Assembly (NCBI GenBank): GCA_013812505.1
Contig: JACCTH010000036.1
Coordinates: 39,957-103,956 of the forward strand
DNA length: 64,000 nt
Direction of reading: 5' to 3'
DNA from: Acidimicrobiia bacterium
Lineage (GTDB): Bacteria > Actinomycetota > Acidimicrobiia > Spongiisociales > ZC4RG35
The position numbers were made by a program, and so were the translations under genes. This document shows, in pieces, positions 1-64,000 of the stretch (within the stretch, counting starts at the first letter, position 1; the number at the start of each line of letters is the position of its first letter). The notes below the pieces were generated by a model that was given only the letters and a program-made list of their open reading frames with translations, made no database searches and was not told where the DNA came from.

Positions 1-917
1 TTGACTCGATCTGCTCGAACAAAATGGACGTGGGCCTCGGCTGGATCATCTATACAACCTGGCTCACCGAGCGGGGCGGCGTCAGACGGGACCTGGCCGT
101 AGCCCGGCTCGGCCTCGACCGATTCTGGATGTTCGTGGGCGAGGGGACCCGGCCCCGGGACTTCGATTGGGTGCGGCGAGCCTCCGCTGGTCATGGAGTC
201 GCCGTCATCGACCTTTCCGATGCCTATACCGCGATCGGGCTTTGGGGTCCCAAGGCCCGCGAGGTTCTCCGAAAGGTCACTGCCGCTGATATCTCCAACG
301 AGGCATTCCCCTACTTCACCGCCCGATGGATCGACGCCGGGTTTGCCCGCGCGCTGGCACTACGCATTTCCTACGTCGGCGAGCTGGGCTGGGAGTTGCA
401 CATTCCCAACGAGTTTGCGCTCCCGCTGTGGGACTTGTTACTGGAGGCGGGCGCCGAGGACGGCATCGTTCCCGCCGGGATGGGGGCCTTCGACTCGCTG
501 CGGTTGGAGAAGGGGTATCGGGGCTGGGGTACAGACGTCTACACGGAGTACGACGCCTATGAAGCAGGGCTCGGCTGGACGGTCAAGCTCGACAAGCCGG
601 CGTTCCGCGGCTTGGAGGCTGCACGGCAACTAAGCGAGGCTCCGCGGGAGAAGAAGCTTTGCTGTCTCACCCTCGATGATCGCGACGCGGTCGCCATCGC
701 CTACGAGCCGATCATGGACGGTGATCGCTGCATCGGCCATGTCACCAGCGCCAACTTTGGCTACTCGGTTGGAAAGCTCGTCGCCTACGGGTACCTGCCT
801 ATCGACTACGCCGAGGAGGGCACCCGTCTCGAGATCATCTACTTCGGGAAGCGCTTCGGCGCCACCGTCGCCCCCGACCCTCTGTTTGACCCGAAGATGG
901 TTCGCCTCAAGGCTTAA
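1..917 (+). CDS. 3' part of a dimethylglycine/sarcosine dehydrogenase-family gene (GcvT-type folate-binding C-terminal domain); 5' end lies outside the window
   Basis: The frame of ORF 24..917 stays open back to base 3, so the gene is cut by the window edge. Motifs RISYVGELGWELH and FDSLRLEKGY. Clear paralogy to the C-terminus of the 837-aa protein at 5613..8126. TAA at 915..917. Confidence 0.8.
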   Translation, partial: DSICSNKMDVGLGWIIYTTWLTERGGVRRDLAVARLGLDRFWMFVGEGTRPRDFDWVRRASAGHGVAVIDLSDAYTAIGLWGPKAREVLRKVTAADISNEAFPYFTARWIDAGFARALALRISYVGELGWELHIPNEFALPLWDLLLEAGAEDGIVPAGMGAFDSLRLEKGYRGWGTDVYTEYDAYEAGLGWTVKLDKPAFRGLEAARQLSEAPREKKLCCLTLDDRDAVAIAYEPIMDGDRCIGHVTSANFGYSVGKLVAYGYLPIDYAEEGTRLEIIYFGKRFGATVAPDPLFDPKMVRLKA

Positions 918-923
918 TCCGAC

Positions 924-976
924 CGTTTTCGCGACCAAATCGGCACCTGCGAGGTGCCGATTTGGTCGCGAAAACG
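924..976. repeat. 53-nt palindromic intergenic element, family A copy 1 (perfect 25-bp stem, 3-nt loop)
   Basis: cgttttcgcgaccaaatcggcacct-gcg-aggtgccgatttggtcgcgaaaacg. It lies between convergent 3' ends (CDS stop 917, tRNA-Sec 3' end about 993). Further 53-nt copies at 14989..15041 and 52613..52665. Confidence 0.9.
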
Positions 977-992
977 TACGCCGGAGCGATAG

Positions 993-1084
993 CGGAGGTG
1001 GACGGGAATCGAACCCGCCAGGGACCGCGTGGCCCCTCACCGGTTTTGAAGACCGGGAAGCCCACCAGGCGCTCGGACACCTCC
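993..1084 (-). tRNA. selC: tRNA-Sec (anticodon UCA)
   Basis: The reverse complement reads GGAGGUGUCCGAGCGCCUGGUGGGCUUCCCGGUCUUCAAAACCGGUGAGGGGCCACGCGGUCCCUGGCGGGUUCGAUUCCCGUCCACCUCCG. Anticodon stem CCGGU/ACCGG with loop CUUCAAA (UCA = plus-strand tga 1047..1049). Long variable arm, GGUUCGAUUCC T-loop, extended acceptor stem, about 92 nt, no encoded CCA. It sits directly downstream of selA-selB. Ends are +/- 3 nt. Confidence 0.85.
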
Positions 1085-1094
1085 GCGGTTCAGC

Positions 1095-2834
1095 CTACCG
1101 AGCCGTCCTTTGGTCGCCCGTCCGGAGGGTGATCCCCTCCCGATCGAAATACTCGAGGAGAGGCACCGCGTGTTTGCGGGTGATGCCGAGAAGCCGGCGG
1201 AACTCGCTGACGGTGAACGGAGCGTCGATTGCGCGGACGGTGGCGATCACCTCCTCGAGGGACGCGGGTAGATAAACGAGGTTGTCGGCAACCCGCACCA
1301 GCTGACCGTCGCGCAGCAGTCGGCGAATCAGCTCGGAGTCGACCCCCAACTCGTCGAGAGTGGGCGGGGCCGCAGTCTGGAGCGTTGTCGCCAGCGATTG
1401 CCAGCGCTCATCGATTTCCTGTGGAGCCGAGCCTCTCGCCGCCACCGCCGAACCTCGCAATTCCAAGGACGCCGTCAACGCAACGATGGTTCGGGCCAGT
1501 GGCTCGTCCACCTCGAGCAAGCTCGCCAGACGGCCCAAACTGAGACCTTCCTCGAGCGGGCGGCTTTGATGATGTTGGTCCACGGCCACGACAGCCTCCC
1601 CGGCAAGCTCCGCAGCCTTTCCCGATGAGAGCAGCAGCTCGCTTTCGCCGATGGCATCCGCGTGGCCGCCACCCGACCACGCGGCAAGATCCGCTTGGCG
1701 AGCTCGGCCCCTTGCCTCCAATAGTGCTGTCGCTACTTGATCGGGGCCACCCTGCACAGCTTCGGCGAGACGAAGAGAACGACTGGCGATCTCGCTCCGT
1801 CGACCAACGGGAGCCGGGTCGAGCACCATGCCGCCGGCAATGACCAGGCGGCGACCCGAATCGCGAACCACAAACCGGTCGCCCGCCTGCAGCCAAAGCG
1901 GGTGCGCCAAGTCGACCAACGCATGCTCTTTATCGAGGGGTCTCAGGGTCGCGGCAACCGAAGCAGTTCCAACATGGAGGTGATAGTCGCCCCGCTCACC
2001 CAGCTCGGAGACGTAGCGGGGGAGCCGCAGGGTCACCTGGATCCTTGAGGTGGATCGCATCGAGCCAGGGAGCGCGATCCGTGCTCCCCGTTCGACATCG
2101 CCACGGCCCAAGCCGGCGAGATTGACTCCGATCCTGTTGCCCGGTGCGACCCGGTCCTGCTTCCTCTCGTGGCTCTCCACCGACCTCACCCGCGCAGCCA
2201 GATCGCCTGGCCAAATTGCCACCTCGTCGCCCGTGCCAAGACTGCCGCCCAGCAGCGTCCCGGTGACGACGATGCCCGCTCCGGCAACCACGAAAGCGCG
2301 GTCAACCCAAATCTGCGGCCGCCCAACATCGTCGGGATCTACAGCGATGTGGTCGAGCGCTTCGCGGAGATCGTCGAGCCCACGACCCGAGCGCACTGAA
2401 ACCGGGATGATCTGAGCATCCTGAGCGACGGTTCCCACGAGCCGTTTGCGAATGTCAGCCATGAGCAACGACACCTCGTTGGCAAGATCGATTTTGGTCA
2501 GGGCAACAAGGACCCGCTTGGTGTCGAGGAGGTCGAGCACCGCAAGGTGCTCCTCGGTCTGCGGTTTCCAGCCTTCGTCGGCTGCGACAATCAGGAGTGC
2601 CGACGAAACTGATCCCACCCCGGCCAGCATGTTGCCGATAAACCGTTGATGGCCAGGGACGTCGACGAAGGCGACACTGCAGCCACTTGGAAGAGTTGTC
2701 CAGGCAAAGCCGAGGTCGATTGTCAGACCCCTTCGCTTCTCTTCCCCCAAACGGTCAGGATTTCGCCCGGTCAGAGCCTCGATGAGGGCCGACTTTCCGT
2801 GATCGACATGGCCGGCGGTGGCGATTACTGGCAT
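1095..2834 (-). CDS. selB: selenocysteine-specific translation elongation factor
   Basis: GTPase motifs AGHVDHGKS, DVPGH and TKIDL, followed by a long C-terminal extension. I place the start at ATG 2834..2832 (MPVIATAGHVDHGKS). The 101 extra N-terminal codons of track ORF 1095..3137 overlap selA in another frame. Confidence 0.9.
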   Translation of the reverse strand: MPVIATAGHVDHGKSALIEALTGRNPDRLGEEKRRGLTIDLGFAWTTLPSGCSVAFVDVPGHQRFIGNMLAGVGSVSSALLIVAADEGWKPQTEEHLAVLDLLDTKRVLVALTKIDLANEVSLLMADIRKRLVGTVAQDAQIIPVSVRSGRGLDDLREALDHIAVDPDDVGRPQIWVDRAFVVAGAGIVVTGTLLGGSLGTGDEVAIWPGDLAARVRSVESHERKQDRVAPGNRIGVNLAGLGRGDVERGARIALPGSMRSTSRIQVTLRLPRYVSELGERGDYHLHVGTASVAATLRPLDKEHALVDLAHPLWLQAGDRFVVRDSGRRLVIAGGMVLDPAPVGRRSEIASRSLRLAEAVQGGPDQVATALLEARGRARQADLAAWSGGGHADAIGESELLLSSGKAAELAGEAVVAVDQHHQSRPLEEGLSLGRLASLLEVDEPLARTIVALTASLELRGSAVAARGSAPQEIDERWQSLATTLQTAAPPTLDELGVDSELIRRLLRDGQLVRVADNLVYLPASLEEVIATVRAIDAPFTVSEFRRLLGITRKHAVPLLEYFDREGITLRTGDQRTAR

Positions 2835-4162
2835 GCCGCGGCGAGGGCGGCCGCCACCGTCTGATCCTCGCTCTCTGACACGGCCCGCAGGTCGACCACC
2901 AACCTGCCAGCGTCGCGTCGGGCCAGGATCGGCGGCTGATGACGGAGGAGCGCGAGAAATGCTTGGTCGCCGGCTTTCTCGATCACGATCACCGGGGCGG
3001 GGATGCCGGCTCCAGGAATCGATCCGCCGCCGAGGACCGAAACCGACTCCTCGATGCGAGCTGAGACGCCTGTGCGTCCCGCGACAGCCTGGGCGCGACG
3101 CTCGAGCTCGAGATATGACCGACTTGCCATGGCCCACAGTGGGATCTCGGCTCCGCGCCCATCGGCATAGAGCTCGGCCGTGGCGCCTAGTGCAGCCAGA
3201 GACGGACCATCGATTCGAAGCGCGCGGGCCAATGGATGCCTGAGGAGCTCGCTAATCAGGTCGCCACGGCCGACGACGATCCCCGCCTGAGGGCCGCCGA
3301 AGAGCTTGTCGCCGGAGAACATCACCAGGTCGGCCCCGGCACGCACCGACTGCTTGATCCCGGGTTCGTCACCAATCCAGGCCGGGGCCGGGCCGCCCAG
3401 CCACGGCACCTGGTCGTCGAGCAGCCCGGAGCCCGCATCGAGGACCAATGGCATCTCGTGTCGATGCGCCAACGTTGCCAAGTCGCGCATGCCGACATCG
3501 CTCGTGAACCCAACGATCCGATAGTTCGACGTGTGCACTTTGAGAATCGCTCCAGTGGTTTCGCCCACGGCTTCGGCGTAATCGCTCAGTCGGGTCCGGT
3601 TCGTCGTTCCCACCTCGCGGAGCCGCGCTCCCCCGGCAGCGATGATCGTTGGCAGCCGATAGCTCCCACCGATCTCTATCAGCTCTCCTCGCGACACGAT
3701 CACCTCACGGTCGTTGGCGAGCTCCGCCATCGCCAACACCAGCGCGGCAGCGTTGTTGTTCACGACCAGGGCCGCCTCGGCGCCACAAAGGTAGGCGAGC
3801 AACTCGCATACGTAGCTGCCTCGCCTGCCTCGGGCCCCGGTCGACAACTCCAGTTCGAGGTTGACATAAGAAATCGCAGCCGCTCGCGCCGCCTCGGCAG
3901 CTTCCGGCGCAAGAGGGGCCCGGCCCAGATTGGTGTGGAGCAGAACGCCGCTTGCGTTGATCACTGGGCCAACCCGGGTCATAGCCACTTCAGTGAGGCG
4001 CTCGAAGGCGGCTTCTTTCGGGTCAAGATCGATCTGAGAATGACGCGCCTCATCGAGGACAGTCCGCACCACCCTGGCTACTAACGCGCGAGGCAACGGC
4101 CAATCCCCCAGCTCGTTCAGAAGCTGGTCCACCGCAGGAAGCCGACGCCGATCCACCGACAA
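2825..4162 (-). CDS. selA: L-seryl-tRNA(Sec) selenium transferase
   Basis: 445 aa. PLP-lysine motif LVMFSGDKLFGGPQAGIVVG matches the SelA signature FSGDKLLGGPQAG. The stop TAA at 2825..2827 overlaps the selB start by 10 nt. Confidence 0.9.
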   Translation of the reverse strand: MSVDRRRLPAVDQLLNELGDWPLPRALVARVVRTVLDEARHSQIDLDPKEAAFERLTEVAMTRVGPVINASGVLLHTNLGRAPLAPEAAEAARAAAISYVNLELELSTGARGRRGSYVCELLAYLCGAEAALVVNNNAAALVLAMAELANDREVIVSRGELIEIGGSYRLPTIIAAGGARLREVGTTNRTRLSDYAEAVGETTGAILKVHTSNYRIVGFTSDVGMRDLATLAHRHEMPLVLDAGSGLLDDQVPWLGGPAPAWIGDEPGIKQSVRAGADLVMFSGDKLFGGPQAGIVVGRGDLISELLRHPLARALRIDGPSLAALGATAELYADGRGAEIPLWAMASRSYLELERRAQAVAGRTGVSARIEESVSVLGGGSIPGAGIPAPVIVIEKAGDQAFLALLRHQPPILARRDAGRLVVDLRAVSESEDQTVAAALAAACQ

Positions 4163-4225
4163 GTTCTATCACGGCTAGGCGGGGAGCGGAACCGCCCGCC
4201 TGTGCTAGACATCAAATAGGAAGAC

Positions 4226-5566
4226 ATGATGCCAATCTTGGCGAGCCTCTGCGCTGGCCTAGTGCTTTGGGCGTGTGGCGGCCCCGACCTGCCGGCGGAA
4301 AGCGTTGCCAACCGGTCCATTACGAGCTGCGATCAGGTTCCCCGCATTTCCGCGCCAGCAAGCGCCTACGCCGATTCGCCGATGTACGTCGCCAATGAGA
4401 TGCCGATCGACGAGGTGCGCGCCTGGGCCGAAGGTCGGCCAGCCTACGAAACTATCTGGATCGATCGCGACCACAACGGCTGGATCACGGTCGCCTTCAG
4501 TGCCGACGCCGACGCCCGCCAATCTGAACTGGAAGAGGAGTTTCCGAGCGTAGGCGTGGTTGCGGTGGAGACCACGTGGACCCTTGCCGAGCTGCTCGCA
4601 CTTCAGGAGCGGATCGGCACTGAACTCGGAGATGTTCTCGGCGAATTCTCAACAGGCACCTATGACGATCGGGGTGTCGTCGGGATCTACGTCGGAGTTT
4701 TGACCGCTGAAGTCCGCTCCGAAGTAGAGAGCCGGTTCGGCGACCAGCCGGTCTGCCTCGATGGGCGCGACCCGGCCAGTGTTCCAGCACCCGGCCCTCA
4801 GCCAGAGGGCGGTGAAGGGTGGAGGTTGCTGGTCAACGAACCCCAGGTCGGCCAGCCCTACCGGACCAGCATCGCTACCGACCAGTCGGGGTTGGAGACG
4901 TTGTGGGCAACCATTGGGTTGTCCGATCCGCTCCCCGCGGTCGACTTCGAAACTGAGGTTGTGATTTGGTTCGGCGCCGTCTTTGGGGTCAGCTGTCCGG
5001 ACATCCGTCTCGATGACGTCGTGGTCGACGGGCCGTTGATCCACGCTCTGATCGTGCTTCCCAATCCGCCGTCAGGCTGCACCGACGACGCCAATCCGCA
5101 GGCATTCGTCGTAGCCGTCGAACGATCGCGGCTTCCGGCTGGGCCGTTCGCAATCCAATTGGACGCCAATCCGCCGCCTCTCGGGGTGCCAGAGGAACGC
5201 ACGCTGGTCCGCGTCGGTCTTTCTGCGCCAGGAGCCGTGGCTAACCCGGATCAAATCGGGCGCGACCCCGAACTTTTCGAGCGCACGTCCATCCTTCGCT
5301 CCGGGGATTTCCTCGAGGACGGCTTTCCGACGCTCTATGAGTTCAATGTGCATTGCGGGAGTGAATGGCTTGGGGAGCTGAATGGATACGCCTGGCGCAC
5401 GGATGAAACCATGCCAGCTGAGTGGCAAACGTTGATCGAGGAGGGCGAGACCATCGATGTGTCGCTCCTGTTGTCTACCGATCCCGAACCGGATATCGCC
5501 GCCACGGCCGGGGGCGTGACCGTCCACTACCGACCAACCAACGAACCCCTCCCCGGCTGCGACTGA
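4226..5566 (+). CDS. hypothetical lipoprotein (446 aa)
   Basis: N-terminal signal with lipobox LVLWAC-GG. No family recognised. Divergent from selA. Confidence 0.6.
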   Translation: MMPILASLCAGLVLWACGGPDLPAESVANRSITSCDQVPRISAPASAYADSPMYVANEMPIDEVRAWAEGRPAYETIWIDRDHNGWITVAFSADADARQSELEEEFPSVGVVAVETTWTLAELLALQERIGTELGDVLGEFSTGTYDDRGVVGIYVGVLTAEVRSEVESRFGDQPVCLDGRDPASVPAPGPQPEGGEGWRLLVNEPQVGQPYRTSIATDQSGLETLWATIGLSDPLPAVDFETEVVIWFGAVFGVSCPDIRLDDVVVDGPLIHALIVLPNPPSGCTDDANPQAFVVAVERSRLPAGPFAIQLDANPPPLGVPEERTLVRVGLSAPGAVANPDQIGRDPELFERTSILRSGDFLEDGFPTLYEFNVHCGSEWLGELNGYAWRTDETMPAEWQTLIEEGETIDVSLLLSTDPEPDIAATAGGVTVHYRPTNEPLPGCD

Positions 5567-5577
5567 AGAAGAGGCGC

Positions 5578-5608
5578 CATCAGCCGCTGATTACATTCTC
5601 GGCTGATG
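5578..5608 (+). terminator. hairpin (9-bp stem catcagccg/cggctgatg, 13-nt loop) between the lipoprotein gene and the dehydrogenase gene
   Basis: Seen directly in the sequence. It lies 12 nt after the stop at 5566 and ends 5 nt before the ATG at 5613. It could be a terminator or a leader structure occluding the ribosome-binding region. Confidence 0.4.
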
Positions 5609-5612
5609 AGAT

Positions 5613-8126
5613 ATGTCAATGGGTGACCTGCCGGTCAGCGCTCGCGTGGTGGTGATCGGGGCCGGGATCGTCGGGAACTCCGTGGTCGGGCATCTGGCCG
5701 AGTTGGGGTGGCAAAACATTGTCCAGATCGACAAGGGCAGTTTGCCAAACCCCGGCGGATCGACCGGGCATGCCTCGAACTTCATTTTCCCGGTCGATCA
5801 CAACAAAGAAATGGCGATGCTGACCCTCGACAGCCAAAGCCAATACGAGGACATGGGGGTCAACGTCACCTGTGGCGGCATCGAAGTCGCGCGCACCCCC
5901 GAGCGGATGGAGGAGCTGCGGCGGCGGATGGGTTCGGCCAAGAACTGGGACATCGAGGCCTATCTCGTGAGCCCGGCCGAGATCAAGGAAATGGTCCCGT
6001 TCATCAACGAGAAAATCCTGCTTGGCGGTGCCTACTTCCCGACGGTGTCGGCCGTCGATTCATTGCAGGCGGGCACGATTTTCCGTGAGCGCGCGCAGTC
6101 GCTGGCGGCTCTGGAGACCCATGCGAATGTGGAAGTCCTGGCCTTGGAAACCCAACGCGGTCGGATCAAGGCGGTGGTCACCGACAAGGGCCGGGTCGAA
6201 ACCGAGTACGTCGTCATCGCCTGCGGCGTGTGGAGCCCGCGAATCGCCCGCATGGCAGGAGCCACCATCCCGCTCACCCCCGCTGTCCATCAGATGATCG
6301 ACGTCGGACCGATCCCAATCCTGCAAGAGACCGGCCAGGAGCTCGCCTTCCCGATCGTGCGCGACATGGACACATTCATGTACGAACGCCAGACCGGGGG
6401 TTCGATGGAAGTCGGCTCGTACGCCCACCGACCGATCTTCCATCATCCCGACGAGATCCCTTCCATCGCCGAGGCTCGCTTCTCGCCCACCGAGCTCCCC
6501 TTCACCGACGAGGACTTTGACGACCAAATGGAAGACGCCCTCGAGCTCATGCCTGAGATCCTGTCGACGGCGGAGATCAAATACGCGACCAACGGCCTAC
6601 TCTCCTTGACTCCCGATGCGATGCCTCTGATCGGCGAGACCGTGGAGGTGAAGAACCTGTGGGCGGCGGCGGCTATCTGGATAAAAGAGGGTCCCGGCAC
6701 TGGCCGCGCCGTAGCCGAGTGGATGACTCACGGGTATCCCGAGCTCGATCCTCATGCCTCCGACATCGCCCGCTTCTATCCGTACGCCCGCACCGAGGGC
6801 CACATTCGCGCGCGTTGCGCAGAGCATTTCAACAAGACCTACGGAATCGTCCATCCTCGCGAGCAGTGGGCGTCGGAGCGCAACAAGCGCATGTCGTCGT
6901 TTCATGCCCGCACCGAGGCCCTCGGCGCCCACTACTTCGAGGCCGGGGGTTGGGAGCGGCCCCATTGGTACGAATCGAACGCCGCCTTGGTCGATCATTA
7001 CGAAATCGAGGACCGCCCACATGAATGGGACCGTCGCTGGTGGTCACCGATCCAAAATGCCGAGCATCTGGCGATGCGGGAGCGAGTCGCCATGGTTGAC
7101 CTCTCGCCTTTTGTCATCTTCGACTTCACCGGCCCCGGAGCGCTGGCCTACCTCCAGCATATGGCGACAAACAATGTCGAGGTCAAGGTCGGGCGCTCGG
7201 TCTACACGCCGCTGTTGACCGAAGGTGGTGGGTTCAAAGCGGATCTGACCATGCTTCGCCTTGGCGACGAGCACTTCAGGGTCGTCACCGGCGCGTTTGA
7301 CGGTCCTCGCGACAAGCATTGGTTCCGGAGTCATCTTCCCGAGGACGGACAGGTGCAGATGACCGATCTCACCTCGGCGATGGTCACGATCGGAGTCTGG
7401 GGACCTAAAGCGCGCGATCTGGTTCAGTCGATCACCGACCATGACGTGTCGGATACGGCGTTCCCGTACGGTCACACTCAGGCCATCGATTTCGGATCGA
7501 TCAACGCCCGGTTGTTTCGGATCTCCTATGTCGGCGAGCTCGGGTGGGAGATCTATGTCCCGACCGAGCAGGGCCAACCGATGTGGGATCGGCTGTGGGA
7601 AGGGGGCCAGGACTTCGGGGTCCTCCCCGTGGGAGCCGGGGTCTACGGAACCACCGGCCGGCTGGAGAAGGGTTATCGCCTGATGGGGGCGGAGCTTGAA
7701 AGCGAATTTGGGCCGGTCGAGGCCGGCCTGTCGCGTCCCACGGTGAAGCCGGTCGACTTCATCGGCCGAGAGGCTTACCTGAAGACGCGCGATATCGATT
7801 CGGCTGCAGTGTTATGCACGCTCACCGTCGAAGATCACATGTCGAAGCGAGACGGGATCAAACGATTCATGACTGGCCGCGAGCCCATCACTTCGCCATC
7901 CGGAGAGCGGCTGGTCGACGAGAAGGGACGACCCTCCTATGTGACGTCGGCGGGCACCGGACCATCGGTGGGCAAGTACCTGTTGCTGGCCTACCTGCCA
8001 CCCGAGTACGCGGTCGCCGGCACCGATCTGGCCGTCATGTATATGGACGAGCTCTACCCGGTGAAGGTGGCCGTCGCCGGCTCGATTCCGCTGTTCGACC
8101 CCGACGACCAGCGCATGAAGTACTAG
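5613..8126 (+). CDS. dimethylglycine/sarcosine dehydrogenase family flavoprotein (DAO FAD domain + GcvT folate-binding domain), 837 aa
   Basis: N-terminal dinucleotide fold VVVIGAGIVGNSVVGHL. C-terminal ISYVGELGWEIYVP and GRLEKGYR (aminomethyltransferase fold). The size fits DMGDH/SARDH. Next to etfBA. Confidence 0.85.
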   Translation: MSMGDLPVSARVVVIGAGIVGNSVVGHLAELGWQNIVQIDKGSLPNPGGSTGHASNFIFPVDHNKEMAMLTLDSQSQYEDMGVNVTCGGIEVARTPERMEELRRRMGSAKNWDIEAYLVSPAEIKEMVPFINEKILLGGAYFPTVSAVDSLQAGTIFRERAQSLAALETHANVEVLALETQRGRIKAVVTDKGRVETEYVVIACGVWSPRIARMAGATIPLTPAVHQMIDVGPIPILQETGQELAFPIVRDMDTFMYERQTGGSMEVGSYAHRPIFHHPDEIPSIAEARFSPTELPFTDEDFDDQMEDALELMPEILSTAEIKYATNGLLSLTPDAMPLIGETVEVKNLWAAAAIWIKEGPGTGRAVAEWMTHGYPELDPHASDIARFYPYARTEGHIRARCAEHFNKTYGIVHPREQWASERNKRMSSFHARTEALGAHYFEAGGWERPHWYESNAALVDHYEIEDRPHEWDRRWWSPIQNAEHLAMRERVAMVDLSPFVIFDFTGPGALAYLQHMATNNVEVKVGRSVYTPLLTEGGGFKADLTMLRLGDEHFRVVTGAFDGPRDKHWFRSHLPEDGQVQMTDLTSAMVTIGVWGPKARDLVQSITDHDVSDTAFPYGHTQAIDFGSINARLFRISYVGELGWEIYVPTEQGQPMWDRLWEGGQDFGVLPVGAGVYGTTGRLEKGYRLMGAELESEFGPVEAGLSRPTVKPVDFIGREAYLKTRDIDSAAVLCTLTVEDHMSKRDGIKRFMTGREPITSPSGERLVDEKGRPSYVTSAGTGPSVGKYLLLAYLPPEYAVAGTDLAVMYMDELYPVKVAVAGSIPLFDPDDQRMKY

Positions 8127-8139
8127 CGCGCAGGCGAAC

Positions 8140-9576
8140 GTGCTGAAATCGTACGGCCTGCGCGCTGTCAACTGGCCATTGGTGCTAGTTGGCACGATCA
8201 CCGGCCTGTTCTTCCTTACTCTGGCTCGGCTGATCCTCGCTCGACACAACAACTTCTTCACCTTCGACTATGACCTCGGCATCTTCGACCAAGCGATCTG
8301 GCTGCTCTCAAGAGGTGGATCGTTTATCACCGTCCGCGGGCTCGATGTGTTTGGGCATCACGCCAACCTCGGTTTCTTCCTTCTTGTCCCCTTCTACTGG
8401 CTAGGCGCTGGTCCCAACTTCCTCGATGTTTTGATGGTGGCGGGAGTGTCGTTCGGCGTCGTTCCCATCCATCGCTATTCGGTCCAGTTGCTCGAGAACC
8501 AGTGGCACGCCTTGATCCCGCCGATGGCCTATCTCCTCCATTTCGCAACCAGTTGGGTCATCAACGAAACCTTCCACCCCGAGGTTCTCGCCATCGGCCC
8601 TTTGCTGATGGCCTACGTTGCCTCGACTCGACTCGAGTGGCGGCGTTACGCGGCTTGGCTGATCGCGGCGGGCATTTGGAAGGAGGACATCGCCCTCGCC
8701 ATCGTCATGATCGGGATCATCGTCTGGATCCGCGGCAATCGGCGAGTGGGACTAACCACCGCGGCCTCGGCGATGCTCTACTTCCTATTTGCCACCCGGG
8801 TGATGATTCCGGTCCTTTCCGGAGGCGGGGCGTTCTATGAGGGCTTCTTTGGCCCCCTTGGCAGCGGAGTATTCGAAGTCGTCTTCAACGCCCTCCGTCA
8901 CCCTTCGCTCGTGATCGACGCGTTCATCGCCCATGACGCCTTGGGCTATCTGCGCGATCTCCTGTATCCCTATGCCTTGGTGCCGGTGCTGGCGCCGATC
9001 GCGCTTTTGATTGGGCTGCCGCAGTTTCTGATCAACATGCTGACGGTCCATGGGCTTTCCGCGAACCTCCAGGCTCACTACGTCACGATGCCGCTGGCGG
9101 CGGCGTCGCTCGCTCTCGCGGAGGGCCTCCGAAGACTGAAGCGCATCGAGTGGCGCCGGGTCGCGCTGGGAGCGGTGGCCGCCACCTCGCTTACCACTTC
9201 TGCCCTCTGGGGCTTGCTCCCGTACGGAATCAAATACGACCAAGGCAACTGGCCGTTGGGGCCGAATCCCCGAGCGCCGACGATGCTCGCGGCGATTTCC
9301 TTTCCCGAGCCCGAGGACGCCGTTGCCGCCACCTGGAACCTCGTCCCCCACCTCACTCACCGCCACCAGATCTTCACGTTTCCCAACCCCTGGACAATCG
9401 TGAACTGGGGAACCGGCGTGGAGACTCCGCCCGATCCCGCCGTCATCGACTGGCTGGTGATCGATCGCCAGGTCTTGGGCGAATCGACCGACGATTTCGA
9501 GCGAGTGCTCGCCGAAGAGAGGTGGGAGATCGTGCTCGACCACGACGACATCGTCGTGGCCCGGCGCGCCCCCTAG
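8140..9576 (+). CDS. polytopic membrane protein, DUF2079-like
   Basis: GTG start. Multiple TM segments. The motif FDYDLGIFDQAIW...RG...FGHH resembles DUF2079. Confidence 0.55.
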   Translation: MLKSYGLRAVNWPLVLVGTITGLFFLTLARLILARHNNFFTFDYDLGIFDQAIWLLSRGGSFITVRGLDVFGHHANLGFFLLVPFYWLGAGPNFLDVLMVAGVSFGVVPIHRYSVQLLENQWHALIPPMAYLLHFATSWVINETFHPEVLAIGPLLMAYVASTRLEWRRYAAWLIAAGIWKEDIALAIVMIGIIVWIRGNRRVGLTTAASAMLYFLFATRVMIPVLSGGGAFYEGFFGPLGSGVFEVVFNALRHPSLVIDAFIAHDALGYLRDLLYPYALVPVLAPIALLIGLPQFLINMLTVHGLSANLQAHYVTMPLAAASLALAEGLRRLKRIEWRRVALGAVAATSLTTSALWGLLPYGIKYDQGNWPLGPNPRAPTMLAAISFPEPEDAVAATWNLVPHLTHRHQIFTFPNPWTIVNWGTGVETPPDPAVIDWLVIDRQVLGESTDDFERVLAEERWEIVLDHDDIVVARRAP

Positions 9577-9588
9577 CCTTGCGCCACT

Positions 9589-10359
9589 TTGCGCATCCTG
9601 ACCTGCGTCAAACGGGTTCCTGCTCCCGGCGCCCGCATCAATCTCACCGAGGACCAGCGGGCGATCGACGCCCGCCATCTTTCGTTCACCGTGAGCCCTC
9701 ATGAGGAATGCGCCGTCGAAGAAGGCATCCGCCTGCGAGAAGCAAATGGCGGAACCGTCACGGTCCTCACCCTCGGCCCGGCCGAATCCGATGAACAACT
9801 TCGCTATGCAATTTCGGTTGGGGCAGACACCGCTGAGCTAATCCTCACTGACGGCGAGGAGTGGGACCCGCAGTCCACTGCCAACGCCCTTGCCAGTCGG
9901 ATCAAGGACCTGGAAGCCGAAGGGCAGGCTTTCGACCTGATCCTTTTTGGCAACGAATCAGCCGATGCCGGGGGCTACCAGGTTGGGATTCGGGTGGCTC
10001 ATCTGCTCGGCAGGCCGATCATCACCGGCATCAAGGGCCTCCAAGTCGAACAGCAAACCGTCGTCGCGCGGCGCGAGGTGGAATCGGGATTCGAGGTGTA
10101 CCGATTGCCACTTCCCGCGGTTGTTGCGGTCAAGGAGGGAATCAACCTTCCTCGCTACCCCACTCTCCCGGGGAGACTCAAAGCCAAGAAGGCAGAGGTC
10201 GCCAACCTGGGACCCGCCGTCGGGATTGGGGGCGGACTGCAGATGCGAATGCTCCGCACACCGAAAGAACAGCAAACGGTGACGACCGTTCTCGGACGCG
10301 GAGCGGATGCCGCGCCGGCGGTGGTTGACCTGTTGGCAGAACTCGGTCTGCTGCGATGA
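9589..10359 (+). CDS. etfB: electron transfer flavoprotein beta subunit
   Basis: TTG start. MRILTCVKRVP..., LGPAESDEQLR and NESADAGGYQVG are typical EtfB. ATGA overlap with etfA. Confidence 0.9.
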   Translation: MRILTCVKRVPAPGARINLTEDQRAIDARHLSFTVSPHEECAVEEGIRLREANGGTVTVLTLGPAESDEQLRYAISVGADTAELILTDGEEWDPQSTANALASRIKDLEAEGQAFDLILFGNESADAGGYQVGIRVAHLLGRPIITGIKGLQVEQQTVVARREVESGFEVYRLPLPAVVAVKEGINLPRYPTLPGRLKAKKAEVANLGPAVGIGGGLQMRMLRTPKEQQTVTTVLGRGADAAPAVVDLLAELGLLR

Positions 10360-11285
10360 GCCGGGTCATGGTCTTCGTCGGCGACCAGCCCGGCGAGATC
10401 GAGAGTCAAGCGATAACCCTCGGGCACAGTTTGGGTTCGGTCGAGGCGGTCGTCCTTGGTGATGTCACGATTGCCGGACTCAATCGAGTCTGGTCGGTCC
10501 AGCACCCACTGCTCTCTGACTACGCCCCCGAGGCGATTGCCGAGGCTCTTGCGCAGCTGGTTGGCAGGGAGATGCCGGCCGCGGTCATCGCCGCCGGGAC
10601 CGAGCGCGGGAATGAGGTCATGGCTCATCTCGGCGCCCTGCTCGATCTTCCACTCGCCAGCAATATTGTGTCAGTCGATGCTTCCGACGACGACTGGGAG
10701 CTGACAAGAGTTCGCTGGGGTGGGAGCTTGCTCGAAGAGGCGACGCTGTCGGCCTTCGTGAAGTTGCTCACGGTCGCGCCTCATTCCCAACCAGCCTTTG
10801 CGGGGAGTGGTGATCCCGAGGTCACCATATTCACCCCCGAGATCGACGACTCACTCGCCAGAACCCGAGTGACCGAACGGGTCACTGTCGAAGCTGGAAT
10901 CAGTCTGACCACCGCTCCCGTGGTGGTGAGTGGAGGCCGCGGGGTTGGCTCGGCGGAAGGATTCGCGACCCTCGAGCAGCTCGCCAACCTTTTGGGCGGC
11001 GCGGTTGGCTGCTCGCGGGTGGTCACCAACAATGGTTGGCGCAGCCACCGCGATCAGGTTGGTCAAACTGGGACTCGCATCGCCCCCAGCCTCTACATCG
11101 CTTGCGGAATCTCGGGAGCGATCCAGCATTGGGTGGGGATGATGGCGGCCAAGAAAGTGCTGGCCATCAACACCGATCCGGATGCACCAATGGTCACCAA
11201 GGCCGACTACGCCGTTATTGGCGACCTCCATGAGATTCTCCCGGCAATAGTCGACGAGGTGAAACGTAGAAAGGGATTGGAATGA
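10356..11285 (+). CDS. etfA: electron transfer flavoprotein alpha subunit
   Basis: C-terminal FAD motif YIACGISGAIQHWVGM and ...AINTDPDAPM. Overlaps etfB at ATGA 10356..10359. Confidence 0.9.
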   Translation: MSRVMVFVGDQPGEIESQAITLGHSLGSVEAVVLGDVTIAGLNRVWSVQHPLLSDYAPEAIAEALAQLVGREMPAAVIAAGTERGNEVMAHLGALLDLPLASNIVSVDASDDDWELTRVRWGGSLLEEATLSAFVKLLTVAPHSQPAFAGSGDPEVTIFTPEIDDSLARTRVTERVTVEAGISLTTAPVVVSGGRGVGSAEGFATLEQLANLLGGAVGCSRVVTNNGWRSHRDQVGQTGTRIAPSLYIACGISGAIQHWVGMMAAKKVLAINTDPDAPMVTKADYAVIGDLHEILPAIVDEVKRRKGLE

Positions 11286-11638
11286 AGATGCCCAAACCGG
11301 GAGCACCGAAGAAGGAGCTGTTCCAACGCTTGTTGCCTCAGGCGCCGGGAGTCACGCAGAGGCCGATGTTCGGGCAGCTTGTCGGTTTCGTCAACGGCAA
11401 CATGTTCCTGTGCCTTTTCGGTGATCAGATCGCGGTGAAGCTGCCCGAGGAGCAAGCCGACGAGTTGCTCGCGATCGACGGCTCCGGTCCGTTAGTTCCT
11501 ATGGAGGGGAGGCCGATGCGGGGATACGTGACGCTGCCGGAGGCCTGGCACGATGGCGATCCGAGGGCGGATGTGTGGGTCGAGCGGTCCCTCGAATATG
11601 TAGGCTCGCTCCCGCCCAAAGAGAAGAAGAAAAAGTGA
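11282..11638 (+). CDS. TfoX N-terminal domain-like protein (118 aa)
   Basis: Pattern RPMFGQLVGFVNGNMFLCLFGDQIAVKL. ATGA overlap with the etfA stop. Lys-rich tail. Confidence 0.55.
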   Translation: MKMPKPGAPKKELFQRLLPQAPGVTQRPMFGQLVGFVNGNMFLCLFGDQIAVKLPEEQADELLAIDGSGPLVPMEGRPMRGYVTLPEAWHDGDPRADVWVERSLEYVGSLPPKEKKKK

Positions 11639-12036
11639 GCGACTCCCTGTTGACTCCTGACCAACAAACCCGGTTAGACCGGGAGTCGATCCTGTGGTTG
11701 ACAACCGTTCGCCCCAACGGACAACCGCAAACCCTGCCGGTTTGGTACGTGCTCGACGGGTCGGAAATTCTGGTGTGGTCCTTTGACGGCGTGCGGGTCA
11801 AGAACCTGGCTACCAACTCGAAGGTCTCGGCGCACGTCAACGACGACGGGCGCGGCGGGAACATTCTGACCATCGAAGGAACGGCAGTGATCGATCGGAA
11901 GCGGGGTCTGGCGAGCGAACACGCCAAGTACGTCGATCGATATCAATCGTTTCTCAGTTCTTACGACTGGACCTGGGACTGGTTCTGCGGCAAGTACAGC
12001 GTGCCGATCGTCATCAACCCGTCGAAAGCCCGTTGA
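11635..12036 (+). CDS. PPOX-class (pyridoxamine 5'-phosphate oxidase-like, possibly F420-dependent) protein
   Basis: GTG 11635 overlaps the preceding TGA (GTGA). Motif ILWLTTVRPNGQPQTLPVWYVLDG. Confidence 0.65.
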   Translation: MSDSLLTPDQQTRLDRESILWLTTVRPNGQPQTLPVWYVLDGSEILVWSFDGVRVKNLATNSKVSAHVNDDGRGGNILTIEGTAVIDRKRGLASEHAKYVDRYQSFLSSYDWTWDWFCGKYSVPIVINPSKAR

Positions 12037-12054
12037 GGTCCCAACCACTCCACA

Positions 12055-12101
12055 AACCTAAGGCGATTTTGGTGGCTATGCCACCATGCAAACCTTAGGT
12101 T
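12055..12101. repeat. 47-nt palindromic intergenic element, family B copy 1
   Basis: aacctaaggcgattttggtggctatgccaccatgcaaaccttaggtt. Terminal inverted repeats aacctaagg/ccttaggtt and an inner hairpin ggtggc-tat-gccacc. Lies between convergent stops at 12036 and 12114. Second copy at 37610..37656. Confidence 0.85.
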
Positions 12102-12113
12102 CCTTTTGCTGCC

Positions 12114-12944
12114 CTACCAAAGGCTGCCGGCGGAAACCCGGAGGTCCTCCATCGTGATCCCTTTGGCCCCGTCGCTGCAGAGAAAAAGGGCCAGCGCGCC
12201 GATCTCGGAGGGCGCGATCAGGCGACCCTGAGGATTCGACTTCTCGACCTCGGCAACGTATTCGGCTCCGCTCCGGTGCTCCTGCTTCTCGGCGATGTCG
12301 GTCATCCATTCGCGTCCAAAGGAGGTATCGACCCAGGTCGGGCTGATCGCATTGCACGTCACTCCGTGCGGTGCTCCTTCCAAAGCGACGGCCCTGGTCA
12401 ATCCAACCACTCCCGCCTTGGAGGCGCAGTAGGCGCCAGAGGTCACGGCGCCAACCGTCGCCGCGGTCGAAGCGATGTTGATGATCCGCCCCCATTTTCG
12501 TTCGATCATCCCAGGAAGCACTCGTTTGATTGCCCGATAGGTGCCGGTGAGGTTCACTTCGATGACCTTGGCCCACAGAGCATCGGAGTGGCCGACGATC
12601 GTCTGCTCGGCGGTAATGCCGGCGGCGTTGGCGAGGATGTCGACCGGGCCCAACGAATCGACCGTCGCCTGGTAGAAAGCGTCGACCGACTCGTCCGAAG
12701 TGACATCGAGATCGAGCGCAACCACTTCTACTCCGTGCTCGGCAACACGCGAGACAGCTCGATCCATCTCTTCCCGGCCCGGAAAGTGACCGACTTCACC
12801 CGTTGCTTTCTTCCCGCCAGCGAGCAGCGACCCGAGCGAGACATTGGCGCCGGCCGAGGCTAACGCGAGGCCCATCGCCAAGCCCATGCCCGAAGCGCCA
12901 CCAGTCACCATTGCGGTCCGTCCGGCCAGGAACCTATCCGCCAT
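12114..12944 (-). CDS. short-chain dehydrogenase/reductase (SDR)
   Basis: TGGASGMG cofactor motif, NAAG, and an S...YxxxK catalytic pattern (YCASKAG). Directly downstream of betB. Confidence 0.8.
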   Translation of the reverse strand: MADRFLAGRTAMVTGGASGMGLAMGLALASAGANVSLGSLLAGGKKATGEVGHFPGREEMDRAVSRVAEHGVEVVALDLDVTSDESVDAFYQATVDSLGPVDILANAAGITAEQTIVGHSDALWAKVIEVNLTGTYRAIKRVLPGMIERKWGRIINIASTAATVGAVTSGAYCASKAGVVGLTRAVALEGAPHGVTCNAISPTWVDTSFGREWMTDIAEKQEHRSGAEYVAEVEKSNPQGRLIAPSEIGALALFLCSDGAKGITMEDLRVSAGSLW

Positions 12945-12946
12945 CC

Positions 12947-14407
12947 TTAGTAGGGCGCCTCGACATCGCCCATCTCCACGTACACGCTTTTCAGTTGGGT
13001 GTAGTGATTGATGGTGGTGAGGCTGTTCTCACGCCCGATCCCCGACTGCTTGTAGCCACCGAAGGGCATCTCGATGGGGGTGACGTTGTAATTGTTGATC
13101 CAAGTGGTGCCGGCTTCGAGCTTGGCCACCACCCGATGTGCTCGTTGGATGTCCATGGTGAACACCCCGGCTGCAAGCCCGTAGTCGGTGTTGTTGGCGC
13201 GGACAACGACGTCGTCTTCGTTGTTGAAGGTGAGGATCGCCATCACCGGACCAAAGATCTCCTCGCGGACGATCGTCATGTCGTCGGTGCAAGCATCGAA
13301 CACGGTCGGCTCGACGAAGTAGCCGGATTGGAGGGCAGGGTCGGAGGGTCTGCCGCCACCGATCAGAAGCTTGGCCCCGGCCCGACGCCCCGCGTCGATG
13401 TAGCCGAGGACCTTCTGCATGTGATCGGCCGAGATGAGTGCACCGACATGGGTATCGGGGTCCATCGGGTCGCCGATCTTCATCTTGGCTGTGCGAGTTA
13501 CCAGACGTTCGACGAACTCGTCGTGCACATCTTCGTGCACAAACACCCGGGTGCCGTTGGAACAAATTTCGCCTTGGGTATAGAAGTTGGCCATCAATGC
13601 GGCGGAGACGGCGTTGTCCAATTGGGCGTCATCGAAGATGATCAGCGGGCTCTTCCCGCCGAGCTCGAGAGTGACGTACTTCAAGGTGGCGGCGGCGTTG
13701 GCCATCACGAGCTTTCCGGTGCCAACGTCACCTGTAAGCGAAACCTTGGCCACGCCACGATGCGCGACTAGGGCTTCGCCGGTCCGGCGATCGCCCGGCA
13801 CGACATTGAAAACGCCGTCGGGGAGTCCCGCTTCCGAATAGATCTCGGCCAATCGCAGAGCGGTCAACGGGGTGAGTGATGCCGGTTTGAAGACCATCGA
13901 GTTGCCACATGCCAGCGCGGGACCTGACTTCCAACAGGCAATCTGGATTGGGTAGTTCCAGGCGCCGATACCGACGCAAACCCCCAACGGCTCGCGCCGT
14001 GTGTAGGCCCACGAGGAGGCCAGCTGAAAGGTCTCACCGTGGATGGAGGCGGCGAGACCGGCGAAGTACTCGATCGCATCGGCGCCGGAGAGGACATCCA
14101 CGGCCACCGCTTCCTGCCACGGCTTGCCCGTGTCCAGAACCTCGAGGCGAGCGAGATCTTCGTTGTACCTGCGCAGCAACGCCACGGCTCGATTGAGGAT
14201 GCGGCCTCGTTCGGCGCCGCTTATCTCTTTCCAAACGAGGAAACCTTCCTGAGCCGAATTCACCGCCCGGTCGACATCGTCAGGCCCGGCATGCTGGACC
14301 GCGCAGATCACCTCGCCGGTGGCAGGATTGATCGTGTCAAATGTCTCACCGCTCGTCGCGTCGACCCGTTGGCCCGCGATGAACAGCCTCTGTTCGAGCA
14401 TCTGCAT
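12947..14407 (-). CDS. betB: betaine-aldehyde dehydrogenase
   Basis: Strong similarity along the whole length to E. coli BetB as I remember it ([72 protein letters not shown]). Start chosen at ATG 14407 ([12 protein letters not shown]). The track ORF extends to 14455. Confidence 0.9.
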
Positions 14408-14454
14408 AGACCGTGACGCTACTAGAGCGCCCAAACCCTGTTTCATTGCGTTCA

Positions 14455-15033
14455 ATGGAACGAATGCTCCTCGCCGGCGCAGCCTGGGGACCGGTCGTGT
14501 TTATCGGCTGCTGGCTCGTCGGTGGTCTGCTCCTACCCGGCTACTCCCCTGTCGACGATCCGATCAGCCGGCTGGCTGCTGTCGAGGCCGACTCCCGACC
14601 CCTGATGAATTTCGGGTTGGGGGCGTTCGCGATCGGTGTTGGTATGGCGAGCTGGCCAATCCGTCGAATCCTGGGACCTTGGGCCGCTACAGCGCTCGGG
14701 TTGAACGCCCTGATGACAATCGGAGTGCTGGCGACGCCGCTCGACCTGTCGCCAGCGACGGATGTTGCTCATGGAGTATTTGCCGGGATCGCATATCTCG
14801 CGCTGGCCTCGGTCGGAGTGCTGGGCTCGATCTGGCTTCGTGAGCATGATCGGCCATCGCGGGCCTGGCTAGTCGTGGGACTCGTTACGGGCGCCGCGCT
14901 CGCACTTTCAATCACCGACCTCGCGCCCGGGCTCTTCCAACGGATCGGGCTCACCGCTACCGATGTGGCCCTGATACTCACGGGCCTTCGTTCTCGCGAC
15001 CAAATCGGCACCTGGAAGGTGCCGATTTGGTGA
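14455..15033 (+). CDS. membrane protein, DUF998-like
   Basis: Six predicted TM stretches and the motif [14 protein letters not shown]. Start uncertain (GTG 14413 or ATG 14455). The last 12 codons run into repeat A copy 2. Confidence 0.5.
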
Positions 15034-15041
15034 TAAAAACG
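14989..15041. repeat. 53-nt palindromic element, family A copy 2
   Basis: cgttctcgcgaccaaatcggcacctggaaggtgccgatttggtgataaaaacg. 14-bp perfect core stem. Lies between convergent stops at 15033 and 15048. Confidence 0.85.
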
Positions 15042-15047
15042 ATGGTT

Positions 15048-16964
15048 TTAGGGGGTGGCGGGGGGCTGGAGCCGTTCGGCCCAGGACTGGGTGATGCGGT
15101 CGAGGATCATGGCCATCACTACGATCGCCAGACCGACCTCGAAACCGAGCCCGGTTTCGTTGCGAACGACGGCGTTGACGGTCTCGAACCCGAGACCTCC
15201 GCCTCCGACCAGCCCGGCGATGATCACCATCGCCAGCACCATCATGATCACCTGGTTGATCCCGAGCATGATTGTCGGGGCGGCCAGCGGGATCCGCACC
15301 CCAAGCATGGTCTGCCGAGGTGTGGCGCCAAACGTTTGTGACGCTTCGATCGACTCATTGGGGACCTGACGGATGCCGAGGGCGGTGATCCGGATTCCCG
15401 GAACGATCGCGTAAAGAACCGAGGCGATAAGGCCCGGGACCTGTCCGATAGTGAAGAGCATCACCACCGGAATGATGTAGACAAAGGACGGAATCGTCTG
15501 GAGGCCATCGAGGATCGGCCCTAGCGCCTTCTCCACCTTCGGCCGCCGGCCTGCCCAGACCCCGATCGGGACGGCGATGGCCACTGAGACCAGCACGGCC
15601 GCAATCACCTGGACGAGGGTGATGATCGACAATTCCCACATCCCGATGAAGCCGACGACCAGCAGCGAGACTGCCGAGAAGATCGCCAGTCCCATCCCCT
15701 TCCACTTCCAAGCGAGCCAAGCAGTGACAAAGATCAGCACCGGCCAGGCAACGGAAAGCAGGAGAAAGTCGCGGACCGGCAGCAGCACATCGGCGACGAC
15801 GAAGTCGTTCAAGGGTCGGGTGATGAACGAAAGGTTGTCACGCGCCCAGACCACGATGGCGTCAAGCGGGTCGAGGATTCTGACTCCCCAGACGGTGGGA
15901 AAAGCGACGGCGCCGGTTGCCCGACCAAAGACCACCAGGCCGCCGAGAACGGCGAGACCTCCAAGCACCCACCGTTTGTCAATCTGTTTCGACCGGTCGC
16001 GCTCGGCCAGCGAGCGGCTGACCCGATCGAGCACCATCGCCACCGCCACGATGGCGAGACCGGCGGCGACGCCGCGTCCGGGGCGACGAAGGCGCAAAGT
16101 GTCCATTACTTCCTGCCCGAGGCCCCCGGCGGCGAGCAGCGTGGCAAGAACCACGATCCCGAGCGCCATCATGATCGTCTGGTTGACCCCGGTCATGATC
16201 GTCGGCAACGCCATGGGGGCTTGAACTTTGACGAGGGTCTGACGGTTGGTCGACCCAAAAACGCGAGAAGCCTCCACCGCCGCGACCGGGACCTTGTTGA
16301 TCCCCAGGGCGGTCAGCCGGACGACCGGAGGCAGCGCATATATGACCGTGGCAACGGCCGCGGGCACCTTGCCAATGCCAAAAAAAAGCAACATCGGAAT
16401 GAAATACACCGGGGCGGGAATGGTCTGCATCGCATCGAGCAGGGGGCGCATCCCCTGCTCAAAGCGGAAACGGAACGCGGCCAGAACTCCCAAGGGAACC
16501 CCGATGGCAACTGTGATCAGCACCGACACTCCCATCAACGCCAACGTTTCGATCGTTGGCTCCCAAAGCCCCACCAAGCCGGGATAGACCATGGCCAGGC
16601 CCGCCACTACACCTGAGCGCCAGTTGCCGTTGCGGGCGATGATCGCAAATACCGCCACGGGCAACACGAACCATGGCAGCCACAGCAACGACTCTTCGAT
16701 CGCGGTTAGGCCCCAATTGATCACGTCGGTCACGGGTTGGAAAAACCCGGTGAAGAGGGGATGAGTCAGGCGGTTGGAGCGCCCCCAGGCCTCGAACTGA
16801 TCAATCGGCCCTGAGATCAGGGTGTCCCAGATCGCCGGGAACGTGCGGCCGGCGAAAAGCAGTTGCAGCCCGATCACCCCTGCCCCGAGAATCAGCCACG
16901 AAACCGCCGCCCGGTCGAGTCGCCGCGCTCCGACCCCGACAGGGGCCTCGAGGGCTTCGGTCAT
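15048..16964 (-). CDS. glycine betaine/proline-type ABC transporter permease, duplicated (two fused permease domains, 638 aa)
   Basis: Two internal homologous halves, each with a permease EAA-like region (...EASRVFGSTNRQTL... and ...EASQTFGATPRQTM...). Overlaps the upstream ATPase gene by 4 nt. Confidence 0.8.
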   Translation of the reverse strand: MTEALEAPVGVGARRLDRAAVSWLILGAGVIGLQLLFAGRTFPAIWDTLISGPIDQFEAWGRSNRLTHPLFTGFFQPVTDVINWGLTAIEESLLWLPWFVLPVAVFAIIARNGNWRSGVVAGLAMVYPGLVGLWEPTIETLALMGVSVLITVAIGVPLGVLAAFRFRFEQGMRPLLDAMQTIPAPVYFIPMLLFFGIGKVPAAVATVIYALPPVVRLTALGINKVPVAAVEASRVFGSTNRQTLVKVQAPMALPTIMTGVNQTIMMALGIVVLATLLAAGGLGQEVMDTLRLRRPGRGVAAGLAIVAVAMVLDRVSRSLAERDRSKQIDKRWVLGGLAVLGGLVVFGRATGAVAFPTVWGVRILDPLDAIVVWARDNLSFITRPLNDFVVADVLLPVRDFLLLSVAWPVLIFVTAWLAWKWKGMGLAIFSAVSLLVVGFIGMWELSIITLVQVIAAVLVSVAIAVPIGVWAGRRPKVEKALGPILDGLQTIPSFVYIIPVVMLFTIGQVPGLIASVLYAIVPGIRITALGIRQVPNESIEASQTFGATPRQTMLGVRIPLAAPTIMLGINQVIMMVLAMVIIAGLVGGGGLGFETVNAVVRNETGLGFEVGLAIVVMAMILDRITQSWAERLQPPATP

Positions 16965-17998
16965 TCCTCAGCCTCAAGCACGTGCGCCACGGCTTGGCGG
17001 TCAACGATGCCGACCGCGGTCCCCTCGACGTCGTCCACCCCGACCGGGGAGAGATCACTCAACAGGTGGGGGAGGACGCTCTCAATGGTGTCTTCAAGGT
17101 GGACACGATGAGTTGCTGCGGTCGAATCGCCATCCATGAGGACCGACGCCGCGGTGAGCACCTTGGTCTTGGGGATGTCCTTTGTGAACTCGCGAACGTA
17201 ATCGGTCTGGGGGTTGGTGATCATCTCCGCTGCCGTCCCCACTTGGTCGAACGCGCCGTCCTTCATGATGGCGATCCGGTCGCCGAGCTTGATCGCCTCG
17301 GCGAAGTCATGCGTGATGAAGACGATCGTCCGTTGCAAGGTCTCTTGGAGCCGGATCAACTCGTCTTGCATGTCGCGGCGAATCAAGGGGTCGAGCGCCG
17401 AGAACGGCTCGTCAAAGAAAAGGATCTCGGGGTCGACCGTCAGCGCCCGGGCGAGCCCGACTCGTTGCTGCATTCCGCCGGAGAGCTGCTGGGGGTAGTG
17501 GTTCTCCCAGCCCTTGAGCCCGACAACTTCGAGCACCTCCATCGCCCGCTCGATACGCTCGCCCTTGTCGACGCCGCGGACCTCGAGCCCATAGGCAGCG
17601 TTGTCGATCACCCGGCGATGGGGGAAGAGGCCGAAGTGTTGAAAGACCATCGACATCTTGTGCCGCCGAACCTCGCGCAGCTCGTCCTCGCTCATCGCGG
17701 TTAGATCGTCGCCGTCGAGCAACACCCGCCCTTTGGTGACCTCGTTGAGCCGGGAAGCACAGCGGATCAAAGTAGATTTACCCGAGCCGGAAAGCCCCAT
17801 CACGACAAAGGTTTCGCCTCGCATCACATCGAAGGAGACGTCTCGCACCCCGACCGTGCAGCCCGTCGCCTTGAGGATGTCGGCCCGGGTCGATCCCGAT
17901 TCAGCCATCGTCAGCGCCCGTTCCGGCCGGTTTCCGAAGATTTTCCAGACCTGATCGATCTGCAAACAGACTGGCGCCGCAGAGCCGTTGTCGGACAT
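16961..17998 (-). CDS. glycine betaine/proline ABC transporter ATP-binding protein (ProV/OpuAA-like)
   Basis: Walker A GLSGSGKST, signature LSGGMQQRVGLARAL, Walker B ILFFDEPFSALD, C-terminal CBS-like region. Start at ATG 17998 (MSDNGSAAPV). The 63 upstream codons of the track ORF are rejected. Confidence 0.85.
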   Translation of the reverse strand: MSDNGSAAPVCLQIDQVWKIFGNRPERALTMAESGSTRADILKATGCTVGVRDVSFDVMRGETFVVMGLSGSGKSTLIRCASRLNEVTKGRVLLDGDDLTAMSEDELREVRRHKMSMVFQHFGLFPHRRVIDNAAYGLEVRGVDKGERIERAMEVLEVVGLKGWENHYPQQLSGGMQQRVGLARALTVDPEILFFDEPFSALDPLIRRDMQDELIRLQETLQRTIVFITHDFAEAIKLGDRIAIMKDGAFDQVGTAAEMITNPQTDYVREFTKDIPKTKVLTAASVLMDGDSTAATHRVHLEDTIESVLPHLLSDLSPVGVDDVEGTAVGIVDRQAVAHVLEAEE

Positions 17999-18057
17999 CT
18001 CGGTAATGTACCAATCGACCGCCTGGAAAGTACGGGCGGCGACCAAGAGGAGAACGA

Positions 18058-19089
18058 ATGAAGAACCGCTTATTGCTTGGTTTGACGATTCTGAGCCTGT
18101 TCGTGGCGGCCTGCGGTGGCGGCACCGCCGCAACCACCGGTGGCGATACCCCCGGCACCACTGCCGCGGGAGACGACCCCGGAACAACCGCCGGTGATGC
18201 TGGGACCGTCACAACGATGGGCATCGACTCGAGCAAGCCGACGATCAACCTGGTGGTCAACGCTTGGACCGCCTCGGCGCTCAACGTCGAAATCGCCAAG
18301 CAGCTCATCGAAGGTCACCTCGGCTATCCGGTCGAGGCAGTCACGATCGACGAGAACGCGGCCATGTACACCGGTCTTGCCGATGGCACTCTCGACGCAG
18401 TCTTGGAGTTGTGGCCATCGGGTATCACCGAAGACGAGCAAACCTTCCTCGACGAGGGAACCGTCGTAAACATCGGCGAGCTCGGCGCAGTGGGCCAGAT
18501 CGGCTGGTTCGTACCCGACTATGTAATTGCGGAGCACCCCGAGCTGGCCACCTGGGAAGGGTTCCAGGATCCGGCCAACGCCGCGCTGTTCGCCACCGCC
18601 GAAACGGGCGACCAGGGACGTTTCCTCGGGACCGACCCCTCCTACTCACAGTACGACGAGCCGATCATCGCCAACTTGGAACTCCCCTTCGAAGTCGTGT
18701 ACTCCGGTTCGGAAGCTGCCACCGTCGCCGAGCTCGACCTCCGGGTTGCCGCCCAAGAACCGATCCTGATGTATTGGTGGACCCCGACCGCCGCCTTCGC
18801 CAAGTACAACCTGGTCCAAGTCGAGCTGCCGGCCTACTCCGATGAGTGCTACGCCGAGGTTTCGGCGGTCGACTGCGCCTACCCGGAGGACCGGCTCATC
18901 AAACTCGCCTCGGCCCAACTGGAGGAAAAGGCTCCGGACGTGTTCGAGTTCTTGAGCAATTTCACCCAGACCACCGAGGACCAGCTTTCGATGCTGCCCG
19001 CCGCCGAGATCGACGGTGAGGACCTCCCCGTCGTCGCCAAAGGCTGGATCGACGCCAACCAAGACATCTGGCAGGCCTGGCTCCCCTAA
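18058..19089 (+). CDS. glycine betaine ABC transporter substrate-binding lipoprotein (ProX/OpuAC-like)
   Basis: Signal peptide with lipobox LFVAAC-GGG and a Thr/Gly-rich linker. OpuAC-like body. Divergent from the ATPase-permease operon. RBS agagga before the ATG. Confidence 0.75.
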   Translation: MKNRLLLGLTILSLFVAACGGGTAATTGGDTPGTTAAGDDPGTTAGDAGTVTTMGIDSSKPTINLVVNAWTASALNVEIAKQLIEGHLGYPVEAVTIDENAAMYTGLADGTLDAVLELWPSGITEDEQTFLDEGTVVNIGELGAVGQIGWFVPDYVIAEHPELATWEGFQDPANAALFATAETGDQGRFLGTDPSYSQYDEPIIANLELPFEVVYSGSEAATVAELDLRVAAQEPILMYWWTPTAAFAKYNLVQVELPAYSDECYAEVSAVDCAYPEDRLIKLASAQLEEKAPDVFEFLSNFTQTTEDQLSMLPAAEIDGEDLPVVAKGWIDANQDIWQAWLP

Positions 19090-19128
19090 AAACTGCGAAC
19101 CCTGGGTTCGTAGCGTTGTCCAACAGCG
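19088..19128. repeat. about 40-nt palindromic intergenic element, family C copy 1 (inverted relative to copy 2)
   Basis: aaaaactgcgaaccctgggttcgtagcgttgtccaacagcgg. Core palindrome cgaaccc-t-gggttcg plus a second small hairpin. Starts at the stop codon of the binding-protein gene. Other copies at 42817..42860 and 50466..50505. Confidence 0.8.
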
Positions 19129-19149
19129 GTACCAGCCCATAGAACGAGG

Positions 19150-19180
19150 AAACCGGGGTGGTTGGAAACCACCCCGGTTT
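19150..19180 (+). terminator. 14-bp stem hairpin (aaaccggggtggtt / aaccaccccggttt)
   Basis: Perfect stem with a 3-nt loop, 60 nt after the stop at 19089. The A-tract and T-tract at its base suggest a bidirectional intrinsic terminator. Confidence 0.55.
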
Positions 19181-19328
19181 CGCGTAGAGTGTGATTAGCG
19201 CCGATTTGATTCGATCAGCTTGCGGGCGCTCAACAAATGCGGCTAAAGCGTCGGGATGGAAAAACCGCCCGGCCTCTGCTGCGGCGGTTTTCTGGTTGAA
19301 GGCCGCCTCACAACCAGGAAGGGATGAG

Positions 19329-20318
19329 ATGGCCAAAACAACAACATTCACCGAGCTCCTCAACACCGGCCGACCTCTCGTGGCCGATGGAGCGATGGGC
19401 ACCACGTTGTTCTCGCTCGGGCTCGAAGGTGGCGGCTGTCCAGAGCTGCTCAATGTCGAACAGCCCGATCTGGTGGAGAAAGTCCATCGCGGGTTTGTCG
19501 AAGCCGGTGCCGACATCATCCTCACCAATACTTTTGGCGGCAATCGCCGGCGCCTCGCCTTGCACCGGCTCGAAGACCGGGTCGCCGAGCTGAACATCGC
19601 CGCAGTTAACGTCGCCCGCCGGGCCGCCGATCTTGCCGATCGCCCTGTGGCGGTGGCCGGCAGCATCGGACCAACCGGTGATCTGTTCGAACCGCTCGGA
19701 CCCTTGTCTGCCGAAGAAGGAATTCAAGTCTTCACGGAGCAGGCCGCCGCGCTGGCCGAGGGGGGTGCAGACGTTCTATGGATCGAGACCATCTCCTCGT
19801 TTGAAGAGCTCGACGCTGCCTGCGGGGCCGCCAGAGCCATTGGCTTGCCCTTCACTGCCACTCTGAGTTTTGACACCGCCGGCCACACGATGATGGGGAT
19901 CAGCCCGATCGCGCTCGGTGAATGGTGGAATCGCAATCGGGACGTGGCGGGCGTCGGCGCCAATTGCGGCATTGGACCCGGCGACGCCGTCGCCACGGCT
20001 CTCGGCATCGCCAGCGTTGCACCGGACGCCACCACTATCACCAAGGCCAATTGCGGGATCCCGCTTTACAAGAGCGAAGGGGGGCTCACCTACCCGATCG
20101 GCCCCGAAGAGATGGTCGACTATGTCGAGCTCTCGCTTCGCTCCGGCACCCGCATCATTGGCGCTTGTTGTGGATCGACGCCCGACCACATCGAGGCCAT
20201 TCGCGAGGCCGTCGATACCTTCACCGACGGACCAACACCGACCTTCGAGGAAGTCCAGCTCCGTCTCGATGCCACCGCCGCATCTTCGAGTCCCCGACGC
20301 GAACGTCGTCGCCGCTAG
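19329..20318 (+). CDS. homocysteine S-methyltransferase-domain protein (BHMT-like; context suggests betaine-homocysteine methyltransferase)
   Basis: Start at ATG 19329 (MAKTTTFTELL). Motifs ADGAMGT, ILTNTFGGN, and the Zn-ligand pair GACCGSTPDHI. 329 aa, with no cobalamin-binding domain. Confidence 0.7.
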   Translation: MAKTTTFTELLNTGRPLVADGAMGTTLFSLGLEGGGCPELLNVEQPDLVEKVHRGFVEAGADIILTNTFGGNRRRLALHRLEDRVAELNIAAVNVARRAADLADRPVAVAGSIGPTGDLFEPLGPLSAEEGIQVFTEQAAALAEGGADVLWIETISSFEELDAACGAARAIGLPFTATLSFDTAGHTMMGISPIALGEWWNRNRDVAGVGANCGIGPGDAVATALGIASVAPDATTITKANCGIPLYKSEGGLTYPIGPEEMVDYVELSLRSGTRIIGACCGSTPDHIEAIREAVDTFTDGPTPTFEEVQLRLDATAASSSPRRERRRR

Positions 20319-20332
20319 GCGGCCAGAATAGG

Positions 20333-21274
20333 TTGGTGATCAAAACCTGGCTCACCGAGCGATTCAACCTGACCGTCCCATTGATCGCGGCGCCAATGGG
20401 CGGCACCGCCAATGGAAACTTCGCCGCCGAAGTTGCACGCAACGGGGCTCTTGGGATGATCGCAGTCGGAAGCCGAGCGACGCCGGACTGGGTTGAGCAA
20501 GAAGTTGCGAGCCGTCCACCCGGCACCGAGCGGTGGGGAATTGGCACTCTGGCTTGGGTGGTCGACCAACGGCCAGAACTCCTCGACGCAGCGCTTGCCG
20601 CCAAGCCACCGCTTCTTTCCATCAGCTACGGACCATATGCCCGTCACCTCGAGGCGATCCGAAACGCCGGATCGGTAGTCACGACTCAGGTGGGGACTCT
20701 CGCCGAAGCCCTCGACGCCGAACAGGCGGGCTTCGACTTTCTAGTCGTCCGCGGCGGCGAAGGCGGGGGTCACGGCCGCGATGTGATGGCCACCCTCCCC
20801 CTTCTTCAAGAGGTGCTCGAAGGGGTCGAGCTGCCCGTGGTTGCCGCCGGCGGCATCGCCAACCGACGAGGATTGGCCGCCGTAATAGCAGCTGGGGCCG
20901 TCGGCGGGTGGGTCGGCACCGCGTTCTTGGGTTGTGCGGAAACGGCATGGACGGACGAGGCGCGCGACCGAGTCATTTCCGCCGCCGATGGCGACACCAT
21001 CTACACCCGATCGTTTGACTCCGGCTTACAGCTCGCGTGGCCGCCGGAGTTTGGCGGACGGGCTTTGCAGAACACTTTCAGCCGCGAGTGGCACGAACGC
21101 GAGCCGGTAAGCATGGAAGCCAACGAGCAGATGGCGGCGGCTGTGACAGATCGCGACTATGAGATTGCGCCGCTGTGGGCAGGTCAAGGGGTTTCATTGC
21201 TCGAATCGAAAGGCACCGTCGCCGAGGTAGTAGAAGAGTTTGCGCGAGCCGAGGAGCTCTTACGTCGTTGGTGA
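20333..21274 (+). CDS. nitronate monooxygenase (NMO / 2-nitropropane dioxygenase) family flavoprotein
   Basis: PLIAAPMGG and VVRGGEGGGHG motifs. Start at TTG 20333 or GTG 20336. The long N-terminal part of track ORF 19922..21274 overlaps the previous gene and is rejected. Confidence 0.75.
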   Translation: MVIKTWLTERFNLTVPLIAAPMGGTANGNFAAEVARNGALGMIAVGSRATPDWVEQEVASRPPGTERWGIGTLAWVVDQRPELLDAALAAKPPLLSISYGPYARHLEAIRNAGSVVTTQVGTLAEALDAEQAGFDFLVVRGGEGGGHGRDVMATLPLLQEVLEGVELPVVAAGGIANRRGLAAVIAAGAVGGWVGTAFLGCAETAWTDEARDRVISAADGDTIYTRSFDSGLQLAWPPEFGGRALQNTFSREWHEREPVSMEANEQMAAAVTDRDYEIAPLWAGQGVSLLESKGTVAEVVEEFARAEELLRRW

Positions 21275-22109
21275 TGGAAGCCTCATCGTTTCGAACGGTC
21301 GATGGCGTTGAGCTCGCGATCTGGACGTTGCCTGGTGACGCCGTCCCCGAGTTCCTCTTGGTTCACGGCCTTGCCTCAAACGCCCGGCTCTGGGACGGCG
21401 TCGCCAGAGGTCTCCACGCCGAAGGTCACGGAGTCGTCTCCCTCGACCTGCGGGGCCATGGCGAGTCGGCCAAACCGTCGGACGGCTTCGATTTCGAAAA
21501 GATGACAGCCGACCTTGCCGGTCTCATCGCAACGAGAATGACTGCCCCCGTGTTGCGGCTGGACAGTCCTTTGGCGGCAACCTCGTCATCGAGCTGGCAG
21601 CGCGCTACCCGGATTTGGTGAGCGGAGTGGTCTGCGTCGACGGCGGATTTGTCGACCTCAAGAGCGCTTGGCCGGATTGGGATGAAGCCCTCCAAATGCT
21701 GACACCACCGTCTCTCGATGATGTGCGGGAGGAGGCACTCGCTGGTCGCGGGGCTGAGCGCTACCCAGGATGGCCGCCAGAAGGCGTCGCCGCCCAGCTC
21801 GCCAACCTCGAGGTTCTCTCAGATGGAAGAGTGAGACGACGGCTGAGTTTGGAGAACCACCTCAAAATTCTGCGAGCGATGTGGGAGCAAGCACCGGCCG
21901 AGGTGGCAACCAAAGTGAAGGTTCCCGTCCTGATCCTCGTGGCCGAGAACGGACCACCCCGACACCCAGCCCAGGTGGATCACTTTGCTGCCGGGCTCGC
22001 CAAGAGCAGAGTGATCCCTATGGCAGGGCATCACGACCTGCACGCTGAGCAGCCTGACAACGTGGTGGACGAGATCACCAATGCCCTTAACGACGGATTC
22101 TTGCAATGA
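21274..22109 (+). pseudogene. alpha/beta-hydrolase gene interrupted by one frameshift
   Basis: Frame 1 (ATG 21274, overlapping the NMO stop) gives ...FLLVHGLASNARLWD...LDLRGHGES. The nucleophile elbow AGQSFGGNLVIELAARYPDLVSGVV is only readable in frame 0, from about 21543. The junction is next to the C5 run at 21545..21549. Confidence 0.7.
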
Positions 22110-23064
22110 GCGAAGGATTGATCGTCATCATTGGCTCCGGAGAGCTCGGTCCGTCGATGAAGACCACCTACCGGCATCTCTTCGAACACGTGGCTGCTTC
22201 ATCAGTCACGATTCTCGACTCGCCCTACGGCTTCCAGGAAAACGCCGACGAGCTCACAACCCGCATCGAGAAACACTTCCGCGATAGCTTCGGTGTCAAG
22301 ACGAAGGTGGCCAGCCTGCGCTGGGCCGACGCCAAAGGAGTGGAGCGGCGGCGATTTCTCGAGTCCGTGGAGCAGTCCGAAGTCGTCTTCGCCGGGCCAG
22401 GTTCGCCGAGCTACGCCATCGCGTGTGGAGCGGGCTCGGCATGCGCGAGGCCCTTTCCAAGGTCGTTGATCGAGGAGGAGGGGTGGTGATGGCCAGCGCC
22501 GCCGCGGTCACCCTGGGAGCAAGGTCGATCCCGGTCTATGAGATTTACAAAGTCGGCGACGATCCTGTTTGGTTTGACGGCTTGGATGTGCTCGCGAGCT
22601 ACGGATTGTCCGTGGCCGTCGTCCCGCATTGGAACAATCGCGAGGGAGGATTCCATGACACAAGCCATTGCTTTATTGGGGTCAAGCGCTTTCGTCAGCT
22701 CGTCGCGGATTTGCCGGCTGAGATTTCAGTGTTGGGCATCGACGAGCACACTTCCCTCTCGATCCATGCCGCCACCCGGAATGATGCGGGTGCTCGGAGC
22801 CGGGGAAGCTCACCTCAATGACAAGGACTTCGATTCGAGCCTGCCTAATCCCGGTTTCGCCCTACGTCGGGCCCTGCCGAAGCCGGCATCACCCCGCCGG
22901 CTGCAAGCCCCTGGCAGCCGGTAATCGAGCTCCTTCTCGAAATCTGGGGCGATGCCCGCGCCCGCGGAAACTTCGACCAAGCCGATCTGATTAGAGAGCG
23001 TTTAGCAGCCGCGCGAATCGAGGTCCGTGACGGCGACGAAGGTACCAAGTGGCACGAGGCCTAG
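22106..23064 (+). pseudogene. decayed gene for a GATase1/peptidase S51-like protein with a CysRS-C-terminal-like tail (2-3 frameshifts)
   Basis: The reading frame switches 2->1 near 22420 (..GPGSPSYAI / RVWSGLGMREAL..). It switches 1->2 near 22775 (..GIDEHTSLSI / MMRVLGAGEAHL). It probably switches 2->1 again before 22925. The last 45 codons (LLEIWGDARARGNFDQADLIRERLAAARIEVRDGDEGTKWHEA, stop 23062..23064) resemble the C-terminal motif of cysteinyl-tRNA synthetase. Confidence 0.55.
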
Positions 23065-24227
23065 ATGATTCTGCCTGCGTTCTCGTACAGCGGCATTCCT
23101 GAGAGCAGGCGGGCAGGGGACAAGCGTGAAAGGTCCAGGCTCGGCGTACGACCGATGATCAGCTCCGCCAGATGCCTCCCCACAGCGTGGCATTGCTGGA
23201 ATCCGTGTCCGGAAAATCCGTTGGCGAGAAAAAGACCGGCGAGCTCCGGCCACTCGCCAATGATGCCGTTCTCGTCAAGGGTGTTCACTTCGTAGAGCCC
23301 CGCCCACCCGCCGGTCAAATGCACGGCTTCGAAGGCGGGGAGTTGAGCTGCGAGCTCCGGCCAGACCAGATCAAAGAACTTCTCGCGCCGGAAGCTGAAG
23401 TCATAACCGATCGGGTCATCGGGTTGTGACCATCCGCAGATGAACCGGTTGCCATGCTCGGGGATCACGTAGAGACCGGACGGCAGGAACACACTCGGCA
23501 GGCCGAACGCATCGACGTGGGTGTCAACCGTGAAAACGGTGCGCATCACCGGTTCCACCGGGAGCTCGACCCCGACCGATGCCGTCAAGGGCGCGCACCA
23601 GGCACCGGCGGCGTTGACCAACACTGGCGAATCGAGCTGGGTTCCATCAGAGAGCTCAACCCCGCTGATTGCATCCCCTTGCCGGCGAAGCGCGGTCACT
23701 TCCTTCTCGATGAATTCCGCGCCATCGGCCGCGGCTCGGCGTACATAGCCCTGGAGGACCGCGGAAGGATCGACCGACCCGTCGAGCGGTCCCAAGGTTC
23801 CTCCTACGTAGCCGCTACCGGCATAGCCGGGGAACCTCGCGGCAATTTCCGCGGCGTCTAACCATTCAACGTCGCAGCCGAGCGCGTGTTGTCGCTCCAG
23901 GCCTTGGCGCGCCGCGACTTCGCCGTCTGAGTCGGTGAGAAAGAGATTGCCTTGGTGACGAGGCGCCGGGTCGGGCCGCCATTCCCCGACTGCCATTCTT
24001 GGCGGAAAATCAGCCAGCACCTCGAAAGCGAACTGGGACATGCGGATGTTCTCTTCGAGGTTGAACTGCAGACGCACGTTGCCGTCAGAAAGGACCGTCG
24101 ACGATTGCCGGTACGTCGGATCACGCTCAACCACCGCCACGACCAGGCTCGGGTCGAGCTGCAGCAGGTAGTAGGCGGTGGCCGCCCCCATCGCCGCCCC
24201 ACCCACGACGATCACGTCGTAGGTCAA
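23061..24227 (-). CDS. FAD-dependent oxidoreductase (DAO family), about 388 aa
   Basis: Dinucleotide fold YDVIVVGGAAMGAATAYYL. I place the start at TTG 24227..24225, overlapping the permease stop (TTGA). The 129 upstream codons of the track ORF lie inside the permease gene. Confidence 0.7.
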   Translation of the reverse strand: MTYDVIVVGGAAMGAATAYYLLQLDPSLVVAVVERDPTYRQSSTVLSDGNVRLQFNLEENIRMSQFAFEVLADFPPRMAVGEWRPDPAPRHQGNLFLTDSDGEVAARQGLERQHALGCDVEWLDAAEIAARFPGYAGSGYVGGTLGPLDGSVDPSAVLQGYVRRAAADGAEFIEKEVTALRRQGDAISGVELSDGTQLDSPVLVNAAGAWCAPLTASVGVELPVEPVMRTVFTVDTHVDAFGLPSVFLPSGLYVIPEHGNRFICGWSQPDDPIGYDFSFRREKFFDLVWPELAAQLPAFEAVHLTGGWAGLYEVNTLDENGIIGEWPELAGLFLANGFSGHGFQQCHAVGRHLAELIIGRTPSLDLSRLSPARLLSGMPLYENAGRII

Positions 24228-25777
24228 GCAGCGGCTCGCGCCAACCGCCGCTGTTTGCGTGAAAGTTGGGCGGCGGTGACTCGTCGCCGCATGAAGGCGA
24301 GAGCCAACGCTCCAAGGACAAAGGAGTAGAGCACCGCCCCGAGAATGATTTCGATGCTGGGGAGCCGTCCCCAGAATGCAATGTCTTGCAAAGCCTTGAT
24401 CCCGTAGGTCGCCGGGATCAGATAGGAAACCACTTGCACCGCCGGCAGCAGCCGGGCGGTCGAGATGAAAAAGCCGCTGAAGAAGATCGACACCAACAGG
24501 GTGATCATTGCATATTGCACAGCCTGGCTTTCCGTCTTCGCTAGCGCGGACAGCACAAAGCCGAGACCTTGGGAGGCGAGCACGACCAAGAGCACGGCGA
24601 GCCCGTACCACCACCAGGGGCCCTCAGGTTGGAAACCGAAGGCGAACACCGAGGCAGCGGTCAGAGCCGCGCCGACCAAGAGGCCAATAACGACGTTGGC
24701 CAGGTATTTGCCGGCGAGGGCTTCGGCGCCCGAAAGCGGCGAGACTCGAAAGAGCTCGACCGAGCCCAGCGTTCGCTCCCGCACTAGCGATAAAGCGGCA
24801 AATGTGAGAGCGAGATGCTGGACCAGAAGCGAAACCACTCCGGGGATGTAGTAATGCGTGAAGTCGACATCGATTCCCCCATAGCCAGACGACTCGCCGC
24901 GGAAGGGGCTGACCAGCACCGCCGGTTCGATGGCCTGGAAGTTTTCGATGTCGGCTTCCAAATCTTCGAGGTTCTGCTCAAGGGCGGTGAGGATTTCCGC
25001 CCGTTCGTCGCGGACGTCGGGCTGGTTGAGCTGGTCGGCGTTCGCGAGAGCCGAATCGAGGGCAGATCCGGAGGGCTCGGACGAAGTCTGTTCGCCGACC
25101 GCCTCGATCACCGCGTCCGAAGCGGCCACGCGACGGGCGAGCTCGTCGAGACTGGCGATCAAGTCGGCCCGGCTGCTCTCAAAAGCAACTCGGTCGTTTG
25201 CGTCCACCGCGTCGATCATCGCCCCCACCGCCGTCTGCGCGGCGGGCAACGGGGCCCCAATCTCGGCGGCCCGGCCTTGTCCGGCGGCGACCACCTCCTC
25301 CAAAACTTCGCGGTTGACCTGATCAACTGCGCTCTGGGCGAAGAGCTCTACCACCGACGACTCGAAGGGGTCGATTTGGTCGTGCAGGATGGTGATGACC
25401 GCTTGCTCTCCGCCTCTTACGGTTTCTACAACATCAGACGGAATCACCACCGCGACATTGGCCTCGCCGCTCGCCAACATCGCCTCCGCCTCCTCGACGC
25501 TGGTGAGCGTTCCGACCAGTTGCGCCTGGGGACCGAGCGCGTGGGCGAGCTGCTCGCTTCGCTCGGCTATGCCGGAATCGGAAGGCGCCACGACCACCGT
25601 GCGCAGCACTGGCGGTTCGGGATTGAACCCAACACCAAATAGGAAAAGGATCAAGAAGGGTCCGACAACCAAAGTGATCAGCAAGCGGGGCTGTCGAAAG
25701 ACCTCGAGGGTGTCCTTCTTGAAGAACGCCATCGCCCGCATGAATCTGCCTTTGACGCGTTCTACTGGCTTAGCCAT
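24224..25777 (-). CDS. ABC-2 type exporter permease with a large extracytoplasmic/coiled insert (YhgE/Pip-like)
   Basis: One N-terminal TM, a soluble Ala/Glu-rich region of about 250 aa, and a C-terminal block of 5 TM segments typical of ABC-2 permeases. 8-nt overlap with the upstream ATPase gene. Confidence 0.7.
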   Translation of the reverse strand: MAKPVERVKGRFMRAMAFFKKDTLEVFRQPRLLITLVVGPFLILFLFGVGFNPEPPVLRTVVVAPSDSGIAERSEQLAHALGPQAQLVGTLTSVEEAEAMLASGEANVAVVIPSDVVETVRGGEQAVITILHDQIDPFESSVVELFAQSAVDQVNREVLEEVVAAGQGRAAEIGAPLPAAQTAVGAMIDAVDANDRVAFESSRADLIASLDELARRVAASDAVIEAVGEQTSSEPSGSALDSALANADQLNQPDVRDERAEILTALEQNLEDLEADIENFQAIEPAVLVSPFRGESSGYGGIDVDFTHYYIPGVVSLLVQHLALTFAALSLVRERTLGSVELFRVSPLSGAEALAGKYLANVVIGLLVGAALTAASVFAFGFQPEGPWWWYGLAVLLVVLASQGLGFVLSALAKTESQAVQYAMITLLVSIFFSGFFISTARLLPAVQVVSYLIPATYGIKALQDIAFWGRLPSIEIILGAVLYSFVLGALALAFMRRRVTAAQLSRKQRRLARAAA

Positions 25778-26960
25778 CCGATTCCTCTTCGACGTCGAGC
25801 CGCGTCACGAGCTCGACGAACACATCGTCGAAGGGAGGCTGATAGGGCTCGACAGATTCGACCACCAGGCTGTTGGCAGTGGCCCACTCGGAGAGATCGG
25901 CAGCAACATCGCCGGCATCTTCGACCACCAAGCGGTATTCCCCAGGACCCCTTGCCTCCCAGCGAGTGGCGCGGGCAGCTTCGACCAAGCGACTGATTTG
26001 CTCGCTGGTGAGCGCACTCTCAAAACGAACATCCAGCACCTCACCGCCCATCGCTTGGCGGCGCAAACCTTCGGGGGTGTCGATTGCGATGAGACGCCCC
26101 CGAGAAAGCACTCCGACTTTGTCGCAATAGGCCGCCTCGCCAACGTACTGGGTGGTTACGAAGATGGTGCGGCCCTGCTCCTTCAGGTCGATGAACCTAT
26201 CCCAGAACTTGCGTCGCAACACGGGGTCGATGCCGGCGGTCGGCTCATCAAGGAACAAAAGCTCGGGTTCGTGAATCAAGGTTGCCGCCAAAGCGAGTCT
26301 GCGCTGCATCCCTCCCGACGCGTTGCGTAGCAATCGATTGCGCGCACTGAGCAGATCGACAAAGTCGAGCATCTCTCGCACTCGCCTGCGGCGGCCTCGC
26401 CAGCGGACGCTGAACAACGAGGCGGCGAAATTCAGGTTCTGGCGGAGAGTGAGCTCGGGGTACAGCACCGAGAGCTGTGGCATGTATCCCAAGTAGGAGC
26501 GAGCGATGCGATCGAATTCGAGCGGCGACTTTCCCAGCACCAGCAGGTCACCGGAATCGGCGGCGATGATCCCAGTGAGGAGGCGGATCGTGCTGGTCTT
26601 GCCCGAACCGCTGGGGCCGATGAATCCGAAGATCGAGCCTTTGGGAATATCAAGATCGAGATCGAACACTCCTACCCCCGGTTCGAACTCCTTGCTCAAG
26701 CCCCGAGCCCAAACGGCCGAATCCGTTGGTGTGACTGTCTCTTGAGGACGTTCGTCGATGGTGGTAACCACATCGCCCGCGACCGACTCGGTTTCACCGG
26801 CCGGAAACGCCGCGGCCTCGTCGAGAACCTCCATGCCCAGGGGAGCAATGGGGTCAACCTCGGGATTAACAGCTCGAGGTTGGCTGTGGTCGATCACCAC
26901 GGGCGATTCGGTTTCGGATCGCTCCGCTTCGGAAACTGTCCCCTCGTTGATGTCACCCAC
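25770..26960 (-). CDS. ABC transporter ATP-binding protein (about 95-aa acidic N-terminal extension; start uncertain)
   Basis: Walker A GPSGSGKTS, signature ASGGMQRRLALA, Walker B LLFLDEPTAGID. Confidence 0.8.
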   Translation of the reverse strand: MGDINEGTVSEAERSETESPVVIDHSQPRAVNPEVDPIAPLGMEVLDEAAAFPAGETESVAGDVVTTIDERPQETVTPTDSAVWARGLSKEFEPGVGVFDLDLDIPKGSIFGFIGPSGSGKTSTIRLLTGIIAADSGDLLVLGKSPLEFDRIARSYLGYMPQLSVLYPELTLRQNLNFAASLFSVRWRGRRRRVREMLDFVDLLSARNRLLRNASGGMQRRLALAATLIHEPELLFLDEPTAGIDPVLRRKFWDRFIDLKEQGRTIFVTTQYVGEAAYCDKVGVLSRGRLIAIDTPEGLRRQAMGGEVLDVRFESALTSEQISRLVEAARATRWEARGPGEYRLVVEDAGDVAADLSEWATANSLVVESVEPYQPPFDDVFVELVTRLDVEEESDG

Positions 26961-26992
26961 CTCTGAGCCCCACCGATGAACTTGCTGACAAC

Positions 26993-27982
26993 ATGAGCGA
27001 AGAGCGGATACCCGAAGCGGAACCTTCCGAAACAGGCTCCCCTTCGGAACCCCTCAAGTGGCAGCAGGTTTGGCCGCCGTTGTCGTATTGGTCGAAGGCT
27101 TCGCTTGTGATCATCAGCGTCGTCATTACGGTCCGCATCTTGGCGGTCCTGCAGAACCTGCTGCTGATCGTGGTCGCCGCGTTTGTGATCTCGTTGGGAT
27201 TGCAGCCGGCGATCAAGTGGATGGAACAGCGCGGCCTCAAACGGGGAGCGGCGATGGCCCTGATGCTGTTGCTGGCGCTCGCCGCCGCCACCGGCGCGGG
27301 ACTGGCTGTGCTGCCGGTGATTTTCGAGCAAGCCGCACAGGCGCTCGAAGGAATTCCTCCGTTTATCGAGTCCCTGCAAGATCGTCCCGGAGTCATTGGC
27401 GACCTGGCCTCGAGGTTTGATCTCGGCGGAGGCACTGGAGTGAATATCGACCCCTTGGCGATAGTGGGCTCGGTGGTCGTGACCATCTTCAACGTCGTCA
27501 CCCTCCTGCTCCTGACTCCGTATTTCGCCGTTGCTTTTCCGGGGATGAAGTCTGCTCTGTTCCGGCTTACCAGGAGGTCAAACCGAGAGGACTTCGTTTT
27601 CGTGGTCAACCGAGCCGTCGATCTGACCTCGAATTACATCGTGGGCAACCTCGCGATCAGCCTGATGGCCGCGGCGACGTCGTTCGTCGCCTTCTTGCTG
27701 CTCGGTCTCCCTTACCCGCTTGCCCTGGCGACGTGGGTGGGGATCATGGATCTGATCCCGGCGATCGGCGCCCTGATCGGCATGATCCCCGTGATCGCGG
27801 TCGCCTCTCAGCTCGTCGGTGGCAGCTTGGCCGGGTTGGTGGGCGCATTGCTTGCCTTGCCAGTGGCTGCGCTGATCAAGGTGTTGCTCACCCGAGTTCT
27901 TCGTCCGCGACCGGATGGAAATGGTTCGCCAGGAACCCGAAGAACCGGTATCCCAGCGACGCATCCGCGGGCGGCTAGGTAG
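26993..27982 (+). CDS. AI-2E family (PerM-like) transporter
   Basis: Multi-TM protein whose C-terminal half (...GLPYPLALATWVGIMDLIPAIGALIG...PVAALIKV) is typical of the family. Confidence 0.7.
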   Translation: MSEERIPEAEPSETGSPSEPLKWQQVWPPLSYWSKASLVIISVVITVRILAVLQNLLLIVVAAFVISLGLQPAIKWMEQRGLKRGAAMALMLLLALAAATGAGLAVLPVIFEQAAQALEGIPPFIESLQDRPGVIGDLASRFDLGGGTGVNIDPLAIVGSVVVTIFNVVTLLLLTPYFAVAFPGMKSALFRLTRRSNREDFVFVVNRAVDLTSNYIVGNLAISLMAAATSFVAFLLLGLPYPLALATWVGIMDLIPAIGALIGMIPVIAVASQLVGGSLAGLVGALLALPVAALIKVLLTRVLRPRPDGNGSPGTRRTGIPATHPRAAR

Positions 27983-27996
27983 CAGACCCCTGCCAT

Positions 27997-28047
27997 AGAC
28001 ATCAGACATCAGACTGGATCGAGTCTGAAGTCTGAAGTCTGATGTCT
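27997..28047. repeat. inverted repeat built from tandem 7-bp units (heptad array 1)
   Basis: agacatc agacatc agact - ggatcg - agtctga agtctga agtctga tgtct. The core is CAGA on the left arm and TCTG on the right arm, every 7 bp. Fills the gap between convergent stops at 27982 and 28048. Confidence 0.9.
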
Positions 28048-28278
28048 CTAGAGAACCTCGTCCGTCGTGGTGTCGCGGGTCACGGTGAACCAGCGGCGGC
28101 AGCCGTAGTCGTGGAACCAGCGCTCAACTGAGGGACCGAAGGGGTTGGTGCGCATGAATCCGCGGTCGAGGTCGCGGGCATCGGGGTCGGTAATCGACTC
28201 GGGGATGGTGGGGATCTCCCCGTAGCGAAACTCCTCCACGGTTCGACGGCCGCAATTGGGACAGGTCAGGTAGAGCAT
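28048..28278 (-). CDS. soxD: sarcosine oxidase subunit delta
   Basis: 76 aa. MLYLTCPNCGRRTVEEFRYGE... is the typical SoxD zinc-ribbon start. Overlaps the soxB stop. Confidence 0.85.
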   Translation of the reverse strand: MLYLTCPNCGRRTVEEFRYGEIPTIPESITDPDARDLDRGFMRTNPFGPSVERWFHDYGCRRWFTVTRDTTTDEVL

Positions 28279-29489
28279 TACTGGGTCCCGGCCGATCCGC
28301 GATCCGACAGGGGAAGGTCCCTGGCAAAGCGGTCGAGGCCGAACGGCGCGATGAGCTCGGGCATCTCGCCGGTGGCAATGAGTTGGGCCATCGCCTCACC
28401 TCCGGCAGGGATCGCTTTGAAGCCCCAGGTTCCCCAGCCGGTGGTGACGAGCAACCCTTCCCGACCCGTCGGTCCCATCACGGGTGAGTAGTCGGGAGTC
28501 ATGTCGCAGATCCCGGCCCATTGTCGAAGCACCCGAAGGTCGGCAAGAAACGGCAGCAAAGCCAAGGCTCGGCCCGCACACGACGAGAGGAAGCCGTAGC
28601 TCGATCGGTAGGAATAGGAAGGTTGGCGATCGATCTCAGCGCCGATCAGGATTTCGCCACGAGCGGTTTGGCTCGCGTAGAAGAGGAGCTCTGTAGAAGC
28701 GACGATCGCATCGAGACCGGGTTGGTAATGGTTGGTGACGAAGGCCTGCAAAGGGTGCGACCGAATCGGCAGACGCAACCCGGCCATCGACGCCACCATC
28801 GTCACCTGCCCGCCCAGAGCCATCATCACCACCCCGGCCGAAATGTCGCCGCGTTCGGTCTTGACTCCGGTGACCCGGTCTCCGCTCACCTTCAGGCCAG
28901 TGACAGTTGTGTTTTGGTGCACCTCGACCCCGTTCTGCATCGCCCCTTCGGCCAGCGCCCAGACCACCCGATCGTGCCGCGCGGTCGCGCCCCGCGGGTG
29001 ATACGAGGCGCCCATGACTGGGTATCTCCCGCCTCCCGCGAGGTCGATTTGCGGGCAGATCTCGTTGATCTCGTCCGGCCCGATGAAGACCGTCTCCGCG
29101 CCGTAGGCATGGTTGAGCGCGGCCCGGGCCCGTTCCGCCCGCAGCCCCATCTCGGTATGGGCAATCCACAACAGCCCCTTCTCCTTGTGCATGATCCAAC
29201 GACCCGTCTCCTCTTCGAGTCCTTGAAAGAGCTCGAGCGAGCGTTGGTAAAAGCGAATCGCTTCCGGCACGCCATAGTTCGCTCTGATGACCGTCGTGTT
29301 GCGACCCGAGTTCCCCGAGCCGATGTAGCCACGCTCGATTACCGCGACGTCTCGGATGCCATGGCGGGTGGCGAGGTAGTAAGCCGTGGCCAACCCATGT
29401 CCACCGCCACCCAGGATGACGACGTCGTACTCGGAACGAAGCCGGTCGGGCCAGGTCAATCGAACTCGACTCTCGACAAACTCGTTCAT
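28278..29489 (-). CDS. soxB: sarcosine oxidase subunit beta
   Basis: YDVVILGGGGHGLATAYYLA, NSGRNTTVIRANY, 403 aa. Confidence 0.9.
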   Translation of the reverse strand: MNEFVESRVRLTWPDRLRSEYDVVILGGGGHGLATAYYLATRHGIRDVAVIERGYIGSGNSGRNTTVIRANYGVPEAIRFYQRSLELFQGLEEETGRWIMHKEKGLLWIAHTEMGLRAERARAALNHAYGAETVFIGPDEINEICPQIDLAGGGRYPVMGASYHPRGATARHDRVVWALAEGAMQNGVEVHQNTTVTGLKVSGDRVTGVKTERGDISAGVVMMALGGQVTMVASMAGLRLPIRSHPLQAFVTNHYQPGLDAIVASTELLFYASQTARGEILIGAEIDRQPSYSYRSSYGFLSSCAGRALALLPFLADLRVLRQWAGICDMTPDYSPVMGPTGREGLLVTTGWGTWGFKAIPAGGEAMAQLIATGEMPELIAPFGLDRFARDLPLSDRGSAGTQ

Positions 29490-29848
29490 CTGAACCGTTC
29501 CTCGAACTCTGCGGCGTAGGCCGCGGCCACGATCACCAACGAACGATCACCGTCGATCCAAATCTTGGCCGGAAGCCCGGCCACCATTCCTTGGTTGAGC
29601 CCCGCGTGGATTTCGAAGGCGCAGAGCCTGACGAGCGCCTCTCGCAGCTGATCCTCGCCGAATCGCCAAGCCACCCAGCCCGAGTCCGGGACGACGATCG
29701 CGAAGGGGTCGTCGACCTGTACGTCACCTCCGATGACCAGGGCGTCGTCGAGCGCAAGCCGCATCAGCAACGTCCCCGGGCTCACACGGACGGCGTCGAG
29801 GGCGGCCGGTCGCGCTATGACCCGCGTGGCTTCGAGTGGTTCAAGCAC
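29486..29848 (-). CDS. soxG: probable sarcosine oxidase subunit gamma
   Basis: Small ORF wedged between soxA and soxB, with 4-nt and 8-nt overlaps. Weak family resemblance only. Start taken at GTG 29848. The track ORF extends to 29956, inside soxA. Confidence 0.5.
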   Translation of the reverse strand: MLEPLEATRVIARPAALDAVRVSPGTLLMRLALDDALVIGGDVQVDDPFAIVVPDSGWVAWRFGEDQLREALVRLCAFEIHAGLNQGMVAGLPAKIWIDGDRSLVIVAAAYAAEFEERFR

Positions 29849-31913
29849 GGGCGCGTGCTCCGTCGGGATCGTAAAAGGGATGCGAGGCGTGTCGAACCGG
29901 GCGACCGTCGCAGGAAATGCCCTCAGGTTCTGCTGGGTCGGAGCGCAGCCAGCCAAGCATCACCGTCTTGGCCAGCACCGGGCTGTATCGAGCCGAGGTG
30001 ACTTGACCGACGGGCGTTGCGACCTGCCAGAGGATCGCTCCTTCGATGGGTGCCGGTCCGTCCATCTCCCAGCCGAGGAGCCGTTTGTTGAGTGGCAACC
30101 GATTGGTACGCAACAGCGCCTGTTTGCCAACGAAGTCGGGTTTGCTCAGACGAGCTGCCCATTCCAGTCCTAGCCGGCGCGGGGTGGAGTCGTACTCGGA
30201 ATCCATGCCGACGATGAAGTGACCTTTCTCCAGTCGCAGGGTGAACAACGCATCGAGGCCGTGGGGATATGACCCGAGATCCGCGCCCGCCTCCTCCAGA
30301 CGACGCCAAAGCTCCACCGAATCGGAGAACGGGTGATGCAGCTCGAAGGAAACCTCACCGGTGAACGACAACCGCACGATGCGACACTCGACACCAAAGA
30401 CCGCTGCATCAACGTGCGCGAGATATGCGGGCGGTGAGTCGACACCCCCTCGTCGCAGCAATTCGCGAGCCAATGGTCCGGTCACGTTGATCGCGCCCAA
30501 CGACATCGTGCGATCGAGGATCCGAACGTCGAGATCGAAGGTCTCGGCCCAGTCGCGCACCCACATCTCGGCGAACGAGGCGCCACCCGAGGTGAAAGTG
30601 AGATAGAACCGGTGCTCGCTCAGCCGGCAAATTAACCCGTCATCGAGGACATATCCGCGCTCGTCAAGCAGGAGGGCGTAGCGCACCTGACCGTCCTTGA
30701 GATCTGCCACCCGGCACGGATAGAGCTTCTCCAATAGCGCCACCACATCCGGCCCTGAGATTTCCATCTTCCCGAGGGTGGACACGTCGCCCAACGAAAC
30801 CCTCTCACGCACCGACCAATACTCTGCTTCCGGATCCGGATAGCGCCAGGGTCGCCACCACGCGCCAAAGCGGTCCATGGTGGCGCCAAGGCGAAGGTGC
30901 TCATCGTGGAGCGCGGTTCGTCGAAAAGGAGGCAGGTCATAACCGGCGGCCACCTCACCTATCGTTGCCTGCCGGGTCAAGGGGCGGGCAGTGAATGGCG
31001 CCGGGGTCGAGACCCCTTTGGCCGCGAGGTATGAACGCAGATGAGGAAGGCAGACCCCGCCTTGACACGTACCGGTCCCGGCAAGAGTCGCCCTCTTGAG
31101 CAACTCCATCTCTCGAAATCCGCGATCCCACACCGCTTCGAGATCAGAAACGGTCACATCCGAGCAGGGGCAGACAACCCCCTCAGTGGGCGGCGGTGGG
31201 AGGGAGTCGGTTAGGGCAGCATCGCCAACCACCTCGACTTCCAGCCCCTGACCCATCCGAAGGAGACCCGATCGAGGATGAAGCCCGAGATCGACCACGA
31301 CCGTCGAGGCAGCGATCCGATCACCGGCGGCCGTGACGACTGCTTCCACTCGACCCGACCCCTCGAATCGCTGCGGCTGCTCGTCGATGGTGACGGCATC
31401 ACCCAAATCGATACCGGCGGCGCGGAGACTTTCAGCGGCGCGCTTGGTGAAGATCCCATCGAGCTCGGAACCAGGACAGATCGGTTGCTCCTCGGCGGCG
31501 CCGGTGGCGACGACCACCCGCGAGCACTGCACGCTCACCATCCCCGCCGGGGTCTTGGCGACGACGGTGGGACCGGCATAGAGGCCAATGGCCTCCTCTC
31601 CTCGATGCGCATCAAAGGAAATGACGGTGCCATCAGCGTCACGCGCCGCGGCCAGGCCGCTTTCTCCCTGGCCGACAACGACTACGTCGGCGAACGCGGT
31701 GCGAAGTTCGGTCTCGAGCGGTCGAGACTCGTCGGGCAGTCGGGGGGTGTCGGTTTGCCGTGCTACCTCAAGCGCGGGCCGAGCCGCGACTTGGCAGCTA
31801 CGCACATAGGCGACGCCATCGACCTCGACGACACAGTTGGGACAGTCGCCTCCGAGACAGATACAACCGCCGCCACGCGGATGGATCCCCTGTCGCAGGA
31901 GCGCCACCGCCAC
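29841..31913 (-). CDS. soxA: sarcosine oxidase subunit alpha (short form, 690 aa)
   Basis: Cys-rich N-terminus (GGGCICLGGDCPNCVVEVDG), a nucleotide-binding segment VVVVGQGESGL, and a C-terminal GcvT-like domain (FTLRLEKGH). About 250 aa shorter than the classical SoxA as I recall it. Confidence 0.8.
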   Translation of the reverse strand: MAVALLRQGIHPRGGGCICLGGDCPNCVVEVDGVAYVRSCQVAARPALEVARQTDTPRLPDESRPLETELRTAFADVVVVGQGESGLAAARDADGTVISFDAHRGEEAIGLYAGPTVVAKTPAGMVSVQCSRVVVATGAAEEQPICPGSELDGIFTKRAAESLRAAGIDLGDAVTIDEQPQRFEGSGRVEAVVTAAGDRIAASTVVVDLGLHPRSGLLRMGQGLEVEVVGDAALTDSLPPPPTEGVVCPCSDVTVSDLEAVWDRGFREMELLKRATLAGTGTCQGGVCLPHLRSYLAAKGVSTPAPFTARPLTRQATIGEVAAGYDLPPFRRTALHDEHLRLGATMDRFGAWWRPWRYPDPEAEYWSVRERVSLGDVSTLGKMEISGPDVVALLEKLYPCRVADLKDGQVRYALLLDERGYVLDDGLICRLSEHRFYLTFTSGGASFAEMWVRDWAETFDLDVRILDRTMSLGAINVTGPLARELLRRGGVDSPPAYLAHVDAAVFGVECRIVRLSFTGEVSFELHHPFSDSVELWRRLEEAGADLGSYPHGLDALFTLRLEKGHFIVGMDSEYDSTPRRLGLEWAARLSKPDFVGKQALLRTNRLPLNKRLLGWEMDGPAPIEGAILWQVATPVGQVTSARYSPVLAKTVMLGWLRSDPAEPEGISCDGRPVRHASHPFYDPDGARARA

Positions 31914-31960
31914 TGAGTCTCCTTCTTCAAAGGGGATCTGTCGGCCTCCGAAGAGAAAGT

Positions 31961-33040
31961 TCAGAACTCCACCACCGTCCGCGCCCCTTCGCCGTGTTGG
32001 AGCCGATCAAAGGCGTCGTTGATGCCTCCGAGATCGGTGCGATGCGAAATAGTTCGAGACAGGTCGAGCTCACCCTTGGCAACCAGCTCGGCCAACTCTG
32101 CAATCTCAGCGGCGGGATTGCCAGATCCGTAGAAGGAGCCGATCAAGCTTTTCTCGGAGGAGAAATCGATGGCCGAAATCTTGGCCGAGGTGCCGGCCGG
32201 TGCAATCCCGACGACGATGACGGCGCCGCCCGGAGCGGTGAGCCTCCAGGCATTTTCGATGGTCTCCGGCCGGCCCACGACTTCGAAAACACGGTCAAAC
32301 CCCGGAGTCACACTCTCCGGTGCCGAAAAGCTGGTGGCGCCCTGGGCGAGCGCCAATTCCGCTTTCTCGGGTACGGGATCGATAGCAACAATCTCGTCTG
32401 CCCCAGCCTTCGCCGCAGCGGCGATCACTTGGAGACCCACTCCTCCGCAACCGATCACCGCCACCCGATCGCCGGGCTGCACCCTTCCCGCGTTTCGCAC
32501 CGCACCGAAACCGGTGACCACCGCACAGCCCACCAACGCGGCTTCATCAAAAGCGAGGTTGGTTGGGATCTTTACGACTGAACGAGCAGAAACCACCGTC
32601 CTTTCCGCGAATGCACCGACGGCGAGAAATTGCTGAAGCGCGGTGCCGTCCGACCGCTGCATCCGGTGGGTGCCGTCGAGCATGGTTCCCGAAAAGGCGG
32701 CCTTCGAGCCCGGCTCACAAAGGTTGGATCGACCTCGGAGGCATTGCCGGCACTCGCCACACGACGGAAGAAAACAGAAGGAAATGCGGTCGCCGATGGC
32801 CAGCCCGTCAACTCCTTTTCCCAGCTTGGTCACCGTTCCGGAGCCTTCGTGGCCAAGGACTGTCGGGAACCGATGCAGCCCAAAGTGGCCAACGGCGAGG
32901 TGAAGGTCGGAGTGGCAAACCCCGGCGGCGGCCACCTCGACTTCGACCTCGCCTGGCTGCGGCGGAGCGAGCTCTACCTCTTCCTCGCGAGCGCGCTCAC
33001 CGGCACCGAGCCAAACCGCGGCTCTCATCCGACTCGCCAT
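31961..33040 (-). CDS. zinc-dependent alcohol dehydrogenase family oxidoreductase
   Basis: GHEGSGTV, structural-zinc Cys cluster CGECRQC, GCGGVG NAD fold. Confidence 0.8.
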   Translation of the reverse strand: MASRMRAAVWLGAGERAREEEVELAPPQPGEVEVEVAAAGVCHSDLHLAVGHFGLHRFPTVLGHEGSGTVTKLGKGVDGLAIGDRISFCFLPSCGECRQCLRGRSNLCEPGSKAAFSGTMLDGTHRMQRSDGTALQQFLAVGAFAERTVVSARSVVKIPTNLAFDEAALVGCAVVTGFGAVRNAGRVQPGDRVAVIGCGGVGLQVIAAAAKAGADEIVAIDPVPEKAELALAQGATSFSAPESVTPGFDRVFEVVGRPETIENAWRLTAPGGAVIVVGIAPAGTSAKISAIDFSSEKSLIGSFYGSGNPAAEIAELAELVAKGELDLSRTISHRTDLGGINDAFDRLQHGEGARTVVEF

Positions 33041-34125
33041 TTCTCGAGACCTTCGAAATCAGGTTCCATTCCGAGTCCGGCACCCGATGGGGCGGTGACA
33101 AAGCCGCTGTTCATTTCGAGCGGCTCAGAAAGCATGAAGTCTCTTCGGGCATATGTCCAGGCAGGGGGATCGTACGGGAACTCGAGGTAGGCGCCATTCG
33201 ACCAGGCCAGTGCCACGTGAAGGTTGGCGAGGAGACCGTAACCCGTCGACCACGTATGCGGCGACCATATGCGACCTTGCTCGCGCGCCCAACCGGCTAC
33301 GTCCCGGCACCCGTGCACTCCTCCTGCCAGAACAACATCGTTTTGGATGACATCTACGTGTTCGACCAACTGGCGGCTCGCGGAGAGGTCGCGCACCATC
33401 TCGCCCGCGGCGATCGGCAGCAGGTCGAACTCGCGCAAACCGCGATACCCGTCTAGGTCGGAGGTGGCGAGCGGCTCTTCCAGCCAAGAGACGTCGAGAT
33501 CGGCGAGGGCTCGGGCGCAGTCGGCCGCGATGCTCAGATCCCAAGCTGGAGTCGTATCCCCCGGCATGCGCCATCCTTGGTTGGCGTCGACCATCAGGTC
33601 GAAATCGGGACCTACCGCTTCCCGAGCCTTCTCGACCACGGGGAGGTCGGAGCGCCAATCCGCGGCATGAAACCTGATCTTGGCCGCGGTCACCCCCGCC
33701 TCCTTGCTGGCGATCAAGCGTTCCGCTCGCTCCTCGGCGCCGATTCGCTCGCCGGTCGACTGATAGACCTTGTAGGTGTCACTCTCGCCACCGAGCAGTT
33801 GCCACAGCGGTAGGTCGGCCGCCTTGGCGACAAGATCCCACACCGCGACCTCAACAGTCCAGTTGCGGCCTCCGTGAAAGTCAACGGAGGCGCAGATACT
33901 CCAAACCTTGTCGGTGTCGGTCGGGTCGACCCCGACGAGGAGACGCGCCAACAGGTCGAGATCCGGAACCTGGGCTCCCCCGCAAAATCCTCGGATTCCC
34001 TCGTCGGTCGTCACCACAACAATCGTTTCAGAAAATGCTCGCCGGGGTATGGGATCCCACGAAGCGCCAAACGGAGGTTCAAGGGGGACCCGGTATGAGC
34101 GCTCCTCCAATGAAGTGATCTTCAT
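33025..34125 (-). CDS. enolase-superfamily enzyme (mandelate racemase/muconate lactonizing enzyme family)
   Basis: MVDANQGW, WLEEP, and a GE...D metal-ligand pattern. 366 aa. Substrate unknown. Confidence 0.75.
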   Translation of the reverse strand: MKITSLEERSYRVPLEPPFGASWDPIPRRAFSETIVVVTTDEGIRGFCGGAQVPDLDLLARLLVGVDPTDTDKVWSICASVDFHGGRNWTVEVAVWDLVAKAADLPLWQLLGGESDTYKVYQSTGERIGAEERAERLIASKEAGVTAAKIRFHAADWRSDLPVVEKAREAVGPDFDLMVDANQGWRMPGDTTPAWDLSIAADCARALADLDVSWLEEPLATSDLDGYRGLREFDLLPIAAGEMVRDLSASRQLVEHVDVIQNDVVLAGGVHGCRDVAGWAREQGRIWSPHTWSTGYGLLANLHVALAWSNGAYLEFPYDPPAWTYARRDFMLSEPLEMNSGFVTAPSGAGLGMEPDFEGLEKWRVG

Positions 34126-34158
34126 TGGAGGCGTCTCATTCTCCTCGCAGGATCTGGT

Positions 34159-34800
34159 TCAGTGGGCCAGCGCCGTTTCGGTTGGACGCAGCTCCCTGAC
34201 TGCCTGCCACACCCGAGTCTTACGACGGAAGTCCCAATACTTGGTGCGATCGATCTCGAGGTCGGCGCCTCCCGGAAGCCCACCTGGCAGGACCCCGTTG
34301 TGGATCCGCACCGTTCGGTAGAAGATCGGCGACAACTCGCGCGCGGCACGGGCATGGGATTCGCTCGACCGCCAGCGCTCGCGTACCTCAGGCGCATCGT
34401 GAAGGATGAGATTCGCCCAGTTCCCGTCAGGGAGCTCCACCGACGAATAGCTCAGAATTCCAAGATGCTGACGAAACTCGAGCACAATTTCCGTATTCGC
34501 CTCCTCGAGCGGAGCACCATCGAGGTGGAGATGCCGCTGCCCGAAAAATCCCACCACGCAAACGTACGACGAGTCTTTGAGAACCTCGGGGCGAGTCACG
34601 ATGATTCGATGCCGACGTCCATCGACGTCCCACTCCTGGGGAACAAACGCGATGAGGTCGGAAGCGATCAGCTTGGCCATCCCGTAACGCAATTCCTCGA
34701 GCATCGTTCTCAATACATCCAGGTCGTGCGCATAGAGAGCGATCGATGTGAACGGGCGTCTCGGAACCGATTCTGTGGGGGATAGGACAATCGGTTCCAT
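34159..34800 (-). CDS. hypothetical protein (213 aa)
   Basis: Long ORF whose composition looks coding. No family recognised. Divergent from the PhnD-like/MttB pair, with only 40 bp between them. Confidence 0.5.
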   Translation of the reverse strand: MEPIVLSPTESVPRRPFTSIALYAHDLDVLRTMLEELRYGMAKLIASDLIAFVPQEWDVDGRRHRIIVTRPEVLKDSSYVCVVGFFGQRHLHLDGAPLEEANTEIVLEFRQHLGILSYSSVELPDGNWANLILHDAPEVRERWRSSESHARAARELSPIFYRTVRIHNGVLPGGLPGGADLEIDRTKYWDFRRKTRVWQAVRELRPTETALAH

Positions 34801-34840
34801 AGGTGGCGAATCTACTAGGCGATACCCTGCGATCTAGACC

Positions 34841-35497
34841 ATGAAGTTGACCTTCTCCGCTCGCCTCTCGCCGCCTCAGAACGAGCTGTTTCGTGGCAAG
34901 CTTGAGGCAACCGGGGTCGATCACAACTGGGTCGAGGACGACGAGCCCGACGTCGTGTACCTATGTGGCCTGCCCGCTTCCTATCTGCTCGATCGTTACA
35001 CGCCACTCGCGGCTCCGCTTCTGTCCGCAGAGCGATATCAGGGCAGGCCTTGGTATTTCGTCGATGTGATCGGTCGCCGCGGTGAAACCGCCGCTCACCG
35101 TTGGGCTTTCAACGAGAAGGCGTCGTTCTCCGGCTGGCTCGCGGTACAGCATGGGCTTTTGCGCGACGGACCTTTTCCTGAGGACATCTCCTGGGTGGAA
35201 ACTGGTTCCCATCTCGATTCGATCGAAGCGGTGAGAGGCGGGCGAGCCGATCGAGCCGGCATCGACTCGATCATCCTCGACCTCGCGCCGCACTTGCTCG
35301 GCAGGCTCGAAGTCGTCGCCACTTGGGGACCATGGCCGGCACCGCCGGTGATGGCGTCGCGTCGCCTCGGGCCCGACGTCATGAGCCAGCTCCGAGCAAG
35401 TCTTTCCAGCAACGAAGGTGGCCAATGGCTGTTGCTCGAAGAGGATCACCTCGCGCCGATCGTTGCGCTCTCCCCTGGCGGAAGCCGGCCTTCGTGA
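34841..35497 (+). CDS. PhnD-like periplasmic-binding-protein-fold protein without a signal peptide
   Basis: 218 aa. The pattern ...VVYLCGLP...WAFNEKASFSGW...VETGSHLDSIEAVRGGRADRAGIDS resembles phosphonate-type binding proteins. No hydrophobic N-terminus. Its TGA overlaps the GTG of the next gene. Confidence 0.5.
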   Translation: MKLTFSARLSPPQNELFRGKLEATGVDHNWVEDDEPDVVYLCGLPASYLLDRYTPLAAPLLSAERYQGRPWYFVDVIGRRGETAAHRWAFNEKASFSGWLAVQHGLLRDGPFPEDISWVETGSHLDSIEAVRGGRADRAGIDSIILDLAPHLLGRLEVVATWGPWPAPPVMASRRLGPDVMSQLRASLSSNEGGQWLLLEEDHLAPIVALSPGGSRPS

Positions 35498-37002
35498 GTA
35501 GACCCGGTTCTACCCGAGCCGAGCGACGCGCCCGTGGCGGACTCCACCAGCTTCCCTGGCGCAATCTCACCAATCCCTACGCACCGATCAAGGTGATCAG
35601 CGAGGATCAAGTCGAAGCGATTCACCAGGCTTCGCTTCGCATTCTGGCCGAGATCGGAATGGACTTCCTTCATCCCGAAGGGGTCTCCCTCTTGGCGGAG
35701 ACCGGTTGCGCGATCGAGGATCAGCGGGTGCGATTCGACCCCGATTGGGTGGTCGAGATCGTTGGCAAGGCCCCTGCCCGATTCACGCTTCATTCGCGCA
35801 ACCCCGACCGCAACTTCTCAATGGGTGACAACTCCATTTCGTTTGCGACCGTCGCCTCGGCTCCCAACAGCTCAGACTTTGATGGTGGGCGGCGAACCGG
35901 CAATTTCGCCGACTTCACCAACTTCGTCCGGCTTGGACAGCACTTCAACATCATCGGTCTCTTCGGCGGCTATCCGGTCGAGCCGATCGATCTCAGCCCG
36001 GCCACCCGACACCTCGACTGTCTCGCTGCCTATGTGACTCTCTCCGACAAGGTCTTTCACGCCTACTCGCTGGGCCGCGGCCGTATCCTCGATGCCCTTG
36101 AGCTCGTTCGGATCGGACGTGGCGTCAGTCGGGAAACGCTCTCGGAGGAGCCGTCGCTCTACACGGTCATCAACACCTCGTCGCCACTCCGACTCGACGG
36201 ACCAATGATCGAAGGTCTGATCGAGATGGCGCGGATGGGCCAGGTGGTGGTGGCAACGCCGTTCACGCTTTCCGGAGCCATGGCCCCGGCCACCATCAGC
36301 GGTGCCCTCGTCCAACAAAATGCAGAAGCGTTGGCCACGATCGCATTGGTGCAGACGGTGCGCCCCGGCGCGCCGGTGATGTATGGCGGATTCACCTCCA
36401 ACGTCGACATGAAGTCGGGGGCGCCGGCGTTTGGCACGCCCGAGTACACGAAGGCAGCTTTGGCCGGCGGCCAGCTCGCCCGTCGTTATCACCTGCCCTA
36501 TCGATCATCCAACGCATGCGCAGCCAACGCTGTCGACTCGCAGGCTGCCTACGAAGCCGAGATGTCGACCTGGGGGGCGGTGATGGGCCACGCCAACCTG
36601 GTCATGCACGCCGCCGGGTGGATGGAGGGTGGCCTCGTCGCCTCCTTCGAGAAGTTCATGATCGACGTCGAGATTTGCCAGATGATGTCCGAGTTTCTGC
36701 AGCCGCTCGAGATCGACGATGGAGCGATCGACGCGATCGCCGGCGTCGGGCCCGGCGGCCACTTCTTTGGATCGCCTCATACTCTCGAACGCTACGAAAC
36801 CGCTTTCTATGCACCCTTGATCTCGGACTGGCGCAACTTCGAAACCTGGCAGCAAGCCGGCGCGCCCACCGCCGCCGACCACGCCCACCGTCGCTGGCAG
36901 GAAGCCCTGGCCGAATATGTCGAACCGGAATTCGATGACACCCTCCGCGCCGAGCTCGACGACTTCGTCGGCCGTCGCAAATCCGAAGGCGGTGTCGGCT
37001 AG
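35494..37002 (+). CDS. MttB-superfamily (trimethylamine methyltransferase-like) protein, non-pyrrolysine type
   Basis: Start at GTG 35494 (VSRPGSTRAERRARGG...). Family-typical N-terminus ..LSEDQVEAIHQASLRILAEIGMDF and length about 500 aa. No in-frame TAG. Confidence 0.75.
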   Translation: MSRPGSTRAERRARGGLHQLPWRNLTNPYAPIKVISEDQVEAIHQASLRILAEIGMDFLHPEGVSLLAETGCAIEDQRVRFDPDWVVEIVGKAPARFTLHSRNPDRNFSMGDNSISFATVASAPNSSDFDGGRRTGNFADFTNFVRLGQHFNIIGLFGGYPVEPIDLSPATRHLDCLAAYVTLSDKVFHAYSLGRGRILDALELVRIGRGVSRETLSEEPSLYTVINTSSPLRLDGPMIEGLIEMARMGQVVVATPFTLSGAMAPATISGALVQQNAEALATIALVQTVRPGAPVMYGGFTSNVDMKSGAPAFGTPEYTKAALAGGQLARRYHLPYRSSNACAANAVDSQAAYEAEMSTWGAVMGHANLVMHAAGWMEGGLVASFEKFMIDVEICQMMSEFLQPLEIDDGAIDAIAGVGPGGHFFGSPHTLERYETAFYAPLISDWRNFETWQQAGAPTAADHAHRRWQEALAEYVEPEFDDTLRAELDDFVGRRKSEGGVG

Positions 37003-37424
37003 GCGTCGAACTCGGCATGCGCCGTGCTATCGAAGACTCGAAGCGGCTCAAAGTATTGGCGGTAGAAACCGCGATCTCTCGTGAGCAGCCGATCAGCTTG
37101 AACCAGGGCGTGTGCTCCGATGAGAAAATCGGCCAGGACTCGGCTCCGTGCACCACCCTCTGAGCGGTAGCCAGCCCAGATTCCGGCCGCAGTCTCGGCC
37201 GATTTTCTGTCGAGCGGGCTAAACGAAACCTGAATCCTGGCCATCGTCTTTCGCCCTTCGTCAAGGTTCGTGAACCACGCCAGAGTCTCCGCCCAAACGA
37301 CATCACACGCCACAACCGCCCCTTCTCCTCGGCATCTCTGGAGGGCTTTCGCGGAGGCGCGCCCGAACTGAGGGTCTGCACCAAAGACATCCAGCAAGAC
37401 CCTGGTGTCGACCGCGGTGATCAC
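36999..37424 (-). CDS. vapC: PIN-domain toxin (VapC)
   Basis: GTG start (ITAVDTRVLLDVF). Conserved acidic positions D..E..D of PIN. Its stop overlaps the MttB stop in a shared CTAG. Confidence 0.75.
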   Translation of the reverse strand: MITAVDTRVLLDVFGADPQFGRASAKALQRCRGEGAVVACDVVWAETLAWFTNLDEGRKTMARIQVSFSPLDRKSAETAAGIWAGYRSEGGARSRVLADFLIGAHALVQADRLLTRDRGFYRQYFEPLRVFDSTAHAEFDA

Positions 37425-37612
37425 ATTTCGGCCGGACCGCGGAGTTGCCTGATCAACTCATCAGTGGGAGCCGGGAGACGAATGATCCCGAAGACGTCAT
37501 CCACCGGGTCCACCGCGCTGACCTTGGTCGCGACCAGCCTGCCCTCCTCTTCGGCGAAATCGAGTATCTCGCCTGGCAGAATTCCCAGGCTGTCCCGTAT
37601 CTGAGCCCATTC
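37421..37612 (-). pseudogene. vapB: 5'-truncated AbrB/SpoVT-type antitoxin (vapB remnant)
   Basis: The frame reading ..EWAQIRDSLGILPGEILDFAEEEGRLVATKV...LRGPAEM* ends in ATGTGA, overlapping the vapC GTG. Upstream in that frame, a TAG (plus cta 37613..37615) lies inside repeat B copy 2. No ATG/GTG/TTG precedes the AbrB-like core. Confidence 0.55.
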
Positions 37613-37656
37613 CTAAGGCGATTTTGGTGGCTATGCAACCACCCAAACCTTAGGTT
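37610..37656. repeat. 47-nt palindromic element, family B copy 2
   Basis: ttcctaaggcgattttggtggctatgcaaccacccaaaccttaggtt. Differs from copy 1 at about 5 positions. Confidence 0.85.
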
Positions 37657-37701
37657 CGGGTTTGGTCACGCCGCGGAACGTTGAGTTTCTAGCCTGGGCC
37701 G

Positions 37702-38847
37702 GTGAGCGTCGGTGAACTACTCGAGCAGATCGCTGAGGTCGGGCTCGATCCGGAAACTCGCGGCTACCACCGGTTCTCCTACTCCGGCGCCGACGTGCAG
37801 ATGCGCGATTGGTTCGTTCGACAGGCTCTCGCCCGCGGGTTCCGCACCGAGACCGACCGCAACGGCAACCTCTGGGCTACGCGAGGAGATGGTCCCTACC
37901 TTGTCACCGGGAGCCACCTCGACTCGGTGCCGAACGGTGGAGCCTACGACGGACCATTGGGTATCGCTACCGCGTTTGCCGCCTTAGACCTGGTCGACCA
38001 ACAACGCGACGTGGCGGTGGTCGCGTTTGCCGAAGAGGAAGGATCTCGTTTTGGCGTCGCCTGTCTCGGTTCCCGACTCGCCACCGGTGCGATCGATCCG
38101 GAGCAGGCCCGCCGATTCGAGGATCGCAACGGGGTGTCGCTCGAAGATACTCTGGGCGCGGTCGGGATCGATGCGGGAGAGCTAGGACCTGACCCCGAGC
38201 GCTTGGACCGGATCGAGTCCTTCATCGAGGTGCATATCGAGCAGGGCCGTGGCCTTGCGGACGTTGATTCGCCGCTGGCGGTGGCGGCTTCGATCTGGCC
38301 CCACGGCCGCTGGCGGCTCGATTTCAATGGTCGTCCCGATCATGCCGGGACCACGCGAATGGACGACCGGCAAGATCCGATGGTTGCATTCGCCGGCATG
38401 GTGCTCCGATTGACCGAGCAGGCCCAAGCCCTGGCCGCACGGGCAACTTTCGGCCGCGTTCATGTGACGCCGAACGCGACCAATGCCATCCCCTCGCGGG
38501 TGAGTGCCTGGCTCGACGCCCGCGCCGCCACCGATGAGGACCTCATCGTTCTGATCGATTCGGTTTCTGCCAGGAACGGCGTCGAAATGTCGGCCGAATC
38601 GCTGACCGCGGCCGTGACGTTCGATCCGAATCTCCGTGACCGAATCTCCGCACTCTTGGGCGGCCCCCCATTGCTGTCCACTGCCGCCGGGCACGACGCC
38701 GGGATCCTCTCCACTTATGGCATCCCCACGGCGATGATCTTTGTCCGCAACCCGACGGGGGTGTCCCACTCGCCCGACGAGTATGCGAGTCCCGAGGATT
38801 GCGACGCGGGAGTGGAAGCTCTCGCCAAGCTGCTCAACGAGTTGTGA
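37702..38847 (+). CDS. M20-family amidohydrolase (allantoate amidohydrolase / N-carbamoyl-L-amino-acid hydrolase type)
   Basis: GTG start. Motifs GSHLDSVPNGGAYDGPLG and EEEGSRFG. Confidence 0.75.
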   Translation: MSVGELLEQIAEVGLDPETRGYHRFSYSGADVQMRDWFVRQALARGFRTETDRNGNLWATRGDGPYLVTGSHLDSVPNGGAYDGPLGIATAFAALDLVDQQRDVAVVAFAEEEGSRFGVACLGSRLATGAIDPEQARRFEDRNGVSLEDTLGAVGIDAGELGPDPERLDRIESFIEVHIEQGRGLADVDSPLAVAASIWPHGRWRLDFNGRPDHAGTTRMDDRQDPMVAFAGMVLRLTEQAQALAARATFGRVHVTPNATNAIPSRVSAWLDARAATDEDLIVLIDSVSARNGVEMSAESLTAAVTFDPNLRDRISALLGGPPLLSTAAGHDAGILSTYGIPTAMIFVRNPTGVSHSPDEYASPEDCDAGVEALAKLLNEL

Positions 38848-40148
38848 GCCATTTCTGGTGTGAAGCTGCCTGGATCGGCGGCGCCATCAGCGAAAAAGTG
38901 CTGATCGAATGCGACGAGGCGGGGACCATCGCCGCGATCGAAAATATCGCGGTTTGTCCGCCATTCGCGACGGCCGTTCCCGGTTTGACTTTCCCCGGCT
39001 TCGCTAATACCCACTCGCACGCTTTTCATCGCGCCCTCCGGGGACGCGTGACTCAAGACTCATTTTGGAGATGGCGCGATGCCATGTACGAGTTAGCCGC
39101 CAGACTCGATCCCGAGAGTTACCTGCAACTCGCAACCGCCGTGTTCGCCGAGATGGCGCTCGCCGGGTTCACAGTCGTCGGCGAGTTCCACTACCTGCAT
39201 CATCAGGCCGGAGGTCGTCCGTACGACGACCCCAACGCCATGGGTAATGCCCTGACCGGGGCTGCGAAGGCCGCAGGCATAAGACTGACGTTGCTCGACA
39301 CCTGCTATCTCCAGGGCGGACTCGGAAAGGAGCTCTCGCCACCGCAACGACGATTCGCCGACGCCGACGTTGACGACTGGGCGAGACGCCGAGCCTTGCT
39401 CAAAGGGTACGCACGGGGGCAGATCGGAGCGGCGATCCACTCGGTCCGGGCAGTGCCTCGGGAGGCGATGTCCGAAATCGCGGCCGCGGGTCGAGGAGGC
39501 CCGCTCCACATCCATCTCTCCGAGCAACCGGCCGAGAATCAGCAGACTCTTGCAGCACATGGGATGAGCCCAACCGCGCTCTTGGCCAAAGAAGGGGTCT
39601 TGAGCGAAGACCTCACCGCGGTCCATGCCATCCATCTCGAGGCAGAGGACATCGCGCTGTTGTCCTCGAGTGGAGCAACAGTTTGCGCCTGTCCAACGAC
39701 CGAAGCCGACCTCGGCGATGGCATTGGGCCCTTCGCCGAGCTTCACCGCCAAAAGGTCTCCTTGACGATCGGGACCGACCAACACGTCTTCATCGACCCG
39801 TTCCTCGAGATCCAGCGGCTGGAGATGGATCAACGTCTGTTGACCAGGCAGCGGTCGGTGTTCAACGTCCGCGAGCAGATCGACGCCTTGACCCAGCATG
39901 GCTACCGGGCGCTCGGGTGGACGAACGGCGGCCTCCTCGAGGTCGGCGCTCTTTGCGACCTCACCTCGATGAAGAACGACTCGGTACGGACCGCGGGCGT
40001 TCCCTTAGCCGAGAAAGCGTCTGTGGCCTCGGCAGTCGACGTCGAAACGGTGGTCGTCGGCGGCCGGGTCGTCGTTGCCAGTGGTCAACACGTTTTGGGA
40101 GAGATCCCGGCGTTGCTCAGGGAGGCAATCGATCCGCTATGGGGATAG
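38844..40148 (+). CDS. hutF: formimidoylglutamate deiminase
   Basis: GTG 38844 overlaps the preceding TGA. Amidohydrolase-fold metal motif PGFANTHSHAFHRALRG. The length (434 aa) and body resemble HutF. Confidence 0.7.
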   Translation: MSHFWCEAAWIGGAISEKVLIECDEAGTIAAIENIAVCPPFATAVPGLTFPGFANTHSHAFHRALRGRVTQDSFWRWRDAMYELAARLDPESYLQLATAVFAEMALAGFTVVGEFHYLHHQAGGRPYDDPNAMGNALTGAAKAAGIRLTLLDTCYLQGGLGKELSPPQRRFADADVDDWARRRALLKGYARGQIGAAIHSVRAVPREAMSEIAAAGRGGPLHIHLSEQPAENQQTLAAHGMSPTALLAKEGVLSEDLTAVHAIHLEAEDIALLSSSGATVCACPTTEADLGDGIGPFAELHRQKVSLTIGTDQHVFIDPFLEIQRLEMDQRLLTRQRSVFNVREQIDALTQHGYRALGWTNGGLLEVGALCDLTSMKNDSVRTAGVPLAEKASVASAVDVETVVVGGRVVVASGQHVLGEIPALLREAIDPLWG

Positions 40149-41232
40149 CGGCGGAGGCGACTGCCCGGGCTCGGGCCGAGGTTCTGGCGAGAAGTTGTTC
40201 GAGGGGTCCCCGACCCACGAATTGCGCCCAAATCCAGCCGGCGACGAAGGCGACGAGAACATGAACGACGAGCAGCCGCGGCCGTTCTTCGATGCCCGCC
40301 CGCGTCGCCAGCGCGAGTACGTGAATCGTGTAAAGGCTCAGGGTCATTGCCCCGACCGCGGCCAACCAACCCAAGACCCGAACGATCAGCAGTGCCCCTC
40401 CCACCACAAACAAGGAAGTGCCAATCGTGTGAAGGAGATCCAGCGGCGTCGCAGAGTGAGGCGTGGCCACCGCGAGATAGAGGACAGAATCGGTCGGAGT
40501 CACTCCAAAGAATTGGATAGGAAGGTCGCCGAGTCGATTGCCCACGAGCAGGTTGGAGACGACGGGGCTGACGATGGCCAGCGCTCCGCCCGCGAGGGCA
40601 AGTCGTCGCGCCACCTTGCTCGAGGTGAGATCGAGACGCCCCACCGCCAACCCCGTCCAGATATAGCCCAGCCAGGGGATCACCGGGTAATAGCCCGTCA
40701 GCAAGAGTTCCCTTAACAATGTGATCGGTTGGAGGAGGGCGGTGAAGTTCGGCTGCAGAAACGTCGTCTCCGGCAACACCGTGCGGGCGAAGTGACTGGC
40801 AACCGGCACGACCACCACCCAGATCGCGGCCACCCATAACAGGCGGCGGATGCTCCACCCGAGGCCGATCGTCGATAAGAGGAATAGGAGGGCATAGTTG
40901 ACGAGAATGATCGCCACTCCGGAGTCGAGCTCACCGAGGATCAACCCGATCAAAGCAAGGATTGGGACCCGGGCAAGGACTCCGACGCGAGCCGCCCGCA
41001 GCGCCGTCCCATGCGGTGGATTCTGACGTCCGTTAGCGAGCGCCAGACCAATGCCGGCCACCACGGCAAAGAGCGCTGAGGCGCGGCCGGAAGCAAGCAG
41101 GTAGGCCAAAGACGTCGACTCGTCGGCGTCGCGCGAGGGGAGAATATGAACCGCCATCATCCCGATCAGGGCTAGGCCCCTCGCCGAGTCGATCCCGTAG
41201 AGACGGGTTCCGGCCAGCGACGATGTGGTCAC
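40117..41232 (-). CDS. polytopic membrane protein, DUF1624/DUF418 (acyltransferase-like) family
   Basis: GTG start. The N-terminal motif RLYGIDSARGLALIGMMAVH is typical of the family. 3' end overlaps hutF by 32 nt (convergent). Confidence 0.55.
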   Translation of the reverse strand: MTTSSLAGTRLYGIDSARGLALIGMMAVHILPSRDADESTSLAYLLASGRASALFAVVAGIGLALANGRQNPPHGTALRAARVGVLARVPILALIGLILGELDSGVAIILVNYALLFLLSTIGLGWSIRRLLWVAAIWVVVVPVASHFARTVLPETTFLQPNFTALLQPITLLRELLLTGYYPVIPWLGYIWTGLAVGRLDLTSSKVARRLALAGGALAIVSPVVSNLLVGNRLGDLPIQFFGVTPTDSVLYLAVATPHSATPLDLLHTIGTSLFVVGGALLIVRVLGWLAAVGAMTLSLYTIHVLALATRAGIEERPRLLVVHVLVAFVAGWIWAQFVGRGPLEQLLARTSARARAVASAAIPIADRLPP

Positions 41233-41264
41233 TAAGTGAGGCTACCGGGCTAGGGTTTTCGTTC

Positions 41265-42794
41265 ATGACCTCTGGGAAAAGGGGGATTCTGCTCGCCCTG
41301 ATCGCCTTGCTCGCCACCCTGAGTGGCGGTAGCCAGCCAGCTGGTGCCGAGCCCGGTGTGGCCGTCGCGACCGACCGGATCCTGGCGGGTGTATATGCGC
41401 CGCAGCAGTGGTTTTCCGCCGACCACATCCTCGCTCTCAACGCGGCGTCGGGGAAAAACGTCTCGATCGGAGGTCTCTGGTTCGACGTCGATGAGCCCCC
41501 GGCCAACGTCCATTACATGCTCGACGAGATTTGGTCGGCCGGCGCCACGCCATTTGTCAACATTCACGTGGCAGTGACGGCGGCGGAGGTAGCCGCCGGG
41601 GCGGTGGACGATCACATCTCAGCCATGGCCTCGGCGGTGGACGCCTGGTTGGCCAAGGGAGGTGGCCGGTCGGTGATGCTGGCGCCGATGCCGGAGATGA
41701 ATGGGGATTGGATTCCCTACGGGATGACTCCGACTGACTTCATCGCCGCGTATCGCCATTTCGTCTCGGTGGCATCGCAATCGGGCGCCACCTTCTGGCG
41801 TGTTCGCTGGGTCTTCGCCCCCAATGGGTGGTCGGCTCCTCCCTATCACATGGCCGATTACTACCCCGGCGCCGATGTTGTCGACCTCGTCGGGATGTCC
41901 GCCTACAACTGGGGATCAGCTCAGGTTGGGGCTTACTGGACGACGGTCGAGCAAACCATGGGCGGCGCCCTCGACGAGGCCCGTGGCTTCGCTCCCGAGA
42001 AGCCTTTCTTGGTTTCGCAAACGGCCAGCTCTCCGTTTGGTGGCGACAAGGATGCCTGGATCAGAGATTTGTTCGCCTATCTGGCGGATGATCCCAACGC
42101 CGTCGGCTTCATCTACTTCAACATAGAAAAGGAACACGATTGGTCGATGTTCAAGGGAGGACTGGTGGCTCCGGGCTGGCGGGATGGGATGAATTTCGAA
42201 ACGACGGTCTACCAGTGGCCGCTCGACGATTGGTTCCAGCCCGGGATGCTGACGGTCGACACCTACTTAACTCCCTTCGACGGCACCTTCTCCGACGACG
42301 ACTCCTCGGCCTTCGAGGAGGACATCGAATGGCTCTACTCGAGCGGGATCACGACGGGTTGCGCGGCTACCTTGTACTGCCCGGCGAGCCCGGTTACGCG
42401 GGGCCAGATGGCCACTTTCCTGTCGAGGGCCCGCGGGCTCCCACCTCCCACGGCCGACTATTTCGCCGACGATGCCGGTTCGCCCTACGAGTCGAGTGAC
42501 AATCAGGTCAAGGAAGCCGGGATATCCAACGGCTGCTCAGCCACCGCTTTCTGTCCTAACGCTCCCACGACGCGTGAGCAGATGGCTTCGTTCCTGGTCC
42601 GCGCGCTGCAGCTCCCCGCCTCCACCTTCGACTACTTCGGCGACGACGAAGGGTCGATCCATGAGGCCGATATCAACGCGCTCGCCCAGGCGGGGATCAC
42701 CAGCGGCTGCACGGCAACGACCTACTGCCCCGGTGCCTCCGTTACGCGCGAACAGATGGCGGCCTTCCTCCATCGAGCCCTAGCCCCGACCTAG
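41265..42794 (+). CDS. secreted GH26-like glycoside hydrolase with three C-terminal SLH-like repeats
   Basis: Signal peptide ILLALIALLATLSGGSQPAGA. Catalytic-domain pattern WVFAPNGW...YYPGADVVDLVGMSAYNWG. Three copies of about 55 aa of F.DD.GS..E.DI..L...GIT.GC....YCP...VTR.QMA.FL.RAL. Confidence 0.5.
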   Translation: MTSGKRGILLALIALLATLSGGSQPAGAEPGVAVATDRILAGVYAPQQWFSADHILALNAASGKNVSIGGLWFDVDEPPANVHYMLDEIWSAGATPFVNIHVAVTAAEVAAGAVDDHISAMASAVDAWLAKGGGRSVMLAPMPEMNGDWIPYGMTPTDFIAAYRHFVSVASQSGATFWRVRWVFAPNGWSAPPYHMADYYPGADVVDLVGMSAYNWGSAQVGAYWTTVEQTMGGALDEARGFAPEKPFLVSQTASSPFGGDKDAWIRDLFAYLADDPNAVGFIYFNIEKEHDWSMFKGGLVAPGWRDGMNFETTVYQWPLDDWFQPGMLTVDTYLTPFDGTFSDDDSSAFEEDIEWLYSSGITTGCAATLYCPASPVTRGQMATFLSRARGLPPPTADYFADDAGSPYESSDNQVKEAGISNGCSATAFCPNAPTTREQMASFLVRALQLPASTFDYFGDDEGSIHEADINALAQAGITSGCTATTYCPGASVTREQMAAFLHRALAPT

Positions 42795-42816
42795 TTCGTC
42801 CATTCTGTGGGCTTGG

Positions 42817-42860
42817 GACGTTGTTGTACAACGCTGCGAACCCAGGGTTCGCAGATTTTA
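42817..42860. repeat. family C palindromic element, copy 2
   Basis: gacgttgttgtacaacgctgcgaacccagggttcgcagatttta. Contains the perfect 21-nt palindrome ctgcgaaccc-a-gggttcgcag. Lies between convergent stops at 42794 and 42858. Confidence 0.85.
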
Positions 42861-44072
42861 GGAGGCGTAGATCTGGAGATCGGTCCCGACGCGGTCGGCC
42901 AGCTCGGTGCAGACACGGAGATCCGGATGGCGGACGACGACCATGCCGTCCCCGATTAGTTGCTGCTTCCAGTTGCGCCGGGAAGCCCCGATCGGGTTGA
43001 GCTCGGTGGCGACAATCCAGGGCTCCAACTCCGCTAGCAACCGGTCGAGGCCCTCGTAGCGTTGGATGTGGCCCTGGCCGATCGCCCGTTTGAAGACCGT
43101 CACAGCATTGAACTTGCGATCCAAAGGCTCGCTCAGCTGGCCGTGGACGGTCGCCTCCGCCCAGCAGCGGAAAAGATCGACGTCAGAAGCGAAGTTCATG
43201 GCGTCGACAGTGCGGCCGCCCGGGGGGCGCGCTCCGATCTCGCCAAACACAGCTTCCCCGTCCGACTTGAGGTACCACTCCATATGTGTGAAGCCGTCGC
43301 GAAAGTTCATGGCCTTAAGCACCTGGACTCCCATCTGCTTGCCACTGGCGAGCTCGGCTACATCCGGATTGCGCAGCGCGAGCGTCTGCTGGCTGACCCA
43401 CTCATTGGTTTTCCCGAGCAGTGGCCGGGGGCGGTACCAGCAGATGTTGTAGAAGAGGACGTTGCCGTTGGCACAAATGGTGTCGAAGGTGAACTCCTCG
43501 CCGTCGACGAACTCCTCGATGCTCACCTCCTCGATGTGGCGAAGGGAAGGAGCGATTGCCTCGACGTCGGACGGGCCATCGACTCGGTGGGTGTCGATGG
43601 ACCCTGCTCCGGAGATCGGCTTGATGATCGCCGGATAGCCGACCTTCTCAAGCGCATCCCAAATACCTCCCATGGTTTTGGCTGAGTAATGGTGCGGCGT
43701 CCTGATCCCAGCGCTGTCGAGAACTTGCTTCATCGCCTCTTTGTCGCGGAAGGGAATGGTTTCGAGCTGCGTCATGCCGGCGATCCCGAGCGCCTCTCGC
43801 ACTTGCGCGGCGAGGATCATCAACGGCTCCCACAGCGATTCGACTCGGTCGATCCGGACTTGTCGGGAAATAGCCGCGGCCGTTTCGATGACCGACTCCG
43901 GCCGGGAAAAGCTCACTTGGTAGTAGGCGGACAACGCCATCCGCGCCTTTGGCGGCACCGCTCCTTCAGCTTGATCTCCGAGTCCGATCACATTGGCCCC
44001 CACCTCGGCCAAGCCGCGCACGAAATCGGTCATCTCCGTAGGGAACCCCGGCGAGAGAAAGAGGATGTTCAT
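42858..44072 (-). CDS. ATP-grasp ligase, paralog A (404 aa)
   Basis: Start at ATG 44072 (MNILFLSPGFP), by analogy with the paralogs. Motifs GYPAIIKP, EEFVDGEEFTFD, HMEWY and GEIGARPPGG are typical of the ATP-grasp fold. The 18 extra codons in the track ORF read through the heptad array. Confidence 0.75.
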   Translation of the reverse strand: MNILFLSPGFPTEMTDFVRGLAEVGANVIGLGDQAEGAVPPKARMALSAYYQVSFSRPESVIETAAAISRQVRIDRVESLWEPLMILAAQVREALGIAGMTQLETIPFRDKEAMKQVLDSAGIRTPHHYSAKTMGGIWDALEKVGYPAIIKPISGAGSIDTHRVDGPSDVEAIAPSLRHIEEVSIEEFVDGEEFTFDTICANGNVLFYNICWYRPRPLLGKTNEWVSQQTLALRNPDVAELASGKQMGVQVLKAMNFRDGFTHMEWYLKSDGEAVFGEIGARPPGGRTVDAMNFASDVDLFRCWAEATVHGQLSEPLDRKFNAVTVFKRAIGQGHIQRYEGLDRLLAELEPWIVATELNPIGASRRNWKQQLIGDGMVVVRHPDLRVCTELADRVGTDLQIYAS

Positions 44073-44079
44073 GGGGGAA

Positions 44080-44164
44080 GATGCGAGATGCCAGATGCCA
44101 GATGCCAGATCGATTCTGTGCCGCAAGGGATCTGGAATCTGATATCTGGAATCTGGAATCTCAT
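44080..44164. repeat. inverted repeat built from tandem 7-bp units (heptad array 2)
   Basis: gatgcga gatgcca gatgcca gatgcca gatcgat - 15-nt spacer - atctgga atctgat atctgga atctgga atctcat. The CCAGAT units on the left are complementary to the ATCTGG units on the right. Fills the 88-bp gap between ATP-grasp B (stop 44161) and ATP-grasp A (start 44072). Confidence 0.9.
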
Positions 44165-45381
44165 CCGAGTGCCACTTTCACGTTCGCAACAATTGCTCTG
44201 ATCGCTTCTTCAACCCGAGCCGTCTCCGGGTGACGGACGATCACATAGCCCTCGCCCTCGTAGTGGCCGGTGGGTGACTGGCCTGTCTCGGGAAGTTTGA
44301 TCTCGACGACCATCCCGGCTGCCGTCTCCTGCGCTTTCTCCAAGCCGCTGATGCCGACCACCTGACCTTTGCCCTGCCCTCGCAGATATGCGGCACCGAC
44401 CGCGTACTGCCGCGGCGGCGGGTCGAACTCCTGATAAATCATCAGCTTCGCCCAGTCCCGGTAGAGGTCAAAGTCATGCGCATAGGAGATCAAGGTCGAG
44501 AACTGCGCGCCGGGTGGACGTACCGCCGCCTCCGAGATCGCGATGGAGCCGTCCGGCCGGCGAAACCACTCCATGTGGACCAAGCCGGTTTGCAAACCGA
44601 GGGCGGTGATGGCCGCTGGCCCCGCCTCGCTGATCTGGGCGTACTCGGGCCCGGAGATGTCCCGTGGCAGCACCACCGACCATTGGATCCAGGCGTTTTC
44701 CATCACCTGGAGCGGGGTTGGGTAGTAATTGGAGATGTTCCACCAAACCGGTTGGCCCTTGACAAAGACGCAGTCAAACGCGTGCTCGTCGCCGGTCACA
44801 AATTCCTCGAGCAGCGTCGGATTCTCCATCGAAGGAGGTGACCAGCGCAGCCACGACTCGACCTGGCCGGGCTCGTTGAGCCGGAAGGTATTGCGGGTGC
44901 CCGAACCTGAGGGCGGTTTTGCAACTACCGGCAGGCCGATGGCGTTGATGAACTCCCAGGCGGCGTCGGTCGAGCCGACCAGCCGATGGCGCGCGCAGGG
45001 GAGTCCATGCGCGGACAGGACCTTCTTCATGCGGTCTTTGTCTCGGAAGTTGCGCGCCGTCTCGACATCCACTCCGTCGACCGAAAGCGCCACCCGCACT
45101 TGTGCCATTGGCACCTGCAGCTCTTCCAGCGGACCGAGGATCCGATCGACTCCGCCGAGTTGGCCGGCAATCGCGGTTACCGCCTTGTGGAGCTGGTCAG
45201 GGTCGAGGGCATTCTCCACTTGGTAGTGGGCTGCAAGGTGAGGACGCACCTCGTTCGGGATCTTCTGGGCCGGATCGGCGCTCACCAGGCCCAGCACTAC
45301 TCCCGGCGTGGTGGCGGCGGCAGCGATGAAGCGTGAGGTCGTGGGGAGGAAATAAGGAGCAACGAACACGACCGCCGGCAC
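44161..45381 (-). CDS. ATP-grasp ligase, paralog B (about 406 aa)
   Basis: Start proposed at GTG 45381 (MPAVVFVAPYFLP), which aligns with the paralog N-termini. Motifs GLPVVAKP, EEFVTGDEHAFD, HMEWF, EAAVRPPGA. Confidence 0.75.
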   Translation of the reverse strand: MPAVVFVAPYFLPTTSRFIAAAATTPGVVLGLVSADPAQKIPNEVRPHLAAHYQVENALDPDQLHKAVTAIAGQLGGVDRILGPLEELQVPMAQVRVALSVDGVDVETARNFRDKDRMKKVLSAHGLPCARHRLVGSTDAAWEFINAIGLPVVAKPPSGSGTRNTFRLNEPGQVESWLRWSPPSMENPTLLEEFVTGDEHAFDCVFVKGQPVWWNISNYYPTPLQVMENAWIQWSVVLPRDISGPEYAQISEAGPAAITALGLQTGLVHMEWFRRPDGSIAISEAAVRPPGAQFSTLISYAHDFDLYRDWAKLMIYQEFDPPPRQYAVGAAYLRGQGKGQVVGISGLEKAQETAAGMVVEIKLPETGQSPTGHYEGEGYVIVRHPETARVEEAIRAIVANVKVALG

Positions 45382-45469
45382 AGCGGCACGGTAGTCGCAG
45401 CCTTCGAACCATGTCTTGGAAGCAATCACAGTGCCCGCCGTGACAGAATCAGCCAAAAGGATCAAGCCA

Positions 45470-46906
45470 ATGAAAGTGCTGTTCGTCTCCGCAGAGGTAG
45501 CGCCCTATTCGAAGACGGGCGGCTTGGGCGATGTGGCGTCAGCCCTCCCCGGGGCTCTCGAACGAATGGGTCATGAGCTCACCGTCGTGAGCCCGATGTA
45601 TCGCCGGGTCAGCGACGGCGCGCACCGTCTGCATGATGTTTATCCCGAGATCCCGATTCCTGCCATCGGGGCACGATTCGACGCCATCCTGGCCGACGAC
45701 GGTCGCAATTGGTTCGTCGACTATCCGCCTTACTTTGGCCGCGAGGGGATCTATCGAAACGATGGCGACGAGCACAGTCGCTTCCTGCTCCTTACCCACG
45801 CTGCCCTCGAGCTGTGCCGCAGGCGGGGATGGTCCCCTGACATCGTTCACGTCAATGACTGGCACACCGGCTTCATGCCGCTCTTTCTGCGCAGCATCTA
45901 TGGCTCGGACCCCCTCTTCGCCCGAGCGCAATCGGTCTTCACGATTCACAACCTCGGCTACCAGGGCGTCTTCGGTTCCCACATTGTTGACGACCTCGCC
46001 CTCGGCTCGAGCAGGTATTTGCTCCACCAGGAGCATCTGCGTGCCGGCCGGGTGAGCTTTATGGAGCACGCCCTCATCTATTCGGACGCCATCACCACGG
46101 TCTCACCGACTTACGCCTACGAGATCCAAACCCCCGAGCACGGATTCGGGCTCGACGCGATGCTGCGTCATCGATCCCGAGACGTCTTTGGAATCCTCAA
46201 CGGCATCGACCCCGAGGTCTGGAACCCCAGCTCCGATCCTTATCTCCCCTCTCCTTACTCCGCATCCGAGCTCGAAGGCAAGCACGCCAACAAGGCTGCC
46301 CTCTTGGCCCGAGCCAGGATCGACCCCGATCAGGGCTTTTTGACGGTGGGGATTGTCACCCGGCTCTCGGCCCAAAAAGGGATCGAGATTGCCCTGCGCC
46401 CCCTGGCCCGGAGGCTCGACGCCGGACATATCCGCTTGGTGGTCCTGGGCTCCGGCGAACGGCGCTACGAGGAGGCATTTGGCTGGCTGGCGGCGGCTTT
46501 TCCCGGCCGCGCCCATTTCCAGAACGGGTACGACGAGAGCATGGCTCACCTCATCGAAGGCGGCGCCGATGTATTCCTGATGCCCTCCCTCTATGAGCCG
46601 AGCGGTCTCAACCAGATGTACAGCTTGGCGTATGGGACGCCACCGATCGTGCGCCGGACGGGAGGGCTGGCCGATTCGGTCACTCACTACGATCCCGCCC
46701 GCGGGGAAGGGACGGGCTTCGTCTTCGATCATTACTCCGAAGGGGGCGTCGGTTGGGCGCTTGATCAGGCCCTCACCCTGTTTCAGAACAAAGCCCAGTG
46801 GCAAATACTGCAACGCAATGGAATGGCCGAAGACAACTCTTGGGAGCGGCGGGCCCTCGAGTATGACCGTATCTATCGCCGGGTAACGGGAGAGGAACAG
46901 CCGTGA
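45470..46906 (+). CDS. glgA: glycogen/starch synthase (GT5, ADP-glucose type)
   Basis: MKVLFVSAEVAPYSKTGGLGDV (KTGGL motif), NDWHTG, PSLYEPSGLNQMY, 478 aa. Start at ATG 45470 with aaaagg upstream. Confidence 0.9.
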   Translation: MKVLFVSAEVAPYSKTGGLGDVASALPGALERMGHELTVVSPMYRRVSDGAHRLHDVYPEIPIPAIGARFDAILADDGRNWFVDYPPYFGREGIYRNDGDEHSRFLLLTHAALELCRRRGWSPDIVHVNDWHTGFMPLFLRSIYGSDPLFARAQSVFTIHNLGYQGVFGSHIVDDLALGSSRYLLHQEHLRAGRVSFMEHALIYSDAITTVSPTYAYEIQTPEHGFGLDAMLRHRSRDVFGILNGIDPEVWNPSSDPYLPSPYSASELEGKHANKAALLARARIDPDQGFLTVGIVTRLSAQKGIEIALRPLARRLDAGHIRLVVLGSGERRYEEAFGWLAAAFPGRAHFQNGYDESMAHLIEGGADVFLMPSLYEPSGLNQMYSLAYGTPPIVRRTGGLADSVTHYDPARGEGTGFVFDHYSEGGVGWALDQALTLFQNKAQWQILQRNGMAEDNSWERRALEYDRIYRRVTGEEQP

Positions 46907-48123
46907 ATGTCATCTTCGTCGAACCAAGCTTTCCGAGCTACCAGCGCGAGTTCGCTCGGGCTTTGAGCGCGGTCGGGGCGACTGTGATCGGGATCGGTGA
47001 GCGGCCGAAGGACTGGCTCGATCAAGAGGTCGCCGGCTGGCTGACCCATTACGAACAGGTGCGATCCGTCGTGGACGTCGATGCTCTTGAAGCTGCCGTG
47101 CGCGGGGTTCAACAGGCGGTCGAGGTGAATCGATTGGAAGCCACGATCGAAGCCCACGTCGAGGCGGCCGCCCAGGTGCGGGAGCGATGCGGGATTCCCG
47201 GCACTTCCGTGCGAACCGCCTACTTGTGCCGGGACAAGCCGGCAATGAAGGAGGCGCTGCGGCAGATCGGAGTTCCCACCGCGCAATCGGCCGGCGCCGA
47301 CAGCGCCGAGGAGCTCTTCGGCTTTGCCCACGCGGTTGGCTATCCGCTCATCATCAAGCCTCGCAGCGCAGCCGGCGCTTCCGGCACCGTCCGAGTCCAC
47401 AGCGACGACGAGCTGGCGGCGGCCATCCCCAGTCTCGGATTCCATTGGGGCCAGTCGGTGGCGGTGGAGGAGTTCATCGAGGGTCACGAGGGCTTCTATG
47501 ACACGATCTCGATCGACGGTCAGCCTGCGCACGAGTTTATCTCCCACTACTACCCCAACGTTCTTGAGGCGATGCGGACTCGATGGATCTCGCCGGTGTT
47601 CATCACCACCAATCGGATGGACGCCCCCGGTTATGACATTGTCAAGGCGCTCGGTCGTCAAGTCATCCCCGCCCTGGGAATCGACACCTCCGCCACCCAC
47701 ATGGAGTGGTTCTACGGGCCGAAGGGCTTAAAATTCTCCGAGATCGCCTGCCGCCCACCGGGAGTCGGCGCCTGGGATCTCTATTGCGCGGCGAATGACC
47801 TCGACGTGTATCAGGAATGGGCAATGGCGGTTTGTTGGGGCAAGGTCTCCCGACCTGCCTCGCGCCGGTACTCAGCCGGGATCATCGCTTTGCGGCCGGA
47901 TCGGGATGGGACCATCACCGGTTACGAGGGCATGGGCGAGGTGCAGCAGCGATATGGGCGCTTCATCATCGACTATCACCTCCCGCCCCCCGGCACCGGC
48001 ACACAACCGGTGGAGGCGGGCTACATGGCCAACGCCTGGATCCGGATGAAGCACGAGGACTACGACGAGCTGCGCAACATCCTCAACCACGTTGGTGGGG
48101 TTGTCCAGGTGCGAGCCAACTGA
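46903..48123 (+). CDS. ATP-grasp ligase, paralog C (406 aa)
   Basis: GTG 46903 overlaps the glgA TGA (GTGA). MNVIFVEPSFP, GYPLIIKP, EEFIEGHEGFYD, HMEWF, SEIACRPPG. Confidence 0.75.
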   Translation: MNVIFVEPSFPSYQREFARALSAVGATVIGIGERPKDWLDQEVAGWLTHYEQVRSVVDVDALEAAVRGVQQAVEVNRLEATIEAHVEAAAQVRERCGIPGTSVRTAYLCRDKPAMKEALRQIGVPTAQSAGADSAEELFGFAHAVGYPLIIKPRSAAGASGTVRVHSDDELAAAIPSLGFHWGQSVAVEEFIEGHEGFYDTISIDGQPAHEFISHYYPNVLEAMRTRWISPVFITTNRMDAPGYDIVKALGRQVIPALGIDTSATHMEWFYGPKGLKFSEIACRPPGVGAWDLYCAANDLDVYQEWAMAVCWGKVSRPASRRYSAGIIALRPDRDGTITGYEGMGEVQQRYGRFIIDYHLPPPGTGTQPVEAGYMANAWIRMKHEDYDELRNILNHVGGVVQVRAN

Positions 48124-48127
48124 ATAG

Positions 48128-49213
48128 ATGGGCTCACCGCCGGTCCTCGATCAGCTCCGCCATGCCGACGCGTCGGCGATCGATCGCTTCGTCGACGATC
48201 ACAAGTTCCCGTTGGTCGAGCCCGGACGGGCGATCTTCCTCTTTCGAGGCCGGGCCGACGCGGTCCACCTTAAGCCGATGATGGCGGGGTTTCCCGGACG
48301 CCACGGCTTCGATCGGCTCAATGGGCACGATCTCTGGTACCTCGAGCTGCCCTTGCCCGACGGCGCCCGTCTCGAATACAAGCTCGAGGTGCAGCGCGAT
48401 CATCACGCCGATTGGGTCAATGATCCGCTCAACCCCCTCACCAGCACGAACCCTTTTGGGACCAACTCGGTCTGTCGCGGTTACGGGTATCTGGTGCCCG
48501 ACTACGCCGAGGTTCATGCCGGGACCCCGACCGGCTCATTCTCCGATCGCTGGGTGAGATCACGGCTCGGCGGTGAGCGCAAGCTCACGATGTACACCCC
48601 GGCTGGCTACGACTCGTCGCGGAAATATCCGCTGTTGTTCATTCACGATGGCGGCGACTACCTCACCTATGGCTCGATGGCGCTCGTGCTCGACAACCTG
48701 ATACACCGTGGGGTCATCCCGCCGGTGATCGGTGCTTTCTCCTGGCCGGGTGATCGCCTCCACGAGTATGCCGCCAACGAAAATCAGGCCCGTTTTGTCG
48801 TCGAGGAAGCGCTTCCCCGAATCGAAGAGGACTACGACCTGGGTACGAAGGTCGTCATCGGAGCGAGCCTCGGGGCAGTGGCCGCGTTACACACCGCTTG
48901 GCGACATCCTCACGTGTTCGGCGGGCTCATGATGCAGTCGGGGACCTTCGCCCAAACCCGGGGATGGGGATCGGCCCAGCACCTCCTCGGGCCGATCGCC
49001 GACCTCCTCCATCGTCTACAACCTTCGCTGCTGCCGCGGCGGGTCTTCATCTCCTGCGGCACCTACGAGCGGATGATCGGAGAGAACCGATTCATGGCCC
49101 ACCGCCTTGAGCGAGCCGACCTTTCTGTCAAATATGTCGAAAGCCGGGACGGTCACACGTGGGAGGCGTGGCGTGACCGGCTGGCGGAAGGTTTGGCCTG
49201 GGTCTTGACGTGA
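48128..49213 (+). CDS. esterase (enterochelin-esterase/esterase-D-like, with an N-terminal beta-sandwich domain)
   Basis: N-terminal about 120 aa (..WYLELPLPDGARLEYKLEV..) followed by the hydrolase core with PLLFIHDGGDY and the nucleophile elbow GASLGA. Confidence 0.6.
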   Translation: MGSPPVLDQLRHADASAIDRFVDDHKFPLVEPGRAIFLFRGRADAVHLKPMMAGFPGRHGFDRLNGHDLWYLELPLPDGARLEYKLEVQRDHHADWVNDPLNPLTSTNPFGTNSVCRGYGYLVPDYAEVHAGTPTGSFSDRWVRSRLGGERKLTMYTPAGYDSSRKYPLLFIHDGGDYLTYGSMALVLDNLIHRGVIPPVIGAFSWPGDRLHEYAANENQARFVVEEALPRIEEDYDLGTKVVIGASLGAVAALHTAWRHPHVFGGLMMQSGTFAQTRGWGSAQHLLGPIADLLHRLQPSLLPRRVFISCGTYERMIGENRFMAHRLERADLSVKYVESRDGHTWEAWRDRLAEGLAWVLT

Positions 49214-49833
49214 CTGTCGTCACCGATCAGAACCCAGGTCCGCCCACCTTGCTGCCGATCACGCTCGCCGGCCACCACGTCACTCTGCGCCCGCCCCGAC
49301 AAGGTGACGCTGAACCGCTCTACGCCGATTCGCACGCTCAGCCGGAGCTGGTCTGGACCTACATGAGCTACGGACCTTGGCCCGATCGTGACGCTCTTGC
49401 CGACTGGGTCGGCGAAAGGGTCAGTTCGGTGGACCCGCTCTGGTTCACAGTCGTCGACAATCATCGCCAAACCCCGGTCGGGATGGCGACCATGCTGAAC
49501 TACGATCCCGTGCACCGGCGGCTCGAGCTCGGCCATATCTGGTACGTGGTCTCGGCTCAGGGCACTTTCGCCAATACCGAAGCCGCCTACCTGCTGTTGC
49601 GACACGCTTTCTGGGACTACCGGGCGCGGCGGGTGGAGTGGAAATGCGACTCTCGCAACGAGCGATCGCGGGCCGCGGCCTTGCGGCTCGGCTTCAGATT
49701 CGAGGGCATCTTCTCCCAGCACATGATCGTCAAAGGCCTCAACCGCGACACAGCTTGGTTTGCGATGACAGACAGCGAATGGCCCGAGGCGGCGGCCCGC
49801 ATGGAAGACAGGCTCTACCAAAACGACCGCTAG
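49210..49833 (+). CDS. GNAT N-acetyltransferase (RimJ/RimL-like)
   Basis: GTG overlaps the esterase TGA. The pattern LRPPRQGD...ELGHIWY...GTFANTEA..LLLRHAF...RVEWKCDSRNERSRAAALRLGF is typical of acetyltransferase_3-type GNATs. Confidence 0.7.
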   Translation: MTVVTDQNPGPPTLLPITLAGHHVTLRPPRQGDAEPLYADSHAQPELVWTYMSYGPWPDRDALADWVGERVSSVDPLWFTVVDNHRQTPVGMATMLNYDPVHRRLELGHIWYVVSAQGTFANTEAAYLLLRHAFWDYRARRVEWKCDSRNERSRAAALRLGFRFEGIFSQHMIVKGLNRDTAWFAMTDSEWPEAAARMEDRLYQNDR

Positions 49834-49880
49834 GTTTCTCCGCCCCTCCGGGGGGAGTGACAGGCTGCCACACTTAGGAC

Positions 49881-50468
49881 ATGGCGCATGTTTCCAAGTT
49901 CCTGGTCAAGCAACGAATCACGATGATGGTCAACCGCTATGAGGTCCGCGAGGCGAACGCGGATGGTTCCGAGGGTGCCCTGCTGGCCTTCGCGCAGCAG
50001 AAGCGGATGCAGTTCAAAGAAGAGGTCAACTTCTACGCCGACGAGGGACGTACCCAGAAGCTCTTCTCGTTCAAAGCTCGCCAGGGATTGGACGTCCGCG
50101 CCGAGCACGATGTCTTCGACGAGCACGGCAATGCGATCGGCTACTTCAAGAAGGAGTTCGCCGCCAGCTTGCTCCGTTCGACCTGGCAGATGTCATACGC
50201 CGGCGTGAACACAAGGGGCCAAGAGCGCAACGAACTCATCGCCATTCTCAGGCGGATCTGGGAATGGATCCCCGTCGTTGGCGACATTTGGATCCCCTTC
50301 CTGTTCCACTTCGACTTTGTCGACCAGGCGACCGGCGAGCAGGTGATGAGCAGCGAACGCAAAGTTGCGATTCGCGACCGGTACGTCGTCCACGTCCCCG
50401 ACTCCCGCCTCGACTTCCCAGTCGCCGCCTCGATGGCGGTCGCCCTGGATGCCCTCCAAAGCCGCTAA
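49881..50468 (+). CDS. LURP-one-related/DUF567-like (tubby C-terminal-like fold) protein
   Basis: 195 aa. Tentative family resemblance only (..KQRITMMVNRYEV...F.FK......V.D..G..IG...K.). Confidence 0.4.
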   Translation: MAHVSKFLVKQRITMMVNRYEVREANADGSEGALLAFAQQKRMQFKEEVNFYADEGRTQKLFSFKARQGLDVRAEHDVFDEHGNAIGYFKKEFAASLLRSTWQMSYAGVNTRGQERNELIAILRRIWEWIPVVGDIWIPFLFHFDFVDQATGEQVMSSERKVAIRDRYVVHVPDSRLDFPVAASMAVALDALQSR

Positions 50469-50505
50469 ATCCGCGAACCCAGGGTTCGTATACGTGTTGG
50501 ACACG
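50466..50505. repeat. family C palindromic element, copy 3
   Basis: taaatccgcgaacccagggttcgtatacgtgttggacacgg. Starts at the stop codon at 50466..50468. Confidence 0.8.
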
Positions 50506-50524
50506 GACTCCAGCCCACAGAACA

Positions 50525-50554
50525 AGAAAACCCGGTCCGCAGACCGGGTTTTCT
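50525..50554. terminator. bidirectional intrinsic terminator
   Basis: 13-bp stem agaaaacccggtc / gaccgggttttct with loop cgca. A/T tracts on both sides. Lies between convergent stops at 50468 (+) and 50574 (-, groEL). Confidence 0.7.
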
Positions 50555-50573
50555 TCGATTAACAACGCTTCGC

Positions 50574-52513
<1,940 letters not shown>

Positions 52514-52538
52514 CTAACCCTCCTGTCTAGTGAACGAG

Positions 52539-52565
52539 TTAGCACTCGCCTCTTGGGAGTGCTAA
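52539..52565. promoter_or_regulatory. CIRCE operator (HrcA binding site), proximal copy
   Basis: ttagcactc-gcctcttgg-gagtgctaa is a perfect match to TTAGCACTC-N9-GAGTGCTAA. 26 nt upstream of the groES ATG. Confidence 0.9.
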
Positions 52566-52573
52566 CGACAAAT

Positions 52574-52600
52574 TTAGCACTCGCCGAGAGTGAGTGCTAA
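52574..52600. promoter_or_regulatory. CIRCE operator, distal copy
   Basis: ttagcactc-gccgagagt-gagtgctaa, also a perfect consensus. 8 nt from the proximal copy. Confidence 0.9.
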
Positions 52601-52612
52601 TTGCCCCGATTC

Positions 52613-52665
52613 CGTTTTCGCTACCAAAGCGGCACTTCGGAGGTGCCGATTTGGTGATAAAAACG
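52613..52665. repeat. 53-nt palindromic element, family A copy 3 (degenerate left arm)
   Basis: cgttttcgctaccaaagcggcacttcggaggtgccgatttggtgataaaaacg. Lies between the tsaD stop (52670) and the groES control region. Confidence 0.8.
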
Positions 52666-52669
52666 TTGT

Positions 52670-53674
52670 TTACCCGAGACGGCGGCCGGGATCGACTGTG
52701 GCCGTCCAGTCGCTCAGGTCTCCCCGTTCGAGGTGTAACAACGCAGCGACGCCGATCATGGCGGCATTGTCAGTGCAGAGCTCGGGTCGCGGCAGGCAAA
52801 CCTTGACTCCCCGCGCTGTGGCTTCCTCGGTCAGGCGGGCTCGCAGCCGGCGGTTGGCGATGACCCCACCCCCCGCCCCGAGAACCTTGACCCCGGTGTC
52901 GGCGACGGCCCGCATCGTCTTTTGGACGAGCACATCAACAATCGCCTCCTGCACCGAGGCGGCGACATCGGCCAGCGGCGGCAGCTCACCCGCCGCCTTG
53001 GCCTTGCGCACAAACGTCGCCACCGAAGTCTTGAGTCCGGAGAAGGAGACGGCGTAGGGGCGATCAGCTAGCGCGCGCGGGAAGGCCACCGCGGCCGGGT
53101 CGCCGTCCTCGGCAGCCAGATCGATCGCCGGTCCACCCGGAAACCCGAGGCCCAGGAGGCGAGCGAGCTTGTCAAACGCTTCCCCGGCGGCGTCATCGAT
53201 TGTCTCGCCCATCACCCGGTACTCCCCCCAATGGCTCACGTGCACGATCTGGGAATGACCGCCCGAGGCGAGCAACACCACCGCTGGCGGAGCAAAGTCC
53301 TCGAACTCGAGACGCGGCGCCATCAAATGACCCTCCATATGGTCAACCCCAACGAAGGGCAGTTGACGAGCCCAGGCCGTAGCCTTGGCAAACGAGTGGC
53401 CGACGAGGAGCGCGCCGACCAACCCAGGCCCATTGGTTGCCGCCACCGCATCAAGGTCGGCGGGATGGACGCCGGACTCGACCAGCGCCTTGTGAGTGAG
53501 CGGCCGGATCGACTCGACATGAGCTCGCGCCGCCACCTCCGGCACCACCCCCCCGAACCGCGCATGGAGGTCGACCTGCGATGACAGCACCGAGGACAAC
53601 ACCTCCGTCCCGCGCACAACCGCCACCGCGGTCTCGTCGCAACTCGTTTCGAAGGCGAGGATCAACGGGTTCAC
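52670..53674 (-). CDS. tsaD: tRNA N6-adenosine threonylcarbamoyltransferase
   Basis: ILAFETSCDETAVAVV, VDHMEGHL. GTGA overlap with rimI. Conserved tsaE-tsaB-rimI-tsaD order. Confidence 0.9.
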   Translation of the reverse strand: MNPLILAFETSCDETAVAVVRGTEVLSSVLSSQVDLHARFGGVVPEVAARAHVESIRPLTHKALVESGVHPADLDAVAATNGPGLVGALLVGHSFAKATAWARQLPFVGVDHMEGHLMAPRLEFEDFAPPAVVLLASGGHSQIVHVSHWGEYRVMGETIDDAAGEAFDKLARLLGLGFPGGPAIDLAAEDGDPAAVAFPRALADRPYAVSFSGLKTSVATFVRKAKAAGELPPLADVAASVQEAIVDVLVQKTMRAVADTGVKVLGAGGGVIANRRLRARLTEEATARGVKVCLPRPELCTDNAAMIGVAALLHLERGDLSDWTATVDPGRRLG

Positions 53675-54168
53675 GAAGCGACCTCGACGCCCGCCCTGAT
53701 CGAGTCGAGACGTTCCGAGTATTCAGGCCGATCGATGTCGTGGACCCACATGATCAAGGCGTCCTCGTCGCGGTAGTAGCGCTTGCGGATCCCCACCGGC
53801 GCCATCCCGAACTTGGTGTAGAGCGACTGCGCATTCTTGTTCGACGCCCGAACTTCGAGCGTGAGGCTGCGGGCTCCCGCTTCTCGGGCCTCGTCGGCGA
53901 GGGCGAGCATGAGGCGGGTGCCGATCGCCCTGCCGCGTTGGGCGGGATCGACTGTGAGAGAGGTGATGTGAGCCTCGGGCAGCACCAACATCACACCGCC
54001 GTACCCGACCACCGCCCCTTCAGCCTCGGCGACGAGATACTCCCGGCCGGAGGCGACGAGCTCATCGAGAAAGATCGTCTCCGTCCACGGCATCGAATAC
54101 GTCTGCTCTTCGATCACGAGGCACCGCTCGATGTCGCCTTGGGTCATTCGGCGGACTAGCTCGACCAC
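53671..54168 (-). CDS. rimI: ribosomal-protein-alanine N-acetyltransferase
   Basis: GNAT motif QRGRAIGTRLMLAL. Sits between tsaB and tsaD. Confidence 0.8.
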   Translation of the reverse strand: MVELVRRMTQGDIERCLVIEEQTYSMPWTETIFLDELVASGREYLVAEAEGAVVGYGGVMLVLPEAHITSLTVDPAQRGRAIGTRLMLALADEAREAGARSLTLEVRASNKNAQSLYTKFGMAPVGIRKRYYRDEDALIMWVHDIDRPEYSERLDSIRAGVEVAS

Positions 54169-54860
54169 GGGCTCTCCGGATTGAGCTTTTCCCAGTTGAG
54201 GGAGACATCGGGCTCGCGGAGATAGAGCGGGACCGCGCTATCGGAATGAAAGTTGTCTCGCTCGAGCTTGGACATCCCGATCTCGAGCAGCGCTCGCACC
54301 GACGGGTAGCGCGGTCGACCGGTCTTAACCCGGTGCTGACCTCGCAAAACCCACTCGGGGATGCCGGCGGCGTCTCCCACCACCAACGGATCGCTGGGGT
54401 CGGACATGAGTTGCTGCTGCAGCCGATCAGGGGTGAGCAGCACAGGCTCGCTGCTCCGGACCACGCCTCCGGGGACAGGTCGATAGGTGGCGACCGCCAG
54501 CTCACCCCGGCGAACATCAACGACGGAGTAGATGTGACGATGACCTGTCGTCGCCGCTAGAGCTTGGGCATCGAGCGAGATCGCCGTGAGTAGTGGTATC
54601 CCAAGCGCCGAGGCCATCCCTTGAGCGACTGCGATCCCGACCCGGATGCCGGTGAAGAGACCAGGCCCGACATCGACGACGATGGCGTCAAGCTCGTCGG
54701 GAAACCAGCCTGCTTGATCAAGGGCGAAGTCGGTCGCGGAGACGACAAAGCCGGCATGCCCGGTGCGATCAACCCGGGTGGCCGTGGCCATCACCTGGCG
54801 ATCCTCGGCGAGGGCCACAGCCGATTGGGCTGTGGCAGTTTCGATCGCCAGCAGCTTCAA
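54156..54860 (-). CDS. tsaB: tRNA t6A biosynthesis protein TsaB
   Basis: MKLLAIETAT..., GPGLFTGIRVGIA. Confidence 0.85.
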   Translation of the reverse strand: MKLLAIETATAQSAVALAEDRQVMATATRVDRTGHAGFVVSATDFALDQAGWFPDELDAIVVDVGPGLFTGIRVGIAVAQGMASALGIPLLTAISLDAQALAATTGHRHIYSVVDVRRGELAVATYRPVPGGVVRSSEPVLLTPDRLQQQLMSDPSDPLVVGDAAGIPEWVLRGQHRVKTGRPRYPSVRALLEIGMSKLERDNFHSDSAVPLYLREPDVSLNWEKLNPESPWSS

Positions 54861-55300
54861 ATTGCTTCGCTCTCTAAGCGATCGACCCAGCTCCCCTGTG
54901 GGCTGAAGGTGACGATCCGGCTCGAGTCGTCGGCGACCTCGAAGTCGATTCGGAGATGGTCGGCAGGCAGGAAATCTACGACGACATCACCCCACTCCAC
55001 CACCAACACGCCGGGCTCCCCCCAGAGATCGAGATCCTCGAATTCGTGCTTGGAGCGGAGCCGGTAGACGTCGGCGTGGACGAGGGGGATGAAGCCCGAC
55101 CGATAACGCCGGACGAGGACGAACGACGGACTGGTAACTGGCTCGTCCACCCCGAGCCCCATAGCAACTCCCCCGGTGAACAGGGTCTTGCCGCAGCCGA
55201 GCTCGCCGCTCAAGACCAGCACATCTCCAGGTTTCAGGCGGGAGGCGAGAAGCCCTCCCAACCGAGCTGTATCGGCCGGCTCTTGGCAAACCACCGTCAT
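54857..55300 (-). CDS. tsaE: tRNA t6A biosynthesis ATPase TsaE
   Basis: Start at ATG 55300 (MTVVCQEP..), overlapping the UDG stop (ATGA). P-loop LSGELGCGKT. ..HADVYRL. The 104 upstream codons of the track ORF are rejected. Confidence 0.85.
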   Translation of the reverse strand: MTVVCQEPADTARLGGLLASRLKPGDVLVLSGELGCGKTLFTGGVAMGLGVDEPVTSPSFVLVRRYRSGFIPLVHADVYRLRSKHEFEDLDLWGEPGVLVVEWGDVVVDFLPADHLRIDFEVADDSSRIVTFSPQGSWVDRLESEAI

Positions 55301-55908
55301 GCGAAAAGATTCATCTGCGCCGGTTGCGGAGGTATGACCACCGGACGTTGCCGGGGGACCGCGAGCGCTTCGCGGATCAGCTCGAAGTCCTTTTGCATCT
55401 CGGGGATCAGCTTTTGCTGGGAGCGCAGGGCCGCCGCCGGATGAAAGGTTGGAATGAGGAGCCGACCCTGCCACCAGGGATAGCGACGGCCCCGCAGTCG
55501 GGTGATCCCGGTCTCGGTGCGCAGCAGCAACTTGGAGGCAAAGTTTCCCAACGTAACCAAAACGTTGGGGTCGATCAGCGAGATCTGGCTCCGGAGATAG
55601 CCCTTGCAACAATCGATCTCGTCGGGGAGCGGGTCACGGTTCCCCGGTGGCCGGCACTTGATCACGTTGGCGATGTAGACGTCTTCACGGTTGAGCCCGA
55701 TCTCAGAAAGCAGACGGTTCAGGAGTTGGCCCGCAGCTCCGACGAAGGGCTCGCCCTGCCGATCTTCGTTCATTCCGGGCGCCTCGCCGACAAACATCAG
55801 ATCGGCCTCCGGATCGCCCACACCGAAGACGACCTGGGTCCGAGTCGCCGCCAGCTGGCACTTGGTACAGACGACAGCTACGGCTTCGAGTTCTAGCAGC
55901 TCCTCCAT
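55297..55908 (-). CDS. uracil-DNA glycosylase, family 4
   Basis: C..C...R...VFG.G...[18 protein letters not shown] pattern ([47 protein letters not shown]). Confidence 0.8.
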
Positions 55909-56139
55909 TGCCGGTGAAGGTTACCGACGCCATTGTTCCGATATGAGACCGAGATCCGAACAGGCGAAGTTCGTCAAAGGTCGAAGCGGTTGCGTTGCAC
56001 CGGGCCACCTTCGTAGAGGATCTGTCGATAGCCGTCGACGCGTAACCCGGCCGCAAGTGGTCGAGCTACCTCGGCAAACCGGGCTACTCGCGCGATCATC
56101 GACGCCGTCAACATCATCCGCTGCGAGAGCTGTGGCGTT

Positions 56140-56598
56140 TTAGCCTTCGGCAGGCTTGGGAACGGCCTTGGACCCAAAAAGAAGCCGAGCACTGAGGGCG
56201 ACCTGAGCTACCGAGAGCATGACCGAGATCAACGACGAGCCTCCGCCGCTGAAAACCAAGGCCAGGTCGACTAGTCCGACAATCGCCGTGACGAAGATGA
56301 TCCAGATTCCCCAGCGCTCCTTGCGAAGCAGCCCGACGATTCCAGCGCCAAAGGCGATCGCGTTGAGAACAAGGATCGCAATCAGGATTCCCGAGATGGA
56401 CTCGCCGACGCCGGCTGCGAATGCGAATAGCACCAGCGCCAAGACAACTAGACCTAGCCGCAGGAAACTAATCCAAATGAGCGCTCTCCGAAGCTGGATA
56501 TATCTGTCAGCCTGAGCGTGAGGCTCAGGGATGAGCCCGCCCAGGGGCGCGGGAGATGGGACGGTCATTTTCCTCCTGCGTTGGATCAGCCACAGCAA
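56140..56598 (-). CDS. small integral membrane protein (4 TM)
   Basis: Hydrophobic segments only. No family recognised. The start may be at the internal Met (MTVPSPAP). Confidence 0.5.
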
Positions 56599-56749
56599 TC
56601 ACCTGAAATCTACTTTCAGTCCAGGTTCGAGAACCGGCTGGTGGCATCAGCACGCCCCCAAGGACGGCGATCGAAAGGATGTTGCCGCAACGATCGGCAA
56701 CGCTGGTTCTCGCCGGAGCTACGAGGCTGGAGTCAGAACCGATCGGGGG

Positions 56750-57121
56750 TCAGACTGCGAGGCTCGCCTTGTCATCCGCGGCGCGAACGGAAGCCTTGGC
56801 GACCAGCGAACCGAGTTCGACTATCTCGAGCAGGCGACGAACCGGTCGCGAAGGCTCGCTGATCGACACCCCGCCGATGTCACCGTCGAACAACGAAAGG
56901 AGCGCCCGGAGGCCGCCCAGATCGAGAAATGTGATATGTCCAAGCTCGTAGACCACCCGGGTCGCACGATATTTGAAGGGAAGCAATTGATCGCGAAGCG
57001 ACGGGGCAGTGGCGATGTCGAGCTCACCGCTAAGCGTCACAACAAGGGTGTTGGCATCCAAACGGAAACAAGCAGAAAAAACCGAGTCGTTCGTCGAGTG
57101 ATGTCCGCTTGCGACGTCCAC
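56750..57121 (-). CDS. STAS-domain protein (anti-sigma-factor antagonist-like)
   Basis: ..LVVTLSGELDIATAPSLRDQL..., ..ITFLDLGGLRALL.. is typical of the SpoIIAA/STAS fold. Confidence 0.7.
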   Translation of the reverse strand: MDVASGHHSTNDSVFSACFRLDANTLVVTLSGELDIATAPSLRDQLLPFKYRATRVVYELGHITFLDLGGLRALLSLFDGDIGGVSISEPSRPVRRLLEIVELGSLVAKASVRAADDKASLAV

Positions 57122-57148
57122 AGTGCTGGCCTCCCCGCTAGGAAAGTG

Positions 57149-57974
57149 TTACCAGGGTCCCGAGTAGCTGGGAAAACGATACCTCGCTCCAGACGCCCTT
57201 GTAAGCCCTCTTACGCCCGGGGCGCGACTTCGTTGGGGATCCAGGGTGCGATCGACGATTCGTCTGGCAGTCTCGGTCAGACCGAGGTTGTGATCCCTGG
57301 CATATTTGCGAATCCGATTGAAGGCCTCATCGATCGATATTCCTACTCGCTGAGCAATAAAACCCTTGGCTTGTTCGATTGCGATTCGGCTGTTCAAAGC
57401 CGTTTGGAGCTGGTCGATGACCATCCGGGCGTCTCTTACGGCCTTGTCTTGGAGGATCCCAATCGTGGCAACGTCGGCAAGAGCTTGCGCCGAAGCCAGG
57501 TCCTCGCTCGGCATCTCCCCCGGCGTGACCCGGAACAAGTTCATCGCTCCCAATGACTCCGTCCGCAGTCGCATGGGCAGCGCCGTCACCGCCCGAAAGC
57601 CGGCTTCCTGTATCGCCGACGAGAGCGTCGGCCAGCGCTCCTGTGCGTGGGCGTCAGCGATGTCGGAAACCACAACCGTTTGGCCGAACTCGTATGCGTC
57701 CAGGCAGGGACCCTCGTCCGTTCTGAATCTGGAGCACCTCGATGAGATGCGTAGCTTCGCTGGTCGCCGCCACAACATGCAATTGTCCGCCCGCATCGGT
57801 TATGACGATGCCCGCCTGATCGGCCGCAAAGATTTCGGCGGAGATTTCGACCAACCGATAGAAGAGCTCGGCGACATCGAACTCTCTGACAAGCGTGTCG
57901 GCCAGCGAAACAAATGTGTCCGCCAGGCGCCTTTCCCGCACGGTCATAGTCTCATTTTTAACAACCTCTTTCAA
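57149..57974 (-). pseudogene. GAF-ANTAR regulator gene split by one frameshift
   Basis: The N-terminal piece (ORF 57654..57974: ..LADTFVSLADTLVREFDV..AATSEATHLIEVLQIQN) and the C-terminal piece (ORF 57149..57796: DEGPCLDAYEFGQTVVVSD...ANTAR motif IEQAKGFIAQRVGISIDEAFNRIRKYARDHN) join only with a 1-nt shift near 57715. Confidence 0.65.
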
Positions 57975-58663
57975 TGCTCGCCCTCGCTTTCGTACTCAAA
58001 CCGGCCGGCGACGATGTCGGCCGCCATCGCTCCCAGCGGGGGCCCGGCGCGGAACGCCACGGCGCGGAGTCGAACCAATGCTTCCTCGGCCCTAATCCCC
58101 AGGCGTGCCATCAGAATTCCCGTGGCCTGATGGACACGTGCCACCGAGGCGAAACCGTTCTCGAAGACGGGGGCCAGTAGGTCGTCGCTCATTCCCGCCT
58201 GGCTGCCAACCACAGCGTAAGCAGCTATTTGGGCGATGACATATCCGTCGGCGGTCTGGTCCCTTGTCATTGGCCCTGCGCGGGAGGCGTAGAGGATCAA
58301 GACCCCGAACCTTGCGGCACCAAACTGGAGGGGGAAGCTCGAAACCGCTCGAATGCCCACGGCGAGCATCGACAGGTCGAAAGCCGGCCATCGGGTCGAG
58401 GTTGCCGCCCCCAAGTGGGGCTCTTCGACCAAGGCGCCCGCGGCAAAGGCATCAAGGCCGGGCCCGACCCCGAGCAGCACCTGCGAATCCTCACCCGCCT
58501 GCGCGCCAAAGCCGTGCGAGCAGGTTGATCCCCGGCTGCCGTTGCTATGGAGAGACAATCCGGCGCCAGCAGACTCTGTGATTTGGCTGGCGGTGACGCA
58601 GATCGCGCTCAACAGCGGCCCCCCAGCGGCGTTCGTCATCAAGGCGCCGACGACCTTCGCCAA
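57971..58663 (-). CDS. GAF-like + ANTAR RNA-binding antiterminator-type regulator
   Basis: C-terminal ANTAR pattern VHQATGILMARLGIRAEEALVRLRAVAFRAG. 4-nt overlap with the downstream paralog. Confidence 0.7.
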   Translation of the reverse strand: MAKVVGALMTNAAGGPLLSAICVTASQITESAGAGLSLHSNGSRGSTCSHGFGAQAGEDSQVLLGVGPGLDAFAAGALVEEPHLGAATSTRWPAFDLSMLAVGIRAVSSFPLQFGAARFGVLILYASRAGPMTRDQTADGYVIAQIAAYAVVGSQAGMSDDLLAPVFENGFASVARVHQATGILMARLGIRAEEALVRLRAVAFRAGPPLGAMAADIVAGRFEYESEGEH

Positions 58664-58773
58664 TCGATGGAGGGCCAGGTAGAACCGTCCTTCCCAAGAG
58701 TTCTACTGCGCCGGCGTAAGAGCGGCGGGGGCCGGGTCGGCAATCGCGACGGGAACAGTTGTCTCAACTGTAG

Positions 58774-59551
58774 ACGAAAGGTCGAGTTCCAGACCCGTCG
58801 CGTTTCGGTTACAGCGCTCCAGCCTCGCTGGAGGAGGTGGTGGCCAAGCTCGCCGAGGCCGGTGAGGAGGGCAGGGTTCTGGCCGGCGGGCAGGGTCTCA
58901 TTCCGATGATGAAGCTCCGCCTGGCTTCACCTTCTTACCTGGTCGACATCAACAAGCTCACCGAACTGGCCTATGTCAGATGCGACAACGGTCATCTTGC
59001 GGTCGGGGCCCTGGCCCGTCATGCCGAGATCGCCGAGTTGGAAACCTCGCCGACTTCAGCCCGGTCATGGCCGACGTGGCACCTTCGATCGCTGATCCGC
59101 TGGTTCGCAACCGAGGAACCCTGTGCGGCTCGGTGGCTCACTGTGATCCCGAAGGCGATTGGAACTCGGTGATGCTGGCGGTCGGGGCCACCGTCGTGGC
59201 AGTTTCAACCGGTGGCGAGCGGACGATCCCGATCGATGAGTTCATCGTCGATTTCTTCACCAACTCGTTGCAAGCTGGCGAAATGGTCAAGGAAGTCAGG
59301 GTGCCGATCCCGCCGGGGCGCAAAGGCGGGGCCTACATGAAGCTGCATCGCAAGGTCGGCAACTACGCCACCGTCGGGGTGGCCACCCATCTCGAGTTCG
59401 ACGACGCCGGCAAGATCTCGAAGGCCGATCGGTCTCACCTCGGTCGGTCCTCACAAACTCCAGGGCGGCCGAGGCGGAAGCGGCGTTGGTCGGCCAGGAG
59501 CCAAACGACGACCTCTTCGATCACGCCGGGGAGCTCGCCGCGGCGAGCTGT
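58774..59551 (+). pseudogene. remnant of the FAD-binding medium subunit of a CODH/xanthine-dehydrogenase-family enzyme (coxM-like): no start codon, at least 3 frameshifts
   Basis: Homology runs ..PSRFGYSAPASLEEVVAKLAEAGEEGRVLAGGQGLIPMMKLRLA.. (frame 1). It continues LADFSPVMADVAPSIADPLVRNRGTLCGSVAHCDPEGDW.. (frame 0, shift near 59040). Then IGLTSVGPHKLQ (frame 1, near 59430). Then AAEAEAALVGQEPNDDLF (frame 2, near 59462). An in-frame TAG lies at 58771, and no ATG/GTG/TTG precedes the conserved N-terminus. Confidence 0.7.
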
Positions 59552-60770
59552 GAGCGCCTCGACAAGGCGGCGCACGAGCTCGAGATGGATCCGGCTGAGT
59601 TCCGGCTCAAGAACTTCATCAAACCCGAGCAGTTTCCCTATCGTTCACCGACCGGCTTCATTTACGACTCGGGCGACTACCACACCGCCCTCAAGCTGGC
59701 GATGGAGATGATCGACTATGACGGGTGGCGACAAAAGCAAGCCGAACGACGAGATAACGACCCCGACGGCAAACAGATCGGGATCGGCATTGCCTCGTTC
59801 ACGGAAGTGGTCGGCGCCGGCAACTCGCGGGAGTACGACATCGCCGGTCTCAAAATGTTTGACTCGGCCGAGCTGCGTGTTCATCCCACCGGGAAAGCGA
59901 TCCTAAAGCTCGGGGTTAAGTCCCAAGGCCAAGGCCACGAGACAACCTTCGCCCAGATCGTGGCCGAAGAGCTCGACATCCCAGCCGGTCACATCAAGGT
60001 CCAAGAGGGTGACACCGACAACCCCCCTTACGGCTTGGGTACGTACGCGTCCCGCTCGACGCCGGTGGGTGGCGCCGCTACAGCGATGGTCGCCCGCAAG
60101 GTGCGAGAGAAGGCGCGCCAGCTGGCGGCCCATCTGCTCGAAGCTTCCGCCGACGATCTCGAGTGGGAGCCGGGGAAGTTCACCGTTAAGGGCACCGATC
60201 AAGGCGTCACGATCCAAGAAATCGCCTTCGCTGCCTACACCAACCACCCCGAGGGGATGGAGGCCGATCTCGAAGACGTCTGCTATTACGACCCTCCCAA
60301 CATGACATACCCGTTTGGGTCCTACATCGTGGTGGTCGAGGTCGAGCCCGGCGACGGCACCTGGCTGGTGCTCGACATGGTGGCGGTGGACGATTGCGGC
60401 GTACGGATCAACCCCATGATCGTCGAAGGGCAAATCACCGGTGGGCTCACCGAGGGTTTCGCCAAGGCCAACATGCAATGGATCACCTTCGATGAAGACG
60501 GCAACTGCATCGGGTCGAACTTCTTGGACTACATGATCCCGACCGCCTGGGAGACCCCGCGGTTCCGGCTTGGGCAGACCGTGACCCCGTCGCCTCATCA
60601 CCCGATTGGTGCCAAAGGCGTCGGCGAGTCGGGCCACGGTCGGATCACCGGCGGCCTTTGTCAACGCGGTCGTTGATGCCCTCTGGTGGAAAGGCGTGAC
60701 CGACCTCGACATGCCGGTGCTACCGCATCGCGTGTGGGAGGCGATGCACGGCATGGAGGTCGAGCCGTAA
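59552..60770 (+). pseudogene. C-terminal half of the molybdopterin large subunit (coxL/xdhB-like), fused in-frame to the coxM remnant, with one further frameshift
   Basis: The sequence begins abruptly at ERLDKAAHELEMDPAEFRLKNFI... (mid-protein motif) and continues for about 400 aa (..GQGHETTFAQIVAEELDIP.., ..VDDCGVRINPMIVEGQITGG..). The terminal GVGESG / TVGSPAAFVNAVVDALW...EVEP* needs a 1-nt shift near 60634. The small 2Fe-2S subunit and the N-terminal half of the large subunit are absent. Confidence 0.7.
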
Positions 60771-61645
60771 GCCACTTCCACCGGGTGGCGGAGCTTCGCG
60801 CCGAGGGTGCGGCCTTCGCCATTGCGGTCGTCACCTGGCGTCGCGGGCCATCGTCGGGTCGGCCGGGGGCGAAGGCGATCGTTCACCCGGACGGAACCGT
60901 CGAAGGCTGGCTGGGCGGGGCGTGCGCAACCGAGCGTGGTGGCCGCGGCCTTGTCGAGTCTGGTGGACGACAACCCCGCCTGTTGGTCCTGGGAGAACAT
61001 GATCACCGCGCCGAGGTGACCAATATTGCGATGGCTTGTTCGAGCGAGGGAGCGATGGAGGTATTCGTGGAACCGCAACTACCAACTCCCGATCTCCATC
61101 TCATTGGATCGTCACCGATGGTGGAGGCGCTCAGCCGGCTCGCCCGCGCCCTCGACTGGCGAGTGACGATCGTCGACGCTGTTTCCCTCGGAAAGATCTC
61201 ACCCGACTCGTTCGTCGTCGTCGCCACCCAGGGTCATTACGACGAACCGGCCCTGGAAGCCGCCCTCGCCACTTCCGCTCGTTATGTCGGCTTGGTGGCG
61301 TCGCACAAGCGCGCCAGCTCGGTTATGGACTGGCTCCGCGAACGCGGGGTGAGCGACGACCAATTGGCGAGAGTGCATACGCCGGCCGGGCTTGATCTCG
61401 GCTCGATCGAACACGCAGAGATGGCAGTCGCGATTCTGGCCGAGATAGTCTCGATCAAAGGCATGCGGCATACTCAAGTGGAGGTGGCCAAGTTGGAAGA
61501 AGCAATCGACCCGGTTTGCGGGATGACAGTCGATGTCGCCACCGCCCGGTTCTCATCCGAGCACGGCGGTAAGACCTATTACTTCTGCGCCCACGGCTGC
61601 AAAACGGATTTCGACGACGACCCGGAGTCGTTCCTAGCTTCTTGA
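60686..61645 (+). CDS. XdhC/CoxI-family maturation factor fused to a C-terminal YHS/TRASH-type metal-binding domain (start uncertain; an internal segment may be out of frame)
   Basis: XdhC patterns (..FAIAVVTWRRGPSSGRPGAKAIV.., Rossmann part HLIGSSPMVEALSRLA.., VATQGHYDEPAL). C-terminal DPVCGMTVDVATARFSSEHGGKTYYFCAHGCKTDFDDDPESF. Codons at about 60927..60976 read better in another frame (QPSVVAAALSSLVDDNP). Confidence 0.65.
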   Translation: MERRDRPRHAGATASRVGGDARHGGRAVSHFHRVAELRAEGAAFAIAVVTWRRGPSSGRPGAKAIVHPDGTVEGWLGGACATERGGRGLVESGGRQPRLLVLGEHDHRAEVTNIAMACSSEGAMEVFVEPQLPTPDLHLIGSSPMVEALSRLARALDWRVTIVDAVSLGKISPDSFVVVATQGHYDEPALEAALATSARYVGLVASHKRASSVMDWLRERGVSDDQLARVHTPAGLDLGSIEHAEMAVAILAEIVSIKGMRHTQVEVAKLEEAIDPVCGMTVDVATARFSSEHGGKTYYFCAHGCKTDFDDDPESFLAS

Positions 61646-61667
61646 CCCCTCCTGGGATTCTCGCGCA

Positions 61668-62036
61668 TCAATGAGCAGGTTCGAAGAGTTCTAAGACGTT
61701 TCCTGAAGGATCCTCAACCAGGATTTGGCGACCACCCGGTCCATCAACGACATCGTTGCGAAACACAGCACCAGTGGTCTTCAGTTCGGCGACCCGCGGG
61801 GCCAAGTCGGTGACCTCGATCACGACACGGTTCCAGCCACCCGGCTCGGGTTTGCGCCCGTCGGGCATGGGCTTTGCTGCTGACGAGATCGGCCCAGCGA
61901 GCCACAAGTCCATATCACGGTGCCTCACGATCGCGATCGCCGGCCCGTATCGCTCCACCAACTCGAAGCCGAGCACATCTATATAGAACTCGAGAGCCTT
62001 ACCAACATCATCTACGAGATAGCGCATGGTCGCCAT
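61668..62036 (-). CDS. VOC/glyoxalase-bleomycin resistance family protein
   Basis: Start at ATG 62036 (MATMRYLVDDVGKALEFYIDVLGFE). Two beta-alpha-beta-beta-beta modules. Confidence 0.7.
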   Translation of the reverse strand: MATMRYLVDDVGKALEFYIDVLGFELVERYGPAIAIVRHRDMDLWLAGPISSAAKPMPDGRKPEPGGWNRVVIEVTDLAPRVAELKTTGAVFRNDVVDGPGGRQILVEDPSGNVLELFEPAH

Positions 62037-62128
62037 TCGATCGCGAAGCGAACTCGCTCGCCGGACCCTTGCCTCAAAGGACGACCTCGAGTCCGCATCT
62101 TTTCGCGCGAAAACCAAAGGGGGGTGGG

Positions 62129-62632
62129 CTAGCTAGCCGCGCGAATCTCGGTTTCGAGGCTTGTTCGCAGCGACGCCGGCGAGATGTCCCGCTTGACCAT
62201 CAGTCGACACGCTCGGTTGTCCTGATCCCGCAGGATTCCAAGCATGATGTGCTCCGCTCCGATGTGTCGGTGTTGGAGCCGGATCGCCTCGCGAAGCGCG
62301 AGCTCCAGTGCCTTCTTGCTTTCGGCTGCAAAACGAATGCCTCGCAACGGCAAACGGGCCGATTGGTCGGGAAACATGGCCCTCGTCCTCGATAGGACCT
62401 GTTCAAGGTCAATGCCGAGATACTCGAGTGCAGCTCGATCGATGCCAAGGAAATCGTCCAGAACCGTGCGCGTCAAACCAGCCTGGATGAGGACGCGACC
62501 GGCGACGCCAGTGTGATCGACGAGGACTGACAGCAAATGCTCGGTGGTCACACTGCTGTGGCCACGCGCCTCAGCTTGCGATTTGGCTTCCACTACAACC
62601 CCGCGGGCTTCAGCGGTGAATCGCTCAAACAT
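62129..62632 (-). CDS. stand-alone Clp N-terminal (double Clp_N repeat) domain protein
   Basis: Start at ATG 62632 (MFERFTAEARGVVVEAKSQAEARGHSSVTTEHLLSVL), with a second repeat ..AESKKALELALREAIRLQHRHIGAEHIMLGIL. The start shares one base with the upstream gene's stop (TGATG). Confidence 0.75.
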   Translation of the reverse strand: MFERFTAEARGVVVEAKSQAEARGHSSVTTEHLLSVLVDHTGVAGRVLIQAGLTRTVLDDFLGIDRAALEYLGIDLEQVLSRTRAMFPDQSARLPLRGIRFAAESKKALELALREAIRLQHRHIGAEHIMLGILRDQDNRACRLMVKRDISPASLRTSLETEIRAAS

Positions 62633-62835
62633 CAGCAAGCTCCGTGATGCTTGCGGTGGACGGTCTGTTTGGTGACGCCGAGGTGATCGGCTATCTCCCG
62701 CCACGACCAACCGGAACGCCGCGCGTTTATGACGTGCAGCGTTTCGAGTTCGTTCAGCAGTCGGCGGAGTGCCGCCACTGCCTGCAAACCCTCGGCAGGA
62801 TCGGGACTCGATGCTCGCTCGGATAGCAGGCTCAT
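62632..62835 (-). CDS. small helix-turn-helix protein (sigma-70 region-4-like/MerR-like HTH)
   Basis: ..ARRSGWSWREIADHLGVTKQTVHRKH. Start preferred at ATG 62835, with GGAGGA 7 nt upstream (alternative ATG 62850). Confidence 0.55.
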   Translation of the reverse strand: MSLLSERASSPDPAEGLQAVAALRRLLNELETLHVINARRSGWSWREIADHLGVTKQTVHRKHHGAC

Positions 62836-62853
62836 GTTCTTGTCCTCCATCAG

Positions 62854-62898
62854 TCGTCAGCTTATGCTGACGAGCTGACTTGGTCAACTTATGCTGAC
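62854..62898 (-). promoter_or_regulatory. putative promoter with two palindromic operator copies upstream of the HTH-ClpN pair
   Basis: On the minus strand: TTGACC (62887..62882), a 17-nt spacer, then TAAGCT (62864..62859). Palindrome tcgtcagc-ttat-gctgacga (62854..62873) covers the -10. The near-copy gtcaac-ttat-gctgac (62883..62898) covers the -35. The 12-nt direct repeat cttatgctgacg occurs twice, 27 bp apart. Confidence 0.5.
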
Positions 62899-63767
62899 GC
62901 GCGGACGCCGGCCTCGATGGCGCGGCCAGTGGCAACAAAGGCCGCTTCCGCGGCCAGATCGACATCACCGGAATCCATGCCGACCGCGGACACGAAGACG
63001 ACGTCGCCGTCGAAACGGGTGTGAGCCGGGCGGATACATGCCCCGATCGCGTCGTGGGCGCGCACCGCAAGACGGGTGAGTTCGGCGCGGCTCATGGCAG
63101 CGTCAGTAACAAGGGCGGCCAACACCGTGTTGACCACCGGCTGGGGACGTATCCCCGGTGGCCCTGGCACGTGGTCGCCACCGGTGAGCGACTCCCCCTC
63201 CAAGGTGAACACGTCTCCGACCGGGTTGAGCACCACCAAAGCGCCGACCCGGTGGCCGTCCGGCGTCTCGACTGCCGCCGACCCGATGCCAGTCCGGACC
63301 AAATACTCAAAGCCTCGCCACTTGGCCGCCGAGGTTCCCGCACCGGCGCCAACCCGGCCCATCGCGACGGGGTCGTCAGTGGCCGCCATGAATGCGGCCG
63401 CACCCGAGAAGGCATCTGGTTTCGGCTGTTCGCCTTCCATCGCCAGATCGAACACCACGGCGCCGGGCACGATCGGGACCGGGCCCGCCGGTGTGGGGTG
63501 TCCTCGACCTTGTCGGGCGAGCTCGGTGACCACCCCATCGGCAGCAGCCAACCCGAAAGCGCTGCCGCCGGTGAGAAGAATCGCCTGCACCTGCTCGACC
63601 CGCATCCCCACCGCCAGAAGATCCGTCTCGCGAGTACCAGGCGCCCCACCGCGGACCTCGACGGTGGTGACGTTGGGTTCGGGAAGGACGATCACTGTGC
63701 AGCCGGTCGGCGCGTCGGGGTGAGTCCAATGCCCAACTTGGACTCCGGCAATGTCGGTCAGCGTCAT
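62889..63767 (-). CDS. P1/S58-family peptidase (DmpA/aminopeptidase-like)
   Basis: Start at ATG 63767 (MTLTDIAGVQVGHWT). ..TGCTVIV.., ..GTRETDLL.., ..LLTGGSAFGLAAADGV.., ..NTVLAALVTDA are typical of the family. Confidence 0.7.
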   Translation of the reverse strand: MTLTDIAGVQVGHWTHPDAPTGCTVIVLPEPNVTTVEVRGGAPGTRETDLLAVGMRVEQVQAILLTGGSAFGLAAADGVVTELARQGRGHPTPAGPVPIVPGAVVFDLAMEGEQPKPDAFSGAAAFMAATDDPVAMGRVGAGAGTSAAKWRGFEYLVRTGIGSAAVETPDGHRVGALVVLNPVGDVFTLEGESLTGGDHVPGPPGIRPQPVVNTVLAALVTDAAMSRAELTRLAVRAHDAIGACIRPAHTRFDGDVVFVSAVGMDSGDVDLAAEAAFVATGRAIEAGVRASA

Positions 63768-63771
63768 CGTG

Positions 63772-64000
63772 TTAGTCGGTATAGCGACGCGGGAGGCGCG
63801 GTCCCACTCGAGCGACAATTTCATAAGGAATGGTGCTGGTGAGCCGCGCCCATTCGTCGGCTGTGACCTGCTCAGTCCCTTGCCGCCCCAACAATACGAC
63901 CTCCTCACCGACCGCCACCGGCTCCGGCCCGACATCGACCACGACCTGGTCCATGGTCACCGTTCCCGCCAGCGGTCGCCGCTTCCCCCCGATCAGGACT
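63772..64000 (-). CDS. alr: alanine racemase, 3' end only (5' part outside the window)
   Basis: ..VLIGGKRRPLAGTVTMDQVVVDVG...GEEVVLLGRQGTEQVTADEWARLTSTIPYEIVARVGPRLPRRY is the canonical Alr C-terminus. The frame is open to the window edge. Confidence 0.85.
   Translation of the reverse strand, partial: VLIGGKRRPLAGTVTMDQVVVDVGPEPVAVGEEVVLLGRQGTEQVTADEWARLTSTIPYEIVARVGPRLPRRYTD

Follow-up and report, generated by a model that had tools for sequence, protein, structure and literature searches.

Genes of the MttB family commonly serve as markers for the turnover of betaine and methylamines in the oceans, in soils and in the gut. Among the described members, MtgB of the anaerobe D. hafniense (DSY3156; 2QNE, 9YCE) is a glycine betaine:corrinoid methyltransferase encoded beside MtgC and MtgA. 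Its residues R312 and H348 bind the acidic group of the substrate, R312 being conserved across all characterised members (PMC13080624), and the aromatic pair Y97/F356 lies around the trimethylammonium group. Comparable by their description are MtpB, MtcB, MtyB and MthB of the anaerobic acetogen Eubacterium limosum, MttB-superfamily paralogs with differing quaternary-amine substrates and one corrinoid protein, in which R312 is conserved but the aromatic pair is not. In aerobic bacteria, where MtgBCDE systems are described from Ruegeria pomeroyi, Phaeobacter inhibens and Sinorhizobium meliloti, dispersed MttB paralogs with one unlinked MtgC are the norm (Mausz 2025, PMC12478193). MtgB paralogs, MtgC, MtgD and MtgE of R. 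pomeroyi are encoded at separate sites, growth on glycine betaine is lost in mtgC and mtgD knockouts, and a single MtgC is thought to serve as many as seven PF06253 paralogs in one genome (PMC12478193). The supplements of that study contain no Acidimicrobiia or Actinomycetota genomes.

The stretch of Acidimicrobiia DNA analysed here (the window, 64 kb) resembles these aerobic systems in having a PF06253 gene amid genes of betaine, DMG and sarcosine catabolism, in carrying a predicted MtgE-type module with the methyltransferase gene unlinked from a corrinoid core, and in the occurrence of several MttB paralogs per genome (PMC12478193). It differs from them in phylum, and its MttB is coupled to a DMGDH-like dehydrogenase as well as to a PhnD-like protein of the cytoplasm; neither MtgC nor MtgD nor RamA is seen in this 64-kb fragment. 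On balance, we favour the view that this aerobic Acidimicrobiia bacterium N-demethylates an acidic quaternary amine (a betaine) in several steps and that the locus represents one branch of that pathway. Its features are collected in Table 1.

Table 1. Features of the locus, with positions in the window and the basis of each assignment.
Feature	Position	Strand	Basis
Non-Pyl MttB-superfamily methyltransferase, clade A, MtgB-like, 502 aa	35494..37002	+	PF06253
Signal-less PhnD/PtxB/ArrX-fold protein, 218 aa	34841..35497	+	PF12974
213-aa protein, putatively two fused ferredoxin-like (ABM/Dabb-type) halves	34159..34800	-	predicted model
Divergent intergenic region, 40 bp, between the 213-aa and PhnD-like genes	34801..34840		read from sequence
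DMGDH2, 3' part, DAO/FAO_M/GCV_T N-methyl amine dehydrogenase, cut by window edge	3..917	+	
DMGDH-like dehydrogenase	5613..8126	+	DAO/FAO_M/GCV_T domains
Predicted MtgE-type homocysteine-binding methyltransferase module, likely start 19326	19188..20318	+	PF02574
SoxB-like gene	28278..29489	-	Pfam
Small ORF between SoxB-like and SoxA-like genes	29486..29956	-	
SoxA-like gene	29841..31913	-	Pfam
Zn-ADH	31961..33040	-	Pfam
Enolase-superfamily gene	33025..34125	-	Pfam
M20 amidohydrolase	37702..38847	+	NF006770 above cut-off
HutF-type deiminase	38799..40148	+	NF006681 above cut-off

The MttB protein matched PF06253 from end to end (profile positions 6-500 of 500, E 1.6e-193), and its 502 codons include no in-frame stop or UAG, which makes it a non-Pyl member. 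Its best matches among PDB sequences were to D. hafniense MtgB (2QNE/9YCE, E ~6e-95; ~36% identity over the full length), likewise non-Pyl, compared with merely 1e-39 for the Pyl-MttB 7XCL. In the alignment, Y97, R312, H348 and F356 of MtgB correspond to A121, R337, H372 and G380: both carboxylate-binding residues are retained, and the aromatic pair is absent. A121 and G380 occupy the aromatic-pair positions in every clade-A member, while the MttBs of mtgC operons retain Y97; lacking the MtgB cage, clade-A MttB may have a substrate other than glycine betaine. Searches returned more than 8000 MttB homologs, the best 120 being 65-99% identical. Proteobacterial MttBs 48-60% identical to that of the window adjoin mtgC or mtgE; B12-binding genes directly adjoin MttBs of 48-50% identity (L018, L020-L023), and an MttB of 59.6% identity lies beside MtgE (L063). 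Homologs in a plasmid collection came from rhizobia and roseobacters (51-59% identity), with an unannotated 4.6-Mb Shinella replicon as the best record. We predict that the window MttB is a quaternary-amine:corrinoid methyltransferase.

Upstream of this gene, the TGA stop of the PhnD-like gene (35495-35497) is overlapped by the GTG start of MttB (35494-35496), giving a 4-nt GTGA through which the two genes are predicted to be translationally coupled. The PhnD-like protein matched PF12974 (E 2.4e-14, 53.7 bits, cut-off 27) over profile positions 47-214 of 242 and falls short of canonical PhnD in length. An N-terminal extension is ruled out by an in-frame TAG at 34835-34837, upstream of the start, and the N-terminus (MKLTFSARLSPPQNE) contains no hydrophobic segment; with the start so fixed, the protein is signal-less. 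Signal peptides are absent from its homologs as well, so that the whole family is signal-less. A reading made earlier from the sequence alone (the sequence-only reading) had described a non-Pyl MttB coupled by GTGA to a signal-less PhnD-like protein, and the domain matches, the overlap and the TAG bear this out.

The profile of the PhnD-like family found ArrX 6X6B (6e-26) and AioX (9e-18) as its best matches, and the AlphaFold model (pLDDT 93) matched ArrX, PtxB and AioX with Foldseek TM 0.72-0.79 and probability 1.00, identifying a two-lobe periplasmic-binding-protein fold. Across 33 homologs of 25-92% identity, 17 columns are invariant, including the SxSG and GxH ligand-site motifs. The protein thus shares with ArrX, AioX, PtxB and PhnD (PF12974) both the fold and matching SxSG and TGSH-type ligand-site motifs; unlike them, it is ~40 residues shorter, lacks a signal peptide, is partnered by neither an ABC transporter nor a histidine kinase, and is encoded in betaine demethylation clusters. 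Neither a partner ABC transporter (phnC/phnE type) nor a sensor kinase was found beside the PhnD-like gene in the window or in L001-L007, and the OpuA transporter in L006 and L155 comes with its own OpuAC binding protein. In soil bacteria, the same signal-less family flanks homocysteine methyltransferase and oxidase genes. A PF02574 methyltransferase lies 1.95-2.23 kb upstream of distant PhnD-like members in 26 of the 30 loci with enough upstream sequence, and in L155 a DAO oxidase gene stands between the two, with OpuA-type betaine transporter genes alongside. Because the family also accompanies homocysteine methyltransferase and oxidase genes, the PhnD-like protein seems to be a so far undescribed accessory of betaine demethylation that binds a ligand in the cytoplasm, and not a corrinoid substitute. 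We found no paper on the PhnD-like/MttB pair.

The 213-aa protein, whose gene begins, as earlier noted, 40 bp from the PhnD-like start in the divergent direction, had no Pfam, NCBIfam or PDB sequence matches, and 416 representative homologs at E<=1e-3. Its model was confident (pLDDT 93.8), and fold matches were weak and half-length, to SnoaB, SO0527, hydroxynitrile lyase, aldoxime dehydratase and HmoB (E 4e-4 to 1e-2; TMq 0.35-0.40, half of the length covered). The gene adjoins the PhnD-like gene in L001, L002, L003, L097, L098 and L159 and is one gene away in L004/L005; it is the divergent neighbour in most of the five Acidimicrobiia lineages with this PhnD-like subfamily and in the distant lineage L159. 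Within the 40-bp intergenic region, promoter-like matches did not exceed chance. A terminator scan was also at chance level, and no motif shared among the divergent intergenic regions was apparent by eye.

Sarcosine-oxidase-like genes also flank the module in L001, L003 and L008, and the pair of M20 amidohydrolase and HutF-type deiminase genes also lies downstream of clade-A MttB in L001, L004, L007 and L177. On the other side, Pfam agreed with the sequence-only reading in placing an enolase-superfamily gene and a Zn-ADH next door. We considered whether the enolase-superfamily neighbour is the proline/hydroxyproline betaine epimerase HpbD, an identity that would have hinted at the substrate, and rejected it; the closest matches were acid-sugar dehydratases (L-talarate/galactarate, galactonate).

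By its own terms, the sequence-only reading would have failed had the PhnD-like/MttB adjacency recurred in no other genome; linkage of the two genes was present in all five Acidimicrobiia lineages in which the PhnD-like subfamily was seen. A DMGDH-like gene intervenes in three of the five, and the direct GTGA junction is therefore secondary, having arisen when DMGDH2 moved away. The 3' part of DMGDH2 in the window, with GCV_T and GCV_T_C domains, shares 77% identity with the L007 gene and 67% with the L001/L004 genes between PhnD-like and MttB, but only 39% with the other DMGDH of the window; these identities make it the predicted ortholog of the intervening gene. In L001, L004, L007, L008 and L177, DMGDH2 lies beside MttB or overlaps it, and the PhnD-like gene is absent from three of eight clade-A contexts (L008, L009, L177). 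The conserved core is DMGDH-like/MttB. Among PhnD-like relatives, start/stop overlaps with the downstream gene are retained at 46% identity.

We searched the window for corrinoid machinery. Pfam detected no B12-binding, pterin-binding or RACo/RamA domain in the larger ORFs from 1 to 50.5 kb, tblastn with the four modules of E. coli MetH matched with the homocysteine module alone (19371-20216), a six-frame scan for D.H..G gave no credible candidate, and Rfam detected no cobalamin riboswitch in the window. The earlier statement that the window has no B12-binding protein, activase or pterin-type methyltransferase thus holds. The region at 20.3-23 kb, considered as a place where a degraded corrinoid gene might be hidden, contains a nitronate monooxygenase and a frameshifted alpha/beta hydrolase, and that candidate was rejected. 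Nor did MtgC, MtgD or RamA occur within 10 kb of any clade-A MttB in the Acidimicrobiia contexts covered (the window, L001, L003, L004/L005, L007, L008, L009, L097, L098 and L177).

A full mtgC-DUF1638-mtgD-ramA-mttB-metF operon is present on two related Acidimicrobiia contigs, L093 (4.16 Mb) and L094 (2.74 Mb). It has the domain order B12-binding, DUF1638, small ORF, Pterin_bind, RACo, MTTB, MTHFR and stands divergent from DMGDH-ETF; the MttB of these Acidimicrobiia mtgC operons belongs to a separate clade, 36-38% identical to the window MttB. The DMGDH-like protein encoded at 5613-8126 is 82.7% identical to its L094 and 70.7% identical to its L093 counterpart, both of which abut mtgC. BADH of L094 is 80% identical to that of the window, gene order in L094 matches window positions 5613-19089, and where L094 has the mtgC operon, the window has selC-selB-selA and a 445-aa unknown. 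An identical SelB protein is on record solely on contigs of 11 kb and 4.5 kb, which share the same end point. Of more than 8000 matches to MtgC-like proteins, the best 120 were 82-100% identical, many of them from named Acidimicrobiia or Actinomycetota; the 2.93-Mb (L001) and 3.48-Mb (L008) contigs and one of 1,288,735 bp, all of which carry the module, were not among these 120 listed matches. Since scattered MttB paralogs around one MtgC are the published norm, a missing corrinoid partner in the window does not imply corrinoid independence, and since related genomes encode the B12 carrier protein within a full operon, this MttB is probably an ordinary enzyme, with only its binding-protein partner undescribed.

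The window itself is not free of links to such a system, because it contains the putative MtgE-type module. The PF02574 protein is much closer to the homocysteine domain of MetH (1Q7M, 8e-48) than to BHMT (1e-16), and in many (proteobacterial) loci its homologs are found together with genes for MttB, B12-binding and pterin-binding proteins. It also passes NF005718 (379 bits, cut-off 338), an NCBIfam model named betaine-homocysteine methyltransferase; were that name literally right, the protein would not require MtgC. Judged by sequence, it is an MtgE-type module of a corrinoid-dependent system. The sequence-only reading had taken the rest of the region for aerobic betaine catabolism, which the gene fits, but the same gene ties that catabolism to corrinoid chemistry.

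A pathway can be proposed in which the MttB-family enzyme would remove the first methyl group and transfer it onto Co(I) in a corrinoid protein. We infer that this protein is MtgC, encoded outside the window with MtgD and the reductive activators RamA/DUF1638; by analogy with R. pomeroyi, a shared MtgC would serve several MttB paralogs, and the MtgE module would be part of the same shared system. The resulting tertiary and secondary amines would then be oxidized by DMGDH2 and the sarcosine-oxidase-like genes. As a cytoplasmic binder found with betaine demethylation genes of differing chemistries, the PhnD-like protein most likely binds the betaine or a demethylated product and may present it to the enzymes or report its presence. 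The GTGA coupling may be the remnant of an older PhnD-like/DMGDH2/MttB operon left after relocation of DMGDH2.

It is also possible, however, that the mtgC operon has been lost in this lineage and that clade-A MttB uses a different methyl acceptor, such as tetrahydrofolate bound by the GCV_T domain of DMGDH2, with the PhnD-like and 213-aa proteins as replacement partners. This we regard as unlikely. All Acidimicrobiia clade-A MttB genes examined are without a corrinoid gene nearby, both candidate partners are conserved, and the mtgC slot of L094 has no mtgC in the window; L094, in turn, is in neither the full PhnD-like match list nor the top MttB matches listed, a hint of complementary distribution that comes, however, from two contigs and possibly incomplete cluster statistics. 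Against such a loss, the window retains MtgE, close proteobacterial MttB relatives are linked to mtgC or mtgE, and no MttB-family member is known to function without a corrinoid (PMC13080624, PMC12478193). The PhnD-like gene, moreover, is absent from three of the eight clade-A contexts and also occurs beside Zn-type homocysteine methyltransferases, which need no corrinoid substitute. Slightly more doubtful still is the specific proposal that clade-A MttB, the PhnD-like protein and the ferredoxin-like protein together demethylate a betaine with a different acceptor and no classical corrinoid. The suggestion of a possibly corrinoid-independent module in the sequence-only reading is not supported, given MtgE in the window, the mtgC operons of relatives and the MttBs beside mtgC or mtgE.

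Other alternatives concern the PhnD-like protein. With MttB working as in the corrinoid-dependent pathway, it could be a sensor that binds a small ligand and passes the signal to a regulator of betaine operons, a role we think rather improbable. In favour of it, the closest sequence and fold matches, ArrX and AioX, are sensor-type binding proteins, the gene in soil loci is a solitary one facing away from the HMT-DAO operon, a position typical of regulators, and L010 has a PF12974 gene that overlaps one of the HTH_3 type. Yet the protein has no DNA-binding or kinase domain, none adjoins it in the window, and the modelled fold of the divergent 213-aa protein appears enzyme-like ferredoxin-like and not that of a regulator; translational coupling to DMGDH2/MttB would also imply roughly stoichiometric co-production, unusual for a sensor. 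That the adjacency is simply inherited gene order with no functional coupling, the PhnD-like protein being a decaying remnant of a transporter binding protein, would suit its short length and its absence from several clade-A contexts. This we consider very improbable, because the 17 invariant columns with their ligand-site motifs persist over 25-92% identity, the model is confident and compact, the whole family is signal-less and hence not one degraded copy, start/stop overlaps are kept at 46% identity, and there is a second, independent association with HMT-DAO genes.

On the corrinoid-dependent pathway that we favour, finding an 'orphan' MttB in an aerobe is no ground for calling it corrinoid-independent. 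Related genomes encode B12 machinery elsewhere, and the locus therefore probably adds to the B12 demand of abundant Acidimicrobiia. The signal-less PhnD-like protein is found next to two chemically different modules, MttB with a DMGDH-like dehydrogenase and homocysteine methyltransferase with an oxidase, and is often paired with an uncharacterised ferredoxin-like protein. PhnD-like genes are now annotated as phosphonate transporter components and could thus inflate metagenome estimates of phosphonate uptake. Should the protein bind betaines in the cytoplasm, it would represent a new type of accessory in the catabolism of osmolytes.

The MttB-family gene carries a full-length PF06253 domain in an ORF without an internal stop, and therefore encodes a non-pyrrolysine member, as the sequence-only reading had proposed. 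Its GTG start codon (35494-35496) overlaps the TGA stop codon (35495-35497) of the PhnD-like ORF. An in-frame TAG six bases ahead of the PhnD-like ATG excludes a longer N-terminus; because the N-terminus is fixed in this way and has no hydrophobic segment, the protein is predicted to stay in the cytoplasm, in keeping with the claimed coupling to a signal-less binding protein. The divergent 213-aa gene noted in that reading matched no Pfam or NCBIfam family. Beyond it on the minus strand, Pfam confirmed the enolase-superfamily gene and Zn-ADH described as lying next door, along with sarcosine-oxidase-like genes. The G+C content of the window is ~63%, and the closest homologs of its proteins are found in named Acidimicrobiia MAGs. 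Two JGI contigs, Ga0180121_10000010 and Ga0136635_10000023, share 97-99% identity with it. A PIN-domain toxin gene (36999-37457, minus strand) is located between MttB and an M20 amidohydrolase, and an RHH-PIN pair occupies the matching position in the Acidimicrobiia loci L004/L005 (14953-15581); a toxin-antitoxin module has been repeatedly inserted at this junction.

Features of the window discussed in the text
Feature	Position	Strand	Remarks
tRNA-Sec	994-1084	-	Rfam 70.7 bits
selB	1095-2834	-	
selA	2825-4162	-	
445-446-aa ORF between selA and DMGDH	4226-5566	+	hydrophobic, lipoprotein-like N-terminus MMPILASLCAGLVLWACGG
MtgE-type PF02574 protein (assigned by homology)	19188-20318		
Nitronate monooxygenase	~20318-21274		just upstream of split alpha/beta hydrolase
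213-aa protein	34159-34800	-	start 40 bp from PhnD-like gene, opposite strand
PhnD-like protein, 218 aa	34841-35497	+	PF12974 (phosphonate-binding-protein family) match
MttB-family methyltransferase, 502 aa	35494-37002	+	PF06253 end to end, E 1.6e-193

A word-indexed search detected 33 relatives of the PhnD-like protein, 216-243 aa long and nearly all from Acidimicrobiia. An MttB gene of clade A, the group holding the window protein, lies downstream on the same strand in all five lineages in which the PhnD-like subfamily was seen (the window with L097/L098; L003; L001/L002; L004/L005; L007); the adjacency, whose absence from other genomes had been set beforehand as refuting, is thus conserved. 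The junction is direct in two of the five lineages, while in three an 815-aa DAO/FAO_M/GCV_T dehydrogenase, DMGDH2, is encoded in between, with start/stop overlaps. At the left edge of the window, the truncated ORF 3-917 shares 77% identity with the in-between gene of L007 and 67% with that of L001/L004, as opposed to 39% with the other DMGDH-like gene present, identities that mark it as the ortholog of DMGDH2. The GTGA junction is accordingly the remainder after DMGDH2 moved ~34 kb. Clade-A MttB and DMGDH2 also occur without the PhnD-like gene (L008, L177/L178); of the eight Acidimicrobiia clade-A lineages seen, five have that gene. The conserved core is therefore DMGDH2 plus MttB, with the PhnD-like gene as a frequent upstream addition. 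A literature search found no paper describing the PhnD-like/MttB pairing. In a further locus, L009, clade-A MttB has neither partner and lies beside carnitine genes. There (2932-9380) the MttB gene (71.5% identical) directly follows a carnitine-type catabolic cluster of BKACE, 3-hydroxyacyl-CoA dehydrogenase with thioesterase, acyl-CoA dehydrogenase, CoA ligase and enoyl-CoA hydratase, and a 222-aa PF12974 gene lies ~10 kb upstream.

The closest solved relatives of the window MttB are D. hafniense MtgB (2QNE/9YCE, E ~6e-95) and 4YYC; the pyrrolysine MttB is far more distant (1e-39). In MtgB, R312 and H348 sit on the glycine betaine carboxylate, and Y97 and F356 surround the trimethylammonium (Picking et al. 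2026, PMC13080624). Every characterised member keeps R312, whereas the aromatic pair is not conserved (PMC13080624). Alignment gave R337, H372, A121 and G380 as the respective equivalents of R312, H348, Y97 and F356. Compared with MtgB of Desulfitobacterium hafniense, the carboxylate clamp is kept while the aromatic cage is missing, so that the window protein bears the hallmark of an acidic quaternary-amine methyltransferase but lacks the cage for glycine betaine. Homologs number more than 8000, of which the best 120 (65-99% identical) come from Acidimicrobiia and alphaproteobacterial orders such as Kiloniellales and Rhodospirillales; clade A is a very large, conserved group. The MttB within the Acidimicrobiia mtgC operon belongs to another clade, 36-38% identical, that keeps Y97. 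A third clade, 48-49% identical to the window protein, was seen in L004/L005 (1921-3524) and L177/L178 (486-6332), so that Acidimicrobiia carry at least three; its gene adjoins an SBP_bac_5/Opp-type ABC transporter and is divergent from another DMGDH-like gene. Downstream of clade-A MttB, the window (37702-40148), L001, L004, L007 and L177 have genes for an M20 'allantoate amidohydrolase'-type protein and a HutF-type formimidoylglutamate deiminase, and FGase, HutF-like and ornithine cyclodeaminase genes lie beside the clade-A MttB of the alphaproteobacterial L010 (531-7962). Such neighbours might point to a histidine-derived betaine such as hercynine as clade-A substrate, which is pure speculation.

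The 213-aa gene lies next to the PhnD-like gene, in divergent orientation, in most PhnD-like/MttB loci, and also adjoins it in L159, a distant contig of 72% G+C with no MttB nearby. The protein has 416 representative homologs. Its model (pLDDT 93.8) consists of two fused ferredoxin-like halves, with weak, half-length fold matches to cofactor-independent oxygenases, hydroxynitrile lyase, aldoxime dehydratase and heme-degrading proteins; judged from this model, it looks like an enzyme or small-molecule binder and not a DNA-binding regulator.

The PhnD-like family profile matched best the sensor-type binding proteins ArrX and AioX, followed by PtxB and PhnD, and the AlphaFold model (pLDDT 93) gave TM scores of 0.72-0.79 to these proteins. 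Seventeen columns are invariant over the 33 sequences, including C42-G43-L44, Y72, S95/S97/G98 and G122/H124; we take the last two sets to correspond to ligand-site motifs of the PhnD structure. It has the appearance of a functional ligand-binding protein. JGI metagenomes yielded 78 more distant members (34-40% identity), also without signal peptides. Upstream sequence of 3.3 kb or more was available for 30 of these loci, and in 26 of them a PF02574 homocysteine methyltransferase gene lies on the opposite strand, 1.95-2.23 kb upstream. At L155, the sole distant locus annotated in detail, a DAO oxidase gene separates the two, and an OpuA-type betaine transporter, which has an OpuAC binding protein of its own, is encoded alongside. 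Because it occurs at both MttB/DMGDH2 and PF02574/DAO loci, this cytoplasmic family accompanies two chemically different betaine demethylation modules. This is consistent with a carrier or sensor that binds the betaine or its product, and not with a corrinoid stand-in. A sensor would fit the relatives ArrX and AioX and the soil loci in which the gene stands alone; a stoichiometric helper of the enzymes would fit the translational coupling to their genes. In L010 (Rhodovibrionaceae), an HTH_3 (XRE-type) gene and a 284-aa PF12974 gene (15370-17110) overlap at the start of the latter, ~5 kb from clade-A MttB, possibly forming a regulator plus binding-protein pair.

The absence of a corrinoid partner from the window was borne out, as was every other detail of what the sequence-only reading had observed. 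Pfam found no B12-binding, pterin-binding or RACo/RamA domain in the larger ORFs of 1-50.5 kb or the small ORFs of a 2.7-kb gap, only the homocysteine module of four E. coli MetH modules matched in tblastn (19371-20216), and a motif scan and Rfam brought nothing more. Two overlapping plus-strand ORFs, 21175-21621 and 21615-22109, together cover an alpha/beta hydrolase but differ in frame, which points to a frameshifted pseudogene or else to an error in sequencing. Corrinoid independence, raised from this absence, would also fit the lack of a corrinoid gene within 10 kb of clade-A MttB in every Acidimicrobiia context examined, the different clade of the mtgC-operon MttB, and the contents of the operon's slot. 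In L094, an Acidimicrobiia sequence of 2.74 Mb, that slot lies just upstream of DMGDH; the window there holds a complete selenocysteine set (994-4162, minus strand) and the ~445-aa ORF, which had no Pfam or NCBIfam match and recurs in contig L095.

Comparative evidence nevertheless does not support such independence. In the aerobe Ruegeria pomeroyi, proteomics and knockouts showed that glycine betaine is demethylated by PF06253 proteins with MtgC and MtgD (Mausz et al. 2025, PMC12478193). Genes for the PF06253 proteins, the core corrinoid protein MtgC and the pterin methyltransferase MtgD lie apart from one another; a single MtgC probably serves all PF06253 paralogs of a genome, of which there can be up to seven; and the Sinorhizobium 'Bhmt' was reinterpreted as MtgE, the homocysteine module of the MtgC system (PMC12478193). 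The window's PF02574 protein is of this type: it matches the MetH homocysteine domain (1Q7M) at 8e-48 versus 1e-16 for BHMT, it scores above the cut-off of the NCBIfam model derived from the rhizobial protein, and in species-representative genomes of many Proteobacteria its homologs are encoded near MttB, B12-binding and pterin-binding genes. L094 and L093 (4.16 Mb), both Acidimicrobiia, carry an mtgC operon (B12-binding/DUF1638/small ORF/Pterin_bind/RACo activator/MTTB/MTHFR) divergent from DMGDH-ETF. In L094 the operon adjoins the genes for BADH and the OpuA transporter, with a gene order matching window 5613-19089. MtgC-like proteins abound in MAGs of Acidimicrobiia and Actinomycetota (best 120 of more than 8000 matches). 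In gammaproteobacterial loci, genes for MttBs 48-50% identical to the window's directly adjoin B12-binding genes; a Hyphomicrobiales MAG has one, at 59.6% identity, beside MtgE. Taken with the carboxylate clamp, the precedent, MtgE, the Acidimicrobiia operons and the proteobacterial neighbours argue that an absent corrinoid gene does not mean corrinoid independence. We consider it rather likely that a trans-acting MtgC serves the window MttB, and a truly corrinoid-free or re-partnered mechanism quite improbable. The small ORF of the L093 (11341-11694) and L094 (11307-11618) operons, 103-117 aa with a PF13769 (Virulence_fact) match, lies between the DUF1638 and pterin-binding genes.

On balance, this locus is best seen as a variant of the aerobic MtgB-type system already known. 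It has its own, distinct MttB clade, which is linked to a DMGDH-like dehydrogenase and, in many cases, to an undescribed cytoplasmic PhnD-like protein and a ferredoxin-like partner.

Follow-up and report, generated by a model that had tools for sequence, protein, structure and literature searches.

What is a glycogen synthase gene doing in a tightly packed cluster with the genes for three paralogous ATP-grasp ligases and an esterase? The question is raised by a locus of an Acidimicrobiia bacterium, lying within the 64-kb stretch of DNA that was analysed here (hereafter the window). The seven ORFs of the locus were confirmed at the coordinates first read, with the ligase starts trimmed by homology to yield proteins of 404-406 aa each; the features are as follows:

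42858..44072, minus strand: AG1, ATP-grasp ligase paralogue 1 (Pfam ATP-grasp_4, ATP-grasp_3 and ATPgrasp_N)
44079..44161, no strand: two heptad arrays (Tandem Repeats Finder)
44161..45381, minus strand: AG2, ATP-grasp ligase paralogue 2 (Pfam ATP-grasp, weak LAL_C2)
45382..45469, no strand: divergent intergenic region between AG2 and glgA, with the CGTGACAGAATC motif (alignment)
45470..46906, plus strand: GlgA, GT5 glycogen synthase of the ADP-glucose type (TIGR02095, PF08323, PF00534)
46903..48123, plus strand: AG3, ATP-grasp ligase paralogue 3 (AF2 model, Foldseek, GTGA overlap)
48128..49213, plus strand: Est, two-domain serine esterase (PF00756, AF2 model, Foldseek)
49210..49833, plus strand: GNAT, RimJ/RimL-type N-acetyltransferase, a lineage-specific accessory (PF13302, GTGA overlap)
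49881..50468, plus strand: lineage-specific hypothetical protein of 195 aa (ORF without a Pfam match)

The packing of these genes is as close as the original prediction had it: the GTG start of AG3 overlaps the GlgA stop in ccGTGAatg (46903-46906), 4 nt separate the AG3 stop from the Est ATG, and a second GTGA (49210-49213) overlaps the Est stop with the GNAT start. With intergenic gaps of 4-88 nt, the cluster has no room for a carrier-protein gene or a small ORF. No signal peptide was seen by eye in any N-terminus; hence, the proteins are probably cytoplasmic, like glycogen.

The synthase (478 aa from ATG 45470) reaches 492.8 bits against TIGR02095 (cut-off 328), matches PF08323 (2e-72) and PF00534, and carries the motifs KTGGL, EPSGLNQ and RRTGGLADSV. 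Its sequence thus identifies it as a canonical alpha-1,4-glucan synthase of the GT5 ADP-glucose type, as the KTGGL motif had first indicated. Upstream of it, CGTGACAGAATC (45439-45450) is the sole invariant non-coding block of the AG2-glgA spacer when the window is aligned with six Acidimicrobiia relatives, and it is likely a -10-type promoter element for the glgA operon, a function that we infer. The heptad arrays reported between the two minus-strand ligases were recovered by Tandem Repeats Finder as (AGATGCC)x4.6 at 44079-44110 and (ATCTGGA)x4.6 at 44130-44161. They are mutually reverse-complementary and together give a long, imperfect hairpin that separates the AG2 stop from the AG1 start (RNA fold -37.6 kcal/mol, z = -1.98); this pattern is found at no other place in the window and is absent from relatives, where AG1 and AG2 abut (L023, L001).

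The ligases are indeed three paralogues of about 405 aa: AG1 (404 aa from ATG 44072, the longest ORF extending to TTG 44126), AG2 (406 aa from GTG 45381, the longest ORF extending to TTG 45465) and AG3 (406 aa, with a GTG start codon). The AG2 start was picked by homology to the N-termini of the other two and most likely gives a protein beginning MPAVVFVAPYF. BLASTP aligns the three over their full length at 29-31% identity (AG1 with AG3, 31%, E=1e-60; AG2 with AG3 and AG1, 29% and 30%; the remaining E values being 6e-54 and 9e-58). The four internal motifs first noted, G[YL]P..[IA]KP, EEF[VI].G.E..[FY]D, HMEW[FY] and E[IA]..RPPG, recur in each of them, with K-P, EEF, HMEW and E..RPPG invariant, whereas the MN[IV][LI]F N-terminus thought to be common to the three is confined to AG1 and AG3. 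In the cross-phylum comparison, identity is 39-99% within each ligase group and 26-40% between groups. AG1, AG2 and AG3 are three orthologue groups of ATP-grasp enzymes, L-amino-acid-ligase-like in type, that separated long ago.

Their assignment to the L-amino-acid-ligase type is borne out by both sequence and structure. The best match of the AG3 model (AF2, pLDDT 89.7) in Foldseek is RizA (4wd3; TM 0.78/0.81, 19% identity), and RizA, BL00235 (3vot) and BacD/YwfE (3vmm) are the best matches of the AG ligases overall (E 2e-14; TM 0.75-0.81). Both sets of enzymes have the three-domain ATP-grasp fold with a C-terminal LAL-type domain and keep the ATP- and Mg-site motifs. However, their identity is just 14-19%, and the AG ligases pass no L-amino-acid-ligase NCBIfam model (BacD, 27 bits versus a cut-off of 850); indeed, no curated family covers them, every NCBIfam match falling far under its cut-off, nor do they match the TupA-type Pfam domain. 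They further differ in being three co-inherited paralogues, in the housekeeping-level conservation of AG3 and in having glycogen enzymes rather than antibiotic genes as genomic partners.

The fourth conserved component, Est, was correctly read as a Fes/esterase-D-like enzyme (PF00756, 1.8e-20). Its AF2 model (pLDDT 93.4) combines an N-terminal E-set domain of the CBM48/Enterochelin_N type with a CE1/esterase-D-type alpha/beta hydrolase, and 34 homologues all keep S247 (in GASLG) and H343; homologues are also matched weakly by CBM_20 and CBM_48. The two-domain plan and the GxSxG plus His are shared with Fes and with the CBM48-CE1 feruloyl and acetyl-xylan esterases, the former being structurally nearer (TM 0.71-0.75 versus about 0.62 for the CBM48-CE1 enzymes). 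In contrast to these enzymes, to which its identity is about 20%, Est appears cytoplasmic, has AG3 as its constant partner and has no siderophore or xylan genes near it.

Downstream of Est, the RimJ/L-type GNAT was likewise correctly named (PF13302, 3e-20; PDB matches 3tcv and 3pzj, the RimJ/L-family 2z0z and 8gxk, and weakly MccE). The LURP-one-like label given to the 195-aa protein (49881-50468) found no support, as neither Pfam at E<=10 nor the PDB sequences gave a match. Both genes had been described with the cluster; they are adjacent to it in the window, but GNAT occurs in just 6 and the 195-aa gene in just 5 of 80 loci, all from close Acidimicrobiia. They are add-ons of these close relatives, outside the conserved system, and the membership of the 195-aa protein is doubtful.

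The survey, with loci defined around AG3, comprised these 80 loci from at least 10 phylum-level lineages, and across it AG3 recurs with the esterase, GlgA, AG1 and AG2, sometimes joined by GlgB, GlgC or GlgP. AG1 and AG2 orthologues occur in 42 and 40 of the loci, and 50 have GlgA no farther than 8 kb from AG3. Where at least 6 kb was available on either side of AG3 (44 loci), Est is present in 41, AG1 in 29, AG2 in 28 and GlgA in 28, the other 16 having no GlgA within 8 kb. Some genomes have AG3 alone, without partner genes. In seven phylum-level lineages GlgA precedes a co-directional AG3, the aligned regions lying no more than 105 nt apart. AG2, AG1 and GlgB are contiguous in the planctomycete, Eisenbacteria and Binatia loci as well as in L083, and AG1 adjoins or overlaps GlgB in several phyla. 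The AG ligases are operon-packed, with glgA in the window and, elsewhere among the phyla, with glgB. The absence of glgB, glgC and glgP, as first reported, holds for the 64-kb window but not beyond it, GlgB being in the operon and GlgC or GlgP near it in other phyla. Four to five extra genes also appear there, encoding an S51-like protein, a fourth, RimK/LysX-like ATP-grasp, a second esterase (Est2, weakly resembling PHA depolymerases), a GCS2-CBS ligase and an AstE/AspA-like hydrolase; a GGACT enzyme is also seen among the additions. None of the former five is encoded in the window, which holds a reduced Acidimicrobiia form of a larger, widely conserved and probably cytoplasmic gene system.

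These data bear on the scarcely credible alternative that the ligases are ordinary PurK/PurT/CPS-like enzymes, or that their synteny with glgA is due to chance. JGI auto-annotation labels homologues 'GAR transformylase', 'NCAIR synthetase' or 'carbamoylphosphate synthase large subunit', and PurT and PurK form the next tier of structural matches of AG3; yet the purT, purK, purD and CPS models yield 16-40 bits, their cut-offs being about 290-1030, the three paralogues co-travel, and their adjacency to GlgA, GlgB and Est survives rearrangements across many phyla. The sub-cut-off scores and cross-phylum adjacency effectively refute both a purine or carbamoyl-phosphate identity and chance synteny. 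The original prediction had named two outcomes that would speak against it, a characterised housekeeping family for the ligases and a linkage peculiar to this genome; instead, no NCBIfam family was passed and the glgA/esterase linkage is strongly conserved across phyla.

We consider a functional coupling between glycogen synthesis, the AG ligases and the esterase quite probable. As to the form of this coupling, the leading reading, possible rather than probable, agrees with the parts and was first raised in the original prediction: an ATP-dependent aminoacyl or peptidyl decoration of the nascent alpha-glucan that the esterase would remove. One ligase would activate an amino acid or related acid by phosphorylating its carboxylate and pass it on to a hydroxyl group on the elongating glucan, forming an ester by the same chemistry as that of D-Ala-D-lactate ligase; the remaining two would lengthen the decoration via amide bonds at the free amine. 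The outcome would be glycogen bearing aminoacyl or peptidyl groups, which the esterase would remove upon mobilisation of the store, with the GNAT capping the free alpha-amine in the Acidimicrobiia lineage. This is favoured by the overlaps and 4-nt gap that chain GlgA, AG3, Est and GNAT, the GlgA-AG3 and AG2-AG1-GlgB adjacency across phyla, the partnership of Est, AG1, AG2 and GlgA with AG3, the distinctness of the three ligase groups, the kinship to L-amino-acid ligases with invariant ATP-grasp motifs, the probable cytoplasmic location shared with glycogen, and the resemblance of Est to Fes/CBM48-CE1 enzymes, with its invariant Ser and His and the weak CBM matches of its homologues.

A further point in its favour is the precedent of Campylobacter jejuni Cj1438, a polymerising GT2 glycosyltransferase fused to a TupA-like ATP-grasp amidoligase, which activates the C6 carboxylate of glucuronate in the capsule and attaches serinol or ethanolamine (PMC11800379). 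As in the proposed system, a polymerising transferase is physically coupled to a ligase decorating its own polymer (PMC11800379), whereas the AG ligases are separate genes of another ATP-grasp subfamily. The polymer too would differ, being a neutral cytoplasmic alpha-glucan rather than a glucuronate-containing capsule, so that the carboxylate would come from the incoming acid. As alpha-glucan has no carboxylate, this reading must assume an ester at a sugar hydroxyl; we know of no L-amino-acid-ligase-type enzyme that esterifies one and, to our knowledge, aminoacylated glycogen has never been reported.

Glucan decoration is also disfavoured by the extra genes in other phyla, which suggest peptide or amino-acid rather than sugar chemistry, by the greater proximity of Est to Fes, and by the loci without GlgA or with AG3 alone. 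The main rival, likewise possible if somewhat on the unlikely side, builds on these points: the ligases would use free amino acids for a separate product, a cyanophycin-like polymer, oligopeptide or depsipeptide serving as a reserve or osmolyte, with the adjacency to glgA/glgB reflecting co-regulated carbon and nitrogen reserves. The esterase would degrade this compound, assisted in other phyla by the S51-like and AstE-like enzymes. The nearest relatives of the AG ligases join free amino acids, and Fes cleaves the seryl ester bonds of a depsipeptide, not a glycan ester; the S51-like (cyanophycinase/PepE family), GCS2-CBS, AstE/AspA-like and GGACT enzymes, the PHA-depolymerase likeness of Est2, weak matches of the ligases to the ATP-binding portion of cyanophycin synthetase and the many loci without GlgA would fit as well. 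The ATP-grasp/S51 pairing seen in most non-Acidimicrobiia loci parallels cyanophycin synthetase CphA1 and cyanophycinase CphB (peptidase S51), also tied to reserve-polymer metabolism. However, the match of the AG ligases to CphA is confined to its ATP-binding subdomain (29-38 bits versus cut-offs of 850-877), they have no Mur-ligase-like domain, and the S51-like protein, unlike CphB, has no conserved catalytic His and a substituted Ser in 3 of 16 members. Moreover, packing as close as the GlgA-AG3 start/stop overlap and the AG1-GlgB contacts usually denotes one pathway or complex, beyond co-regulation.

The conservation of AG3 (63-70% identity in other phyla, versus 33-51% for GlgA and 36-47% for Est; AG1, 42-61%) would fit the constraint of a macromolecular partner. 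It thus bears on an improbable alternative, in which the AG enzymes modify a granule protein (GlgA, GlgB, Est or some other) by amino-acid addition, comparably to RimK and the tubulin-tyrosine-ligase family, as a mark that regulates glycogen metabolism and that hydrolases reverse. The translational coupling to GlgA would suit a stoichiometric complex, and outside Acidimicrobiia Est bears a conserved C-terminal tail (...PGPLWMVYE) with a terminal Glu beside the RimK/LysX-like ATP-grasp. Against this, the window Est has no such tail, the C-termini of GlgA and AG1-3 are neither conserved nor acidic, AG1-3 resemble L-amino-acid ligases and PurT/PurK rather than RimK, LysX or tubulin-tyrosine ligases, and the gaps could not house a carrier protein or small ORF.

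The same conservation of AG3, with one gene set in at least 10 phyla, is unlike secondary metabolism and makes it very improbable that the locus produces a dipeptide antibiotic or siderophore-like trilactone, with the Fes-type esterase and GNAT for processing or self-resistance. BacD- and RizA-type ligases do produce dipeptide antibiotics, siderophores are substrates of Fes-type esterases, and RimL/MccE-type GNATs detoxify aminoacyl compounds, although the MccE match here is weak; yet the constant partners are glycogen genes, and no transporter, receptor or NRPS/NIS synthetase was noticed among the window cluster and recurrent neighbours.

Predicted amidoligase gene-neighbourhood systems were reportedly described by Iyer, Abhiman, Burroughs and Aravind in 2009. 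These, together with the ATP-grasp/PC-esterase fusion C7orf58 (Anantharaman and Aravind, 2010, PMC2824669), follow the same logic of ATP-grasp and GCS2-type ligases alongside peptidases or esterases, with predicted addition of amino acids to metabolites, proteins or glycans. Unlike the AG ligases, C7orf58 is secreted, comes from metazoans and has an ATP-grasp domain of the TTL-like type, and no glycogen synthase was found in such predictions as far as could be checked, the 2009 survey lying outside our coverage. The window GlgA is the same bona fide GT5 enzyme as in classical glycogen operons (glgBXCAP; the GlgE pathway), and GlgB, GlgC and alpha-glucan phosphorylase also occur at AG loci of other phyla. 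Classical operons differ in having no ATP-grasp ligases, and we know of none in any described glycogen pathway. The term 'ATP-grasp' is found nowhere in a Chem Rev review of 2024 on prokaryotic alpha-glucan enzymes (PMC11046441). As originally surmised, our literature search, with the same limit of coverage, yielded no description of a GlgA/ATP-grasp-ligase pairing or of this gene set. Given this, and its presence in at least 10 bacterial phyla, the GlgA-ligase-esterase arrangement probably marks an unknown step tied to glycogen storage.

Seven genes in divergent arrangement occupy positions 42858-50468 of the window, namely three paralogous ATP-grasp ligases (AG1, AG2 and AG3), a glycogen synthase (GlgA), a two-domain serine esterase (Est), an N-acetyltransferase (GNAT) and a hypothetical protein:

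42858-44072, minus strand: AG1, ATP-grasp ligase
44161-45381, minus strand: AG2, ATP-grasp ligase (GTG start picked by homology)
45470-46906, plus strand: GlgA, glycogen synthase
46903-48123, plus strand: AG3, ATP-grasp ligase
48128-49213, plus strand: Est, two-domain serine esterase
49210-49833, plus strand: GNAT, N-acetyltransferase
49881-50468, plus strand: 195-aa hypothetical protein

The plus-strand genes are densely packed: the stop of GlgA and the start of AG3 have a GTGA in common, as do the stop of Est and the start of GNAT, and only 4 nt separate AG3 from Est. The GC content of the cluster is uniform with that of the window (61-65%), and its closest relatives are found in Acidimicrobiia MAGs; no sign of mobility was noticed. 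It is bordered by a GH26-SLH gene on one side and by groEL on the other. The stretch beyond the latter border (50574-55908, all minus strand: groEL, tsaD, a TsaB-like gene, tsaE and a uracil-DNA glycosylase family gene) is ordinary housekeeping synteny common to the relatives. On the opposite side, a HGSNAT/DUF1624-type membrane acyltransferase (40117-41232, minus strand) adjoins AG1 in close Acidimicrobiia relatives (7/80 loci); in the window genome and in locus L023 of a 96-97% identical relative, the GH26 + SLH-domain gene (41223-42794) is inserted between the two. Farther out lies a homologue of the MttB-family trimethylamine methyltransferases (35323-37002, 643 bits), with an M20 peptidase and an amidohydrolase after it (region 35323-40148); these last two are also upstream in two other loci (L001 and L005).

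In end-to-end alignments, the three ligases are 29-31% identical to one another (E = 1e-54 to 1e-60), and each matches several ATP-grasp Pfam models, placing them in the ATP-grasp superfamily. The original prediction that they share a set of motifs was borne out in all three, save for the MN... N-terminus, which is missing from AG2. In 26 aligned sequences including AG1 and AG2, the elements K152-P, E189-E190-F, H-M-E268-W and E280...R284-P-P-G are invariant; these would be the ATP/Mg-binding residues expected of the ATP-grasp fold. As these motifs are retained in all three paralogues, AG1, AG2 and AG3 look catalytically competent, with the residue roles read from the fold. The AlphaFold (AF2) model of AG3 (pLDDT 89.7) superposes on ATP-grasp enzymes, best on RizA (TM 0.78/0.81), BL00235 and BacD at 14-19% identity, with PurT, PurK and biotin carboxylase forming a second tier of Foldseek matches after these L-amino-acid ligases. 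The closest solved relatives by sequence (phmmer) are likewise RizA (4wd3, 2.4e-14), a second entry named ‘L-amino acid ligase’, BacD and BL00235.

All three ligases nonetheless score below the cut-off of every curated NCBIfam family: PurK, PurT, PurD, CPS, Ddl, RimK, LysX, BacD, DdaF and cyanophycin synthetase. Against the BacD model NF053745 they reach 25-27 bits (cut-off 850) and against DdaF 22-23 bits (cut-off 840); a LAL_C2 match is seen in AG2 alone, at 17.5 bits against a cut-off of 29.4. Thus, they fail the curated L-amino-acid-ligase models of the BacD/RizA/TabS type, yet L-amino-acid ligases are their closest solved structures. An identity as PurK or PurT (26-27 bits vs 318 and 17-31 vs 502, respectively), PurD (25 vs 288) or the CPSase large subunit (17-30 vs 1027) was rejected, as was cyanophycin synthetase (TIGR02068, 29-34 bits vs 850), whose match covers about 90 residues of the ATP-binding subdomain. 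No Mur-type domain was found by Pfam in the proteins of the cluster.

GlgA is a canonical GT5 ADP-glucose-type glycogen synthase with a GT5 N-domain and a GT1 C-domain: it matches TIGR02095 with 492.8 bits (cut-off 328.45), PF08323 (2e-72) and PF00534 (2.6e-14), displays the motifs SKTGGLGDV, EPSGLNQMY and RRTGGLADSV, and falls narrowly under the equivalog NF001899 (444 bits, cut-off 459). Est (PF00756, 74 bits, cut-off 22) is an alpha/beta-hydrolase serine esterase of the CE1/esterase-D/Fes type with an N-terminal E-set domain; its GxSxG nucleophile S247 (GASLG) and its catalytic C-terminal H343 are invariant across 34 homologues. Its model (pLDDT 93.4) matches Fes over both domains (TM 0.71-0.75) and, again over both domains, the CBM48-CE1 feruloyl/acetyl-xylan esterases (TM ~0.62); its score against the Fes equivalog NF007758 is 81.8 bits, below the cut-off of 222. 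Among the 34 homologues, the N-terminal domain is recognized as Enterochelin_N in 33 (best 1.5e-7) and matches CBM_20 weakly in 11 (best 0.018) and CBM_48 weakly in four (best 2e-4), hits that make glucan binding by this domain possible. By eye, its motif EYK..V...W..DPLNP...DPFG.NSV resembles the AMPK-beta type module.

The GNAT is of the RimJ/RimL type (PF13302, Acetyltransf_3, 73.7 bits vs a cut-off of 25.4; PDB matches 3tcv at 1.5e-34, and 2z0z and 8gxk of the RimJ/L family) and lies under the RimJ, RimL and SpeG equivalog cut-offs. For the 195-aa protein, the earlier label ‘LURP-one-like’ proved unsupported, with neither a Pfam family nor a PDB sequence match at E<=10; the LURP-one-related/tubby-like model (PF04525) is unmatched. 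In sum, all proteins of the cluster come from known superfamilies, and GlgA alone reaches a curated family.

Scanning a single genome for each GTDB species recovered more than 576 loci with AG3, of which we analysed the best 80, detecting neighbours by tblastn with the window proteins and with a GC3-based gene caller. These 80 span Acidimicrobiia and other Actinomycetota, Myxococcota, Planctomycetota, Gemmatimonadota, Acidobacteriota, Dormibacterota, Eisenbacteria, Krumholzibacteriota, Binatia, and Alpha- and Gammaproteobacteria. By tblastn, Est accompanies AG3 in 59 of these best 80, GlgA in 50, AG1 in 42 and AG2 in 40, with many loci broken by contig ends; where at least 6 kb is available on both sides of AG3 (44 loci), the counts are 41 for Est, 29 for AG1, 28 for AG2 and 28 for GlgA. 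GlgA precedes AG3 on the same strand in seven phylum-level lineages, their aligned regions at most 105 nt apart; most Myxococcota instead have the two side by side in divergent orientation. Of the other glycogen genes, GlgB occurs in 9/80 loci, GlgC in 4/80 and alpha-glucan phosphorylase in 3/80. GlgB directly follows AG2-AG1 in L011 (a planctomycete), L026 (Eisenbacteria), L046 (Binatia) and L083, the last with a stop/start overlap at the AG1-GlgB junction. GlgA, and elsewhere the branching enzyme, is co-operonic with the three ligases, with apparent translational coupling. That the adjacency has outlived repeated rearrangement argues for a functional link rather than inherited synteny. The proposed association of the ligases with glgA is thereby confirmed, and their linkage to glgA and the esterase, far from being peculiar to the window genome, is strikingly conserved among the best 80 loci. 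The GNAT and the 195-aa gene are confined to 5-6 close Acidimicrobiia relatives among the 80 loci. The original interpretation is supported in part: the system is real and conserved, we found no description of it, these two genes are peripheral to it, and its chemistry is conjectural.

Identities within each ligase group (AG1 42-98%, AG2 39-98%, AG3 57-99%) are set against 26-40% between groups, and the three are ancient orthologue groups. The window proteins share 63-70% identity with their orthologues in other phyla for AG3, 42-61% for AG1, 40-58% for AG2, 33-51% for GlgA and 36-47% for Est; the AG3 value spans Acidimicrobiia versus nine or more other phyla and tops those of the other four in the same loci. 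Recent horizontal transfer of the cluster cannot account for AG3 alone being so conserved; AG3 is intrinsically slow-evolving, in our judgement at the level expected of core-metabolism or complex-forming proteins. AG3 homologues number in the thousands (the best 120 are all at least 67% identical), with 225 representatives at E <= 1e-30 in a library clustered at 50% identity. A library of 1.84 billion proteins yielded no informative domain fusions among AG3 relatives: no additional domain of note is present in the long matches, which seem to stem from frameshifted or chimeric gene models. Solitary AG3 genes have unrelated neighbours (IMPDH, TPR, acyltransferase, NADAR), which offer no functional clue. 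JGI pipelines mislabel AG3 as GAR transformylase, NCAIR synthetase or CPS large subunit. Together, the conservation pattern and the model scores contradict two readings: that these are ordinary purine or CPS enzymes of PurK/PurT housekeeping type, or chance neighbours, which we regard as scarcely credible, and that the genes form a secondary-metabolite, siderophore or antibiotic cluster, which is highly improbable.

On gene content, the window cluster is a reduced version of a bigger system, the core common to it and the other phyla being AG1, AG2, AG3 and Est, with GlgA. Between AG3 and Est, most other phyla have a divergent S51-like gene, matched weakly by Peptidase_S51 and PepE (e.g., L026:9230-10189; orthologues in 50 loci). 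Its product retains an invariant GGH together with an FHD motif and a Glu; 6/16 members possess the canonical S51 His, and the nucleophile Ser is replaced by Cys or Ala in 3/16. Because of this variation at the catalytic His and Ser, a classical cyanophycinase/PepE was rejected, and the protein may not be a classical peptidase. The S51 fold is common to class I glutamine amidotransferases, which makes conceivable an ATP-grasp and amidotransferase pairing like that of carbamoyl-phosphate synthetase. Four further genes are found downstream of Est:

43/80 loci: a fourth ATP-grasp, RimK/LysX-like, divergent and with no Pfam match
36/80 loci: a second, shorter PF00756 esterase of 250 aa
13/80 loci: an AstE/AspA-like metallohydrolase
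12/80 loci: a GCS2 carboxylate-amine ligase fused to two CBS domains (a count that grows if Dormibacterota versions without CBS domains are included)

This second module is seen at L026:12101-17158, L083:17023-21224 and about 40 other loci; neither the S51-like gene nor any of these four is present anywhere in the 64-kb window.

Outside Acidimicrobiia (L008-L080, e.g., L026:10219-11334), the C-terminus of Est is a highly conserved tail, ...LSWLFPGPL[WM][MFL][VI]YE, which is found in nearly every locus with the S51-like gene and is gone where that gene is gone, including the window (48128-49213). The tail may serve in docking, or it may provide a C-terminal Glu as acceptor. Protein modification by the ATP-grasp enzymes would make sense of this conserved ...PGPLWMVYE tail outside Acidimicrobiia and of the extreme conservation of AG3; however, the C-termini of GlgA and the AG ligases are variable and not acidic, and the ligases are neither RimK- nor TTL-like, and we consider it improbable. 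A RimK-like modification of the GlgA C-terminus in particular was rejected, the GlgA and AG C-termini being neither conserved nor acidic.

No signal peptide was seen by eye at any N-terminus of the cluster, and its proteins are thus probably cytoplasmic. ATP-grasp enzymes phosphorylate a carboxylate, on which an amine, thiol or hydroxyl next acts as nucleophile; an alpha-glucan provides hydroxyls alone. We propose that one ligase would esterify an amino acid or similar acid onto the glucan, the ester-forming chemistry used by D-Ala-D-lactate ligases, and that the remaining two would extend it by amide bonds at the amine of the attached acid. Est would then hydrolyse the ester, and the lineage-specific RimJ/L GNAT would acetylate the free alpha-amine. 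This glucan-decoration reading uses every part of the cluster. A functional coupling of the ligases and the esterase to glycogen synthesis appears probable to us; the specific decoration chemistry we advance tentatively, at appreciably less than an even chance. A characterised precedent is Cj1438 of C. jejuni, a polymerising glycosyltransferase coupled to an ATP-grasp enzyme decorating its polysaccharide (PMC11800379). For a fusion of ATP-grasp and glycan-esterase domains in animals, a role in attaching amino acids to surface polymers has been predicted (PMC2824669).

Alternatively, the ligases might produce a peptide-type compound of their own, a reserve or an osmolyte, whose regulation is shared with that of glycogen. 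Peptide chemistry is suggested by the additional genes of other phyla (S51-like, GCS2-CBS, AstE-like, occasionally GGACT), Fes, the closest to Est, cleaves a depsipeptide, and GlgA is not nearby in 16 of the 44 fully flanked loci; against this, stop/start overlaps with GlgA and GlgB would be unusual for mere co-regulation, and we view such a compound as possible but doubtful. As for glucan decoration in its fullest form, that glycogen in many phyla carries covalent amino acids or short peptides, put on by an ATP-grasp trio beside GlgA/GlgB and taken off by a CBM48-type esterase, we rate it as rather unlikely. If true, such decorated glycogen would represent a new kind of modified storage polysaccharide that may store carbon and nitrogen together, and L-amino-acid-ligase-like enzymes would gain a new reaction type, the formation of an ester on a sugar hydroxyl.

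Among the non-coding parts of the cluster, the heptad array noted originally proves to be two mutually reverse-complement arrays at 44079-44161, (GCCAGAT)n and (ATCTGGA)n separated by 19 nt, which on the minus-strand mRNA give a hairpin of ~30 bp (-37.6 kcal/mol, z = -1.98) ending ~10 nt ahead of the AG1 start codon. The arrays are an insertion unique to the window genome; in L023 and L001, AG2 and AG1 abut. Upstream of glgA, the sole non-coding block invariant in the window and six Acidimicrobiia relatives is CGTGACAGAATC (45439-45450), ending 6-7 nt before the glgA start codon in five of them, a placement that would fit the -10 box of a leaderless glgA mRNA as a predicted promoter element. 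A 14-nt insertion there in the window and L023, AGCCAAAAGGATCA, adds a Shine-Dalgarno-like AAAGGA. The promoter/terminator scan gave no signal above shuffled sequence.

Bacterial glycogen metabolism is regarded as essentially complete, with GlgC, GlgA, GlgB, GlgP, GlgX and the GlgE route. In the literature covered, we found no account of ATP-grasp ligases associated with glgA or glgB; the amidoligase-neighbourhood catalogue of Iyer et al. 2009, outside that coverage, may list part of the cluster. A comprehensive 2024 review of prokaryotic alpha-glucan enzymes leaves ATP-grasp unmentioned (PMC11046441). We group the cluster with the ATP-grasp amidoligase gene-neighbourhood systems, here tied to glycogen synthesis; that it embodies something categorically new, a peptide-modified glycogen, is an idea toward which we remain more sceptical than inclined. 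The ligases and the esterase are welded to glgA/glgB in lineages of soil and sediment that range from Acidimicrobiia to Myxococcota, Gemmatimonadota, Planctomycetota and Dormibacterota, and this linkage across phyla, together with the greater conservation of AG3 than of GlgA, points to an unrecognised, strongly selected activity alongside glycogen synthesis. The question is directly testable with the three recombinant enzymes and purified glycogen. Whether that activity modifies the polymer, makes another reserve compound or marks proteins for regulation, any of these would add a new element to storage-polymer biology, and its identification would establish the role of a protein family in which thousands of members are unannotated.
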